Below, piece after piece: positions 1-64,000 of a stretch of DNA of 64,000 nucleotides (positions within the stretch are counted from its first letter, which is position 1; every line of letters starts with the position of its first letter). The notes below the pieces were generated by a model. The model saw nothing but the letters and a program-made list of their open reading frames with translations. It was not told the origin of the DNA and did not search any database. The DNA is from Pelomyxa schiedti (Eukaryota; Protista; Evosea): assembly GCA_020536535.1 (NCBI GenBank), contig JAHLWZ010000807.1:1-64000 (forward strand). The letters run 5' to 3'. The translations under genes were made by a program, and so were the position numbers.

Positions 1-209
1 AGTCAGCAGCGCGGACTTAACGAATTTGGAAATCAACTTCACGGAAATCTCCATGATCATTCGACTCGATTTCAAGGCCTTTATAAGCTTGACGCTCCAA
101 GCTCAGAATCACATCGAAAAAACACACAAACACAAACAAATAAACAACAAACACAAGGCAAACAATAGAACCCTTTACTCCAATCAAATTCATCTCTTTC
201 TGTCTTCCG

Positions 210-2066
210 TTATTGAGTGAGTATCCCCACATTAGTTCAAGCACAACATACACAGAAGCATACAGCCAATGACCCAGTTGTGGCTTCTCCACAGAATTGG
301 TCAATACTGTTGAGCTGTGTGTTCTTTCTTGGTATGTGCAATTCAAAGGAGTATGCATTGGTTATTTGCTTCTCACTCAAGCAGTAGGAATTTGAGAATA
401 ACCTAATTCCTTTGTAATTTCCTGCTTGGTGAACTTATGCAAAGCTGGTCTTCTATCACTCTAACCCCAGAGTGACCCTTTCCAGAGGGTCTGTGGGGGT
501 TGGGGCACCTTTAAGGCAACCAGCTGTTACCAATCCCAGTCCAACTGAAGCCATTACTCCAGCACTACAAGAACAGCATCACTAGGACATACCTGGTGGG
601 GGTAGAGACTTGTGCAGACTGTCAATCACAAACAGGCCAATCCCTTGAATAAGCCCAGCATCTACACTGCCAATTAACCCCCAATTTACCAACAGTTTTT
701 CTCTACTCCCAACCTCCCCTTGGTCATGATGTAAGACAAACAATCATTGATTTCATGGCATGCATGAAATGAGGGGGCAATAGCACCTACACTCAAACTC
801 CAACAACTCAAAGACACACCATCAATGCAATCAATGCACAACACACTCCACATTACAATGCAAGCAATCTGAACCCCAGTGTTTTTCATGAATGGCAGAA
901 AGAGCTTTGATGGTGTGGCAATAGGGGTACTTAAATCCCTAAGCCCAACCACAAACCAGTTGGCAGATTTCTGGGATACCACTTGCACATACACACAAGT
1001 TAGTGCCTCAGCACTAGCACCACTAGTTTATCACACCAACAATTTGATGAATTTTGGACATAGATCATGATCCATCACACAAAGACATTGGAGATGTATG
1101 GTGCATAGAAGAACTTTAACAAGCTTGGCTGATTGAAAACTACCAATACTGTCACTTTCTGAAGATTTTGTGTGTTGCTTTCAACAAGTTCCATTAGAGG
1201 AATAGGTGAAACACAATCAGCCTTCATCCAAGTTCCCAACCATTGAAAAGAAAAGAGGAAAAAGGACATTCATCCCACAGAAGTCCCAAAGGCAAAGGAA
1301 TCAGACTCTGGACTTCAACCACACAATTGTTTTGAAGTCTCAGCCCAGACAACAATGTAACAGTACATTATGATAATACACAAGTTCACTGGAATGATAG
1401 ATAGTGGAGAGCACAGCACTGCTTGCTGACTATGATGTTAGGTTGACCCCTTGTCTTGTCATTCTCTTCCTCTCACATTTTCCACAAACTGAAGCTGAAA
1501 CCTTTCTGAAATTGTTCCTCAGGGACTTTGGATTTGGCTCCACTAACATGCTGACAGATAACCAGAATGATGGAGCCACAGCTGAATAACACAGCAATGT
1601 CAAGGTACCTTGTTCTTCTTCTTTAGGTGTGGATGGCATACTGTGTCGTATGTTTCCATTTTGTTTTAGGTCTCCCTCACTCCAGAATTCAAAAGTTGAG
1701 GGTCTTTAGAGCTTCATCTTTTGAGTGTGCCAGGGTCTTAACTTCATCTAAATGTTTTGTGGTTTGTTGAGCCTCTCAATTTTATGTTTTGAGTTAAAGA
1801 AAGAGGCTCCAAGAACTGCAAAAGATTTAGATGAAGTTGAGACCCTTGCACACTCAAAAGATGAAGCTCTTAGGTGATGGTGATGTCATATCTATTGTGG
1901 CCTAACAGATCTTCCTCATTCAAATCTCACTCACAGCTTCAAGATACCCCCATTGCCCAGTGCTGAAGTTCAATATTCTATACAAAGGCAGCACTGTTCA
2001 TATCTGCAACAAAAAATTACCAGCTGCCACCACTTCCTCAGTTAAACACTGTGCCACTGCCCCAAT
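210..2066. pseudogene. CpG-depleted decayed sequence (pseudogene or transposon relic); possible remnant of a Rho/Ras-type small GTPase gene on +
   Basis: I found only one CpG (1647-1648) in about 1.85 kb, and only short ORFs in any frame. Weak + strand remnants around 1100-1400 read NFNKLG*LKTTNTVTF and NCFEVSAQT, loosely like small-GTPase switch II and G5 (EVSA) regions. Confidence 0.3.
1708..1870. repeat. Long inverted repeat: 69-bp arms, 25-nt loop
   Basis: Left arm 1708-1776 (agagcttcatcttttgagtgtgcc...gagcctct) is the reverse complement of 1802-1870 at 61/69 positions. Confidence 0.9.
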
Positions 2067-2871
2067 CGAATTTTGAATTTTTTTTGCATGGAGAACGTGG
2101 AAGGAAAAAAAAAGAACCTGCTGTGTCCACGGAGGAGGTCCCTAGCGGGCTTTCCCCCGGGGGATGGTTGGCCCTACCCTAGAAAGAAAAAAAAACACGC
2201 TCCCACCGACCCCAGGTGAGCGAAGAAAAGAAAAAATTCACTCCCAAAAAAGAAGGAAAAAAAAAAAAGAGTGAAGCTGCTCATGGCTCATTAAAACAGT
2301 CTTAATTCAACAGAAGCGAAAAAAGTGGATAACCTGCCTAAAGACAGGCTAATACGTCGTTGTGTTTTTTTCCCCCCATCCGGGGCGGCAAAAAAAAGTG
2401 TGTGAGCGTCTACCAGCGCACGAGAGGAGGGGATCGGGGACGGGACCTTCACCCCCCAGTTTTTTTTCCCACCACCCCCGCGTGACCCGCGGCTGAAGCA
2501 CCCCCCAACGCCCCACCCCAAAAAAAAACTAAAATTTAATGCCGTTTGGTTGCCGGTGTGGTGCGTGTCATGGGTGGGTGACTGGTGGTGCGACAGACCG
2601 TCGCATTTTGGTGCCAGGTCAGAACGTTCTGTTGTTCGGTATCGGTTTTTTTTTTCCCGATGTTTTCTTTGTTTGTTTATAATTTTATTGTGTTTTGTCC
2701 ACCATTCTTTTGTTGTTGTTTCTCGGTTTTGCTTTTGTTTTTTTTTCCCGAACTGTTGAGGCAACACTTCAAGTTCTTTTTGTTTTGCTTTGTTTTTCGT
2801 GTTTGTTTTATTTCGTTTTCGTTTAGCTTAGTCTTCTTTCTGTTTTTGTTCTTGTTCTCACAACAACACAG

Positions 2872-3847
2872 GTCATTGAAGATTCCATGACGAGGAGAAG
2901 GGGCACAGCGGTATGTTTCCATTTCTCTTCTCCATTTTTCTTTTTCGACTTCTCACATTTGAAAACCAGGTGGTGTTGCCGATGTCAGCAGAATGTGTGT
3001 GTGTGCGGGTTGGCTCCATTCCACCGGTATTCCTCTTCTTGAGTCCCCCCCCAAATATATAACTCCCCTCTAGGTCCTTTTCTGCATTCACGCTGTATGC
3101 ACATGGGAGTGTTGGCATCGGGGCCCTCTGTGACTTTCAGCAGCTCAGCCAGCCACTGGTATGGTTTCTTATTTCTTCTTTTTCTCATTTCACCTTGTAC
3201 AGTTGGTGGTGGACTGGACTTGCCATGACAGCCTGGTCACCATGGTAAATCCCCCTCTCCTTTTCATCACCCCAAACTTAAACATAATAGGTATCCCCTA
3301 CTGACGCCACTCAGGGGAATTGCGTGTGCAGCTCTGCTCCGCTTTTCCTCATCAGGTTTTCGCCTTTTCATTGTTCCCCCCTCCCCCCAGTATTGCCTCA
3401 CCTCCAATCCCAGATTTTTTCTTTTCCCGCATTTGTGTGACTCCTCCTTTTTTTCTTTTTCGATTTCTGTGGCATCCAAGCAAGGCAGACTTGAACTGCA
3501 GGTATTTCTCTGTTTTTCTTTTTCGATTTCTCACACTTGAGACCAGGTGTAGCAAATGCCGGCTGATGAGATGAAAGCCTGTCATCACCAAGAAGGTAAA
3601 TCCCCCTCTCTCTTTGTATGATCACCCCCACTAAACCATGACAGGTAAATGCGAAGACTGTCCCTGCCCTTTTCTGCATTTCTGGGTCTTTGTGACCTCC
3701 TTCTGGTTGGTGGCTTCTTCTTCTTCTTCTTTTTTTTTGACTTTTTCTACAGGCTCAAGATATTATTTTGGTGTAGGCCTACCTGCCTCCTCAATCTATG
3801 ACCAAGGTACATTCCCTTTTTAACATCACCCCACTCAACAACAACAG
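2872..3847 (+). other. Degenerate tandem array of intron-like GT..AG segments separated by short non-coding exon-like pieces (possible spliced lncRNA or long UTR)
   Basis: Two families of similar GT..AG units: 2911-2969 and 3502-3546 (ending tctcaca.ttga.accag), and 3245-3290, 3596-3644 and 3807-3847 (gta.atccc...atcacccc.....aaca..ag). Splicing from ATG 2887 gives only about 46 aa. Confidence 0.4.
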
Positions 3848-3936
3848 GACCCTGGATGCCAGAAGGGCTGATGAACAGAGTGCAATGTCAGGCTTTACTG
3901 GCGCCTCCACCCACTTCACCTCGGCACTAACAGCCC

Positions 3937-4110
3937 TTGCTCTCGCTCTCACTCGCTCTCGCTCTCTCGCACTCTCTCTCTCGCACTCTCTCGCGCTCTC
4001 TCACACTCTCTCACGCTCTCTCACGCTCTCTCACTCTCTCACGCTCTCTCGCGCTCTCTCACTCTCTCACGCTCTCTCGCTCTCTCACGCTCTCGCTCTC
4101 GCTCTCTCAC
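3937..4110. repeat. CT-rich microsatellite (ctctcg/ctctca/ctcacg units)
   Basis: About 170 bp of ctctcgctctctcac-type units, seen directly. Confidence 0.95.
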
Positions 4111-5320
4111 TCCTACACACCCCACCACCCCACTGGGCTGCACTCCACGCTTCCATTCCTGGCCTGAAGTTGGTTTTCCACTTCAGGCAAAAGAAAAAAA
4201 AATATTTGCTTTCAGAAAGTACATGGGGCAGAGGGGCTGGAACAGGGACCACCTGGGGACCACTGTGTGTCCACATTGGGAGCTCCCACATCGAGCCCAT
4301 TGTGATTTTACCTCCACCTTCTCCACTTGGGTAGTGTTTTTTCACATTTTGAGACCACCCTTTGGGAACAGCTTGGAACCCACGAAATCACAGTGATATA
4401 GGTGCAGGATACACTCAAGTTAACCTGGTGCGGCAATGCCTCTCATGATACACCTGAATGAAAGTGACCTCCAAGAGATGTTTCCGAAAATGAGTGTTAG
4501 TGCCGTCTGCAAGTTATCCAGCCTCATTTCCCTCCTCCGGCATTCTGTGTTTGATAGTGGAGCTCCACAACGGCAAAAATTTAGAGTGTGAGGAGTGATG
4601 GGCGAAGGATTAAGGGAATGTTGGTGTGATGATTGGGCGCCAAGTTGGCCAACTAATTATGGCCATTCACGGGAACCAGCGAGTTCGAACCAGCGAGTTC
4701 AAGCTAACAGACCCCAGCCAACCAACCCACTTATAAACCCCTCTGTATTGTGTAAATAGTTAAGACAAAGTTGTTAGAGAAACAAACACAACACATGAGA
4801 ACAACAACACTGTTCAGCCCACAACGTCCCTCTCCCAGACCACCACTCTTACAAGAGTACCACTGCCACCCCGGTGTGCTTCCTCCCGATTCCTTTCTAT
4901 ATAGTTGTTACTGAGAGTAGAGGATATGATCATTCACATTGGTTCCATACCTAACGTTAAAATTTAGGCTCCCAGCACCTAAGACTCTATTTATTGGAAA
5001 CCTTCCGCCTAGTGGTATAGAAAGTGACTTGTTGGAACAGTTCCACGATAATGGCATTGAGGTATTTCTCATCCCCCACACCTAATTTTCCTCTCAGAGA
5101 GTTAAAGTAGCACGGGACTTAGACCAGAAGAGCATGGGGTATGCCTTTTTGGATTTTTCATCTGAGGTGCATATGCATCACTTTATGGAAACAGTGGCAG
5201 AGCCTACACTCAAAGACTGTAGGCTCCATCTGGAGCTATACGACTTCTAATTGTTCAGAGGTAACTTGTGTTTTTTGCTCCCTTTCTTTCATTGTTTCCT
5301 TTAAAAGCAAAAAACCTAAG

Positions 5321-5398
5321 TTGCAGAATAAAATACTCAACAGAACGCTGTCATTGTCGCTCAGGATCGGCGGTCTGGTGTTTTTTTTATTCCGCCAA
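5321..5398 (+). repeat. Dispersed repeat copy 1 (partial), immediately upstream of GTPase paralogue A
   Basis: aaata.tcaacag..aacgctgtcat..gtcgctcaggatcggcggtctggtgtttttttt.att.cgccaa is shared with 13802-13898. Confidence 0.9.
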
Positions 5399-5426
5399 GT
5401 AAAAGGCCAGAATATTTTCGACTAAT

Positions 5427-7958
5427 ATGTGGCGCTCAGCGAGCGTGAGAAGGGATGCGCCACCGAAAGCACACACGAAACCATTCTTCGTGCTGATGGG
5501 AGATGTGGGATCAGGGAAATCGACCCTTTGCGAGAAACTCACCGGCCGGACTGGTCTCAGCTCCGACTCCGCCGAATCATTCACAAAGGAGTCCAAGATT
5601 TTTCTTTCTGTCTCTCGAAAGCTGGTTAATAACCAAACATACACGACAAAAAAAAAAACCAAACGATAACGTCCCTAATTCCCGAAGCTTGGCCTCATTC
5701 CTTTTTTTTTATCCCCCAAGGTTGGTGCAGTTGAACGACGATACTGGATCGCCGACACACCAGGTCTCAATTCAATGAAAGGCCGTGTTGATCATGCACT
5801 GAATGTGCTTGGAGCGATGAGATTCAAGCCAGTGACGTGCCTGCTCATGGTTTGCTCCCTCAAGGACAGACTCGATGGTTTGGCAAAGGCACTTGATGAC
5901 CTTGTTACTCCATTCATCGAAGAGTTCGGGAACAATATTGCCGTGATTGTCACTAAGTCTGACTTGTGTCAAACTCTCGCAGTACATGAGATAACCGGTG
6001 TTGCACTGAATCTGGGCCTCTGTAACGTTATGGTCACGAGCAAAGGCACAACAAATGCGGAACTGCTAGCATTCTTACAAAAACTAGAAGGAATCACACC
6101 AATTGACGTAACCATTGCACCCGAGAACTTGGTGTCATACTTCAACTTGACGCCTCCTAACTTGAGAATGCGAGCCGTTTACAACAAGTACGTGGCGCAC
6201 TATAAGAATTTGGCCGAGTCAGGCACACAACAGATGAACACTTTGCAAGGAGATGACAAACGGGACTTCGCGTTTTCGTTCAAAGCAATGATGTATGATC
6301 TCATTCCGAAGTTTCAGGCCCAACTTTCTGAGGAGCTGGGAGACAGCGAAGCAAGCCTCCTTTTCTGTGGTGAAATAAAGAAAGAGTTCAAACGTAAGCT
6401 GCTCGAAATCCGCAACCACTGCAAAGAGGAACTGTACGTGAACCACAATTCTCAATTCAGACAGTGCCCTTACTGTGGAAATATTTGGGTCCTCGTTGAA
6501 GGTTCCAAAGGAAAAACTGTTTGTGGGAATAGACCCTTAACGGCAGAAACTTGGAGGCCTTTCAATGTTTTTGATTTCGATATCAAAAAGCTTTTAAAAC
6601 TAAATCTTACAGGACCCAACTGGGCAGCAAGTACAACCACAACTAGGAGTTGCCGGTTCACCGATGCACAGATAGAGAATTACCTGTCAGATCCCAAAAC
6701 TCCAGCAGAAACGGCGAGGGCTATGAGAGCGTTGCGCACCATCATCACAAAAACGAGCCAAGACTCTGTGAACCAACACATTTCTGCACTCGACCCAACA
6801 ACAAAAAGTGCATTGAGGAATCTGTGCCGGCAATATGCTTCTCGTCATTCTCAGTCCCGGCCTTCTCGCTTACTCAATCGCTTCTTTCCCCCAACAGAAG
6901 AGGACATGTTCGAGACCAACGAACTGAAACTATGCTTTGAATTCACAATTGCGCCGTTCTTTGAACGAACAACAGGAGGATCAAACCCAGAACTTACTAA
7001 GCCCTGTGGAAGAACCATTGCATGGAAGGACATGGCTCCTGTTCCACCGCCATCTGACTGGGCCTCGCAATCGGAAAACCGTATGACAACTGTTGATATC
7101 CAGGACTCACCAATTGACACCAGCCTTCATCGTCATCTCAAAAGCAAGATTACCGCAGAGGTAAATGTCGCCGTCGACCCGCGTGTCGCGGCCGCTTTTG
7201 GAGCACTTAAAACTATGAGAAGATGGAGCCAGAGCGACCAGTGCGTGATCAAAGTTCGCGACGTTATAAGTGGGCAGTTTTGCTTCCCAGTACCTGAAGG
7301 AGGACCAGAAATTCCACTGAGAATTTTGATTGAGACCAATCCAAAATTCAAGGACCCAAGAGTGGAACTTGTAGTGAAACATGCAAGGGGCTGGAGTGGT
7401 CTAGCTGACGACGAGATTCGAGTTATTTCAGGCTTCACTGCCAAATTTTTTCCCACACTAACGCCGGATATCATGGGTTATCTCCTGCAATCGCTCACCA
7501 AGTGCCCTGCAATGCCTGGCAAGGTCTACAGTGTAAGCAACCACCGAGACACAGAAAACCGAAATACCCAGTGCCTGAAGGGCAGGTACATCATTTGGCC
7601 AGACTTTACAGCTTGTAGCCGGAGCTTCCCGTCAATGCGGCTCTTCAACCTGAGCACCCCAACAACACTGTATGAAATTGACCAAGGCTCAGGGGTCGAC
7701 ATCGACCCAGTCTCTGTCCGGAAGTTCGAGGACCTTACAGTCTTAATTCCCAACACTGTGTTCCAGGTTGTCGACATCGCTTGGGGATGTGAAGCGAGCT
7801 ATGACACAGTGCACCTCAGGGAGGTTCCTAGGGGAGCAGATCTACTGGGCATGATGGAGTGCACAACTTGTGAAGCTGAAGTGGAGGGACCCTGTTCTGA
7901 AACTAGCCAATCTCCCGTGGCATACATGCCGACCAGTGCCATCAAAGGTAACCCATAG
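5427..7958 (+). CDS. Paralogue A: P-loop GTPase (TRAFAC, AIG1/MMR_HSR1-like) + helical region + Cys knuckle + degenerate ART-fold C-terminal domain
   Basis: Exon 1 has G1 GDVGSGKST. The acceptor at 5720 gives VGAVERRYWIADTPG (G3) in frame with ORF 5775-7958, which has G4 VTKSD and CPYC..VEGS..TVCGNRP. The C-terminus reads KCPAMPGKVYSV..WPDFTACS..TLYEIDQGSGVDI..VLIPNTVFQV..VHLREV. The donor at the position used by the paralogues reads AT (5598), so the intron start is uncertain (candidate GT at 5625). Confidence 0.8.
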
Positions 7959-8065
7959 CGTGACACACACCTCGCCAGTACATAGCTCGCTTCCCTTTCT
8001 TTGAATCCCCAAGTTGATCCAAATAATGAACGATTTAAATTAATTAAAATCGGGTTGAAAGGGCA

Positions 8066-11000
8066 ATGGCCTCTCCACAGCCGACAAGGGCTACTACTTC
8101 GACCCCGCAGGCACCGTTTTTCGTGCTAATGGGCGACGCGGGATCAGGAAAATCAACATTGTGCGAAAAACTCACCGGCAGGACCCTTCGCGGAGTCACA
8201 TCGGAGTCCAAGGTGCGTGTCTCGCCCCCTTCTATTCTTTTCCTTTGACATCTCTTCTCGAGGTTTACCCAATTGAGAGAGGATACTGGCTAGCAGACAC
8301 ACCAGGTCTCAATTCAACGAGACGCCGTCTTGATCATGCACTGAATGTGCTTGGAGCAATGAGATTCAAGCCAGTGACGTGCCTGCTCATGGTTTGCTCC
8401 ATCAAGGACAGACTCGATGGGCTGGAACAGGCCGTCAGTGACCTCGTCACTCCGTTCATTGAGGAGTTTGGGGACAACATTGCGGCCATTGTGACGAAGA
8501 ACGATATCTTACCTACGATCACGCCGAAGCAAATCCGCACAACACTCGTGGAGCTGGGAGTGGAGAGAGTGATGGTAACGAACAAAACCACAACAAAGGC
8601 GGAGCTGGTTGCTTTCCTGCAAACCCTTCAGGGAATCCCTCCAATTGATGTAACAATTGCACCCAATAACTTGGTGTCATACCTCAACTTGTCCCCTCTT
8701 AACCTGAGGATGCGAGCCGTTTACAACAAATACGTGGCGCACTATAAGAAGATGGCTGAAACGGGCACACAACGGATGAACTCATTGCAAGGAGATGACA
8801 AACTTGATTTCGCTTTTTCTTTCAAAGCATTCATATATGATCTCATTCCGAAGTTTCAGGCCCAACTTTCTGAGGAGCTGGGAGATAGCGAAGCAAGCCT
8901 CCTTTTCTGTGGTGAAATAAAGAAAGAGTTCAAACGACAACTGTTGGAAATCAGGGGTCTTTGCAAAGAGGAGCTGTATCTAAATAGTGATTCTCCATTC
9001 CGGAGGTGTCCTTATTGTAGCAAAGTATATATTGTCACGAAAGGCTGTGAAGAAAGCGCTGCTTGTCACAGCCGACGGTTGGCTCCTGGATGCAACTCAC
9101 CACCCACCACGCCCTGCGAAATAACTATTGCATGGAAGGATATGGTTCCTGTTCGACCTACATCTGGGTGTACCACCCAGTTGGAACACAAGAAAAGAGA
9201 GGTTGAAGTTGAGAATTATGCAAATAAAACAGCTCCAAAGAGGCAGGCTAGCCTCGAGACCGATATCAAGTTAGGCAGTGATTTACACACTTCTACGAAG
9301 AAACATACTTCTTTGATATCCAAAAAGGATGGCGAGCGTCATGTAACCTCAAAGATCAGTATTGCTGTAAGGAAAAACACATCATCAAGCTCAAGGAGGA
9401 GAAAACATGAAATTGCGGTTGAGGCGGCCAAACCAAAGATTGACATTGACACACACAACATGACGGGAATTGAAGTGAACGCCGGTGCACCTGTTGCTGG
9501 TGACAAGCCAAAGCTCGATGTCAGTGTGGTTGATGAAGCCACACGGAAATCAACCTCATCAAGTATGAAGCCACCGTTCAGCGGGGCAAAGAAATCAAGA
9601 TCATCCTCTTCCAGCTCTCGGAAGAAGAAAGCGGCAATCAAGGTGGATGCTGGTGTCAAGGTTGATGCTGGAATCAAGGTCAGCGGTGACAAACCAAAGG
9701 TCGAACCACCGAAGAAGAGTGGAGGGTTCTTTGGCTTCTTCGGCGGCCCCAAGCCAGAAGCACCCAAAGTCACTGTTGGTGCCAAAGGGAAGCAATCCAC
9801 TTCGTCAAGCTCTCGGAAGAGGAAAGCAGCACACAAGGTTGATGCTGGAATCAAGGTCGGTGGTGACAAGCCAGCAATTGGGGCCACTGTGACGGTCGAT
9901 GGTGGTGTGAAGGTTGATGCTGGCGCCACGGTGGAGGCTGGAATCAAGGTCAGTTATGGCAAGACAGCAATTGGTGACAGTTTGAATGTTGAGAGACTGA
10001 AAATAAAGCCCGCATCCCCCAGTTCTATCTTGAAATTTGATGAAGACAAAGTCGGAAAGTCTTCCAGTGACCCACACCTTAAGTCACTTGATATAGGAAC
10101 CCCAGTAACCCTTCCTCAAAAGACAGTTAGCGCACCAATATGTCACATCCGAACAGATGAGGTGGAAGGACTGTGCAACTGGATGGGGCTTCAACATTTT
10201 GATTACAATACACACTTCAAAGTAACAAGAGATGATAGGACCGAGGAGCTAAGCAGCAGTCTTCCAACTTTCGTTGCTGCGGAGATTTTCAGTATGTTCC
10301 CCTGTCCAACGTGGCTGAAACAAGTCGAATTCTCACCCATTTGAAGGAGCCAGAACCCTTTCTGAATTGGGCTACCAATGCAAAGCACTAGTAATTGGGC
10401 ACTATGGCCCTGACAGACGTTTCAGTGCTACAACTGCCATTTCTGACGTTTGCCTACTTCCCTTTTCGATATTTTTCCTTATTTTTAATTTTATTCATTT
10501 GCAATAGTTTCTGCGGCGCACGTGTAACTTCACAGTTGTGGAGGAACCAAGCTCAGTCACGTGGAAAGGCACCTTGGATCGATTCCTGGCTTTACCTGTC
10601 GATAATCTGGAGTCTGCAAAGGTATGTCCTGCAAAACTCTACATTTGTCTCACAAATGGCCAAGGTGGCAAGCATTTTTTATTTTACAGGAACTGTGAAA
10701 CAAGTTGGCAACCAACAGAACTTGTTGTTGGCTGATGACAGTGCATTTTCTCCCACAGACTACATGATGCCACTTAGCAATATTGTGTCCCGTATAGCCA
10801 TGGAATCTCATTTGATCATTGCCATAGTGGATGCAGTCCAATCGGAACACGTTTGGGGGCAGTGGGTGTGGAATGTTTACTTCCAACAGCCACTCATCTT
10901 GATAGGTACCTCAAGGAGCATTTTCTTACCTCAGAGGAGCTGAACAGTTAGCACGAGAACATCTCCCAACAGGGTATTACCTGGTGTTATCGATGAATCA

Positions 11001-11276
11001 AGGTTGGTTTTGTTCGGTGACTGTCATACTCAACAAACAGCAGGTTATGAGGTGTCTGAGAGCAAAAGAAAGTTCACCAGTTGTTTCAGAGATGGTACTT
11101 CTTTTTTTGTTATACTGTAAGATTTATTTATGAACACAGAGCTTTTGAGTGCAACGACAGGGACACCTTTTGATGACATTGTGGATCGCGCTGTGACTCA
11201 GGTTCAGTTAGGCACAAATGGATGCCTGTGTCCTTGTGTCAATGACACTGTAGGCACCACTTTCGCCCTTTTCTGA
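8066..11276 (+). CDS. Paralogue B: P-loop GTPase + Cys knuckle + K/S/G-rich repeat linker + catalytically dead caspase-like (Peptidase C14) domain
   Basis: G1 GDAGSGKST, intron 8213-8262, then DTPG and VTKND. GT-AG introns 10292-10346, 10448-10507, 10622-10664, 10866-10905, 11003-11040 and 11095-11139 keep one open frame to TGA 11274-11276. The spliced tail reads KALVIGHY..FLRRTCNFTV..SIFYFTGTVKQVGNQQNLLLAD..IAIVDAVQS..PTGYYLVLSMNQAGYEV..KFTSCFRDEL..FDDIVDRAVTQVQLGTNGCLCP..TFALF. Confidence 0.8.
9370..9975 (+). repeat. Coding repeats KVDAG(I/V)KV(S/G)GDKP alternating with SSSSRK blocks inside paralogue B
   Basis: caaggttgatgctggaatcaaggtc at about 9657 and 9833, with a variant at about 9910-9950. 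tcaagctc..ggaaga-type blocks at about 9385, 9612 and 9805. Confidence 0.85.
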
Positions 11277-11383
11277 CTTGAAAAAACAAGTTCCTCGATA
11301 ACAAAGCAACTTGGAGAACGCAACTGAATGCCTTCGAGTTCACTCTTCCTGTAAACAAAAAAAGCCCCAACCAACAACCAAAA

Positions 11384-13764
11384 ATGAGAAGGGTACCAAC
11401 GGTCCCGCCGAAGGCACCGTTTTTCGTGCTAATGGGCGACGTAGGCTCCGGGAAGTCAACGTTGGTCGAAAAACTCACTGGGTTGACTGGTCTAAGCTCA
11501 CGTCAAAGCATTACGTTCACATTGGACTCCAAGGTTCAGCACCCTTTCTTTTTGTTTTTTTCCTAACCGATGTGTTTCAGGTTTTTATTGTTGACCAAGT
11601 GTGCTGCATCGCCGACACACCAGGGCTGAATTCTATGAAAGGCCGTATTGATCACGCACTGAATGTGCTTGGAGCGATGAGATTCAAACCATTGACGTGC
11701 CTGCTCATGGTTTGCTCCCTCAAGGACAGACTCGATGGTTTGGCACAGGCCGTCAGTGACCTCGTCACTCCGTTCATTGAAGAGTTTGGGAACAACATTG
11801 CGGCCATTGTGACGAAGAACGATATCGTACCTACGATCACGCCTGAGGAAATCCGCACAACACTTGGGGAGCTGGGAGTGGAGAGAGTGATGGTAACGAA
11901 CAAAACCACAACAAAGGCGGAGCTGGTTGCCTTCCTGCAAACCCTTCAGGGAATCCCTCCAATTGATGTCACTATTGCCCCTGCTCAGTTGGTTTCCTAC
12001 TTTAAACTGGCCCCTCCCAACCTGAGGATGCGAGCCGTTTACAACAAATACGTGGCGCACTATAAGAAGCTGGCTGAAACGGGCACACAACGGATGAACT
12101 CATTGCAAGGAGATGACAAACGTGATTTCGCTTTTTCGTTCAAGGCATTCATGTATGATCTCATTCCACAGTATCAGGACCAACTGAACCTGGAATTGGG
12201 AGAATGTGAGGGAAGCCTCCTTTTCTGTGGAGAGATGAAGAAAGAGTTCAAACGACAACTGTTGGAAATCAGAAATCAATGCAAGGAGGAACTCTACCTT
12301 TCCTCCAACTCACAGTTCAGGAAGTGCCCTCACTGTGGAAATGTTTGGGTACTGGTTGAAGGTTGTACAGGAAATACTGTATGTGGAAATCGGCCGCTAG
12401 CTGCTGACGTCTGGCGCCCATTCAGCGTATTTGAGTGGGACGTCAATGCCCTCTCCACTCCGGAGTACAACTGGCCAACAAGCCCTGCCACCACAAGAAC
12501 CCACGCCTGCCGATTCACGAGCGCACAGGTCGCACAGTACTTAGATCATATCAGCGCACCAGAAAAAAGACAAGCAATGATTTTCTTGAACACCCTCTTC
12601 ACAAATACAAGTCAACCAAATCAAGACAATGTCAACCAACAGATAGCTCTACTTGCAGCAGAAACGAAGAGAGAGTTGGAAAGGATGAGCCGTGAGCACA
12701 TTTCTCGGCAGGAAGAAGACTTCAGCCGGGCGTATCGCATACTCTGCCCTCCAAAGGAGGCAGAGATCTTCAGCATCAACCAGCTAAAACTTTGCTTTGA
12801 ATACACCCTTGCCCGTTTCTTTTCACACGAAACTGCAGGGCGCAGACCAGAACTCCCGAAGCCTTGTGGAAGAACCATTTCATGGAAGAACATGGCTCCT
12901 GTGCCCCCACCACCCGAGTGGACAAAACAGTTGGAACACATGGAGAGAACTGTTGATGTGCAGGACTCTACAGTTGACCTCAACCTTCACCAGCATCTCA
13001 GCAGCAAAAGCACGCCACAAGTAGCTGTTGTTGCCGACCCATGCATTACAGAAGCTTTTGACGCTCTGAAAACCATGCGAAAATGGAGCCAGAGTGACAC
13101 TTGCGTTGTGAAGGTTCGCGACATGGCTGATGCTGGCAAGTTCCTCTTCCCACTCCCTGAAAGACCAGCTACCCCTCTTACAAGTGTGCTTGCCAGCAAT
13201 CCCAAGTTCAATGACCCCACTGTGAAAAGTGTGGTGGCCAACAACAGGGAGTGGAATGGCCTCGCGGATGACGAAATTGGACTTGTTGCGTTGTTCGCAT
13301 CTGGCCTGCTTTCTGATAATCTGCACAAGGCATTGGTGTACAGAGAACCAACAGCAGACAACCTTGAAATCGCAAGTCACCTTCTTCAGGTGCTCAATAA
13401 GTGTCCAGCAAAGCCTGGGAAAGTGTACCGGGGAGTAGAACTCCACCAGGCCGCCTCACGTTACGTGCCTGGCAAGTGTGTGATTCAAGATTTTTTTTGT
13501 ACTTGCACCAGGGATTCCCGTATTGTTGAGCAGTATGCAAACACCAGTGGGTCTGTAATGGGGCCTAGGACACTTTTTGAAATTGATCAATTCTCTGGGA
13601 TTGACATCCAGTGCATGGCAGCTCATAGGCCACAAAGCACTCTCTTGACACCAAACACAGTTTTCCAGGTATTAAGTGTGGAACGCGAGAGGAAACTGGA
13701 CAAAATACACCTAAAAGAGGTTCATGGAGATGATCTTCTACTCATCATGGAGCACTCCACCTAG
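11384..13764 (+). CDS. Paralogue C: P-loop GTPase + helical region + Cys knuckle + ART-fold (R-S-E class-like) C-terminal domain lacking the catalytic Glu
   Basis: ATG 11384, G1 GDVGSGKST, intron 11534-11580, DTPG, VTKND, CPHC..VEGC..TVCGNRP. The C-terminus reads LADDEIGLVALF..LHKAL..LLQVLNKCPAKPGKVYRGV..FFCTCT..TLFEIDQFSGIDI..PQSTLLTPNTVFQV..IHLKEV. Confidence 0.85.
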
Positions 13765-13801
13765 GTCTCTGAACACTCATGCATTGTTTGTTACACATTT
13801 G

Positions 13802-13898
13802 AATTGGCTGAAAAAAATATTCAACAGACCGGAACGCTGTCATTTTCCTTATCGTCGCTCAGGATCGGCGGTCTGGTGTTTTTTTTATTTCGCCAATT
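13802..13898. repeat. Dispersed repeat copy 2, an imperfect palindrome (MITE-like)
   Basis: Ends aattggc / gccaatt, inner caacagaccg / cggtctggtg, and an A-run facing a T-run. The core is shared with 5321-5398. Confidence 0.8.
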
Positions 13899-14019
13899 GA
13901 ATTCATTTAATTGGTTGAAAGTTCGGGGTGATTGGGTACAAGGCACGAGTCAAACTGTGGTCATTGAGCAACAGGTGCACAGCAGAGACACAAATCACAG
14001 GAAAAGAACACATCGACAA

Positions 14020-16410
14020 TCAGGACTTCTTTTTGGTTGTTGACGGGAATGTTACGAGCTGTTGAGTTTCAATATCCCCTTTCTTGCATTTCCTGAGTCT
14101 CGTGATTACACACAAGATCAGAAGGATGAGAGTGATAGTTAGTAGAAGTGGTGCATAAAGCCTTCCTGGGGAGTGTGTTCGGGGAGCTGGAACAGAGGCA
14201 AGAGTAAGTGCTGCAACAGCTACTGTGCGAGTGATAGCTGTGTGGTAGTTTTTATCTATTGAACTTGTGGTATCTTTGTTGTCATGATAGCCGGCCCTCC
14301 GGAAGTTATATTCGGCATTGAAGTGCTCGTTCACTAGCACAACCTAAATATGGAGTGAGATGGGGTTACAGCAAAGGGTACTTATACTGGGTAACCAGCT
14401 AAGGCCACAGTTATGCCATCGGTGTTGTAAAGAAAACTTGTGGAGTCCCACCTGTCTGGGGAGATTACCTTCAGATTTGGAGCTTCTTGTTGTGCTGCAG
14501 CCATAAGAATTTTAGCTATGTAAGAAGATTGCCTTGTGTCACTTGGGTTGATCTTGTTTGCGTGAGTACGATAGAAAAAATTAGTGTGGTTACCTGAAAC
14601 GTGTTGTCACTGTTGAACCCAATCATATCCAAAACTATAAATGCTGTAGCATCGCGCCTCATTTCTAAAAGTTTACTAACAAGAAATCTTGCCCCAAGAT
14701 CATCAGCAGGAAATTCCTTTTATTGTGCACTGTCACTCACTACAAGGAAATGGAAGGAATAAAACCTCTCCCACGAGGTGAGCAAGCCAAATATCCCTCT
14801 GAAGAGAACTGACATCTTTCAATACTTGAGCTATGATCATAAGGGCTGCCGTTCCAGAGGCGTCATCATCAGCACCAAGAGACGCAATCAGAGTTTTATT
14901 GGTGGAATACACATCTTCACGCCATGCGACATCAAAGTGATCAGCAATGATAATGGGATACTTCCCGGAATTACTATTTCGACCAGGAATAACCGCCACA
15001 AGGTTTTTGAACGCTTTTCCTTGCCAACTGACTTTTTGCGTCCAAGTTTGCAGTCCCATGCTGGTATAGTATTCGGAGAGGTAGGTGACCACTTCCTGCA
15101 ATTTTGATTCTTCTGCTAAGTTTGAACACTGGCGATGATTTAAGTACAGCATAGGGTGCCTTTCAACAGGTACTTCTCCTGCTTGCTGTTGTGTGAGATA
15201 ATGTAGCTCTTCTGTGAAAGTGCTTGGGAAAGAAATGGTTCGCACGTGCGGTGTATCTTGAAGACTATGCGCTTCTCTCATTGCCTTAGTATTCACCCAG
15301 TTCCATTCCTTGGGCCACTCAACAATTCCATCACATACGTGGAGGAGAAAAGAAGTACTCTCTCCACGTACACGTGGGGGTTGCGGAAGATAGATACAAG
15401 CCCGCTGGTTGAGTTTTGGGGTCACGGAGTACAAATTGGACATCTCCAGAGGCAGCCAGGAAGATCGCCCGGGAAGTGGTACTAAAGTAGAATTGTCCAC
15501 CCATAGACAGTCACCAAAAAAAGGCTTATTAAACCAGAACCACTCAGATGGGGGGCCTAAAACAAGATAAAAAAACATGGATCAAAAAGAAGAATAATGT
15601 ACCTTGGAAGATACACTGCGAACCATAAGTCTCAGAAGGACGGTATAACTCTGCAAATAATGGCTGTGTTTTTTCGTAAGAAGAGGGAAAGAAGGCCCAA
15701 TGGAAATTGCCCTCGCTAAATGATGGAGTACTTGAACGTTTGGATTTCTTCCACCTAGCAATTGCCCAGGTAATTTGGCCAAAGTCATTTTGCACAGGCC
15801 AAGCCTCCACATCAATACACTCAGGGATTTCTGGTTCTATCGGATTGAGCAATATTTTGTGGCTTTTTTGTTTTTTTTTTGTGGTTGGTGTTTTATTTTT
15901 GCTCCATTATCTTTCTAATTTTTGCGCACTTCCAATTGCCGTAGTCTGTGATTCGTTGTTGTTAACAAATAGCATGTCCCATAATCCTCTAAAGTGCGCT
16001 TCACCCAACGCCTTCGCAAAATCCGGCAGGTCAATCCCGCCCCTCGCGCACCCATAACACTCAAACGACGACTCGCACCTCCCAACATCCCCCTCCATCA
16101 CTTTCTCAGTCTCCGTCTCCGTCCCTGCAACCCCAGTCCCAGTCCCAACCCCACTGGCCAACTCCCACATGCTACCACACAGATACAGTGCCGTCCTCTG
16201 TTCCGAGAAGGCATAGTACGTGCCTATCGGCTTGGTCTCGAACACGTGTGCACTCAGAGGTTGCTGCGCCTGTCGTACGGCGTCTCCCTGCAGATCCGAC
16301 GCTGGCCCAACTGCAGTTGCAGTAGATATGAATGAGACTGAGACTGAGGCCAGCAGCGCCCAGTAGCAGTTGCACCCACAAAGTACAACGAAGACCGGGT
16401 GCACGTGCAT
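14020..16410 (-). CDS. M28-family zinc peptidase with N-terminal signal and C-terminal transmembrane anchor (multi-exon)
   Basis: Motifs IADHFD, GADDDASG, VGE|EFPADDLGAR, LDMIG, LYNTDG and GYHDNKDT. Hydrophobic N-terminus from ATG 16410 and C-terminal PLLLTITLILLILCVITRLRK. The 5' exons are less certain. Confidence 0.8.
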
Positions 16411-16567
16411 CGAAAAAAATGGCTGTTTTTCGGATAGAATTTCCAAGAAAGCGCCAAAATCGTGTGATGTAAGAAGGGGTTGTCTTGACAAGACAATTGA
16501 GATAGGGGTTTTTCCTGGTTTTTAAGTTGGGGTATTCACATAGGGGTTACATTGAATCATTCCTCCG

Positions 16568-17566
16568 TCATGAAATCGAGCATGAGTGCTTTGGGTGAGA
16601 ATGTGTTGGGTGGTGGGGATGTGATGAAACTGGGTGTTTCCTGGATTCCTCACGTGCAATCGCCAGTTCTGTCTCGTGCCTACTCTTGCCCTCTTTGATT
16701 GCTTGCAGTTCTCGCTGGCATGAATTAATCATTGACTCATAGCACTCTAGCACACGGTCTCCATTGAGAGCTGAGACCTAAAACCCACCATGTTACAGGG
16801 GAAAATTGGGAGGAAGAAAGAGTGTTGGTAACCTCGTAATACGCCACTGCTAGTGAATCGGCAAGTGCAAATGCTTCTGTTGAGGTTACTTGCCGCTTTA
16901 GGTCGGATTTATTCCCGACCAGAAATACAAGCGGCAGAAGTTCACCTTCCAAACACGTAAATCTGTCAATTTGTTTATGCCATTGCCACGCACACTCGAA
17001 CGATTCGCGATCAGTCAAGTCAAAAATGATAAAGAACCCTGAGTTGACAGTTTGTTAAATTCCCAAAAAAAAAAAAAAAAAGCAAACCTAGACACCTCTT
17101 CATCCAGCTAAGATTTATTTGAGCGAACTTCTCGTCACCAGCTCGATCCCAAATCTATGATAGTATATTGAGGGATTTATGAAAATATCAACAAAGTGTC
17201 CAACATGTAGGGCTATGTCTTTGTATCTTGTAGAAACGTACCCCTCTGTATCAGGTGTGAATTCACCAGAGGCCTACAATATGTTCCATTAACACTTTCA
17301 GTGGTGAGGGAAACAAAAAAAAAAAAAATAAAAATAAAAAACTAAAACTGCAAATGTCCAACAATGAATGACACCTCCACTTGATCAGGGTCCTGGACAG
17401 GACAGGGAGTGCCTTTGATGCAACACCTCATGAATGATGTCTTGCCAGCACCAGACTCGCCCATAACTGCCAAATAGCTCTCGTGGTCCGACACAGTGGC
17501 GAACCTACTCTCCCTGTACGGCCGTGCACTCGTAGAGGTGCTCGTTGTTGCGGTTGTAGTGGCCAT
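16568..17566 (-). CDS. Atypical Ras/Rab-like small GTPase with a CaaX-like end
   Basis: G1 GESGAGKTS, G3 WDRAGDE, G4 VGNKSD, G5 E|VSA, C-terminal CSIS. Short GT-AG introns join the exons. Confidence 0.85.
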
Positions 17567-18906
17567 CGTTTGATTTAGGTGGAACTTTTTAGAAGAAGAA
17601 AACGCGGGGGTAGCCACCCGTGTTATCCTCCAGCCGTAATGCTGTGCTACAGGAACTAGTGGACCGCGTTTTGGCAGGTGATATCTCCCTATGAGTTGAC
17701 CGCTGCAGAAGGCGCCGCTTTGGCCAGACAAACTCGCCGTCTCTGGTAGAGAAGAGACAGCCGAGTCCACAATAGATTTCCGGAGACCCAAGCAATACCC
17801 ACGGGAAACACAATTTATGCTATGTTGTACTGCATGTGAATATCAGTTCTCCTTTTACTACATTGATACAAAGAAGAATGCCACGCTTCTGCGTCGGTGT
17901 GACTTATAGAATTAGGAGGTTCCAAAAACGGGGAAGGGAGGAATGCAACATGCAACTTTCTTGAATCTCACACCCTGCAGCACAGAGTAAAAATATTACC
18001 CAGTACGATAAATATCTGTCTGTATCTGGCAACTCTGGTTTCATTTGGCCTTATAAAGGCACTACTGAATGCAAAGTGACCATTTAAAGAGAGACAATGT
18101 CTCAAAAATCCTCTCTTTCAAGGTACTCAATACAGCAGAAAATTTTATATGTGACGTCCAGAACTGACTCTGGTTCCTTTAGTCCCCGCTGCCAAGGACA
18201 TGGCTTCCTTAAAGATGTGTACAAAATCGCTCCCAATATAATGTGTACACAAAAATGAGAAAGATGCGTGCTGAAGAACGCTGCAATTGACTATTCGTCC
18301 TGTTTGCATGGAGCATCACCCACCAATATCAAAAATTTGCTGCATGATATATTTCTGCGTTGAACCTGATGCCCTCCAGCCACTATGCACACAAAGATAC
18401 CAAACATAATGTTCCATGAACAAAGGTGGATTTTGATTGATCTGGAATTTTGTGCACAGTTCACATGGGAAGCATCCCAAATACATGCCCCCAGAAATAA
18501 CATCTGGCAGAACTAAAGCCTGCCGGAATCACACAGACATGTTCATAGTTCTCGGCCGGACCGTGTGCACGCTTACTGCCACATACACCATCTGGCTGAG
18601 CCTGCAAGTGCCTTGATAGACCAAATGCTGTCTGATAATTCATAAAAGATACCCAGTGCCCTACAAGCACTTGCGTCCTCTTACTTGTCAGAAAGAGAAA
18701 CCATCAGACCCAATCCACCTCTGAAAGTATTTCTCATGTGGTGCAGGGCACTTTTTTTTTTTATCTTTGTGATAGCATTAAGGCTAAGATACATTGTTAT
18801 CCTTTGCTAGCGAAGCTTCGCCGATGGCATCTCTGTTTCATAACTGTAACAATCGATCAATCCAGATTTCTCTCCATTTGCAACACTTTATTGTAGTTGT
18901 TGTACA

Positions 18907-20916
<2,010 letters not shown>

Positions 20917-21008
20917 AATGTAACTATGTCTGTCTACTTGCTTTATATTTTCTTTCAGAAAAAAAGAGACCACATCGGCAATGAATTCACAAACATTTTT
21001 ATTTTGAT

Positions 21009-24000
21009 TTAGAGTTTCCTGCCTCCTGGTAAGGGAGAAACACAACCCCAAGTTTCAGACCACCAGTCCTTTATAGTCTGAATGCTGACAACATGTGATG
21101 AAAACAGCAAGTCAATGAGAGTGGTGATTGTGGCAGCCAGGGCCAGTAGCCGGTCATGCTCGGGCTCAGTTATGGGAGTCAGGTTGGTGAGCTGCTGGAA
21201 CACAAACAAGTAGTCAGTCCCCCTCTTGAGAGGCTGAGTGAGTGCAACTGACAGAGGAAATCCGCCGTACTCATCAAGGTTCTGAAGAATGCCGGTGAGT
21301 ATGAACACAGGTGGATGTGTAGGTAGCAAGATAGAGAAATTGTTTGTTGGTGGGTTTTTTTTTTGTGTCCATCTAATAAGAGGGAGATGTGCTGGGGATA
21401 TGGATGGGGAAGTTTACGTTGAGGACTGTGCCCATACTGGTATCGCTTTGCGTTTTTTGAATGTCAATGAGTGCAAGTATATCAGATTGAAACTGCAGAA
21501 CATAGTCTGAATAAGAACTGTAGGCTCCAGTCTGGAAAATGTTGTGCTTAATAATTTTCTATGCCACTTTTAGGTGAAAAATACTGAATGGAAAGTTTCC
21601 ATAAGATGTGCATTGGAAGGTTTCGCAGAGGCCATTTTTTCACAAAACCTTGGGTGGCAGTAAGTTGGAACTTACATGATCAAGTGCAAGTGATACTCAC
21701 ACAGTGTGTGTCTGTAACAAATTTTCGAAAAGAGCACATGTGGAAACTACCAAAGGATGCTTATTTGTAACGGGATTGGCTTTCAGTGGTCTTACAAATA
21801 TCTGTATTTTATTCATTCAATAAGTTAGATAGTAAGGGAAAACGCACATCATGTGACTTTTCCAGTTCTTCAATATAAGTACTTTCCGTGGCTAAGAGTT
21901 TTGCTATAAGAGTGGATACCCGTTCCTCTCTTGTTCCCTTATTATTTATTAGGGATAAAAATTAGTAGTGAGCTTACATCTGTAAGTTGAAAGCCGGTAT
22001 AAAACATTGATTTTCTTGCTGAGGCACAAGCTTCACTGATTTCAAGTGCCCAAGTCCGTTTCGTAGAGCTAATTGCACTGGCGGTCGCAGAGCTTGATAA
22101 ATTCTTTTGGGTTGTCACTGATGTCTCACATTTCAAGACGGAATTTGGAGAAAACAATAAGAACACTGAGCGAGTATCACCATATTCCAGTGAGCATTTA
22201 CTCAACTCAATTTCATCAATGAATTCGTATTTCTTTGATGCATTTTCGCGTTTGGTAATTACAAGTATGTCAGAGAAGAGCCACATATGAACGTCGTCAT
22301 TGTTCACAATCATCAAACCATCCCGCAGATACTTGCGTTGTGGCATTGCCACAAGCCATGTCTTTTGGAGAAGGTGTGGTGCTGATGGGGGAGCACAAAT
22401 CAGCTTAGAGATGTCAAACAATTTCAGTACATCCTCAATGTTCGGAGTAAATGAGTGTGCATATGCATCCATTTCAATCATGAAGGATGAGGCTTTGAGT
22501 AATTTTGGGTAGTCAGGGTGGTGTTCGTGAGTGAATTGCAGGAGCTTTTCAATGAAGAACGAATCTTTTCATTTATTGGAAGAAGATATACAAAGTGCAC
22601 GCTCACATTTAGAAAACCTATGCAATGGGTCGATGAGTGCTAATTCTACAGGGAATTCAAGTTCATCCAGTGCGTGCTGAAGGAAATGGGAATGCAAAAA
22701 GATTATCATGAAGATAACTACCTCCAAAAAGGCACGGAACTCCGGGTATCTTTTCTTAAATACATCAAAAGAGCCAACACATAGTCCAAATCCATTGATA
22801 AACTGCTCGTACAATGATATCCAGTCATTCTGCAAGGGAAGGTGTGTGCAAGTTCAAGCCTGCTTGTGGGTGGGTGGTGCAAGCAAGTATTGTGCACGTA
22901 AAATATAGGAGAGGTTCGTAGTTTTTACACACGTTTCGTTGATACAAATCTCCGACTTCAGTTGTTTCCTCCTTCCAAGTTGACAATCTTTTCAGGATTG
23001 CTTCGGCAATACTGTAAAATGTCAGACTAGTCCTGATTAAAATGAATAAATACCCTTGGTGGTGCAGTTGAAGGGCTGTTAAGTTGCACCAAAAATGTAA
23101 GTCATCACTCTTAGGTAAAAGAAAAAACCTTCTACATTGGACATCATGAATGCCATTTCCTCTACACTAATTGGAATTTGTGTCGAATGTATTTGTCTAA
23201 AATACTGGCGTGCATTGAGTATAATAGGAGGAAAAAAAGGAAACGAGGCCTACTGCCATGGCAATCTTTGTTCTGGAAACAAAATGCTTCTCCTCCATAC
23301 ACAAGCACTCAATGACATTTCTTCTACAAGTTGCGTCTTCAAGTTTGAATACAATAGGTGCAGGTTGGTCTTCCAGGAGTGACAGAGTGATATCAAGCTG
23401 CCTGTGTAATAGTGTTCACATTTTGTACTTTACTCTTTTCAATAAAGGAGTATCATTTGTACTTATTTCGATCCAGAAGATCATTTAATTCCCCTGTCAC
23501 AGCGGCAATATTAGCTTCCAAATCTTTTGTGATTTGCTAATAACATTTAGTTAGACTTCCAACGATAAGTGCCTCATTTAGGATGATTTCAAAAAAAAAA
23601 AAAAAAAAAAAAATCCAACGACTTGGCATTTTGTTGTTGTTGTTGGAACTGTTCATACACACATCGGCAGTTATGGGATCGTCCAGCCTGTGAGATGCAA
23701 CGGCCAGCCTCTCATTTGGCAGAGGTGGGGAGCTAAATTCGTTCCTCTGAGAACCCCAAGTTGGCGCCTCGTAAAAGTCGCCGTAAAACCTCGTGTCAAC
23801 GTCGTCCACGTTCTCGCTGGCCCTAAATCCCAGTCCCAGTCCATAGTCCTCATCTGACCCAGATCCCAAGCCCAGCAACTTCCCACAAGTCTGTTTCCCC
23901 GTCGGCGACGTGGTCTTGGACGACGCTGTGGCCGTCGACGCAGTCGCGGTAGCTGTTGCAGTTGCATTCGCAGCGGCTGATGACGTGGCGGCGGTTGAAG

Positions 24001-24214
24001 GGACGGTGAAAATCGAAGGGGTGTCCCATTGCCTGACGCCGTTCAGGGTGTCGTACCAGTAGTAGGCGCACACGCTCTCGCACCACACGCGACGAACCGA
24101 CGACGAAGAGGAGAAGCATAGAGTGGTCGGGGCCGGCGGAATTATGGGGGGAGGAGGCACCAGTAGCGCCGATGTGTCGCTCAGAAAGTCGTCGAAAAGC
24201 TCGGCGGCCGTCAT
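21009..24214 (-). CDS. Multi-exon Rho-regulator-like protein: WW-like domain, DH (RhoGEF)-PH tandem, possible GAP-like C-terminal region
   Basis: AYYWYDTLNGVRQWDTP (WW), ALIDPLHRF and LLQFTHEHHPDYPKL (DH), RKYLRDG..HMWLFSDILVITK..KYEFIDEIEL (PH). The 3' exons are not fully resolved, and ATG 24262 is an alternative start. Confidence 0.65.
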
Positions 24215-24405
24215 TTGTTTTGTGACTTTTGGAATTCCTGCTTTTCGAAGAAGACGAAGCATAGATCGATAGCGGAGCCAACAACAGCGCCTTTAACTTG
24301 CTGGACACTTGTTTCTGCACATAGTTGGTATGCAGACACACCTGCTCTTGGCCACACAAAAATGAATCTTTTTCTGAGAACCCTGAACCAAGGAAAACTG
24401 CCGAC

Positions 24406-25682
24406 ATGGGGAACAGCAACACTTCCTCACCGGGGGAAATCGTCAGTCCCCAGCCCGAGGACCACGAGCACAACGATGGACCCGACGACGATATGTTGCG
24501 TCCCACAAGAGGAGGGCGGCCGGATTTCACTACTGTGGTTGTGGACAATGGCACCCACACGATCAAGGCCGGGTTTGCCGGGCACAACTCCCCACGGGGT
24601 ATGTTTCGCCCTATCATTATGGGAGCGAGCTCATCTGGTGACCTGCGAGGTATTTCTTCTGTTTCCCAGCTGTAACTTTGGTCTTTGGTTTTTCCCCGCA
24701 TACTTGATAGGTTTTAACCTTTTTTTTTTAAATAGTTGGTGACGAGGTTCCTGTAAAGTGCACCTCTGCTAGGTGTCCTATGGAGAATGGTGTGGTAACG
24801 AACTGGGAGGATATGGCTGTGGTGTGGGAGCACATGTACAACAAGGAACTTAGGGTTTCGCCATCAGACCATCCACTGTTGATGGGTGAACCTGCTCTGA
24901 ATCCACCCAAAAACAGGGAGAAAATGGTAGAACTTGTGTTTGAAAAGCTCCATGTGCAGGAATTTTATGCAGCAAATGCGCAGCTTCTGGCTTTGTTTGA
25001 CTCAGGGAGGAAAACTGGAATTGTTGTTGACTGTGGATTCCAAAGCTCCCGTGCTGTTCCCTGTTTTGAGGGTTCCTACCTACCTCATACAGTAGGAAGG
25101 TTGGACATTGGCGGCAAGCACATATCTCAGCTCATGGAAAGAGCTCTGTCAGTTACGCCGGAGATTGCCTCTGATGTTGTAAATCAAACAGGTTACGTTG
25201 CACTGAATTTTGAGGAGGAATCAGCAAAGGCTGCAGAAGACCAGTCCTTGTACAAGACATATGAACTGCCTGATGGACAAGTCATCACAGTTAAGAGGGA
25301 TCGGTTTCACTGCCCCGAGGCACTTTTCCAGCCCTGTCTTGCTGATGCACCAGCAACATATGAGAAATGTGGAATCCACACCACCTGCTTCAATGCCATC
25401 ATGATGTGTGATCCCAGCATCCGGTTAGAGCTGTACAACAGCATTGTGCTCAGTGGAGGAGCTTCAATGCTTTCAGGACTGGCAGATAGGCTGACGGCGG
25501 GGGTTGCTTCCTATGCCCCTACAGCAGCCCGTGTGAAGGTGGTAGCACCACCAGAGAGGAAATATGCAGTGTGGATTGGAGGGTGCATTATTGGCTCAAT
25601 GTCAACATTCAGCCAAATGTGGATAAGCCACTCAGAGTATGAGGAAAAAGGCGCTTCGTTGGTGCATTACAAGTGCTACTGA
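24406..25682 (+). CDS. Divergent actin / actin-related protein with an N-terminal extension
   Basis: VVDNGTHTIKAGFAG; intron 24650-24736 gives RVGDE; then NWEDM, EPALNPPKNREKM, SGRKTGIVVDCG, YELPDGQVI, RFHCPEALFQP, IVLSGGASM, PPERKYAVWIGG and VHYKCY. Confidence 0.92.
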
Positions 25683-26066
25683 GTGCAAGCACAGTGTCAA
25701 CACAACAACTTTTTTGTTTGTTATTTTTTCCATAAATTATAAGCCCTTGCGCTTTGTGTTTCGTGATAGTGCATGGATACCACGTGGCAGTCACTATTCG
25801 AGAAGTGAAATTTGCAGCAATTGAGGGAACAAACTTGTATGTCTCTTGGAAGTGGTCATCACGGCAACGACGGTTATTTTCACTTCGTCAATTTTCTTAT
25901 CCAGGTACAGAATTTTTTCTGTACTTCGAGGCGAAAAGGGAAAAAAAACCTTTGGCATAAAATCAAATCCCCTGCGTGTCAACAGAAAAAGCAAAAAAAA
26001 ACCACCTACTCACAACATAAAAAAAAACCCAACATCCCAACCCACATCCAGACCCACCTACAAGCA

Positions 26067-29000
26067 ATGAGCGGACGCGGACGCGGACGTGGACGTGGCG
26101 GCCGAGCAGGATCTCGTGGCGGGCGTGGCGGGCGCGGTGGGGCATCGTCCTCACGCGGGGGGTCGCGCGGTGCATCGCGTGGCGGGTCGAGGGGCGGTTT
26201 TGGCCCTCGTGGTGGAAGAGGTTTGTTTTGTTTCGTTCTGTTTCGTTTTTTTTCTTTTTCCCCCCTAGAAACTACTTGCTCACTCGTGTTTAACGTGTAG
26301 GGGGTGGTCCTGGTGGCGACCCTTTCTCTGGTCTCCCTGGTTTCGATGCGGCAAACCAATTGCAAAAGCTCAAGGATGTTGCTGTGTTCTCCAAGCTTTC
26401 TCCTAAAGAGCTTCGTGTAACAAAGAACGCGCTCCTTAATGTTGTATCAGCCTCTCTTGTCCGGGAGGTAATACTTTAAGGGTTTTTTTTTTGTTTTTTA
26501 ACTTTCTTTTTCCAGCCCAAATTTGATTCCCCTACCTCTGCAACTGTAAAGATAAATATCTTGGTTACACAGATTGCTTTTTACGATCCCGAGTTCATTT
26601 TGAAAGTTGCCCTTTACATGCGAACAGAACTCAATATTCGTTCCACCTCAAATTATGTGGTTTCCTTGGCTAGCAACATCAGACATGTAGGACCAAAGTT
26701 CGCTTTTTGCAAAATAATAAGCTGTTTAGTGTTCGCCCTTCCTTCGCAAATACTGCAAGGCCACAATCAGGCTACCCTCTGATTGGCTTGACATCGCTTC
26801 TACCTACCAGTGCCTCCCAGACAAGACTTTACGTGGGAATGGTTGGTTCCCCAATATCTTTTTGAGGTATTAAACCGCTGCAGCCCTTCCAACGGCTCTA
26901 CGAAAGGCCCTGGTGGATAAGTTCCCTGATTTTGATGTTTATCAACTTGGAAAATACAACAAAGAGAATTCCCTCAAGCGCAAGAAGAAGAAGCTCCGCT
27001 TAAAAGCCGAAAAGGAACCCACCAAGGCTGTATTCCAAGCTGGTATATTTTTCTTAATTTCAGGTTGGAAACTAAACTCTACACAGGTAAACCTCCTGTG
27101 ACGATTAAGCAACTTGTCCGACAGCTCCACATCTCTGAGCCTCCTTATCATGTTATGTGTATTTTGGGTAAGAAGTACCCAACAACAGAAGAAGAGTTCA
27201 AGAGGAATAGATTACCAGGCGAGTTCCAACCCAAACTTGCGGGAACTCGCATGAAATTCCCCGTACCAGAAACCTGGGAAACTCTGCTGTCTCAAAAAGG
27301 CAATAGGGTACAAATTCCAACAGACTAATGCGTATGAGTAACTTTTATTCAGTCCTCAACTTGGGAGGAGCTAATCGAGCACAAGAAGCTTCCGTTCATG
27401 GCAATGCTTCGAAACCTCCGCAATCTAATCTTCACTGGCGTTCACCCACGATACCACAAGTAAGTTAAAGCTTGAAACAAGAGAAACTAATTCCTTTACC
27501 AGGTGGGTAATGAACAAGCTTACTAATGAAGGGACAATTGCTAATAGCAAGCAATTCCCTTTCCGATTCTTCAGTGCTTATGAAGTCATTCCCAAAGATC
27601 TTAATGACTTTAATGAACAGCTGGATAAAATGAACAATCCTAAGAAAGCTGCTGCTAAGGATGGCGATGCAACTAAAATTCGAAGGAAGAAGAAAAACCC
27701 CATCGTCCCCACACACAGACCACAAGATGACCTCTTCGAGAAATACAGAGCTGCCCTCGACACAGCTGTGAAACATGCTACTACCCACAACGTAAAGCCC
27801 ATCCGGGGAAGCACGGTTGTTTTTTGTGACGGCAGTTCAGCGATGAGGGTATGCTTCTCCTTGTGGTTACATCAAATCCTAATTTAAACTATAGGAGGCA
27901 CAAAACCAGTGCGGAGTTGGCAAGTTCAATCAATTGAACCAATTGGGTATCCTCCTTGGCCTTATGTGCAAGTATGTTTGCGAAGACTGCGACTTCCGTA
28001 TCTTTGGTGGTGAAGTTGACGGTTCCCGCCACCGAAGCGTCACGTTGATGGAAGGAACAATTCTAGAAAACATGCGTATCGTCGAGGAATCCAGCAAAGC
28101 TTTTGAAAATGGTGCTGCACAATTCCCATTCGACTACTTTGAAGACCTCATCAAGAGGAAGGAAATAATCGACAATTTCATTGTCTTGTCTCACCACCTA
28201 ATTCTGCCAACCGAAGAAGGAAGTGGGCCAAATACCATCCCCAGCATTCTTCACAAATACCGGCAAGAAGTCAACCCAAGAATGCTATTCGTGAGTGTAG
28301 ATCTAAGTGGAAGAGGAAGCAATATCAGCCAGGGTGATGATGAACACCCCAATGATATCCTTGTCAGTGGTTTCTCGGATGCTATCCTGAGGTTCATAGC
28401 CGAAAGAGGTGATACCAACCAACTGCAGTACGTGGAGCACATTGACATTGCACACAACTTGGTTAAGAAATCTACTGTTGAGGCTGTTGTTTCTCCACTT
28501 TATGCACCCGAGCCCCCCAAAAACCCACTTGCAGCTCTAGAGGCTCCCAAGATTGAGGAGAAGGCTGAGCTGCCGGCTCCTATGAAGATTTTCACCACTG
28601 AAACGAAGTGGCGAACTTGCAGGGTTTTCATCTCTTCCACCTTCCTTGATATGCACGGAGAACGTGATATGCTCACACGGAAGGTTTTCCCAGAATTGAG
28701 GGACAGATGTATGTTTAGCATTGAATTTTCTGCAATCTCACTCATTTCCAGGCGCCAAGAGGCATATTCACCTTTATGAAGTAGATCTTCGGTGGGGTGT
28801 AACCGAGCACGAGACACAACAAGACAAAGGACTTGAACTGTGCTTGGATGAAGTCCAAAACTGTTCCCCGTTCTTTATTGGCTTGGTTGGCAACCGGTAC
28901 GGCTGGGTCCCCAACGAGTACACAGTCCCCGACCACGAGCGCTTTGATTGGGTCAAGTCATACCCGGTAGGCCGAAGTGTTACCGAGCTGGAAATGTACA

Positions 29001-32000
29001 GTGGAGCCATCAAGGATAGCAATCCTCATGCTTTCTTCTATTTCCGAAATCCTGCCCTCGTTTCTGAGATCCCTCAGTGAGTTACCCGCTTTCCTTTTCT
29101 GCTTCTTTAACGTCCCTCAGGGAACACCAGCGTGCCTTCGCCTCCGAATCACCTGAAGCAGAACACCGGATTAATGAACTCAAATCGATGATTCGTTCTG
29201 CTACAAACAATGTGGTTACATACAATGCCTCTTGGAGGGGTATTGTCGATGGCAAGCCTATGACGGGAAATCTTGCTGCACTGTGCAAAAGAATTACAGA
29301 AGACTTGTGGAAAAACATTACTGCGGTATTTTCTTTTTCATGAGTTTATTGAATATGACTTTTCACAGGTTTTCCCGGAGGAATCCGCTGAAGAGTGTGA
29401 CGCTCTTGATATTGAGCAGGCTTATCACGATGCCTTCGCTGAAGACAGACGGAAGTTGTTCGTTGGAAGAAAAGACGTGTTGACTGAATTGACCAAATGG
29501 TGCGATGAACCAGCTGCTGGCACTATTATTCTCACTGGGCCTCCTGGCTGTGGAAAATCTTCCATAGTTTCCGTCTTCGCCAAGCAATACCAGGTTTCAA
29601 CCAATCAACTTTCCAACCATTCTAACATACTTCAGGCCAGAAAACAGAAAGTTGTGGTACTTCCGTTCTTTGTTGGAGCTTCCCCAGGCTCCACTGACAT
29701 ACGACGCGTTCTCAAGAGTTTGTGCATGCATCTTGCAAAACGATTTGGAATTACAGATCCAATTCCAGAAGATTACAAATCTCTTCAGAAGGTAAGATAT
29801 TAGACATATTGGTTTTGAATATTAACACGGTTTTCCAGACCTTTGCGCGCTTCCTTGAGCAGGCGTCTTACATTGCTCGCCTCGTTCTCATTTTGGATGG
29901 TGTAGACCAATTGGACAAGACCAACCGCGCTCACTCCTTGGATTGGCTCCCTCTTGTCCCTCCAGCCAAAGTGATTTTAACTGCTGCTGAAGGCCCAGTA
30001 CTCAAAGCGTTGTCCCAGAGGACCTCTGCTCCAACCAACACTAATACCCTCCTGGCTCCAAAACTTGGTCCCATGCTCGGAAATACTCGTGAAATCGCGG
30101 TTGGGTCTCTCCCAATTCAAGACGCCAAGCAAGTTGTTCAAGGAGTTCTTGCCGAGTATCACAAAAAGTTGGAAGATGGCCCAATGAACGATCAGCTTCG
30201 CGTGTTGCTGAAGAAAGGCGATGCTGGCCGTCCTCTGTACTTGACTGTTGCCTGTGAGGAACTGCGAGTCTTTGGAGTTTTTGAACAGCTCACTGATAAG
30301 ATTAAGTCTCTTCCACCTTCCCTGCTCAAGTTGTACGACGAAGTTCTGGCACGTCTGGAGCTTGATCACGGGCATGCACTCGTTCCTCAAGCGTTATCTA
30401 TGTTGGCCTGCTCTCGTGGTGGACTGAGGGAAGACGAACTTTTGTGCACACTGAAACGAAACAATGACGAGGAAGCCCTTCCACGTGCAGTCTGGGCACC
30501 ATTGCGCCACGCCTTGAGGGTATTCGTGCGTGGTGATGGTGAAGAAACACTGGACTTTGTGCACGCACAATTTAAGACCGCTGTGGAGAAGAAATACCTC
30601 AATCCAGTGAAGCTTCATGGAATTCATTGCGCCCTTGCAGCTTACTTCATGGACAAGGTAGTTGTGAACAATTCTTCACTGTCTCTAACTGTTCCTCAGG
30701 CTGATCCCAAGCACAATGGAACATATCAGGGTGCGTCCCTGCGTGGTGTGTCCGAACTTGCGTACCATCTGACAATGGCGCAAATGTGGCCACAACTTAC
30801 TAATGTGCTCACATCACTTCATTACATTGAGAAGAAGTGCACCATGGGACTAGCTAGCGACCTTCTTGCCGATTACACATCAGCTGTTTTAATGGGTACT
30901 GAAGGCAGATCAAAGGAGTGGGCTGGCATGGATTTAGTGAAGCAGTTCTATAACTTCGTGTCGAACTCTATCCATGTCCTTTCGGCTCTCCCCCATCTCA
31001 CCTTCCAGCAAGTATGTTTTCGTTGGCTATGTGTTTCCTTATAGTTATTGTGCCTTTAGGCAGCAAATCAACCCGACGTATCTGCTGTTGCCAAGGCGGC
31101 TAAGCAGTTATGGGACGATCATTTGGAAAAGAGAGCTTGGATCAAGTGGGTCAACAAGCCCCAAGTTCTTGATCTATGCCGCTTGACTGTTTCTGCTATG
31201 ACCGACGGTGTTACAAGCACTGCTTTCTCTGCGGATGGGCAGCTCATTGTCTGTGCTTCTAGAGACTGTACTCTGAAAGTGTTTGAGGTGGCAACCGGAC
31301 GTGAACTGGCCACCCTCAAGTCACACTCAAGCCCAGTTATCGACTGCTGTTTCTCACCAGACGGAAAGTTCATTGCCTCTGCAGCTTGGGATAACACAGC
31401 TAAGGTTGTCTAACGTCCTGTCAAATTAGAACCTAACACTACCAGATCTGGGACACAACCAACTTCATCGTGGCACAAACGTTGACTGGTCACAATGAGC
31501 GGTTGTCTGCTGTTTGCTTCACTTCCGATAGTTCCAAGTATGTCCTTTTTTTTTTTTTTTTCTCTAACTTGGGTTCAGGGTTGTCACTGCAGCGTGGGAC
31601 AACACCATCCGTGTCTGGGATGCCACCATGGGATCCTTCCTCTTTGAACTGAAGGGACACAAAAGACCCATCAACTCATTGTCCCTTGTTCCAAATGGAA
31701 ATATGATTACCTCAGGTTCGTACTATTTCCACGATTAAAGTTGTAACAATTACACAGGATCTTGGGATGGTGAATTAATCGTGTGGAACTTGGATACAAA
31801 GGAAATGTTTAAGAAGCTCAAGGGACACGAGAAGTCCATCAAAACTTGCTCTTTCCATCCAAATGCCCGACAATTGATTTGCAGTTCCAAGGACGGAGCC
31901 ATTATGCTGTGGGACGCCCAAAGTGAAAAGAGAGTTGCACAGATTGGCTCTCACGCCCTCCCTACAAATTGCAGTGTTTACAGTGACATTGGAGATTATG

Positions 32001-34213
32001 TAGCAAGTGCTAGTGACGACGGCAGTGTGAAGGTGTGGGATGCTACCTTGGGTAAGGAGACCGCTACCGTGAAGCTTGAGGACAATAACATTGGTGCTAT
32101 GGCGCTTAGCCCGGATGAGCGATATTTGGCTGCTGCGCACTCTGATACAACCATTCAGGTTATTTCTCCTTGTTTGGTTGGTGAACTCACTCCGTTTTCA
32201 GATCTGGGACTTGACACTACTGAAGTCAGTCCGTACGCTGCGAAAACACACCCAGGGGGTTACTAGCCTGGGCTACAGACCTGACGGCCGCTTCATTTGC
32301 TGCGCCTCGGTCGACGCAACAATGAGTGTGTGGGATACTAAGTCTTGGGAATGTGTGCGTGTCTTGACTGAGCACACTGCCCCAGTCAACTGTGTCAGTT
32401 TTTCGCCAAATACACCCAGAATGGTGTCGGCTAGCGACGACTTCTCGTAAGCAGCACAGAACTCTACAAGTGATCTAACCTTTATTTAGATTGATCATGT
32501 GGGATACGAACACATGGAAGCCTGTAGCCACTCTCAAAGGACACACTGCAGTGGTGAAGTGCTGTGCCTATTCCCCTGATGGAAAACACATCGTCTCGAT
32601 TGCTCGGTATGAGAGCTCAAACATTCTTTCCTCCTTACTTCTTGCAGTGATGGCACAATCCGTGTCTGGCACGTTGAATCTGGGAAGTTGCTCCACACCA
32701 TGTCTGGCCACCTTGATTGGATCAACTACTGCGCTTGGTCTCCTGACTCCAAGAAGGTGGTGACTGGTGCTTGGGATTTCAACTGCAAAGTCTGGAGTAT
32801 GAAGAAAGGAAGAGAAGTAAAGGCTATGCAAGGCCACGGAGGATCAGTGGAGGTTTGCAAGTACAGCCCAGACGGAAAGGTGATTGTGACTGGCTCCTAT
32901 GACAAGTCGATGAAGGTGTGGGATGCCGAAGGGGGGACTGAAATTACTGCACTTAATGGCCACGGTGCTCGCATTAACTGCTTCGTATTCATCCGCGGTG
33001 GAAAGAGTTTGGTGAGTGCCGCCGATGATAATACACTGAAGGTTTGGGACCTCCTTGCATCGAGAGAGGTTGCCACACTTGTTGGACACAGTGCCTCAGT
33101 CCGCAAATGCTCGTTCTCACCAAAGTCTGAATTGATTGCTACTGCCTCCGATGATGGTACCGTGAAGGTGTGGGACTGGAAGCGTCAAGCGGCAGCTACC
33201 AAGACCGCGGAATCGATGAGACACGCTGGCTCCATAACAAGCTCATGCTTCTCTTTGGAGGGTGATTTCCTTTGCACCTGTGCTTCTGATGGCTCTATAA
33301 AACTCTGGAACACCCTGGTCACAGATGAAGCCTCCCTTGGAAAATGCGTTACTCTTGCCTTGGGTGGTGGGGAGACACCCGCTGTGCGATGTTGTGTCTT
33401 TGCTAAAGGAGGTGTTCTTGCTACGGGAAATGACCGAGGCCTTATTACTCTCTGGAATACCAAGGATTTCACGGTAGTTGGTACTCTTTCAGGCCACACT
33501 AACGCTGTGCGTGGGCTCGCCTTCACTCCTGACGGGAAGCACCTTGTGTCTGTTTCTTGGGATACCCGCGCCATAATCTGGAGTGTCGCAGGCCTAAATC
33601 AAGTTCGCGAAGTAACTGCCCACTCTGAGTGGTTGGAGTGTGTTGACATCAGTCCGGACGGCAGTCTCGTCGCCACAGGTTGATCTCTTTCCCGTGCGTT
33701 ACCAATGTCCTCACAATTTTCTTGTATAGGTGGTAGGGACAACAATGTTCTCCTGTGGGAATTTGCTACTGGTGAGGTTACTGGGTACCTCAATGGCCAC
33801 ACACAATGGGTCATGTCCCTGGCCTTAGGTGGAGATCATAAGATTGCAACTGCCTCCTACGATAACACTATGAGGTTCTGGGACCTTGCTGTTGCAGGCT
33901 ATGGCTCTGTTGCCTGTGAGGGTCACAAACAAGCAGTACGTTCCCGCATTTTGGCAGGCTTTTGTTTTAACTGTATTTGCAGGTTACGTGCGTGAGGTTC
34001 GCACCAAACGGCAGGCACCTTATCACATCGTCACTTGATCACACTATCAAGCTGTGGGATAGCAGCACACCAACACCAAAGCCCGTTCTGGAGTTCATGG
34101 CAGTTTCTCCATGCACAAGTGTTTCTATCTCGCTCAAGGCACAACTCCTGGCTTGTGGTGACCTGCTTGGCAACGTTTACCTCCTCAAGTACACACGCCC
34201 CGCAAGAAGCTAA
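26067..34213 (+). CDS. TEP1: Telomerase/vault-associated protein 1 (TROVE + vWA + DUF4062 + NACHT NTPase + WD40 repeats) with an N-terminal RGG box
   Basis: [46 protein letters not shown] and [14 protein letters not shown] (TROVE); [16 protein letters not shown] and DLRWGV (DUF4062); GPPGCGKSS and ILDGVDQL (NACHT); many GH..WD repeats up to the stop at 34213. Confidence 0.92.
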
Positions 34214-34302
34214 ACTCCCCTTTTCGGAGCCTGAGAACAAAACAAGGTTGAACTGCTTGAAGCGTTTGTTTTTTTTTTTCGTCCCTTTGGGACTTTTGTT
34301 CA

Positions 34303-37300
34303 TCACAAAAAGTAGTCCCATAGCAGGAGCACGGCTTTGATCGATGGCCTTGAGGATGGGTTGCGTTCCAAGCACACCCTCACAATCTCATGTGCCAGTC
34401 GATGAAGGCGCCAGTGATGAAGGTTTTGTGTTAGTCTGCGAGGCGCTGTGGTTATGGGTGTGTTTTGTGGTTTTGGAGGAGGAATGGGGAATGGAGTGAT
34501 GCAACCCCTGAGGAGGTCCCGGCCGATAACCCACGGGCAAAGGCGGGGCAGGTGGGTGCTGTTATGGGATGTGTAGGGTGTGAAGAGGTATTTGTTGCTC
34601 CTGGTTGGTGTTTTTCCCGACGTGAGGTGGGAATATGGCTGTTTTAACGGGTACAACAGCAGGGATGCTGTGATTCCTTTGGACAATGTCAATCAACGAG
34701 CTGGGAATTAGAGAGATATGGGAGTTAGGTTTACCAAAGCCCCAGACATCGGCCTTTGTGTCAAACGTCAGTCCGGAAAGAACCTCCGGGGCACAGAAGT
34801 TCACATCCTCTGGCGAAATTGGCGTTGAAGCCGGCATACAGTAGGATCCAAATAAGAGGGTAACCGGTGTGTGGGGAGCCTTGATCTGAATTCCCTTTGA
34901 CGAAAAGAAAGGATGATTGTGAACGAACGAACCTTTGCCCAAGGACCGGGTCCAGATTCATCCAGTGACAGAACAATGATGTTATCTGTTTGCATTAAGT
35001 TTTAGTTGAAGGAGGTGTCATGTCATGCACATACCAGGCGAAATTTTGGTGTGCACATTTGGGGAGTTCGGGCCATTGTGAAGGCGATCTAATGCCTGTG
35101 CCACATCCTTCAGAATCTTCAACCTCGAACTGATTGGGAGAACTCGGTCGAGGATGGATGTAGTCCCATTCCCTTTTCTGATGAGTGAAGTCAGAAGCTC
35201 ACCCAAGCTGATGCATTGGTCAATATTGATGTATGACCCAATAATTGCCCCTATTGCAGGCGGGATGATGGGTCTTGGTGATCCTGGTATTTTTATCTCT
35301 GATTCAGAGGGAGTTGTATCCCGATGAAGTGCCACAATGTTGGGGGCAACTGATACAAGATCAACTTCACAATTTCCATTTTCACACGTCAACTTGTGTT
35401 GCCCATTTTTCACTGCATTGAGGATGTGCTCCTTGTGGAAGTAAAACAAGTTGGATGGCAATGCGGATGGTTTGTCATTGTCAGTCCACTTATCCGGTGA
35501 AGAATTGCCCTGCATCAGGCAATGGGGACAGGGGAAGAGCTCAATAACCCCAGGGAATGGTGCCCCACTTTCTTCCTCAAATCGAGACTGACTCAGATTG
35601 TAAAGAGTTCCCATAAGGGATGCCCAGAGGTGTTCTTGCTGTGGGTGTTCGTTGCACTCTGATCGCAGGTAAATCGAAACCATGTCATCTTGGAATGTAA
35701 TGAACAATAGGACTTGTTGTTCTGATCCTCCATGTGAGCAAGAGTATGAGAACGAGAGTGCATCCCTCCAACAGAACTTGATAACCCACCCACTAGAGAG
35801 AAGAGACCTTGAAATACTTGAAATGGCTTTGAAGAACAAGTCATGAGGCAACAATGGGAGTTTGATCGATCTCCCATTCGATGTGACCGGAGCAGTGAGG
35901 GAAATGTCAGCGTGAAATTGTTTTAGTATAGCAGGGGGGATAGTGTGAACCAGAGGGAGAAAGGAGCGGTGTCCCTTGACGATATGAGAGAAATTTGACA
36001 GGGTCTTGTGAACATCACCAAACTCAACCAAAAGTGACCCTAGCTCATTCATTGAGGGGTTTTTTCTGTTTTGTGGCTCTTGTCTATCCGTTATTATGAA
36101 CTTCTGGAGCTGAGCCAAAAAGGAGTAAGGTTCGACAATGACCAATTCAGGTAGATGTATTGGTACCGCGTGTGACAAGAGCCAAAAAGGATACCTGAAG
36201 TGAACAATGGTCCCAATGTCCGCCAAGAAGTTTGCACACAGCTCAATCTCCAGTGCTTTCGACATACCACACCTCCTGGCCAGCTTACAAAATTGAGTCC
36301 AGGTAAGTAAGAACCTTTTGTCCCTACGTTGTATAACTTTCTTGTTCAGTGCAATCCAAGTCTGTGGAACAGACTGGGGAATTCCATCACATATTTCACC
36401 TTGAATAAAGTCAAGGAGTGAATATACACATCTGGGTTCTTCTGCTCTATGAGATTTTTCATACTTCCATCCCTTTCCATTGCTGAGTTGCAGCAGGAAT
36501 GCAATAGGAATGTCTTCCAAAATAAAAATTCGATTCATGAGGTCGGTGACATTAGGGGCATTTGGGTCAATTCCCTCCATGTGGGTTCCAACAGGGATTA
36601 TGCTCCTCCATGCCTTGTCACCGCGGCTTCTCGCAAATGAGATTTCATTCACCCAACGATAAACTGCCATGGAGGGTTCCTTCATCTGCAACGCCTTGGA
36701 TACATCAAAAACGAGGATGATTACGGACCTGCTGAGGAGGAACCATTGGTGAAGCGGTGACAGAGAATCCCCTCCTGTGTGTTTTATGAGTATCCCATGA
36801 AGCAAAAAGGAGCCATACCAAGGTCCCAAATAGTCATATTGTGCCCAATTGTAGTGTTACGTGTATGATGCACAGCAATAGCGTGCGTGTGCTTTGTGGT
36901 AAGTGTCAGCTTTTTTGTACTCTCCATGAACTTCAAAAGTGTTGTCTTCCCAACACCAGTGTCTCCCACAATCACAAGTTTATGTGTGTTTTTCTGAATC
37001 TCGTTTTGTCTTTGGTTCACTGTGTATTCCTTTTTTTCATTTCCCAATCTCACATTGGGCATTTCAACCAACCACTTGGGAATCTTTTTAAGCTTGTTAT
37101 TGGAGAGGTTGAGCGTCCTGCACGTCAAAGGCCTCAATGATTCGGGAACAGACTCCAATTTTAAGTCAGAAAGGTCAACGTTCTCAGATTCTGTGAGAGA
37201 CCGAGAAAGGCACACAACACCAAGAGCAGCCTCGTTCCTTGTTTTCACCCAGGTCCTCAGTGCCATTGACACTGTGAAGAATGGGAACTGCGGTCGGTAG

Positions 37301-38248
37301 TCGTGCACTAGTTGCATGATCATGTGGGCTGTGATGACATCAGCACATGTGATATCTAGAATGGCCGGTATCACAGGAACCAGAACTGGTTGAGATACAG
37401 GCAGTGTAATGTCACTGAAGTGGCAAAAGGTTATTGGCGTTTGGCACAGTGGGACCTCTGGGGATTTCGCTATTACTGACAGAAGGGTGTCCAGAGTTCC
37501 CAGTTTTGGTGTCCATTTCAACATTTTGTAAGCACAAAACTAGTGTATGTCAGAGTATTTTTACAAAATAAGACCCGGACATTAAAAGCCATATGAATGG
37601 GCAGCAGTGTGTGCTTCACTCTATCTGTTTCTGGAAACTGCGCCATTGTGTCACTGCAGTCAAGAAGTAGGGTTACACATGATAGTGGAACCTTAGCAGA
37701 TGCTTCTGGGAACCTGCTTCTTGACATACCGATCAGATCATGCAGTATCCTGCTTATCGCTCCACAGGAATCCCTGTACTCACCAGTGTGAAGGATCAGC
37801 AAGACTTTTTTACCAACCCTGACAGGTTTGGTGAGTGGGACAGAGAAAGTTGATTTTTTCCCCATTGGAAACTGGGACAGCCATACCCATAGCAAAGTTT
37901 ATTTGCTATAACTGTGGAGTCACAGTCCCCAGAGCATCGGTAGAAGAAACACATCTGTTCCGGGTGATTACAGTCCCCGGGATCCCACAATGTCAGCTCG
38001 TTACACGTCTGTGCCATGCTAGACATCACGACTTTGTTGTCAGAAATCTCTTTCTCTGTATGTAGTGACCTTCCCCCCTCGGATTCGGTCTCAACAGGTC
38101 GAGCCATTCTATTGAGCTTGATCCATTTGATGTTAATGTTGATGCTTGCTTGTAGTTCGCCGGCACTGGCTACAGCAGTGAACACAGAGTCGACACAAGG
38201 CTTGGAACCAACAACGAAACACAGCCGATTCTTCAATGCACCAGCCAT
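34303..38248 (-). CDS. Roco-family protein: degenerate N-terminal GTPase-like region, LRR, Roc, COR and truncated pseudokinase
   Basis: LDLS/LNLSNNKLKKIP (LRR); KLVIVGDTGVGKTTL, IWDLG|G and VGTHME (Roc); VPQTW, FLADIGTIVHF and CWRD (COR); LKILKDVAQALDRLH..VHTKISP|DNI, FCAPEVL and DTKADVWGFG (kinase C-lobe). Confidence 0.8.
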
Positions 38249-38530
38249 TGGGAATGATTAAAATGCGTGGTTGCTCTTTTCACAAGAGTGAACTGCTCTT
38301 TCCATTCGGAACCTTCCATCTAGCGTAGTAGTGGACTTTTCGTGCTGCCCCCCAACCGGTATCACTATCATCAAAATATCGATTCTTCTAATGGGAATTA
38401 CACCGTAATCAAGGGGGGATTTGCTGTTCGTTGGGAACAGCAAATCCAGAAGGCTTTGTATTGTGGTCACTAGTTTCGTTCCAAAAGGATAGGTAATAAG
38501 TCGATTTTATTTACAAGTGGGTTGATCCTC

Positions 38531-41500
38531 TTAGGACGACCTGTTTGGCAATTGCAGAGCTTCAAGGAGACGGTCCAGTCTGGGAATTACTTCCCGTAGG
38601 TTAGGTCTTGTTGCTGGTGATGAACACCAACAATTCGTGATAATTTCGACAAGCAAGGCCGGGCATCCAGAGGGTATTTTAGGTCGCTGGCCTTTTCGGG
38701 CCACTGTATCTACAAGTACACTCATTTCGGTGATGTGCCCAAAGGGAACTTCCGCGCTTATCATTTCCTGGTCATTATTCAGCGTCGTGTGAAAAATTGG
38801 GTGGTAGTACCCATAGACACACGCCGAACGAGTATACGTCCGTTTTCTCTGTGTAAGCCGATCTTGTAAGCATTTCCTGAGAGAGATTAGCGGAAAAACA
38901 AATATATCTGGTGTGTGGCTGACATACAGGGCTCATCCAAAGAGGACTTCCTACTCTCTTTTGAACATATTAGTTCGAACACAATGTGTGTGTGAATGTG
39001 GTGGGAACCTCCGTTAGGTTACTTCCATCGGATGGCTCTACAATTGACAGACTAACAACACGTTAGAAAGAGCTTTCAAAAAGGATAGGATAGAAGTACC
39101 CAAAATCACACAGCTTGAGGGCAAAGTGAGAGTCGAGTAATAGATTCTCACTCTTACAATCACGATGAATAATTCTTTTCTCTGTTAAAATGGAAGGAAG
39201 GGTAACAGTTGTACTTCGGGTGTAAGCTGTGAAGGTGGCATAAGCCAACAGCCATTTGTTTTGCCAAATGGAGAGCCATCTCCAGGTCTGTATACTTATT
39301 AGAATCAATACCAAGGAACTTCATTACCTATTTTTGTATCGTTCCTTTCATGTAGAAGTTGATATACACTCCCCCCAGAAAGAAACTCCGTACATATTGA
39401 CAAATGTGGCATATGGGTGCAGGCACCCATCTTTTTTTTTTTTGGTGAGGCGGGCATTTTTCATTTATGTTCAGTACATATAATACAATGTTAGGATGCC
39501 GTAGACTTCTGTGGAGGAGGTTTTAAAAAAATTTCTTTAAACTGTGGTACGTACGCAAGGATGGCAATTTCTTGTTTGAAAGCCTTCATCAATCTTGCGT
39601 CAACGTTCTGAGCTTTCAATTCTGGACCAATTGAATAAGAACAGAGAACATGTTGTTGTACCCTTCACTGCAACATCACAATTCCTCCACTTGGATTTAT
39701 ATACAATTCCAAAACTTCCTAGAATGACAGAACGTTGGTGAGTGCGCGTACATCTTGGACATGGCTTCCTTTACCCTCTCCCAGCTTCTCTATCATTTTT
39801 AGCTCAGAATGAGGGATTTCCCACTCATAATTCTCTGAAGAGGTCGTAACACGATGACGTTCACGCCACAAGGAAGTATCCCATTGATATTGAACAACAG
39901 CTCTCATAAATCTTGCTGTGGGTAAGAACAGTTGGGGAAAGACTTTTGGTTTTTGTTACTCGTCAAGAGTCACCAGTCCATCACGGTTTATGTCAATTTG
40001 CCCTGTTCATATGCATATCACGAATTTATCAATTCCAGAAAGGGTGAGCCTACCATAAATCCTATTGGCTTCTGGCTTGGTAACTTCAGGATAAAGAAGC
40101 TGCAACCTGGAAAAAAAAAATAAACTCGAGCTGGGAGAAAAAATACACTCGTACCCCTGGAAAAATTCGGTGCAATCAATAACACCATTTCCGTTGGTAT
40201 CTATATTATTGAAAGCTGCAATTCATTCCAGGTTAGAGGGGCAAGGTAAGAATTTCAATAATAGGTCTACACAATACCTGTGAGGACTTCAATTTGTTGT
40301 TTTTCGGTCATCTCAGCAAGGCTGCCGCTGGATGTACTGTTTGGAAGTGGGTTTTACTTCTCCAATTTTCAGCTACAAATTTGAATAACTTAACACACCC
40401 AATTTTCCCAGATGAAGTACCATTTCGTGCCTATTATTTGTTAGAGCAGCAAGAACTAGGTTCTGGATTATTTACCTGCCGAGTGCCATAGGCAGACTTC
40501 AGAGCTTTCTTGGAGATTGTGAGTGCAAGGAAAGGTACAGCAGTAAAACTGTACCCCAGAACTATTGGTGATAGCAGCTGCCTTCAGAGCTTCTTTAAGT
40601 GCGTGGTCTTCAACACGTTGCTGGAACTCTAGCTCCTTTTTTGCTACAGCCTCCTCCTTTCCGGCAGTTAGAATTTTTTCTAATAAAAAAAGAAAAACCC
40701 TCTCAAAGAGCTTTTGCTCTCGTGCATTAAGTTCCTGTTCTCTTCTGTTGAGATATTCTTCCCGGTCGTCCAATATACTAAGATCGTCTCTCCGACACCT
40801 AATCATGGGAGGGCTGTGTGGTGCTGTTGGATTTGGGCTATCATCTCTTCGAGATCGGGCCATGGGAGGACTGCGTGGTGCTACTGGGGAATGTGTTGGG
40901 GATGATGGTGATTTCTCAGTTGTGGGTGACTTAATGCACGGAATTAAAGGTGCTGAAATTTTGTGTGTCCCTTGCTCCACTGGATGGAGTTCAAAGTGTA
41001 TTTTGTCGCAAGACTGGCGTGCAGAACTGTGAAGCTGGTCCTGGTTGTAAAGCAAAGTGTTGTCAGTGGGTGCCGTGGTAGAATTTGCATCGAAGTTTGC
41101 CTGAATGCCGAATGTGATATGCTTGTCACTATCCGGAGTCCCAATAGGACTAGCTTCCGCAGTGGAGGTTGTAGTCCCATCAGAAGGACTTATAGCACGC
41201 GGTAGTTCCAAAAAGCTAGGAACTTCAGTCACACCCTGATGAGATTGATGTGCCGTTGTTGTTGTTGTTGTCGTGTGAAACTGAATCGTCGGGCTTGTAA
41301 TTGAATTCGCGGAATTAGACGAAGGCACCTGAACGGGCGGCAACGTGGAATTCGTCAGGATCGCCGGCGAGCGAGATCTCTGCGGGTGCGCCTGTTGCGG
41401 CGACGTGAAGGCCGTGACGCAGGAAGAACGGACCGGCGAAAGAGAGGCCCTGCCGTGCTTTGATATCACAGAGGGGTGTGTCCTCAGAGACCTGAGGTGG

Positions 41501-41892
41501 GACCCCGAAGCCAGGACCGTGGGCGTGAGGTTCGGCATAGGACCCAGGCCGCTGGTCCCGGTCAAGTTGGCACACGCGGCCCCGGAATTATGGGACCGCG
41601 GTTGCGCGTGGTGATTGTTGGTGCTGCCGTTGCCGTTGTTGTTGCTTCCATTTGCGGCGTTGTTGGTGTTGTTGTTGTTGATGCTTGTTGGCGTTGGGGC
41701 GAATCTGACGCCGCTAGTGGCCGTCGTTGTTGTGTGACTGTGGGGATTGAGAGTTGGGCAGTGTGTGAGGGACGTAGAAGAGTGTGGTTGTTGCTGTTGT
41801 TGTTTGCTGCGAATTGGGGCTGCGAAGGATGAGTTGATTGGGGGTGGCGCTGCCACCCTCAGGCTCGTTGTGGTGGGAGGCGACTTGATCAT
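38531..41892 (-). CDS. Tyrosine-kinase-like (TKL) protein kinase with a disordered N-terminus, coiled coil and EF-hand pair
   Basis: WEIPHSELKMIEKLGE|GSFGIVYK..VAVK, IIHRDCKSENLL, KLCDFG, GSPLWMSP|E, DVYSFG and RPKIP..CW..RP. EF loops DTNGNGVIDCTE (about 40165-40205) and DINRDGLVTLDE (about 39960-39995). Confidence 0.88.
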
Positions 41893-42364
41893 TTTTTTGG
41901 TTTTGCGATTATGGGTCTCTGGTGTGCTATGTGTGCGTGGGGAGGGAGTGACTTGGGCCTTTTTTTTTTTGTTGTTGTTGTGTTGATTCCCTTGACGAGA
42001 AAGGGGCAATCGGTGACGATTGGCCCTTGGGTACCTGAAGGACCTTGGTTGTGTTGGTTACTGTTGGTTAACACCAGTACCTGAAGGGACGGGGAAGATC
42101 GAATTTCGCTTATTAATACGTTCTTTCGGTGAAACTCGATCACCTTCCTTTGCAGTCGAATGAATAGTTTTTGCTTCTGCCAATCCACAGAACGACACTG
42201 TGCGAAGTGTTTCTGCAGGAAAACAATGAACACAAGCACTGGAGTTCTGTCACAGAACAACTTGAAAGAGCCACATAATCTTCCAAAGGATCCAAGTGCT
42301 GGAACCGAAACGGTGAAGAAAGGAAGGAAAAAAAAAAAAAAGCGAAAAAACGAATTAAACAAAG

Positions 42365-43354
42365 ATGGATCTGGTTGAAGAGGAGGAACACGACTTCTTG
42401 ATCAAGAGTACTCATGTACACTCACACCAAGACAACTTATAGCAGCTAATACAGTTGTCATAATTGGTGACAGTGGCGTCGGGAAGACAAATTTATTGTC
42501 TCAGTGGTATAGGTATCCAAATGACATACTTTCATAAACACACAGCACAACTTACTTTTTTTTTCCCCTCTCTTCCACATCGGCAGACATGAATTTAGCG
42601 AAAAGACAGCTTCCACTATAGGAGTCGAATTTGGATGGCAAATGAAAGAAATTGATGGCAAGAGGGTAAAAGCTCAAATATGGGACACAGGTCTCCACTT
42701 TCGCATATTATCTCTTACTGACTGAGACTTCCTTTTTTCCCACTACCTAACACTCAGCTGGACAGGATAGATTCCGCAGTGTTGCACAGGCATACTACAG
42801 AGGGGCAATGGGGGCACTTGTAGGTTGCTGACCTCACATTTATTGTTTAAATTCACTGTCCTAGTGTATGATATCACCAACCGATCGTCTTTTGTAAATA
42901 TCTCCAAATGGCTTGAGGAATTGAAGTAGGGCCTCATTACCGCGACATATTCTTACACTCCATGCAGGCAACACGCTGAGCCCAATGCAGTTGTAATGCT
43001 TGCTGGCAACAAATGTGACTTGGATACTCGCAATATTTCGGAGGATGAGGGAAGGGAATTTGCCACCAAGAATGGCATGCTGTTTATGGAGACCTCAGGT
43101 AAAAACAACGTGATGTTATTGCAAACTTAAATTATCTTTTCATAGCCCGCACCGCCGCCAATGTTGATTCAGCCTTCACATCCATAATCACTGGTGCCAA
43201 CTATGCCCCTACTTCTCGAAGCACTAACATTTTACTAGAAATTTACACAAACAACTTTTCGCCTGCTAAACCTGTTGTACACAAGGAACCCACAGTAAAG
43301 GTCAAACCTGCACCCGCACCCGCACCTGCACCACCCAAGAAGAAATTCTGCTGA
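42365..43354 (+). CDS. Rab GTPase, Rab11-like
   Basis: Spliced IGDSGVGKTNL, STIGVEF, KAQIWDT|AGQDRFR, AYYRGA, VYDIT, GNKCDL and ETS|A; ends KKKFC. Confidence 0.9.
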
Positions 43355-44369
43355 GTTCTACAAGCGCAAACCAAAAAAAAATAACTGCTCTATGAGGAAC
43401 TCTGTTGTTATGTGCTGTAAAAATAAAGAAAGAAGTTTATAGAAATATTGCTTATTTACAATGAATTAACCTTTGGGTGGCCAACGCGGCAATAACCACC
43501 TTTGGGTTTTCTCTACGGGTGGTTGTTACGTTCCGATTTGTTCAACGTTCTTCTCGAGCGGCCCTCTAGTCCGCTACCAATATGTGAAAGTCTTCATCAA
43601 ATGTAAACAATGCTGCCCTATTGGCTCTGCAGTGGAAGTAAATGAGATTGTATTACACAAACATTATATACGAACCCTTGGCACGTGAGTAATACCGCCA
43701 GTTGATTTCACTGTTCCAAGCATGTAAAGCACACAATCTAATGTGTATCTTGTTCCAACTATCCTCATTGGCAGCAAGTTGACGCCATGAGTAGCACACT
43801 TGGCCAAAGGCCAAGTGATAGCCGAAGATTCTTGGGCAACTAAAGTATAATACAAGATGTTATGCATTGGGTGCGACATGTGTTTTAAGCCGTAAAATAT
43901 TCAATAAAAAAAGAGTACCCGCAGGTCCCACTAAATGGCGATTTACAGCTAGAAGGAAGGCAAAGGGCATTCCAAATCAATTCCAAAATGTCTCTGCCAG
44001 TTGTTCAACAAATAAACAGCAAGAACCCAAATGGCACAAAACTAAAACATGCGCGCCAAAAGATCGTACCTACCCGCAGTTGCAAATCCTTCATTCTGCG
44101 GCACGCGTGGCACAACAACAGTAACAGTTGTCGGAAGTGGCGCCACAGAAGTCGCGGGGTCGGTCCCGTGAGGCTCCAAAGCCGCCGTTGTTGAGGGTTG
44201 GGCAGCGTCGGTGGTAGTTGTTGTTGTTACTGCCGATGTAGTGGCCCTTGGTTTCGACTGCGTTGCACCCAGTAACCTCTGCCACATTGTGGAACCGTAA
44301 CACGTGTGATTTTACAGTAAAATGGAAGTTACATTAAACTTGTTCTCACGGAATCCAGTGGTCGCGGTA

Positions 44370-46587
44370 CTAATCATCACTTGGAAGAAGCGCTATTGTT
44401 ACGGAGCCATTGTCGCGCCTGGACGCTAGCCTCACGCTCCAACCAGGGCCCCCGGAGTTGTAGGCAAAAGACCCGCCCCCGCCGCCGGCCGTGGTGCCAG
44501 AGTGACCATCAGATGAACCAGGGGCGCCGCCACTGAAGCCGCCGCCGCCGCCGTAGTACCCCTCGGCGCTCCCGCCGCCGCCGCCGAACCCCCCATTCCC
44601 ACCACAGTCGCATGCCACTCCCCCCTTGCCACCATTTAAGGGCGAGGTGCACGGATATGGCGGAAGTCGATCGGCGGCGCGGGTTACACAGCGAGAGCCG
44701 TTTGACGACCACCCAGCTCCGCCACCGCCTGAAACGATAATGGCTGTGGTGGCACACCTTCCTCCTCCGCCTCCTCCGCCGTTTGTCCCTCCACGTGAAC
44801 AGGAATCCAACACTGAGTTACCATCTGGGGAGAGACTAGCAGACTTCCCCAAATACTTGGGCCCAAGTGTTGCCCCACCACCGCCACCGCCTGCACAAAT
44901 CAGAATCTTGCCATTTGTAGTGATTGGTGAGCCAGATAGAGTAACACCATCCTCCCACACAAATGTCCCACCTCCGCCTCCAGCTGCCGGGGACCCACTT
45001 CTGCCAACCTGTCCCACAAGTATGTTGAGTGGTTGTCCTTCCCTAATTTCACAGATCGTTGTCACAATGGCACCCAGACCCCCGTCAGACCCTCCGCCAC
45101 TGGCACCAACTGCAGTGACTCTGTATTTTCCGGTCACAAGTGCCACCCAACGTTGTATCCCTCTTGAAAGTGTGACATTCCCCGGAAGTGGAGCGTAATC
45201 GTCTGTGGGAGCGATGTCGTATTCCCCATTTAGGCTGGTGAACCTGACTCGCGTGGGCCTCAGCATATCGATTTGTTTTTGTAAATGATCTGCGTCGAGG
45301 AGGACCTTCTCCAGCTCTTGCATTCTCGACGTGAGTTCCAGCATTCTGGTGTGACAGCTTGCTTCCATCTCCTGCAACATATTGGCTTGGAGACTAAGCA
45401 TCTCTTTCATTGCCTTGTTCTCAGAAACCAGGAATGTCAGAGCCGGACTCATTTTCACAAGAACGCAAGACTGGATGTGTTCAGTGAGGCCACCCCTTTG
45501 CCCACTCCAGGTGCAGAACTGGGCACAACACTGAACTATCACTTTGGGACACGTCGAAGACTTATGTTCAGTCAGGTGCCTTGGTTTCACTTTTTCCCCA
45601 CATCCCTCAGGGCAATCTTTTTTCAGGCATTAAATGGCAGATATGCAAAAAGTGTTACCGATTGGGCAATCCAATTGTGTGTGAGACATGTCCTTTATTA
45701 ACTTCCTTGCAACCGATGCATTGCATCGAGTGCAAATCACAGGTACACTCAAGCAATCAGTTTGTTCGTGAGCAGCTTGATTTTTTGGTTGTACTTTCAT
45801 GCCACATAGGTTGGGACAATCTGCACCAGTGTTTAAATTAAAGTTTACATGCTACGTTACTATTGGTGTAATAGTACCGACTGGGCAGTCCAGCTTCTTG
45901 TGAGATAGGTCTTTCATTGCACGTCGCGGGACAAATTCATGGCAAAGTTCACAAGCAACGAGCACGCTGAGGCACTCAGTTTTTTCGTGCTGGGCTTGAT
46001 CCACAGGTGCCACTTTTACCCCACACTCTTTTGGGCAATCTGTGGGTATTAGATGACAATTTCGTGAAAAGCATGTTGTACAACCAACTGGGCACTGCGA
46101 GATGTGGGAGAGCAGAGACTCCCGAAGGATTATTTCATTGCACACGGTACAGTGCACTTCAATCGCAGATAGTTTTGCTATAATAGGCTTTGCTGTCACT
46201 GGTTTCAGTCTTCCCTCCAGTTCCTCCTCACATGTTGGACACTTTGTCCCGGTTAGTTTCGCGTCTAAGGAGAAAGGAAAGTGGAGCAAATTATCGTCAA
46301 ATTGTTCAGAGGGAAAAGGTTGATCGGTGATTTCTCACATTCTTTCCACTGTTGCAACAAGCCTCACACAACCAAGAACCACAGTCGTGCACCATGGGTT
46401 GATACGCGGGATGCTCGCACACAACGCAATTGTGCCTGACATCCCATTTCCGCAGTGTCCCTTTGGCGTATTTGAACCACGATCCTGGCTGTGTCACAAC
46501 ATGTCAGAAAAGACAACAAGTTGGGCGAGGGTGCGGTACTTTTTGAGTTGCGAGACAGGAACTGCCTGGCCCCGTTTGGCCCGCCAT
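44370..46587 (-). CDS. RING + TRAF-type zinc fingers + coiled coil + glycine-rich (ALK/LTK-like Gly-rich) C-terminal domain
   Basis: ATG 46587 MAGQ..TQK|PGSW; RING CVVC..HDCG..CEAC..CPTC; TRAF fingers (HISQCP, CPKECG..HEKTEC, HKSSTCP..C..CTWSG..HIQSC); then GIQRW..TGKYRVTAVGASGG..GGLGA..LNILVGQVG..GGGGGTFV..AGGGGG..GGFGGGG..GGGGFSGG..GGGGSF..NGSVTI. Confidence 0.85.
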
Positions 46588-46769
46588 CAAAATCTAACTC
46601 GGAATGTTCAATTCGAGTGGAAAGTTGCCACATTGACAAGCAAAAGTGAAAGTTAGCTCAGATGCTTGGGCTTGGGGACTCTGGCTAAGTGAATCAGAGA
46701 GGCAGACGATACAAACAATTGATGATATATTCCAGATACGAAGAAACAAAAACGAAGAAGGCGGTTGCG

Positions 46770-49708
46770 ATGACGAAACGTCGCGAGTGGGAGTTCGAAG
46801 TTCTGCTGGGGGCGCTGATGACAATTTGGCTCTCGTGCGTTTTGTGTCGCGGCGCCTCCCTGTGCGTGAGCCCGACGGCCGTTGATGGCGGGGACGGCAG
46901 CGGCGCGGACTGGTCGAACCCAATTGTGGGATTCCCGATGAAGCCGGCGAGGGCTAGGGGCAACGTGTACCTTTTCGCAGCTGGCGAGTACAGATTCAAG
47001 GCTGGAATTCAGCTGGATGACGTGGAAAACGAATCTCAATTTGTGGAATTTGTAAAGGCAACTGCTCTGAACCACGGCCCTGGTTTGTAAATAAATGGCT
47101 ATCTGACTTTGTTTTTTTTAGCTTGACTGACCTAGGGGACAGATACCGGGTGGGAGGATTCTCTGTCAGATGGACAAGTTGTCTTTTTGGGAAATTCAAG
47201 TGCCTCTGGATTTGTATTTCTGCTTCGACGCAGTTTTTATTCATTTGATGGAGTAACCCCATTTGGCATTAAGCTGGGGTTTGACTGCTCCACGGTGCAC
47301 AATGACGAAGAAATTTCTGATTTCCTTATGCAGTCTTTTGACTATAGCACAGATTTCAACTCGGTTCACTTCAGAAATATAGAGTTTTCCATGTGTGGCC
47401 CCCACGCATATTTTGCAAGTGAGGATGCTGTGTACATGTACGCACAGCAAGGGATACATGACTTTGTTATGATAAACTGCTGGATTCACGACTCTCCACG
47501 GTTTACTGCCCCCTTGATTTGGTTGATCTTTAATTGATCTATTTTTAGAAGTGCATTGCTTTTACTGGAGGCCACTGACATAGTTATTGACCACTTACTT
47601 GTCGAGAGAAACGGGGGCAATGAAGAAAGTAGTGGGCTGCGCTTCGGAGCTGTCTCTAATGTATCTATCACAAATTCTGTGTTGCAAGACGTCCAGTCTG
47701 TGAACATTGTATTTCAGCAGTCAAGTTCTGATATTGTGGTAGAAAACAATCTCTTCATCAAGACTTCTGAATATCTCCCTTGGGCTTCAGTGGACACCAC
47801 TGTCATTGGAGCTCAAGATGCAGTGGATAATATAGAGATTGTGGGAAACATGTTCCTCAATGTCCATGGTCTTGACTGTGGAATAGAGTTGAGTGATGCT
47901 AGTGACGTTGTTGTAAATAATAACGTGTGGGCTTACTGTGTAGCAAACATCATCAATTTTGCTCTCCCAAGTGTGTCTGCCACCTTGCATATTTCATTCC
48001 TGATGGATTCACAGGCGGCACAAGGGATTACAACTCTTTTTGCAACAATTATCGGGATTTGAGCCCTGGAGCACAGCTTCTTGATGATAAGTCGGCCGAA
48101 GGAGAGAACCATGGATCTAGCTGTGGTAATAACTGGACCAAGCAGCTGTTTGTGCGCTACTCTCCCGGAATGCGGTTCCAGGATTCTGACTTACACCCCG
48201 TGGAAGTGGGTGATTCGGCTTTATGGCTCAATACACACACGAAGGACTTCTTTGGTACCCCACGTCAAAATCCTGGTCCACGAGGAGCCTTTGTTATGGC
48301 TGACCCATGCGCCTCCAGTGAAGTCTGTGGGGCTAGCACTCCTGAATGCTGGATGCCCCCAGTCTGTGATTCTTCCACTGGCTCTTGTATCTCCGATCCA
48401 ATTCCTTCGGCAGATGGAATGTTGTGTGGCGATAGTCCATCAGAGTTCACAGCTTGTATAGAAGGAGAGTGCCAATCCGGTGTTTGCCTGGGTGCCCCAT
48501 CAGATAGATACGCACAGTTTTTTGACTGTGGTGTGGTTGGAAATGGGGATCTTTGCCACTTTGAGTGCATTTCTGATGGTTCTGCTGGTACTGTTGAATG
48601 TAGTGACTCTGAGGTATTTGCCACTGACTTTTTTTTTTGATGTATTCTCACGTTGTTCAGTGGCTTCCGGCAAGTATAAGTTGCACAAGCCCTTGTGAAG
48701 CGACTCCTTCTATTCCACATGCATCTCTACGTAGTTGCTCAAGAATACGTGAATTTACTACTTGTGTATACAATTGTGATAGTTCTTCTACACAACTCGT
48801 GTTCAAGTGTGAAGATGGTGTCTGGCTTGACGAGACCTACGGGGCCACATGCTCCGAGTGGTGCTGTGATGACAACCCTTCATTTGCTGGGTATACAGTC
48901 ACAAATGAATGCTCCGGCAGCGCCGAGGATGATTACTGCACTTCAATCAGCTGCACATATTCTGGTACTATTACAAGTTACCCTCGCTGCCTATCATCTG
49001 GAGAATGGTCAGAACCTTCTGGATGCTTGGAATCCGAACCCAATTGCGGCATCTCTCACTGTACTGTATGTAAACTATAAACACATTAATGCCTCCACAT
49101 TTTCCATGCTCCCGTGCTCAATTTTACCAAGGTTTGTAGCACTTCAACAACCTGCAAGGAGTGTGATCAAGGCTGGACCGGGAGCCAATGCACTGAGGCA
49201 TGCACAATTACAAACTGTGAGGAATGTTCCAGCCACTGGACATGTTCTGAATGCTCATATGGAACACTTCCAAATTCGGAATCCACGGTCTGTGCTTCCT
49301 CCTGTAATACTATTGATCACTGCCTCGTATGCAATGACGGCGCTTGTGCTCAGGTAATTTTTTGACTTTTGCCTGAATTCCCTTGGAATTTCCACCCTAC
49401 CTTTTTCGTTTCTACTAACGCGCACCCGACGGCAGTGCGAGGATGGGTATACACCGCCAGATTGCACAGTGCCATCTTGCTCAATTGTGGGATGTGAACG
49501 GTGCAGCCAGAGTGGGCTGTGTGTGCTGTGTTCGGACCCATCCCATAATCCATCTGATGGGGGCACAGTGTGCACCACAGCCAGTGGTTCGACACCTGGA
49601 AGTGGGAGCACCAGTGATGCTCCGCCACTGAGCTCCCATTATATATTGCTGACTGCAATACTTCTGCTACTAGTGGTTCCCACCAACAATCTTGTTATCA
49701 TGTCTTGA
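46770..49708 (+). CDS. Secreted/surface protein: parallel beta-helix (pectin-lyase-like) repeats + Cys-rich repeats + C-terminal hydrophobic anchor
   Basis: Signal-like N-terminus; SPTA..GDGSGADWSNP motif; NVSITNS / DIVVENNLF / NIEIVGNMF / DVVVNNNVW repeats; DFFGTPR..GAF; many CxxC repeats; C-terminal YILLTAILLLLVV. Confidence 0.75.
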
Positions 49709-50451
49709 TCCTCCACTAAATTCAAAAAAAAAGTATTGGTCTTGTCACCCATATGATCATTGAAACAAATGGCTACTTGAGAAGTACACCAACCAAGGCG
49801 GAGAACAAAAAAAGAGGGGATGATTGTGAGGTATGCAACTCCAACAAACCCCTGAACTGCCTTTCTATCAAGCTGATGTACTTTGGGAAATGGCTTGGAG
49901 TTCTTTTACCCCGTCCTGAGCCAACTTTAGTGCAAAGCTATGCACCGAAATTGAACCCGAGAGGGGCCGAAGAACGACCAGGCCACATTTTTTCGCAGGG
50001 AGCACAACAGTCGATGTCAAAGCCGTCCATTAGATGGGGCTCGTGGAGGAAAATTAGCCCCCAAAATTATCGATGAATCGTCAATGTCGGGGGCAAAATT
50101 TCGAAGGAAAATCAATTTTTTAGCAGAAAACTGTGTGTCTTTGTTGGGGTTTCAACAGACTTCTTCTCTTCAAGAATAATTCTTGTTAATCGAAGTAGCA
50201 CACCTCATTTGCATCCTCCTCCGAAAAACATACTCCTGCTCTCGGGTAAAAAAAGCATAGTTTTTCCCGCAAGTTGCATTATGGGATACAGGGGGTTGGT
50301 CTGTTGTAATTCTCTCTGTACAGTGTATCGTTTGACTTTCCAAATGAGCTTGCTGTTAGTTTTATGGGACCCTTTGGAGCCTGGAACACCACCCCCTTGT
50401 GGAAGTTCCACTTTCCTCATCAACCACCAATCTTCCAGAACCGTACACTGC

Positions 50452-53400
50452 ATGGGGAACCGAAACACTACAACAGGTCACCTGACAAGTGAACACACAG
50501 CGAGGGTGGTTGGATATGAAGAGTTCCAAAAGGCACTGCAAAGCCGGAACGAGTTCTTCACCAGGCTTGGGCAGTCTGCCACCGTAGAAGACGTCCAAAA
50601 GTCACCCGTTAGCGTTGTTGTGGCCAAAAACTTCCGACTTGTGAGGCCAATTTCACACGGTTGCAACGGTACAACCCCCAAAAAGCACACAGAAAAAGGT
50701 TTGTGACTGACTAACAGGGATTGTGTATGAGGTGAAGTGCATTGGAGAGGGACACCCCAAGTTGTTCATGGACCAGTCCTATGTTCTCAAGGCTCCTTTC
50801 AATATCAGTTTCACCACGACAAGTGTTCAGACCGCTTTTGAGGTATCTATTATGTAAAAAAAATACATAATATAATAACTCTTATTCTTTTAAAAGAATA
50901 CAATACAACGACTACTTTCCTTTTTTTTCCCTCCCCCACTTTTGTTTCTTATGCATTCAAGAATGAGTATCTTGTATCTTCAACATTGGAGCCACACCCA
51001 AATATCAATCGATATTTCTGTCACTTCACAGACCGCATCCCACAAGAGTATTACAATCACCTCCCGCCCGTTGCCAAGGAGCTGGCATTTGACAAAGTGC
51101 AGAAGAGGATGCACGCGTGCATGTGGGTGGTCTTTGAGCATCATTCAGAGACCTTGGAGAAATTTTTAAGCAGCATCAACACCCCTATAACACCATGGCC
51201 CATTGTTCACAAGTATTCAAGGGATATTTGCGCGGCTCTGGTGCATCTTTTTTTGAATCACACTATCCACTTTGACCTCAAACTGGACAACATCGTTATA
51301 TCTTCCGTGCGTTGCCTTCCCAGACACTAACAACAATATTTACAATCCCGCACAACTTAACTTAGTCAAGATACTTACAAACAACAGAACAAAGAACAGG
51401 CAATCCTGATTGACCTTGGGTGTGCAAAAAAATTCTCAAGGACAAGAAAGGCATTTGAGATTGATACAGTGTCTCTCATTTCAATAACAGGAAATACAAG
51501 TCACAGAGCACCTGAAATCCTCAACGGCACCGCACGATACAGGCAGGACCCAGACGCCATACCAACGTGGTGCTGTGACAAGGTATTAAGTCCAGATATT
51601 TCATTTTTTTCGACTTTCACCCCCTGAAAACAGCAAGCATCATTTGAACTTGGGTGCATTCTGTTTGAACTCTCCATGTGTGGAAAACACCCTCTCCCAG
51701 GGTACCCTGGGGGTTATGGTCCAGGTGGAAAGGTCACATTTTCATTTGAGAGGGAGGAACTGTTCCCTATGAAACCGACAGATTTCCCAAAGGAGTTCTG
51801 CAACGTCGTCCGTTCGTTACTGCAGTGTGACCCTGAAAAAAGGATGCCTCTGCTGGAGGCATCGGAGGTGCTGTCCAATCTTGAATCACCATGCCCTTCT
51901 GATCTGCTCTCATTTTACACTGGTTTTGTGCCTCTATCGAATGATGCAGGTTGACTTTACAGGTTGAACTGAGTAAATTTACACTGACCCACAAAAACAC
52001 ACAAACAACAGTAATGTTGACAACCAAGGCAACATGTCAGATTCTTTGTGGTGCCACAGAAGACTCGCTTGACACCCTCCATAAAGCCCTGGAAATTGAA
52101 CCGTTGTTTTCGCCTGCTTTGCTGCTTTTGCATTATCTTCATTCTTACCAGCAGAAGTTGGACCATAGCTACGAACAAGCAATTCTCACAGCACTCACAG
52201 GCAGGATGGCCTCATTTACAACCACAGACGTGGAATTTACAAGGGCCATCATCAGCAGGCGGCACAGCGCCACACTCCCTGAATTGGTTTTGGCAGCACT
52301 ATGGACAAAACACATTTCCCACAAGGTTGACGAGTACCGCACCCTCGCAAAGTTGCTTTTGAAGAAGATACCAGAATCAGAGGGTCAGTCTCAACAGCAA
52401 TCAATGGAGTTGAATTACGTTTTCTTGAAGAAGGTTATTGCCACACGAAACGAGACGATGTTGGGTGCACTTCTGCAGTTGGAAGTGGGAAACATTGACT
52501 TTGCCCTCGCGCTTGTGGCCAGTGCATCCTTACAATTCCAATGTGAAATGATGAACTGTCCCAGTGGTGTGTGAATGTCTCTTCCTTTCTTCTCATTCAA
52601 CTATATGAAAGGGGTAGCACAACACTGTGAGTACCTTCCCGCTTTGTTGTTCCTTTATTGTCTCCGTTGTGTTATCAATGACCACTTGTCACTTCAACAA
52701 CACATACCAACTAGCCTGTCAGAGGCTTTTTCTCAGGCGGTCTCCTCCACACTAGAGTCAATGAGAGCTCTGTGCCGGCGGGTTTTGAATGACACAACTA
52801 ACGTTGGTGGGGCAGAGTTCTCTGACCTTGCCACAACAGTAGCATTGAGAGCCAATGTTGATAACCAAACATCAGCCATGATGAGTTCGGAGCAGTCATG
52901 GTCCTGCATGTACTTTGTTGCTTTGTGGAGGACTTTCTGTTCTTCCCATATTCAATGTAAAGGTGCGGCACACATCTGGGAGGAACTGAGTTCAATGACT
53001 CCAGCCTCATCTCAGCCCCACAACATGATGACTGGCAGCGTGGGTGCTTCCTCCCTCACCCGCCTTGGTCTCTGCTATGAACTTGGTGTTGGTGGTGTTC
53101 ACAAGGACTTCAACAAGGCCGTGGAACTGTACCGGAGGGCCGCTGATTCCGGCGACGCCACTGCACTCTGCGTACTTGTTGGTGTGTGTCATCACTGGAA
53201 CGACGAATTCGGGCTGTACGTGAGGGCTGCTGGTGGCATCTACACGCAAGCAGCGTGTCATTGCCATGGCACCCCCCAAGCAGTGACCCTCCTCCAGCAG
53301 GCCTCTGATGCCGGTATTGCGCAGGCGATGAACAACCTTGCTGCATGTTATGAACGCGGATTAGGCGTTGGCAGGGACATCCCCAAGGCTGTGACACTGT

Positions 53401-53585
53401 ACCAGGGGGCTGCTAGCGCAGGTCACGCCGTGGCCATGTACAACCTGGGCGCGTTCTACTTCTATGGCACTGGTGTTGTCAAGGATATGGACAAGGCAGT
53501 GTCACTGTGGCGCAGGGCTGCTCAGCTAGGCAATGAAGAGGCCATTGCTAAACTGAGGGATAACGGGAAAACAGAAAGTGAGTAA
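50452..53585 (+). CDS. PINK1-like protein kinase fused to TPR/Sel1-like repeats
   Basis: MGNRNT start; ISHGCNG|IVYEV, VLK, HPNINRYF, IHFDLKLDNI, LIDLG, HRAPE and FELGCILFEL..HP. Sel1 repeats LGLCYELGVG..DFNKAVELYRRAA, AMNNLAACYERGLGV and AMYNLGAFYFYGTGVVKD. Confidence 0.85.
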
Positions 53586-53838
53586 CGTGGGTGTTCCACA
53601 CATTCTGATTATTGCTAGTTGCTTGCGTGACTACAATGAATTCTGTAATAAACTTTGTGTGTTTGTACTCGCTTTCTCCCTTACTACACAAGTAAAACAA
53701 CAACCATCAACACCCCAGTGTGGTGGTAACTACCCAAACCCAATCCACCTCGGCACACCATGGCTCATAAATAAGGAGAAACTCGGGTGCAATGGTTCGT
53801 GTATTTTTTCTTTCAAAGAAAAAAAACAAAGGCTGGTT

Positions 53839-56800
53839 TTAGTGGTCAGAGGTGGGGGAGGGCTTGTCCTTGGTGGCGAGGAGGTTGTAGAGGTTTACTA
53901 CGTGCTTCATTTTGATTGATTGTGGGAATAACTTGACCCACGGCTCGTTCTCCAGCTCTGGCATTAGAGTCAGTGCATCATTCAGTGGTACTTCCTGGTA
54001 CAACAGTTAGAATGACAAATTCGGGGCAAATTTGATGTATTGCGGGATGTTGCTGGGAGAACGGTTTGTTTGTTTGCGTACCATTCCCATGTTGGTGGAA
54101 GAGCTTAGAATATTGACAATAAACTCTTTCACTGCGGACAAGAAAAGTTCGAGATTGGCGGCTCGAAGGAAGCCATTTAGTTCTGCTACAAGTGATGGCT
54201 GTGCGGGAGTGGTTTTCAGGTTAAAAATTTGTCAACTTGATGGTGGAGTACCTCGAGTGGGGACTTGTACTTGGATGGGACCTGTTCAAATGGATCCACA
54301 ATAAGTTTTTGTTCAAGTGCATTCCACAGGGAAACTAGATGGCACAACTGAACGCTCTTTCCTGTTGTCCATATTAGTTGCGTCCCAGGTATGAAAGGAG
54401 AACCAATAGTTGTAGATTCCGCAAACTCTGGCTGTTGCCCGAGAAGAAGCGTTTCTTCCAAATAAACACGCAGCAGAACATCGCCAGGTATTTGTTTTAC
54501 ATGTGCCCCACCTATTCCTCTTTACTTACAAACAATAAAATGGTCCATGCACACCAGTTGCTGAAAGGAACCCTACACAAATTTCAATTACTTGAAGGCA
54601 GTGGCGCATAGATGCTGGGCTCCCTAGCTCTTGAAGTATCTTCCTCTTATGTTCTTTTTCCGTTGTTATAACGGGGAAAAAAACCGTAGTGGAGTTCGAC
54701 CTGGGGGCAGTTCCACTTGGGCAATACGGTGCTTCAAACCCGCCAGTGCTCCTGTTGTTCTGCTTTCATTCGCGAAGTTAAACTTTCGTATCTCAAGGTC
54801 AATGAATGGTTTTCCCAGCAGAACGTTATCAATCAAACTTTGTTCGATCCTTTTCATTGTTGTTAGAAATATGTTTTTGAAGGTTAACTAACCTCTCCAA
54901 GTTATAATTCACTTCAGACCCACTACCAAATTGCAAAGATTGTTCTGCCTGCATTAGAAGCACAGGAACAATTTGCCTCTCCATATCGTAGGAAATCACA
55001 TGTGAATCATTGAGCATGAAACTCGAGACCTGAGAAACTGAGAAAAGTTTGTTTTTTCTTAGAGTACCTCATAACGCTCGCCGGAGGAGGATTGGTCTCT
55101 TGTGGTAAGTTGCCTCAGTTGTTCCACGAACCGATTATGCAAATTCACCATATATGCGGTAAATGAGAGGGGGCCTAAAGGAGATGTAAGTGGTGGGGCG
55201 CGACGGAAGCCGTACATATCCCCTCATCACGCTCGTCAGGGAGGAAAAAGCACAAGGGAGTCTAAAAGTGTGGGTTAGATACAATAAAACAAAAGGAGAC
55301 TACATTTTCATCGACTCGGACGTCACGAAAGATCTTGGGGATTTCCATGCACACATAACGGTCAACGTAGCACCAAGAATCATTCCAAGCAGTAGAAAAT
55401 CCATCAAAGACTTAAAGAAGTGATGAGTTAAGGTTGATCATTGAGTGGAGTACCTTCTTTCCATTTATGTTTTTGGTCGGGAGGAAGTTCAGAAATGATA
55501 CTCCCGATTGAGTTGTCACGAGCCCATTGCCTTTTTTTTATTGTTTGCATTGTATTATTGAACACTTGTGAACCTGTCAATACGCCTGTCAAAACGGACA
55601 CAGAGCATTCTTTGCAACTCCAAAACTAAGGGAAGGTACCTGTAATGTTTTTTTTTTAGTGACTATCAAAATAGATATGAAAACCTCAAGCAACGAAGCT
55701 TTTTCTCCTCTGCAAGGAACAAATGGAGAATAGGGAATGTAGTTTTGTTGGTTGCATTAAGGGCAAATTGTGACTGTAAATGGTTGATGGAGACAGTTGT
55801 CCTATCTGGTTTGATTGATAAGCGAATTGAGTGAAGGAGCGAAGTGTGTACATCGCCATAAAGAAGCAAGGGTTTTCGTTTTTGGTTCAAGAGCTTCAAA
55901 CGCTGCAGAAGTTTCACCCATTTCTGCAATAAGACTATCATCACTCTTGTTGGCGCTTTTCACATTGTTAAAGTGGAAAAAAGTAGAACATGCAAAGGTA
56001 CTTGTAGTATTGTAGTAGAGCTTTCTGTGGATCTGATACAAAGCGGTTAATATAATTGTCCCTGAAGTGCAATTCCCACTGGGTCCGTTGCTCCTTGGTA
56101 GCCAAAGGGCTGTACGGCATTTCACTCCCGGTATCTGTATCGGAGCCATAGGCCTTGTGCAGTTTGTTAGGTGAAAGACACAGCCAACCCTTCTCTTCCC
56201 TTCACTTTTATTACCTCAATTATCAGGTGCAACAGCATGGCTGTATCCTCATCTGAGAGCTTAAGAATCTTACACAATGCTTCCCAGTCTCCCAAAATAT
56301 GCTCTGCGACAAACGTTATAATATCGAGATCCGACTGCTTTGGTTGAATAAGAGCTGAAACCTATAAAGGGACATGAGACAATGAAGAATAGTCTTACAA
56401 ACGAACTTGAGACTTCAAAGAAGCGTCAAGTAGCGAAGAAACAAATAGCACAGAGTGAAGAAGTAAATGTATTATGCGATAAACAACAGGAGCAAGCTCG
56501 CGCTGGCTATGTGCTTCTGTAGACCCTCCTTCTTCTGCCGCTCGTCCTCCAATATACCTGGTGGTCACAGTGAAAGTGAGAAGGATATGAGACACACAAA
56601 CCCTGGTAAGGTTTTATCAATTTTCTCAGCTTTTGTATTTGTGGGATCAAGAACGTGATCAAGACCACCAATTTTAGCTCCACACGTTGGACATTTGTAC
56701 TCCTGGCATGGCCGTCCACATTCACTAACATAATATGCGTGTCCTTGTGGGCATTCATACCAGCCACCGCCGAGTACGGCTGGAGTACTGAATTTATTTT

Positions 56801-59800
56801 AAGGTTTGGGGGTGTTAAAACTAACCCATCAGTGCTTGCCGCATATCAGAGGGCATTGTTGGTAGGAATACAGTTTTTAAAGAAGCTGGTTCATACAGTG
56901 CCTTTTGGAGTAAGCTTCCACGTTTCCTCAACCCAATAACTACAGCAACAATGTGGTAAATGACGCTCAACATTTGTACAGAAGATGGAGTGGACTGTGG
57001 TGACACTTGGAATTGTGGTGGTGCCGCTGAAAGTTGGGGAATGATATTTGTGGAAAGCATAGTTAAAAGGCAAAGGGATGGTGGTTCCAGTGATGACGCT
57101 TGATTTGAGATCCATGCAGTGATTGCACTGGCTTCATCCGGAGGTCTCGGCATTGTATGCAGGAGAGTCACCTGATGGAAGTTAAGTACTACATCAGGTC
57201 ATCGGATTCACCTCTTGGAAGGTCGCTAGAACAAGAAGTTTATTCTTTTGAGGTCCAGAGGACCTGCCATATAAAGCAGAAAGGTTCCTAAGGCTTCCAT
57301 CAACAGCTTTACGCATGGAATCCGCCATTTGCAGATATCCAACTTCCATTCCAAAAGGGTCAGCCTGGTAGTGGAATATTAAGTGTGAAGATTACACTGA
57401 ACGGTACTTGAAACAAGTGCCTCTTACGAAGGAAACGTTTAACCCGTACATCTTGGCACCATGCTGTAACCCAGTTGTTCTGTCTGTTAATAGAAGGACT
57501 AAAAATAGATGGAAATTAGATCGTAATATATATATATAGGTAAACCTTTGCAACAGCGATTGCGCAAATCCGATCCCCTTGCGTTTTACAACCAACTTGA
57601 GGAAATAGACATGTACATTTGGGGTATCATAAGGAAGAAGCATTAGTCTGTCTGCTTCAGCACACAGTGGCTGGAGAGCTGGTACGCCTTGCTCGTGAGT
57701 TGCAATAAGATGTGTAGCCAGAACACCAAGGAAAAATCTCAATTTTCCGATTGCCTCCAGTTTTTCCACAGTCCGACAACCCACAGAGGTATCCACCAAC
57801 TGAGTTGGAGAAATTGTAGATGCAACGTCCTTTGCAAATTTCAGAGTTTGGCCCCCAGAAAGCCCATTGGATTGTTCGAGCAAAAGGTCTTCAACGACCT
57901 TTTTTTCAAAAAGAATTTGTAAAAAGCACAAGCAAGTACATGAAAACCTGTGCAAATAAAATATAGGGAACAGAGTTCTTGGGCAGGGGTGTGAGATGTG
58001 CTTCAATTTTGTGCATTAGACCTGAGTAGATAGGACTGGTCTTTGGGGTGCTAAAATTTTGAGATGCCAAAGGTATAACGTGTTAAGTTCGTACCTTAAA
58101 AATATGCGAAGTAAGAACGCTTTTAGCCTGGTGGATGCTACTATATGTGGCTTGCCCTGTAATGCTTTCTCCACTACTGTCTGCAGTAACTTGTAGTAAT
58201 CATCTAACAGTACAATGAACTCACGATTTCAGAGATTTATGCTTACCAGCAGCAGGAAGTTTCGTTGTTCCTTGTGGTGGTTGTGCTGGTGGAGGTGCTG
58301 AGAATGAAAACAGAGAGGAAAAAGTAGAAGACGGGATCACGGATGGAGGTGGTGTCTGAATTGAGGGAGAGGAATCCACAGAAGGAATAAAAAGGCTATG
58401 TCTATCAGTGAGCAGCAAGAGAATCTCCTCCAAAAGATTTTCTGTTTTTTTCCCCCCTTTTTGTAAAGAACAAAAAAGAATGTAAAAAAACCTTCAATAG
58501 TTTCCAATCTTGCTGATTCTTGTAATAGATATTCTGAAACAAATAGTTCAAAGAGCATACTGCAACGAACAAGGGCGTTCAATGAGGTTTTGCAGAGAGG
58601 AATAAGGTAACTACAAACAGTTAGGTTGACGTAAAGCTATACAAACATACTGAATCAGTTTTGTGAAGGTGTCAAAATTGAAGTTTGTGCTGGACGAAAG
58701 TGTTCGATAGAACTCAACTGACGTTTCACCTGTCATTTTTAGCGGTACACTTACATCGCGTGCAAACGCTCTTGTTAGCAGTAGAGCTCGCCACTTGTTA
58801 GCTTGAATCACGTGTGCTAAGCAGTGGTGAGATTTTACAAATCTTACTTGAATTTATTGTTTGTGAAACCTTGGGTTCTGCCTAAGGCAAGCAGACTTTC
58901 TACACTAGGTCTGCTTGCCGCCAGAGCAGCTGTCCATTTATTTAACGCTGCCACCGAGACTAGAATGGACTGAGTTGGGGCTAGTGTGTTGATAACTATT
59001 TCTATCAGGCAACAATCCAGACTCTCGATTGTGAATTCCCTCTCTCCCAGTCTGTCAAAGGATGCAAAGAATTGGTTCACCACCGCTGAGCCAAATTGAT
59101 CCAACAAAAGAAAGATGTGTTTCAGGCGGGATTTATTTGCCCAAAATGCTGAGTGAATCTGTACAAGATCTGTGGGTTGTGCACCAATGTGCTTCAGTAG
59201 AATTGCCGAATTTATTCGTTGCTGCATGACTGGATCAAGTTTTGTAGGCCAACAAACGATATTGATGAAATCATGCATATATTCTGCAAGGAAAGTGGAG
59301 TCTAAGAATTCCTCAGAAAGGAGTCCAGGGAAGGTGCTCTTTAAAAGTCTTTGAACGGACTCCACTAAGCTAAGTAGCAAGTCACTAACAACTACGTTCT
59401 TTACATAAATTACCTTCCCGGGAGTTTTTCAGCATCAACTTTAAGCACCTCTATCGTGTGACAGAGGATAAAACTGATTTTAACAAGTGAGTTGTAGTGT
59501 TAAAAACCTACTTTTACCTGAAAGGAAACCTAGCAGAGAAGCGCCCAGACTTTCCATCACATACAACATCATAACGACTGCCCCCAAATATCAGTCCTTC
59601 AAGGCTACAGAACAGCCGATTTGTAAACATGGATAACCACATGGAACGTCTCTTATTGGCAAGTCTCTTATCCTCTGAAACGTTTTAGTTTATTTCCTCA
59701 AAGCACAGAGTTCACCAACCTTTATTTGCAGTTTTTGACTTTTCTGTTACATAACACCGGTGGTAGATTTTCAAATTACTATTTCTTTCCAGTAATGACA

Positions 59801-62800
59801 ACATGTGTGAGAAGACATCAGAAACTGCAAGTGTTTAGATTCCCAAACAATAGTTAAATACCCACCAAGTCCAGCGAGATGCTGGTATAGAGCTTCTTGG
59901 AATGAAGTACAAGCCGAAATGATATTAGCTGAGGAAGCAACAGTCTCCTGCCATGAAATCTGACCACTACTTTCAGCAGACCTCATTGAGACAGCCTTTT
60001 CCACCAATTCAAAAAGCTTACAGTATTGGTTAACAAACTGCCATGGCAAGTACCCCATACCCGTTTTTCCAGGGCGGTCAAAAATTCAGAGTCCTCAAAT
60101 AGACCTAGCATGCTCTCGATTTGGTCTTGAATATCATCAGAAGACCTATTTCTTTCTGTAAGCAAACACTAAAGGAGAAGAAAGAACCTCTGGTAGGGAT
60201 AGATCAATTTTGCAAGGCAGCTTCTGAAATTCATGGAGAGAATTGGCTTGATTTGCATGCTTCTCAATAAGTCCATCTCTGTGCCTCTCAGCAATTCTAT
60301 TACAGGGGGAATGTGTGTTCCAGATAACTTGATGTCATCGAGTTGAAGATGCAACCAATTCCTGTCCCACTCGAAGTTGAAAACAGTGGCAGAGGCCCGA
60401 TTGAGGTGAACCATAATTACTACATGCTTGCGGGGAACTGAAGAAGAACCAGAATGCCTTTTTGTGAAGAGAGCTCTTTCTTTCTCACAGATATATTTTG
60501 CGTGGTTTATCCGTTGAATTGAGGTTGCAGTGGGATCACATTGAATTACAAGCATCCCTATTCGAATTTAGAAGTAGGTAGTTTCAGTACAAATAATACC
60601 TGAAGAGTCAGAGGATGCAAAGAAAGACTGTGTCAAAGAAGACAGCTCATTGGAACTAGTCAATTCATGCAACTTCACTGAAGAAATAGCAAGCCTTTTT
60701 TTGCGCTGTTAACTTTGTGGTGAAGAAGGAGAAGACTACTGTTTGAGGAGTTCAGGGGATGATGCTGAAACAGACTTGGAGATATCGTCAGATACAGGAG
60801 AGAAAGTGAGAACCACAAGCAGCAAGCCAAAGGCATCCTTCCAGTATTGCTTTTTTATTTCCTCAAACCTGCAATGTGTCACCACTGATGTGAGATGTAT
60901 GGAATACTTTTTCGTTAATTCGCTTTGGCGGTCAACTTCACTTTGCTTCTGTTTAACTTGTTCTTCTCTGATTTTTTTTTCAATTTCCGCCTTCAAGTTG
61001 GCCAGCTGTTGGCGTTGTTCTTCTGGCGTCCCAGACTTTTGAAAGATATTTTTTTTGGTTGGAGGGAATGGGGGGTCAAAGATAAGGTTGGTGTAATCTG
61101 ATGCTAACCATTGCATCAGCTTTGGGCTTTACAGCTTCGAAATGTGATTCTATTCGCATGTTCAATTCCGCATCTTGTTGTTCTGTTGTCTGGGCGAATA
61201 TGTTTCTTCACAAAGTCATGCGGAAATACTTACCATGGTCGGAACAGTACTACCTGGCTCTGATGGAGATGAAAGGTTATATGTAACCATAAACATTTGT
61301 AGCAAGGCCCCCAAGCTGGAGTGAACTTGTTCCTGGAAGTACATATGGCGTAGATCACGTGGAAGTCCTAGTGTTTCACTTGCCCGGAGTGCCCGCACAA
61401 CACCCTCTGGACGTGCAACCCATAGCAATGCTTCACCATAATTAGTGCTAGTGAGAATCAATCGCACTACCATCTATGGCCGCATAGAATAGAACTTCTT
61501 CATCGGCAGTGTTAAACTTAGATGATACATCTAGAACAAGAGAGGCCAGTGAGTCATCAGATAAGCTTGAAACGAAAGCGTCATGAATGTGGTACTTCTT
61601 CTCTTTGCAACTCCCCTTGATGCGGGTGATTATTTGGGTACTGAACGGGAAAAAAAAACATTTGTGAAGTGATTTATCCACGCCCTAAGTCTGGATACAA
61701 GCAGTTGTTGCTTCGATGTTAGCAAATCTTGCCTAGTCAATACCTTGAGCTTGTTAGAAAGTGGGGGAAAAAAAAGCCATACTTGTTTTTCAAATCTGTT
61801 TAAGAGAGGTGGAGCCAAGCGATGGAAGGCATCCTCAGCGTCAACAACCACTATACACTTGAAGTCATTGTGTACAGGGCAAAGCCTACTGTGAGTCCCT
61901 AATGCAAGGCGTACATATCTGCCAAATATCAAAATATGAAACTTCCAGAACATGACTACCTTTGTCCTTCGTATGTTGTATAGTGCTGATTCAACATATC
62001 GTAGAGTGATTCCATAAGATTTTCCGAGTGAATCAAAACAACTGCGCGACCGTCCGCCATACATGCTTTGATACTAATAACATCAATGGTGGCTAATTTG
62101 AGTAGTGCAGAAGAACCTTTGTACGTTTTGGCAAACTACCAAGTCTGATTGGTCAGCAGGAAAATCACTCCCAAATAGTACGACAGCTTTATCTAAATTG
62201 ACAATTTCTCTTTCAAAGAGTATTTGAAGTGCCGAGTCATTTCTTGTTAGAAGCTGGTGAGAGTTAAAGGAAAAGGATATATCCTTCCAGCCAGATAGTA
62301 CCATTAAGTGGCGTGCATTCCTGTCTGCTAAGTTGGATTTTATCAATTCAAGAACCATGGCATGCTGTGAACCAAAGTGGGCAAGTGCTGTGTGATAGTC
62401 CAGGCCCACACGGGAGAAAAACTGACGTAAAATTGCCGGAAGTTCCTCAGTACGACCACCTGGCAGAGTTTAATGACGAAAATATAAGGATGGAAAAATG
62501 GCTCACCAAAGTTACGGCAAATACCATGAAGGAGTAAATCTGTCAGATTATGTAAAGGGTGGGAAAAGAAGAGGGAGCATACCAGCAGTTACTGACTGGT
62601 CCAAATTTCGGTGCAAAAATTTAATTAGAGAATAAAAATCTCTCAATCCAAAGAAATCTCTTGTGTTCTGCTTTTTGTAGACATTATAGTAGGACTCGGC
62701 CAGGGCATGCAAGCTCGCCATCAGATGTTGGCTTGAAACAATACCTTGGGCAGTGACTCTTAAATCTTCAACTGTTGGCTCTGGGCGAGTGAGGGTGACC

Positions 62801-64000
62801 TAGGAGATGATGAAAAAAGTCTCAACATGGTAACAGGCATACAGCTCGATTCATCTTGGCAAGGTCAAGGCACCAACTGCGCCGTGTGTTAGAATATAGA
62901 ATAGGATTCATTTAAACATACTTGCTTATACCAACAACAGCCACCTCGGGTTCTTCTAATAGTTTATGGAGGACTTTCAGGGGCAGATGTGGGCTTTGTT
63001 CTGCTAGCCCAACCTCATCCAAAAGAACAACTACACAAGTGTTTGATGTACTATTTTGATACTTAATTGCATGTTGGAATGTCTGCTCGATGCCTGATCG
63101 TGGTGAGAAATGGCTGGAAAAAAATCCTTGGTGATGTGTTACCTTGAGGAGTACTCAAAGGGCTACACTGATATGAAAACACCTCAACCGCAGGGAAATC
63201 ATGGAAAAATGCTCTTGCTGATGTTTTTCCGTTCAGATTAGCAGCAATAAGTTCCATTGCGAGGGACTTCGAGCTCCCTGGTTTTCCAACCACCTTGAAA
63301 GAAAATCGATTAAAAAATCAGTCAAGTTCAGAGGACAGCTACATATATGGGAATCCGATTAAGGATGCAGACAAGGATCATGAAAATATTTTCACTTAAG
63401 TATGATCAGATATAAGGTTCAACAGCATTGAAAGCATACCACAGTGCTTCGTTGAGAGCAATTCCTTCTCCTGGGCACATTTGTTTCACGTAAAATTGTT
63501 GCTCAGCATTGAGGAACTGTGTAAATTCGTTTCTTGCAAGGCAAATTTCCCGTGGACCCATTTTATGCATGACTGAGGCAACCAGCTCACGATACTCTGC
63601 ACGTTTATCACTGTTTTTGTAGTCCAGTTGGTATTTCCACAAGTTAAAAGAAATTCACCTGAGACGAGAATGATAACAGTGAGCAAGGGATAGAACAAGA
63701 GAGCGGGTGATAATTTCTGGAACAGAAAGTTCTCTTCCTTGAGAAACTTTTTGTTGAAACAGACTTCGTTGGAACCTAGAGGTTGTCAGAGGAAAATTAA
63801 ACAGTGAATTCAACCAGCTATAGAGTTTGATGCAGCGAGTTACATCTCGCAGACTAACATTCCCATTTGGTCCTAGGTCACCATTTCTAATGAAGGACTG
63901 TGAAGCTGAAATCTAAAGAACTCAGCAGAGAAAGAACCAAAGTTATAGTACCAGCTCAGAAAAGAGCCTACAAACAGGAGGTGCTCTAAATTCTATACTC
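53839..64000 (-). CDS. RNF213: RNF213 (mysterin)-like giant AAA+ ATPase / RZ-finger E3 ligase; 5' end lies beyond the window
   Basis: VSLRDV, VGKPGSSKSLAM, YQCSPLST, LLDEVGLAEQSPHLPLKVLH, GISNW.LD.AKMNRA, FGLRDFY, ARHLM, FGSDFPAD, YDLLNQHY, VRLALG..CPVH..PPLLNRFEK. RZ finger YECPQGHAYYVSECGRP..CPTCGAKIGGLDH at 56655-56762. The C-terminal exon ends ..FPQSIKMKH..TSDH, stop at 53839. Confidence 0.88.

Follow-up and report, generated by a model that had tools for sequence, protein, structure and literature searches.

Three neighbouring genes of the anaerobic amoeba Pelomyxa schiedti (A, B and C; Pelo_10992, Pelo_10993 and Pelo_10994, matching the annotated proteins P0002, P0006 and P0001) encode a common layout of GIMAP-like GTPase, helical stalk, split zinc finger and tail, and in each the tail resembles an enzyme from which catalytic residues are missing. 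The reading we prefer, which from sequence we hold at about even confidence, is that these pseudo-enzyme tails have been retained in GTP-gated defence proteins as binding modules, either decoys or regulators. As the preliminary description had reported, the genes are adjacent and co-oriented. They lie in a window of 64,000 nucleotides (positions 1 to 64,000 of contig JAHLWZ010000807.1), with the following features.

5358..5378, + strand: exact 21-nt core of copy 1 of a direct repeat of ~90 nt, upstream of A
5427..5624, + strand: gene A exon 1 with the G1 P-loop (5499-5525); annotated donor 9 codons later than in B and C, with no RNA contig
5721..7958, + strand: gene A exon 2 (GTPase remainder, helical stalk, split zinc finger, linker, ART-like tail); from the sequence, G3 at 5754, conserved-box Arg at 5859-5870, G4 at 5952
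6465..7025, + strand: gene A split zinc finger (halves 6465-6527 and 7002-7025), with Ser at the fifth-cysteine position
7398..7826, + strand: gene A degenerate R-S-E-type ART; neither the Arg nor the ExE site conserved, and 12 aa deleted from the N-terminal helix
8066..8212, + strand: gene B exon 1 with G1; switch I shortened by 6 aa
8263..10291, + strand: gene B exon 2, a single open frame (GTPase, stalk, insert-less zinc finger at 9007-9135, a 324-aa linker of Lys/Ser-rich repeat, and the start of the P0159-like tail at 10135)
10347..11276, + strand: gene B pseudo-caspase exons (10347-10447, 10508-10621, 10665-10865, 10906-11002, 11044-11094, 11140-11276)
10677-10694 and 10824-10844, + strand: former catalytic His and Cys sites of gene B, neither conserved
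11384..11533, + strand: gene C exon 1 with G1
11581..13764, + strand: gene C exon 2 (GTPase, stalk, split zinc finger, linker, ART-like tail)
12325-12387 and 12862-12885, + strand: gene C split zinc finger, fifth cysteine retained
13258..13728, + strand: gene C degenerate ART; Arg retained, S-x-S changed to T-x-T, no conserved ExE site
13856..13876, + strand: 21-nt core of repeat copy 2, downstream of C

RNA data were assembled contigs from one sample, in which DNA may be included. The preliminary description had proposed spliced genes, and splicing was seen for the first intron of gene C (11534-11580, removed in one RNA contig) and for two tail introns of gene B (11003-11043 and 11095-11139), but not for the B intron 10866-10905; a single contig covers these three, and in it the last-named intron is retained, so that translation would end before the caspase fold is half complete. 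No RNA contig covers 10057-10698, which leaves tail introns 1 to 3 of B putative. RNA-library contigs also cover most of 11606-13834 (gene C), 6781-7782 in exon 2 of gene A (unspliced) and 9025-9382, which spans the knuckle-linker junction of gene B. Where B and C have a GT splice donor, gene A has AT. A candidate 94-nt intron of B ending at 10758 was dropped, as it would excise the strand with the His site, a segment alignable to P0159. Gene A shows signs of decay in its lost splice donor, lost fifth cysteine and ART-helix deletion. An Rfam search with the flanking repeat gave nothing credible, and a metagenome scan and a phage search found nothing.

The G1 (GDxGSGKST), G3 (DTPG) and G4 (TKxD) motifs are present in all three genes, and the acceptor of the first intron lies 11 codons ahead of DTPG in each (5721, 8263 and 11581), as first described. 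The module had also been called near-identical; both knuckle halves (CPxC...C and PCxxTIxW) are common to A, B and C, but protein identity is 76% for A-B, 76% for A-C and 81% for B-C, the knuckle insert of gene B is ~145 aa shorter and gene A differs in its donor. At the DNA level the module shows concerted evolution within the array, as a mosaic of patches at 92–98% identity whose partner switches along A, B and C. The preliminary description had called the GTPase a TRAFAC type and likened it to GIMAP, GBP and IRG proteins; it is probably GIMAP-like: the best Foldseek match of the GTPase is GIMAP7 (E 1.4e-7), and T46, D62, P64, G65, R100 and T128 are nearly invariant across 83 family sequences, R100 being presumably the conserved-box Arg of GIMAPs. 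The proteins share with AIG1/GIMAP (PF04548) a TRAFAC G domain with G1, G3, G4 and the conserved-box Arg, followed by long helices; they differ in the split zinc finger after the stalk and in scoring below the Pfam gathering cut-off of 27 bits (A 21.6, B 13.3, C 17.7). At E<=1e-5, AIG1 matches 6 of the 83 family members vs 56 for MMR_HSR1.

Protein searches gave at least seven Pelomyxa paralogues, including A, B and C. The tails had been described as dead, which holds in the array but not in the four paralogues on other contigs (P0003, P0004, P0005 and P0158), all of which keep the R, S-x-S and E-x-E of an ART; three of the four pass the PF01129 cut-off (E 3.6e-10 to 4.6e-12). The P0003 tail (residues 610-768) matches PDB 6dre/6drh (E 8e-6) with R, S-x-S and E-x-E in place, 6DRH being listed as Tre1, an R-S-E ART (PMC8120803). 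The family differs from Tre1-type and ecto-ARTs (PF01129) in that the domain is part of a cytosolic GTPase fusion in an amoeba, and in the missing glutamates of A and C. In the module tree A, B and C form a clade (97/94) inside the seven Pelomyxa paralogues (100/99), and since the four others keep the full motif while A, B and C nest among them, an intact ART is ancestral.

The ART fold proposed for A and C was upheld: PF01129 matches stay below the Pfam cut-off (A E 0.011, C E 0.00029), yet both tails match a profile of the paralogue tails at E<1e-54. In the AlphaFold model of C the ART region has pLDDT <50, and the truncation of gene C sits directly past the domain. Neither tail has the complete R, S-x-S, E-x-E motif; A lacks Arg and Glu, and C lacks Glu. 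The claim that catalytic residues are absent stands by motif in all three genes, with the qualification that C keeps Arg and T-x-T. The four intact paralogues are identical at 80 ART sites; of these, 30 are changed in A and 30 in C, vs 17 in A and 18 in C among 172 sites of the module (Fisher p 5e-7 for A and 1.4e-6 for C), a ~4-fold faster change of the tail than of the module; in leave-one-out controls 2–13 of 82–93 sites changed. Sixteen sites are altered in both, to the same residue in only 1, and residue comparison shows that A and C lost their predicted catalytic ART residues independently.

The tails of A and C nevertheless look constrained, and retained rather than simply decayed. Our main rival explanation, which we consider rather unlikely, is birth-and-death decay, in which redundant copies have tails relaxing toward loss, B is a chance chimera, and the intact paralogues or a bare GTPase-knuckle core do the work. 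Tail-specific acceleration is compatible with relaxed selection, of the 150 relatives listed 63 are complete, 49 of them with no tail >100 aa, and gene conversion could preserve the 5' module without selection; the lost donor, lost fifth cysteine and deletion of A, and the switch I deletion, degenerate knuckle and retained intron of B, point the same way. Against decay, gene C is spliced and the ART frames of A and C have stayed open across about one change per site (pN 0.39 vs pS 0.71), with a probability under neutrality of 0.06–0.07 (low estimate) to <0.001 per gene. The dN/dS analysis agrees in giving 0.26 for the A-C ART (bootstrap 0.14–0.47), a rough value because dS is near saturation (229/300 bootstraps usable).

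The tail of B provides a further argument for retention. In the ESM Atlas, residues 660-949 match clusters of PF00656 at 0.95 (the caspase clusters are all bacterial), and the tail, itself giving no Pfam or PDB sequence match, is 59% identical over 271 aa to that of P0159, whose alignment to PF00656 spans 3-232 of its 233 positions (E 0.0055, short of the cut-off). Cluster membership and homology to P0159 agree with the caspase-like fold first proposed. P0159 is a GBP-like GTPase unrelated to the array module. The fold is that of PF00656 peptidases (bacterial/paracaspase type), and the His/Cys dyad is missing in both proteins; a dead caspase domain is thus kept on two unrelated GTPases, which supports retained tails and counts against decay. 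It is very unlikely that the tails still catalyse a reaction, whether by way of atypical residues or on an altered substrate: catalytic residues can vary among ARTs (PMC8120803), and with Arg and T-x-T the NAD+ pocket of C may survive, but loss of the key glutamate cuts ART activity several-hundred-fold (PMC8120803), A lacks Arg as well as Glu, and B lacks both dyad residues.

The notion of interchangeable tails in a polymorphic system was not borne out. Of the seven Pelomyxa paralogues found, six have this ART in common and B alone has been swapped, and most listed complete relatives are tailless, as is most of the family, which comprises 233 clusters and for which we found no name. Single members carry extra domains (CBM20 in P0031, RING in P0143). 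Tails judged by eye to be ART-like (P0119), CHAT-like (P0063) and trypsin-like (P0082) were not confirmed and are not counted; the sole profile match of the P0063 tail is ZU5 (E 0.04). Looking up the clusters of 30 proteins gave Pelomyxa and Synstelium polycarpum as the only named taxa. Bacterial Der dominated the matches of a homologue search with the whole family, which yielded no further taxa. In the open-access literature we found no description of the GTPase-stalk-zinc finger-ART/caspase architecture or of a GTPase-RING2 fusion.

The preliminary description gave the knuckle a structural part, but ubiquitin transfer may take place there, a role that would have been overlooked, and it is perhaps the real catalytic part of the family. 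Besides four putative zinc ligands, the first zinc loop holds a conserved extra Cys in a K-x-E-G-C motif, retained in 118 of 124 members with canonical spacing (among the 150 relatives listed) and, judging from aligned ranges, probably not a zinc ligand; C retains it and A has Ser. The insert between the halves is hypervariable (39–44% identity). Both the ligands and the spare Cys recall the RBR RING2 (Rcat) of HOIL-1, ARIH1 and parkin, with weak structural and language-model matches and no significant score in any test. Differences from RING2 are the 40–170 aa insert and the lack of a RING1/IBR partner, a second zinc site and the conserved His: Pfam found no RING1 or IBR domain in A, B or C, and a profile of knuckle-rich proteins, run against the PDB at E<=10, did not retrieve any RBR protein; the first 25 of the 48 Pfam families that it gave do not include an IBR family. 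The residue at +2 from the fifth Cys is Gly in 98/124, His being absent from the eight commonest residues; HOIL-1 has K456, D458 and C460 and no His at +2 (bioRxiv 2022.11.13.516300). RNF213, as described in PMC11549300, is an AAA+ ATPase with an RZ finger, a RING and a CBM20 that has a spare catalytic Cys in the finger and coats microbes. The likeness to this family, known here from sequence, is one of concept only (an NTPase and a zinc finger with a spare Cys); the NTPases are unrelated and the finger spacing is unlike. By analogy with RBR RING2 or the RNF213 RZ finger, that the fifth cysteine accepts ubiquitin is a tentative lead. More doubtful is the wider proposal that the core represents an unrecognised family of RING2-only ubiquitin ligases under GTP control, comparable to RNF213 but built on a GTPase, which would tag microbes or their vacuoles; Pelomyxa would have added a Tre1-like ART, and the array tails would have become decoy sensors twice independently and once more by domain swap.

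An immune role for the A/B/C family is suggested by analogy. Biomphalaria AIG genes form tandem arrays with extra fused domains, and the tandem duplication, mosaic conversion and hypervariable insert seen here resemble such immune arrays; the architectures described in the accessible part of that report (PMC7053062) include no ART or caspase-like tail. Non-immune regulators (membrane-traffic, symbiont-housing or housekeeping GTPases with inert tails as scaffolds) seem distinctly improbable to us, since the tails derive from conflict-type folds (a Tre1-like ART; caspase clusters all bacterial) and duplication, conversion and rapid change are atypical of housekeeping GTPases. In plant NLR integrated decoys, a dead or diverged, fast-changing enzyme domain sits on a conserved NTPase, to which the array may be likened; it differs in having a GTPase, not a STAND ATPase, and two tail types in seven paralogues.

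Under the retained-tail reading, A, B and C are tandem copies from a Pelomyxa family in which a GIMAP-like GTPase, stalk and split zinc finger are linked to an R-S-E ART, and the array tails lost catalytic residues but stayed as domains. On binding GTP the proteins would form dimers or coats, as GIMAPs do, on a membrane or microbe; the paralogues with an intact ART would ADP-ribosylate target arginines, and A, B and C would co-assemble with them through the common module, adding recognition or damping. As the preliminary description had suggested, the tails may bind a partner as decoys and signal through the GTPase. The fifth cysteine of the zinc finger, a residue gene A lacks, may accept ubiquitin.

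To our knowledge, the cell-autonomous defence of amoebae is poorly mapped, and Pelomyxa harbours resident prokaryotes. If the tails are merely decaying, an undescribed GTPase family and a GTPase-ART fusion remain. The strictly kept spare cysteine makes the unnamed family a candidate new class of nucleotide-gated E3 ligase, and since a single genome holds intact paralogues alongside matching non-catalytic ones, the decoy idea would be directly testable beyond plants and animals.

The three array genes correspond to Pelo_10992 (A, P0002, ART-tailed), Pelo_10993 (B, P0006, caspase-like tail) and Pelo_10994 (C, P0001, ART-tailed) on the same contig, with further Pelomyxa schiedti paralogues (Pelo_4083, Pelo_12938, Pelo_12939 and Pelo_11848) on three other contigs, giving a count of at least seven. 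A, B and C all carry the P-loop in a short exon 1, with a long exon 2 beginning 11 codons ahead of DTPG. One RNA contig confirms splicing of the C intron (11534–11580); the GT donor of B and C is AT in A, and the donor annotated for A at 5625 has no RNA contig cover. The fusion in B is genuine at the DNA level, since exon 2 (8263–10291) is a single open frame that runs from the GTPase and zinc finger through a Lys/Ser-rich linker of 324 aa into the tail, of which it encodes the initial 50 aa; this tail is homologous to that of P0159, a second protein with a B-type tail. Among the six later introns of B, two are spliced in one contig, which retains 10866–10905, and three lack contig cover; that same contig and P0159 homology place the true stop at 11274–11276, without the last annotated intron. 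The four RNA runs are contigs assembled from a single sample, so a region covered by unspliced contigs can be called transcribed on weak grounds only.

The GTPase and stalk share 76% (A–B and A–C) or 81% (B–C) protein identity, while DNA identity in 30-codon windows ranges from 0.48 to 0.98 with the closest partner switching along the module, which points to gene conversion. The AlphaFold model of the C G domain and stalk has pLDDT mostly >90. Foldseek ranked GIMAP7 top for the module (E 1.4e-7); VIA did not distinguish GIMAP from FeoB, MnmE, EngA or Era, and Pfam AIG1 scored under its cut-off for the array's module. Judged by its anatomy the module would work as GIMAPs do, which makes it a candidate member of that family.

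All four ART-tailed paralogues outside the array (P0003, P0004, P0005 and P0158) keep R, S-x-S and E-x-E, and P0003 matches PDB 6dre/6drh (E 8e-6) with these motifs aligned; 6DRH is Tre1, an R-S-E ART, according to a review (PMC8120803). The tree built from 26 modules places A, B and C in one clade (97/94) that nests among the intact four, so an intact ART is the ancestral state. The A tail lacks the Arg and E-x-E and has a 12-aa deletion, and C retains the Arg, has T-x-T and lacks E-x-E. Each is altered at 30 of the 80 ART sites invariant in the intact four, compared with 17–18 of 172 module sites; only 1 of the 16 sites altered in both carries the same residue, and ART branch lengths are about 1.0–1.2 (A, C) versus 0.03–0.26. 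The losses are thus independent and tail-specific. Between the A and C tails pN (0.39) is far under pS (0.71), with dN/dS about 0.26 subject to saturation, and both frames remain open where neutrality would predict 3–7 stops per gene, a pattern that argues for pseudo-enzymes that have been kept rather than for free decay, the case being clearer in C than in A.

Residues 660–949 of B match caspase-family clusters at 0.95, and P0159 (KAH3744801.1) was the sole homologue of this tail found among proteins of 521–1661 aa. Although labelled as the E3 ligase TRIP12, this Pelomyxa protein gave no HECT match; it carries a GTPase of GBP/URGCP-like type and matches PF00656 at full length. Neither B nor P0159 has His or Cys at the dyad positions; B therefore did not inactivate a protease but most likely gained a domain that was inert beforehand and that the genome had joined to a second GTPase class. 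The B linker contains Lys/Val/Asp/Gly-rich repeats (window 9600–9990) that RNA contigs of another gene match at 90–99% identity, which may make B a chimera of three parts.

Searched against 1.84 billion representatives, the C module matched 233 proteins at E<=0.001. Both P-loop and complete finger are present in 63 of the 150 listed, and among these listed matches the chain ends <=100 aa past the finger in 49 of the 63 (median 52). The only organisms named in cluster look-ups of 30 family proteins are Pelomyxa and Synstelium polycarpum. Pfam scans of overlapping sets of 45, 19 and 83 family proteins confined ART to Pelomyxa-type sequences, and revealed several double GTPases and single cases of CBM20 (P0031, E 2e-17), RING (P0143, E 2e-5) and SAM (P0141, E 6e-5). 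By eye, the tails of P0119, P0063 and P0082 resemble an intact ART, ZU5 plus CHAT-like and trypsin-like domains, respectively, unconfirmed in profile tests. CBM20 and RING both occur in RNF213 too. That the GTPase-finger family is a new ligase class is possible but unlikely. Literature searches in the main text of open-access papers turned up no description of the wider family, a GTPase-ART fusion or a GTPase-RING2 fusion. Published accounts describe tandem arrays of AIG-type GTPases with assorted fused domains in snails (PMC7053062), treat GIMAP, ART and caspase domains jointly as conflict-derived (PMC3417536) and report Mastigamoeba as without AIG1 GTPases (PMC8136499).

A direct repeat of ~90 nt flanks the array (window 5323–5398 and 13807–13896; 80% alike, exact 21-nt core). 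It had no Rfam match and is probably a dispersed element, since RNA contigs from other loci carry it. Directly upstream of A lies a small gene with an intron (window 4794–5250, plus strand) and, by eye, an RNA-recognition motif. Farther along, by eye, are what we take to be a TROVE-NACHT-WD40 gene of telomerase-protein-1 type (27400–33700, plus strand) and, presumably, a Roco-like LRR-GTPase-kinase gene (34500–37550, minus strand). Other features of the window are:

1708–1870: imperfect palindrome, 163 nt, 80%
14733–15581, minus strand: exon with a Peptidase M28 match (PF04389, E 5e-7), lying downstream of C

The array tails can be likened to NLR decoys. Most likely, the array proteins and their paralogues constitute a GTP-gated defence scaffold, in which the G domains would dimerise via the conserved Arg, as described for GIMAPs (PMC8857920). 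The intact paralogues would supply arginine ADP-ribosylation, and the array copies, by way of their homogenised module, would contribute non-catalytic binding surfaces.

Follow-up and report, generated by a model that had tools for sequence, protein, structure and literature searches.

A GTPase gene of Pelomyxa schiedti with an intron-bearing tail predicted to be a catalytically dead caspase-type domain

Does the second of three tandem GTPase genes in Pelomyxa schiedti end at its first apparent stop codon, or does it run on through a series of short introns into a caspase-like domain that lacks its catalytic residues, and where might such a domain come from? The gene (gene B, Table 1) lies in a 64,000-nt stretch of contig JAHLWZ010000807.1, here called the window, and matching the window to NCBI models identifies it as Pelo_10993 (P0001), which NCBI names 'hypothetical protein'. 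A sequence-only reading had placed the stop at 10344 inside an intron and called the resulting fusion hidden: The stop is indeed intronic, but the fusion is not hidden, because the NCBI model already joins the exons through the same six introns and a seventh. That seventh intron (11207-11253) is ruled out by RNA and by an 11-bit loss of homology; through it the NCBI model loses the last caspase strand, and our analysis corrects the public model.

Table 1. Coordinates of gene B and its neighbours in the window
Feature	Position	Strand	Basis
Paralogue A (Pelo_10992): same GTPase, intronless ART-like tail without the conserved Arg and Glu positions	5427..7958	+	
Gene B exon 1, with ATG and P-loop (GDAGSGKS)	8066..8212	+	sequence; NCBI model
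Gene B intron 0, 50 nt, GT-AG	8213..8262	+	position as in paralogue C's RNA-confirmed intron 11534-11580
Gene B exon 2, first part: remaining MMR_HSR1/AIG1-like GTPase (DTPG, TKND), helical domain, Cys-rich knuckle	8263..9240	+	
Gene B exon 2, middle: Lys/Ser-rich linker	9241..10131	+	18-nt-period repeats at 9624-9992
Gene B exon 2, end: start of putative captured module, degenerate SAM-like remnant, in frame with GTPase	10132..10291	+	hhalign 82%, 34 columns
Gene B intron 1, 55 nt, GT-AG, phase 1, holds apparent stop 10342-10344	10292..10346	+	homology: best of 59 candidates
Gene B caspase exon: strand 1 (KALVIG, 10382-10399)	10347..10447	+	alignment
Gene B intron 2, 60 nt, phase 0, in-frame stop, 27% GC	10448..10507	+	homology
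Gene B caspase exon between introns 2 and 3	10508..10621	+	homology
Gene B intron 3, 43 nt, phase 0	10622..10664	+	homology
Gene B caspase exon carrying both catalytic strands	10665..10865	+	alignment
Gene B intron 4, 40 nt, phase 0	10866..10905	+	homology; kept in sole RNA contig on tail
Gene B caspase exon, GYYLVLS strand	10906..11002	+	RNA contig, alignment
Gene B intron 5, 41 nt, phase 1	11003..11043	+	spliced in RNA
Gene B caspase exon, FTSCF helix	11044..11094	+	RNA contig, alignment
Gene B intron 6, 45 nt, phase 1	11095..11139	+	spliced in RNA
Gene B last exon, with last strand, ends TGA 11274-11276	11140..11276	+	RNA, homology, frame
Paralogue C (Pelo_10994): same GTPase, intronless ART-like tail without the conserved Glu position	11384..13764	+	

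Once its GT-AG introns are removed, gene B yields a predicted protein of 958 aa, in which a GTPase is followed by a zinc knuckle, a Lys/Ser-rich linker, a SAM-like remnant and a caspase-fold tail, and no stop or frameshift occurs across its 958 codons and seven introns. The captured module begins at about 10132, upstream of intron 1 and within the GTPase exon, and the 2029-nt open exon 2 codes for GTPase and, without a break, for the module's first 53 residues; these can be aligned with the Pelomyxa proteins P0007 and P0008. Gene B thus very probably specifies a single fused GTPase-pseudo-caspase protein, whose unity as one transcript we argue from DNA frame and homology.

Intron choice was scored with a profile built from five dead paralogues, without gene B itself. 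Introns 1, 2, 3 and 6 ranked best among 59, 16, 33 and 40 alternatives, respectively; intron 4 was joint first among 79 (donors 10875 or 10851 score close), and intron 5 fell no more than 1 bit short of the best of 61. Retention of any single one of the six tail introns truncates the protein. Our RNA data comprise four runs, all of one sample, in which the sole contig on the tail (run X2, 444 nt, 0 mismatches) has introns 5 and 6 spliced out and retains intron 4, and a protein made from it would therefore stop at 10941-10943. The RNA check suggested by the earlier reading accordingly favors it at introns 5 and 6 but not at intron 4; its six introns and open frame to the terminal TGA hold, but their sizes are 40-60 nt rather than 38-60 nt, and a 38-nt intron 5 was rejected in favor of the 41 nt spliced out in RNA. 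The loose 5' end of the run-X2 contig, at 10758, presumably represents library adapter rather than an upstream exon, and contigs from the four runs leave 9383-9639 and the stretch from 9986 or 10018 to 10757 of gene B uncovered, introns 1-3 and the 10291/10347 joint included; none connects the GTPase exon with the tail. A second contig, which bears the Asp-to-Asn change of P0008, parts from gene B right at the acceptor of intron 6 and seems to retain an intron as well, from which we infer that intron retention may be a library trait.

The tail itself is almost certainly a caspase-type domain, as judged from alignments and its predicted fold. The caspase motifs that had been read off the letters occur in the proposed order along the spliced tail, and the His-Cys catalytic dyad is missing, with Thr (ACT, 10692-10694) and Val (GTC, 10836-10838) at the aligned positions, just as that reading had it. 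Gene B has DAVQ at the catalytic-Cys motif, where all 12 intact relatives checked have DxCR, and its strand-1 exon lacks the ND motif, which intact members carry ahead of the first helix and which we take to be part of the acidic S1 pocket. Profile searches proposed with the motif assignment bear it out: The spliced tail scored 83.6 bits on an intact-paralogue profile (best of 200 shuffles, 1.5) and 20.4 bits on a non-Pelomyxa C14 profile (best of 200 shuffles, 2.1). Neither the tail nor its single exons had a Pfam or PDB sequence match at E<=10, and a word-based search among proteins 30-520 aa long gave no match among 837 candidates. The nearest paralogue, P0007, matches Pfam PF00656 at E 0.0055, and Peptidase_C14 accounts for 26 of the 30 top Atlas matches of the tail, at 0.95; the analysis brings to light a C14 subfamily overlooked by Pfam. 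The structure search pointed the same way, as an AlphaFold model of the tail without its last 24 residues (pLDDT 77, pTM 0.70) had MALT1 as its best Foldseek match (E 4e-6), and the best ten VIA rows were without exception caspases, MALT1 or cFLIP (Z 12.0-13.6; MALT1 13.6, caspase-9 13.0, cFLIP-L 13.0). Single-sequence fold prediction reached a pLDDT of only 36.

The suggestion that the domain is of para- or orthocaspase rather than metacaspase type is likewise backed, by DxCR in the intact relatives and by the MALT1 matches in PDB and fold searches. A DxCH motif at the catalytic Cys typifies metacaspases (PMC5756287), and metacaspase identity was rejected on the DxCR of the 12 intact relatives; metacaspases score VIA Z 9.4-11.9 against the tail model, versus 13.6 for MALT1, and none appeared among PDB sequence matches of the family profile at E<=0.01. 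The points for a specifically paracaspase affinity, which is suggested rather than firm, come from the PDB profile match and the fold ranks. Nothing pointed to a viral donor, the viral fold matches being distant giant-virus caspases (E>=9e-5; 8-13% identity in the three best).

Among 1.84 billion proteins, the tail has 17 non-self matches, 16 of them caspase-type. Fifteen of these 16 are named as Pelomyxa, and the remaining one clusters with a Pelomyxa protein; P0017, a Gram-positive surface repeat protein without C14, was rejected as a family member. In a quick 81-row tree, the N-terminal C14 domain of P0011 raised a long-branch warning; its row was left out of the careful tree, together with the broken model P0012, the fragment P0023 and 88 of the 108 non-Pelomyxa rows. 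In the careful tree, the whole Pelomyxa family is supported at 100/100, a dead clade of six domains at 99/98, and the grouping of B with P0007 and P0008 at 95/99; because dead members have long branches (P0010 and P0019 were flagged), their grouping may be partly attraction. The terminal branch of B measures 0.35, against 0.11 for P0007. The Cys is missing from all six dead members and the His from five, and the last strand is present in five. Dead and intact members share 22-32% identity, and per-site conservation correlates between them (rho 0.26, p 1e-4, 220 columns). The 15 intact-type members, 14 of which have both His and Cys in their gene models, are mostly sensor-SAM-caspase proteins (Pfam SAM in five, E 1e-14 to 9e-3), and intact relatives carry FAGHG and DACR. 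The corresponding segment upstream of the peptidase in the dead clade aligns with the first half of SAM only (Table 1); that of gene B alone scored 4.3 bits, inside the shuffle range, and is modelled as strand-helix-strand-strand, without a helical bundle.

Dead copies sit on three NTPase families (two copies on bpMoxR domains) and on an ankyrin protein, and the module was therefore likely dead before capture; the gene B fusion is one instance of a repeated pattern in Pelomyxa rather than a one-off. The earlier proposal that an intron-bearing resident gene supplied the tail gains support from the Pelomyxa-family tree and from shared intron sites: Five of the seven obvious departures in paralogue gene models, picked by eye, fall at B's intron sites 2, 4, 5, 6 and 6. 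An active immediate donor was rejected from the tree. P0007 and P0008, the nearest relatives (64% and 57% identical to the tail), are both dead, and with the Cys missing throughout the clade, the donor was most likely no active paralogue. A long branch (100/100) sets the Pelomyxa family apart from non-Pelomyxa C14 and indicates no specific donor; a prokaryote genome scan with P0023 found one weak locus only, and among the 22 distant, intron-free-looking matches of a metagenome scan (21-37% identity) none was a close Pelomyxa-type relative. The tail of B has kept its frame open and its splice sites intact despite 36% divergence from the nearest paralogue, and simulated neutral drift left a stop-free frame in 5.7% of runs at 18% divergence and 0.8% at 30%. 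This constraint could stem from the donor gene and predate the fusion.

The GTPase of gene B retains GDAGSGKS, DTPG and TKND, presumably its G1, G3 and G4 motifs, and matches Pfam MMR_HSR1 at E 2e-4, just below the cut-off, with an Atlas score of 0.96. Relative to paralogues A and C, its switch-I region falls short by 18 nt (6 residues); about 150 residues that the paralogues have between the two knuckle halves are absent. As the earlier reading stated, the ART tails of both neighbors are intronless and the caspase-type tail of B is intron-rich; each of the three tandem genes bears an enzyme fold without catalytic residues. The shorter switch I and the eroded ART tails fit relaxed selection in the array.

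The account that we favor, at close to even chances, is that gene B encodes a GTPase-tethered dead paracaspase-type domain that tunes intact caspase-like proteases as cFLIP tunes caspase-8; its functional part, the dead domain as a partner-regulator of intact caspase-like proteins, is an argument from analogy whose chances fall somewhat short of even. It is improbable that the dead domain is instead a decoy or substrate trap, baiting microbial anti-caspase effectors or holding the substrates of intact enzymes while the GTPase senses engagement, with the eroded ART tails of A and C as the same kind of bait. Such a role would agree with the loss of catalytic residues from all three tandem genes, with a dead cassette joined to three unrelated NTPase families and with fold matches that include solved bacterial effector-caspase complexes (3v3k, 7xn5, 7wr4). 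The dead caspase-like domain of Raptor, which has a substrate-binding role, matches as well (Z 10.2). However, loss of the ND motif in B makes a substrate trap doubtful, members only 22-32% identical to intact ones would be poor mimics, and we know of no effector for Pelomyxa symbionts.

Equally improbable is that the chimera is a decaying product of domain shuffling, transcribed, mis-spliced and drifting without a selected function. The retained intron 4, the deletions in switch I and the knuckle insert, the longer terminal branch of B and the eroded neighbors would all be expected of decay, but the frame is free of stops and frameshifts over 958 codons and seven introns, introns 5 and 6 are precisely spliced, drift simulation rarely leaves a stop-free frame, and intron retention may be the library's. 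That the fusion is an artefact is very improbable, whether two genes were joined within the repeat linker during single-cell amplification or assembly, or the GTPase gene stops at 10344 and the pseudo-caspase is transcribed separately. RNA cover is absent at the two intervals given above, the contigs over 9640-9919 derive from a similar but different repeat sequence that continues into other units, and single-cell data underlie the assembly (PMC8887013). Yet the open exon 2 links the GTPase to the module, an RNA contig at 9025-9382 (0 mismatches) reaches from the GTPase part into the beginning of the linker, and many differences, spaced under 80 nt from one another, set the window's repeat copy off from the other gene, the copy's passage into unique sequence being gradual.

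The favored history of a tethered regulator would begin with a bacterial- or paracaspase-type C14 peptidase that expanded in the lineage as a C-terminal SAM-caspase cassette, placed behind LRR, Sel1, MORN, ankyrin and Ras modules. One copy would have lost the Cys and most of the SAM domain and been copied at the DNA level, introns included, behind several NTPases, and in gene B it would have taken the place of an ART tail. SAM-driven clustering and dimerisation would activate intact members, to which GTP-dependent localisation or oligomerisation of B would offer the dead domain as a partner that activates or inhibits them; the setting would probably be anti-microbial or cell-death signalling. 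The SAM that would draw B to intact members survives as a remnant only, which counts against the favored account, as do the retention of intron 4, the finding of no RNA contig from GTPase to tail and the signs of relaxed selection in the array. By analogy, gene B likely acts as a GTP-gated, cFLIP-like regulator or decoy; if it is functional, a protist has been evolving active/dead caspase pairs in which SAM replaces death-fold adaptors. A broader possibility, which we consider unlikely, is that Pelomyxa owns a caspase-based immune or death circuit that arose independently of animals. Its single-chain receptors would combine an LRR, Sel1, MORN, ankyrin or Ras sensor with a SAM clustering domain and a paracaspase, and NTPase-gated pseudo-caspases such as gene B would restrain these receptors or switch them on, making up a single-celled counterpart of caspase-8/cFLIP and GBP-caspase platforms within an endosymbiont-packed amoeba.

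Pseudo-caspases, amoebozoan paracaspases and bacterial NTPase-effector fusions are each already known singly. Our literature search returned no report of a sensor-SAM-caspase family together with a dead intron-bearing cassette on three NTPase families, and no description of a large intact caspase-like family in P. schiedti. If functional, the family provides named, testable proteins for the role of caspase-like proteases in single-celled eukaryotes.

Among known systems, MALT1 (MEROPS C14; PDB 3v4o, 4i1p) is the best fold match to B (VIA rmsd 3.7, 175 aligned) and supplies all ten rows of PDB sequences matched by the Pelomyxa family profile (E about 1e-4). Type 1 paracaspases such as MALT1 have an N-terminal death domain and Ig domains (PMC5978004), whereas B has neither by Pfam, carries its caspase domain C-terminal to a GTPase and has lost the catalytic residues. 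Type 2 paracaspases consist of the caspase domain alone, with a DxCR motif (PMC5756287, PMC5978004); B is multi-domain and has DAVQ, although its intact Pelomyxa relatives do have DxCR. Bacterial C14 orthocaspases, with FGE-sulfatase, Sel1, TPR or WD40 tails, commonly carry extra domains C-terminal to the peptidase (PMC5756287). PF00656 is found in all 108 non-Pelomyxa rows among the best 120 profile matches, the few organism-named rows being bacteria, and four of the rows are 18-22% identical to B; in contrast to orthocaspases, the Pelomyxa gene is eukaryotic and intron-rich, with the caspase domain C-terminal.

With the pseudo-caspases (cFLIP-L, Trypanosoma MCA4, cyanobacterial pseudo-orthocaspases and the N-terminal domain of Raptor), B shares a caspase fold from which the catalytic residues are gone, predicted in its case, and the company of active paralogues. 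cFLIP-L and caspase-8 (PMC11121540) are a precedent for a dead caspase tuning an active one; unlike cFLIP-L, B lacks a DED and is fused to an NTPase, and the proposed likeness draws on fold and on the presence of intact-type paralogues. In cyanobacterial pseudo-orthocaspases, Tyr and Ser replace His and Cys in a prokaryotic host (PMC6426788), whereas B has Thr and Val in a spliced eukaryotic gene, an independent loss. Uncharacterised MMR_HSR1 ('50S ribosome-binding GTPase') proteins of ciliates and cnidarians share 207-209 of 256 features with B residues 1-350 (Atlas 0.96), and these clusters measure 452-464 aa, whereas the Pelomyxa copies are extended by ART or caspase tails. Finally, prokaryotic NTP-dependent conflict systems are described as having GTPase or MoxR cores with interchangeable effectors, among which are caspase-like peptidases fused to components of the core (PMC7159879). 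The NTPase-caspase coupling in Pelomyxa, with two dead copies on bpMoxR, resembles these systems, but takes the form of eukaryotic single-gene fusions in which the effector is dead.

The GTPase ORF (8059-10344), used as query, matched six proteins, all from Pelomyxa schiedti, the top match being Pelo_10993 (P0001, 949 aa, "hypothetical protein"), which is gene B itself; its neighbours A and C are Pelo_10992 and Pelo_10994. Spliced with six tail introns, gene B runs for 958 codons to a single stop at 11274-11276 and is the same as P0001 through residue 934, and retention of any single tail intron ends the frame prematurely. All alternative GT/GC-AG pairs up to 45 nt away were scored on a profile of five paralogues whose caspase domains lack the catalytic Cys (hereafter dead): the proposed versions of introns 1, 2, 3 and 6 score best outright, that of intron 4 ties for best and that of intron 5 is at most 1 bit off. 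The frame and this scoring bear out the earlier proposal, made by the sequence-only reading, that six introns carry the gene through an apparent stop.

RNA contigs, all from four runs of one sample, represent part of the gene B region. As evident from a 444-nt contig without mismatches, in which 11003-11043 and 11095-11139 are spliced out and intron 4 (10866-10905) is retained, the tail is transcribed and spliced at least in part. The lengths of 38-60 nt predicted for the introns thus need one correction, since intron 5, proposed at 38 nt, measures 41 nt in RNA. The same contig does not remove NCBI's seventh intron, which is thereby ruled out, and the NCBI C-terminus of P0001 is therefore wrong. 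Passages of PMC8887013 give 7.43 introns per gene for the species, 98.41% of them GT-AG, so a resident gene with six introns in its tail is nothing out of the ordinary here; the unusual features are the 2-kb exons free of introns. At 5598-5599, gene A has AT in place of the first-intron GT donor of B and C, and its NCBI model uses a later donor, with nine extra residues.

Gene B landmarks and other features of the window
Feature	Position	Strand	Remarks
Gene B start	ATG 8066	+	translated frame
Gene B first intron	8213-8262	+	followed by a 2029-nt exon, then six introns
Intron of a spliced transcript	~14343-14386	-	
Peptidase M28	14733-15581	-	
PH domain	21942-22568	-	
Actin	24732-25682	+	
DUF5920/DUF4062 ORF	27895-28779		just upstream of the Apaf-1-like gene
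Apaf-1-like protein	29698-33680	+	APAF1_C helical domain, then WD40 repeats; candidate platform for the caspase family
Roco GTPase	35018-37539	-	Roc and COR-A matches
Sel1 repeats	52575-53585	+	

Searches of Pfam and of PDB sequences with the tail returned no match, but in the ESM Atlas it matches Peptidase_C14 clusters (0.95). Its AlphaFold model (pLDDT 77, from an alignment of 14 paralogues) retrieved MALT1 first in Foldseek (E 4e-6); in VIA, MALT1 reached Z 13.6, caspase-9 and cFLIP-L 13.0 (a tie within 1) and metacaspases 9.4-11.9, and MALT1 was the sole match of the family profile among PDB sequences. The tail of B is thus a pseudo-caspase of the para/orthocaspase rather than the metacaspase type, as had been suspected, and it stands outside every active C14 subfamily. 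The reported replacement of the catalytic His by Thr and of the Cys by Val holds; B also lacks the ND motif that intact members have. Proteolysis is excluded because the His-Cys dyad, which C14 chemistry needs according to a passage of PMC5756287, is absent.

A HMMER scan covering 1.84 billion representatives gave 17 non-self matches: 15 Pelomyxa-named proteins, one Logan protein that clusters with a Pelomyxa protein, and one spurious hit; profile search added three further members and a cluster look-up one. Fifteen members are of the intact type, with FAGHG, and 14 have DxCR (in P0012 the gene model is missing the strand concerned). In 14 the caspase comes after a SAM domain or a segment resembling one (P0023 is a fragment), and the N-terminal parts include LRR (5), MORN (2), Sel1, Ras, and ankyrin together with PARP-regulatory domains, in layouts that come from automatic gene models, some possibly mis-joined; NCBI names two intact members "caspase family protein". 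The five dead relatives of B, which bring the dead domains to six, are carried by URGCP/RHD3-like GTPases (P0007 and the partial relative P0008; Pfam scores below cut-off), by proteins with bpMoxR AAA domains (P0009, P0019) and by an ankyrin protein (P0010/P0024). All six lack the Cys, and P0009 retains the His. In a careful tree of 39 rows, two of the dead ones being long branches, support was 100/100 for the Pelomyxa family, 99/98 for the dead clade and 95/99 for B with P0007 and P0008. The best matches outside Pelomyxa are bacterial-type C14 proteins with far lower scores, and no specific donor stood out among the profile matches; paracaspases of animals and dictyostelids are described as acquisitions from bacteria in a section of PMC3417536.

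P0011 has two C14 domains, the N-terminal one very divergent and without DACR, apparently a separate loss of catalysis. P0007 and P0008 share a contig size of 53656 bases, P0019 and P0024 one of 76889 bases, and accession numbers are close, suggesting that dead cassettes sit in local clusters. Since the longest contig is 68429 bases for the GTPase-ART paralogues P0005 and P0006 and also for P0029, an intact phosphoesterase-LRR-caspase, the GTPase-ART and caspase families may lie side by side at another locus.

The full-text literature covered, largely open-access, held nothing on Pelomyxa caspase-like proteins or a protist SAM-paracaspase family; PMC9707564, the single paper with both terms, is unrelated. 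Intact members could appear in the domain tables of the genome paper's supplements. The feature first noticed is real and was correctly read; this literature yielded no description of its family, in which it and five further domains are dead.

The captured module opens with 53 residues that can be aligned to P0007 and P0008 and, weakly, to the SAM-like segment of intact members over its first half (hhalign 82%; by itself, B does not score higher than shuffled sequences). Of seven obvious departures in the gene models of paralogues, five coincide with intron sites of B (site 2 in P0023, 4 in P0009, 5 in P0022, 6 in P0015 and P0028; those in P0012 and P0018 lie elsewhere), for which a binomial p of 4e-5 is only a guide because the departures were chosen by eye. 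A second RNA contig, bearing P0008's Asp-to-Asn change, diverges from B at the intron-6 acceptor. Together, these observations indicate that the introns probably predate the loss of catalysis and that the cassette was probably copied at the DNA level when already dead, which supports capture from a resident intron-bearing gene, with a donor that was most likely not an active paralogue. The linker has a 280-nt stretch in common with RNA contigs that differ from it at more than a dozen positions and continue into other repeat units, and gene B therefore probably has three sources. Contigs at 9640-9919 (depth 8-26 in three runs), similar to the linker repeats but different, run on into further Ser/Lys-rich units; they belong to another expressed repeat-rich gene, perhaps the linker's donor.

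The tail has no stop despite 36% divergence from P0007, whereas 2000 runs of simulated drift remained stop-free in 5.7% of cases at 18% divergence and 0.8% at 30%, and site conservation in dead members tracks that in intact ones (rho 0.26). Some constraint is therefore likely, and may predate the fusion. The ART-like tails of A (5427-7958, +) and C (11384-13764, +) lack conserved catalytic positions that are kept in three off-contig paralogues (P0004-P0006), so all three tandem genes apparently end in pseudo-enzymes. Such losses would suit an array of decoys, an explanation of the dead domain that we consider unlikely; relaxed selection would also fit the eroded tails, and we give a decaying chimera the same low standing. 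Two observations count against the gene structure: the 444-nt contig retains intron 4, and no RNA contig from the four runs covers 10018-10757, including the joint of 10291 to 10347 on which the sequence-only reading had turned. The module begins at ~10132, within the GTPase exon, so the fusion lies in the DNA frame however intron 1 is spliced, and that it is an artefact seems very improbable.

Our best guess, at somewhat short of even chances, is that B would act as a GTP-gated partner that tunes the intact Pelomyxa caspase-like paralogues, because many of these occur in the same cell and B keeps the last strand of the caspase fold. Dimerisation activates caspases, and caspase-8 forms a heterodimer with a dead paralogue, cFLIP-L (PMC11121540).
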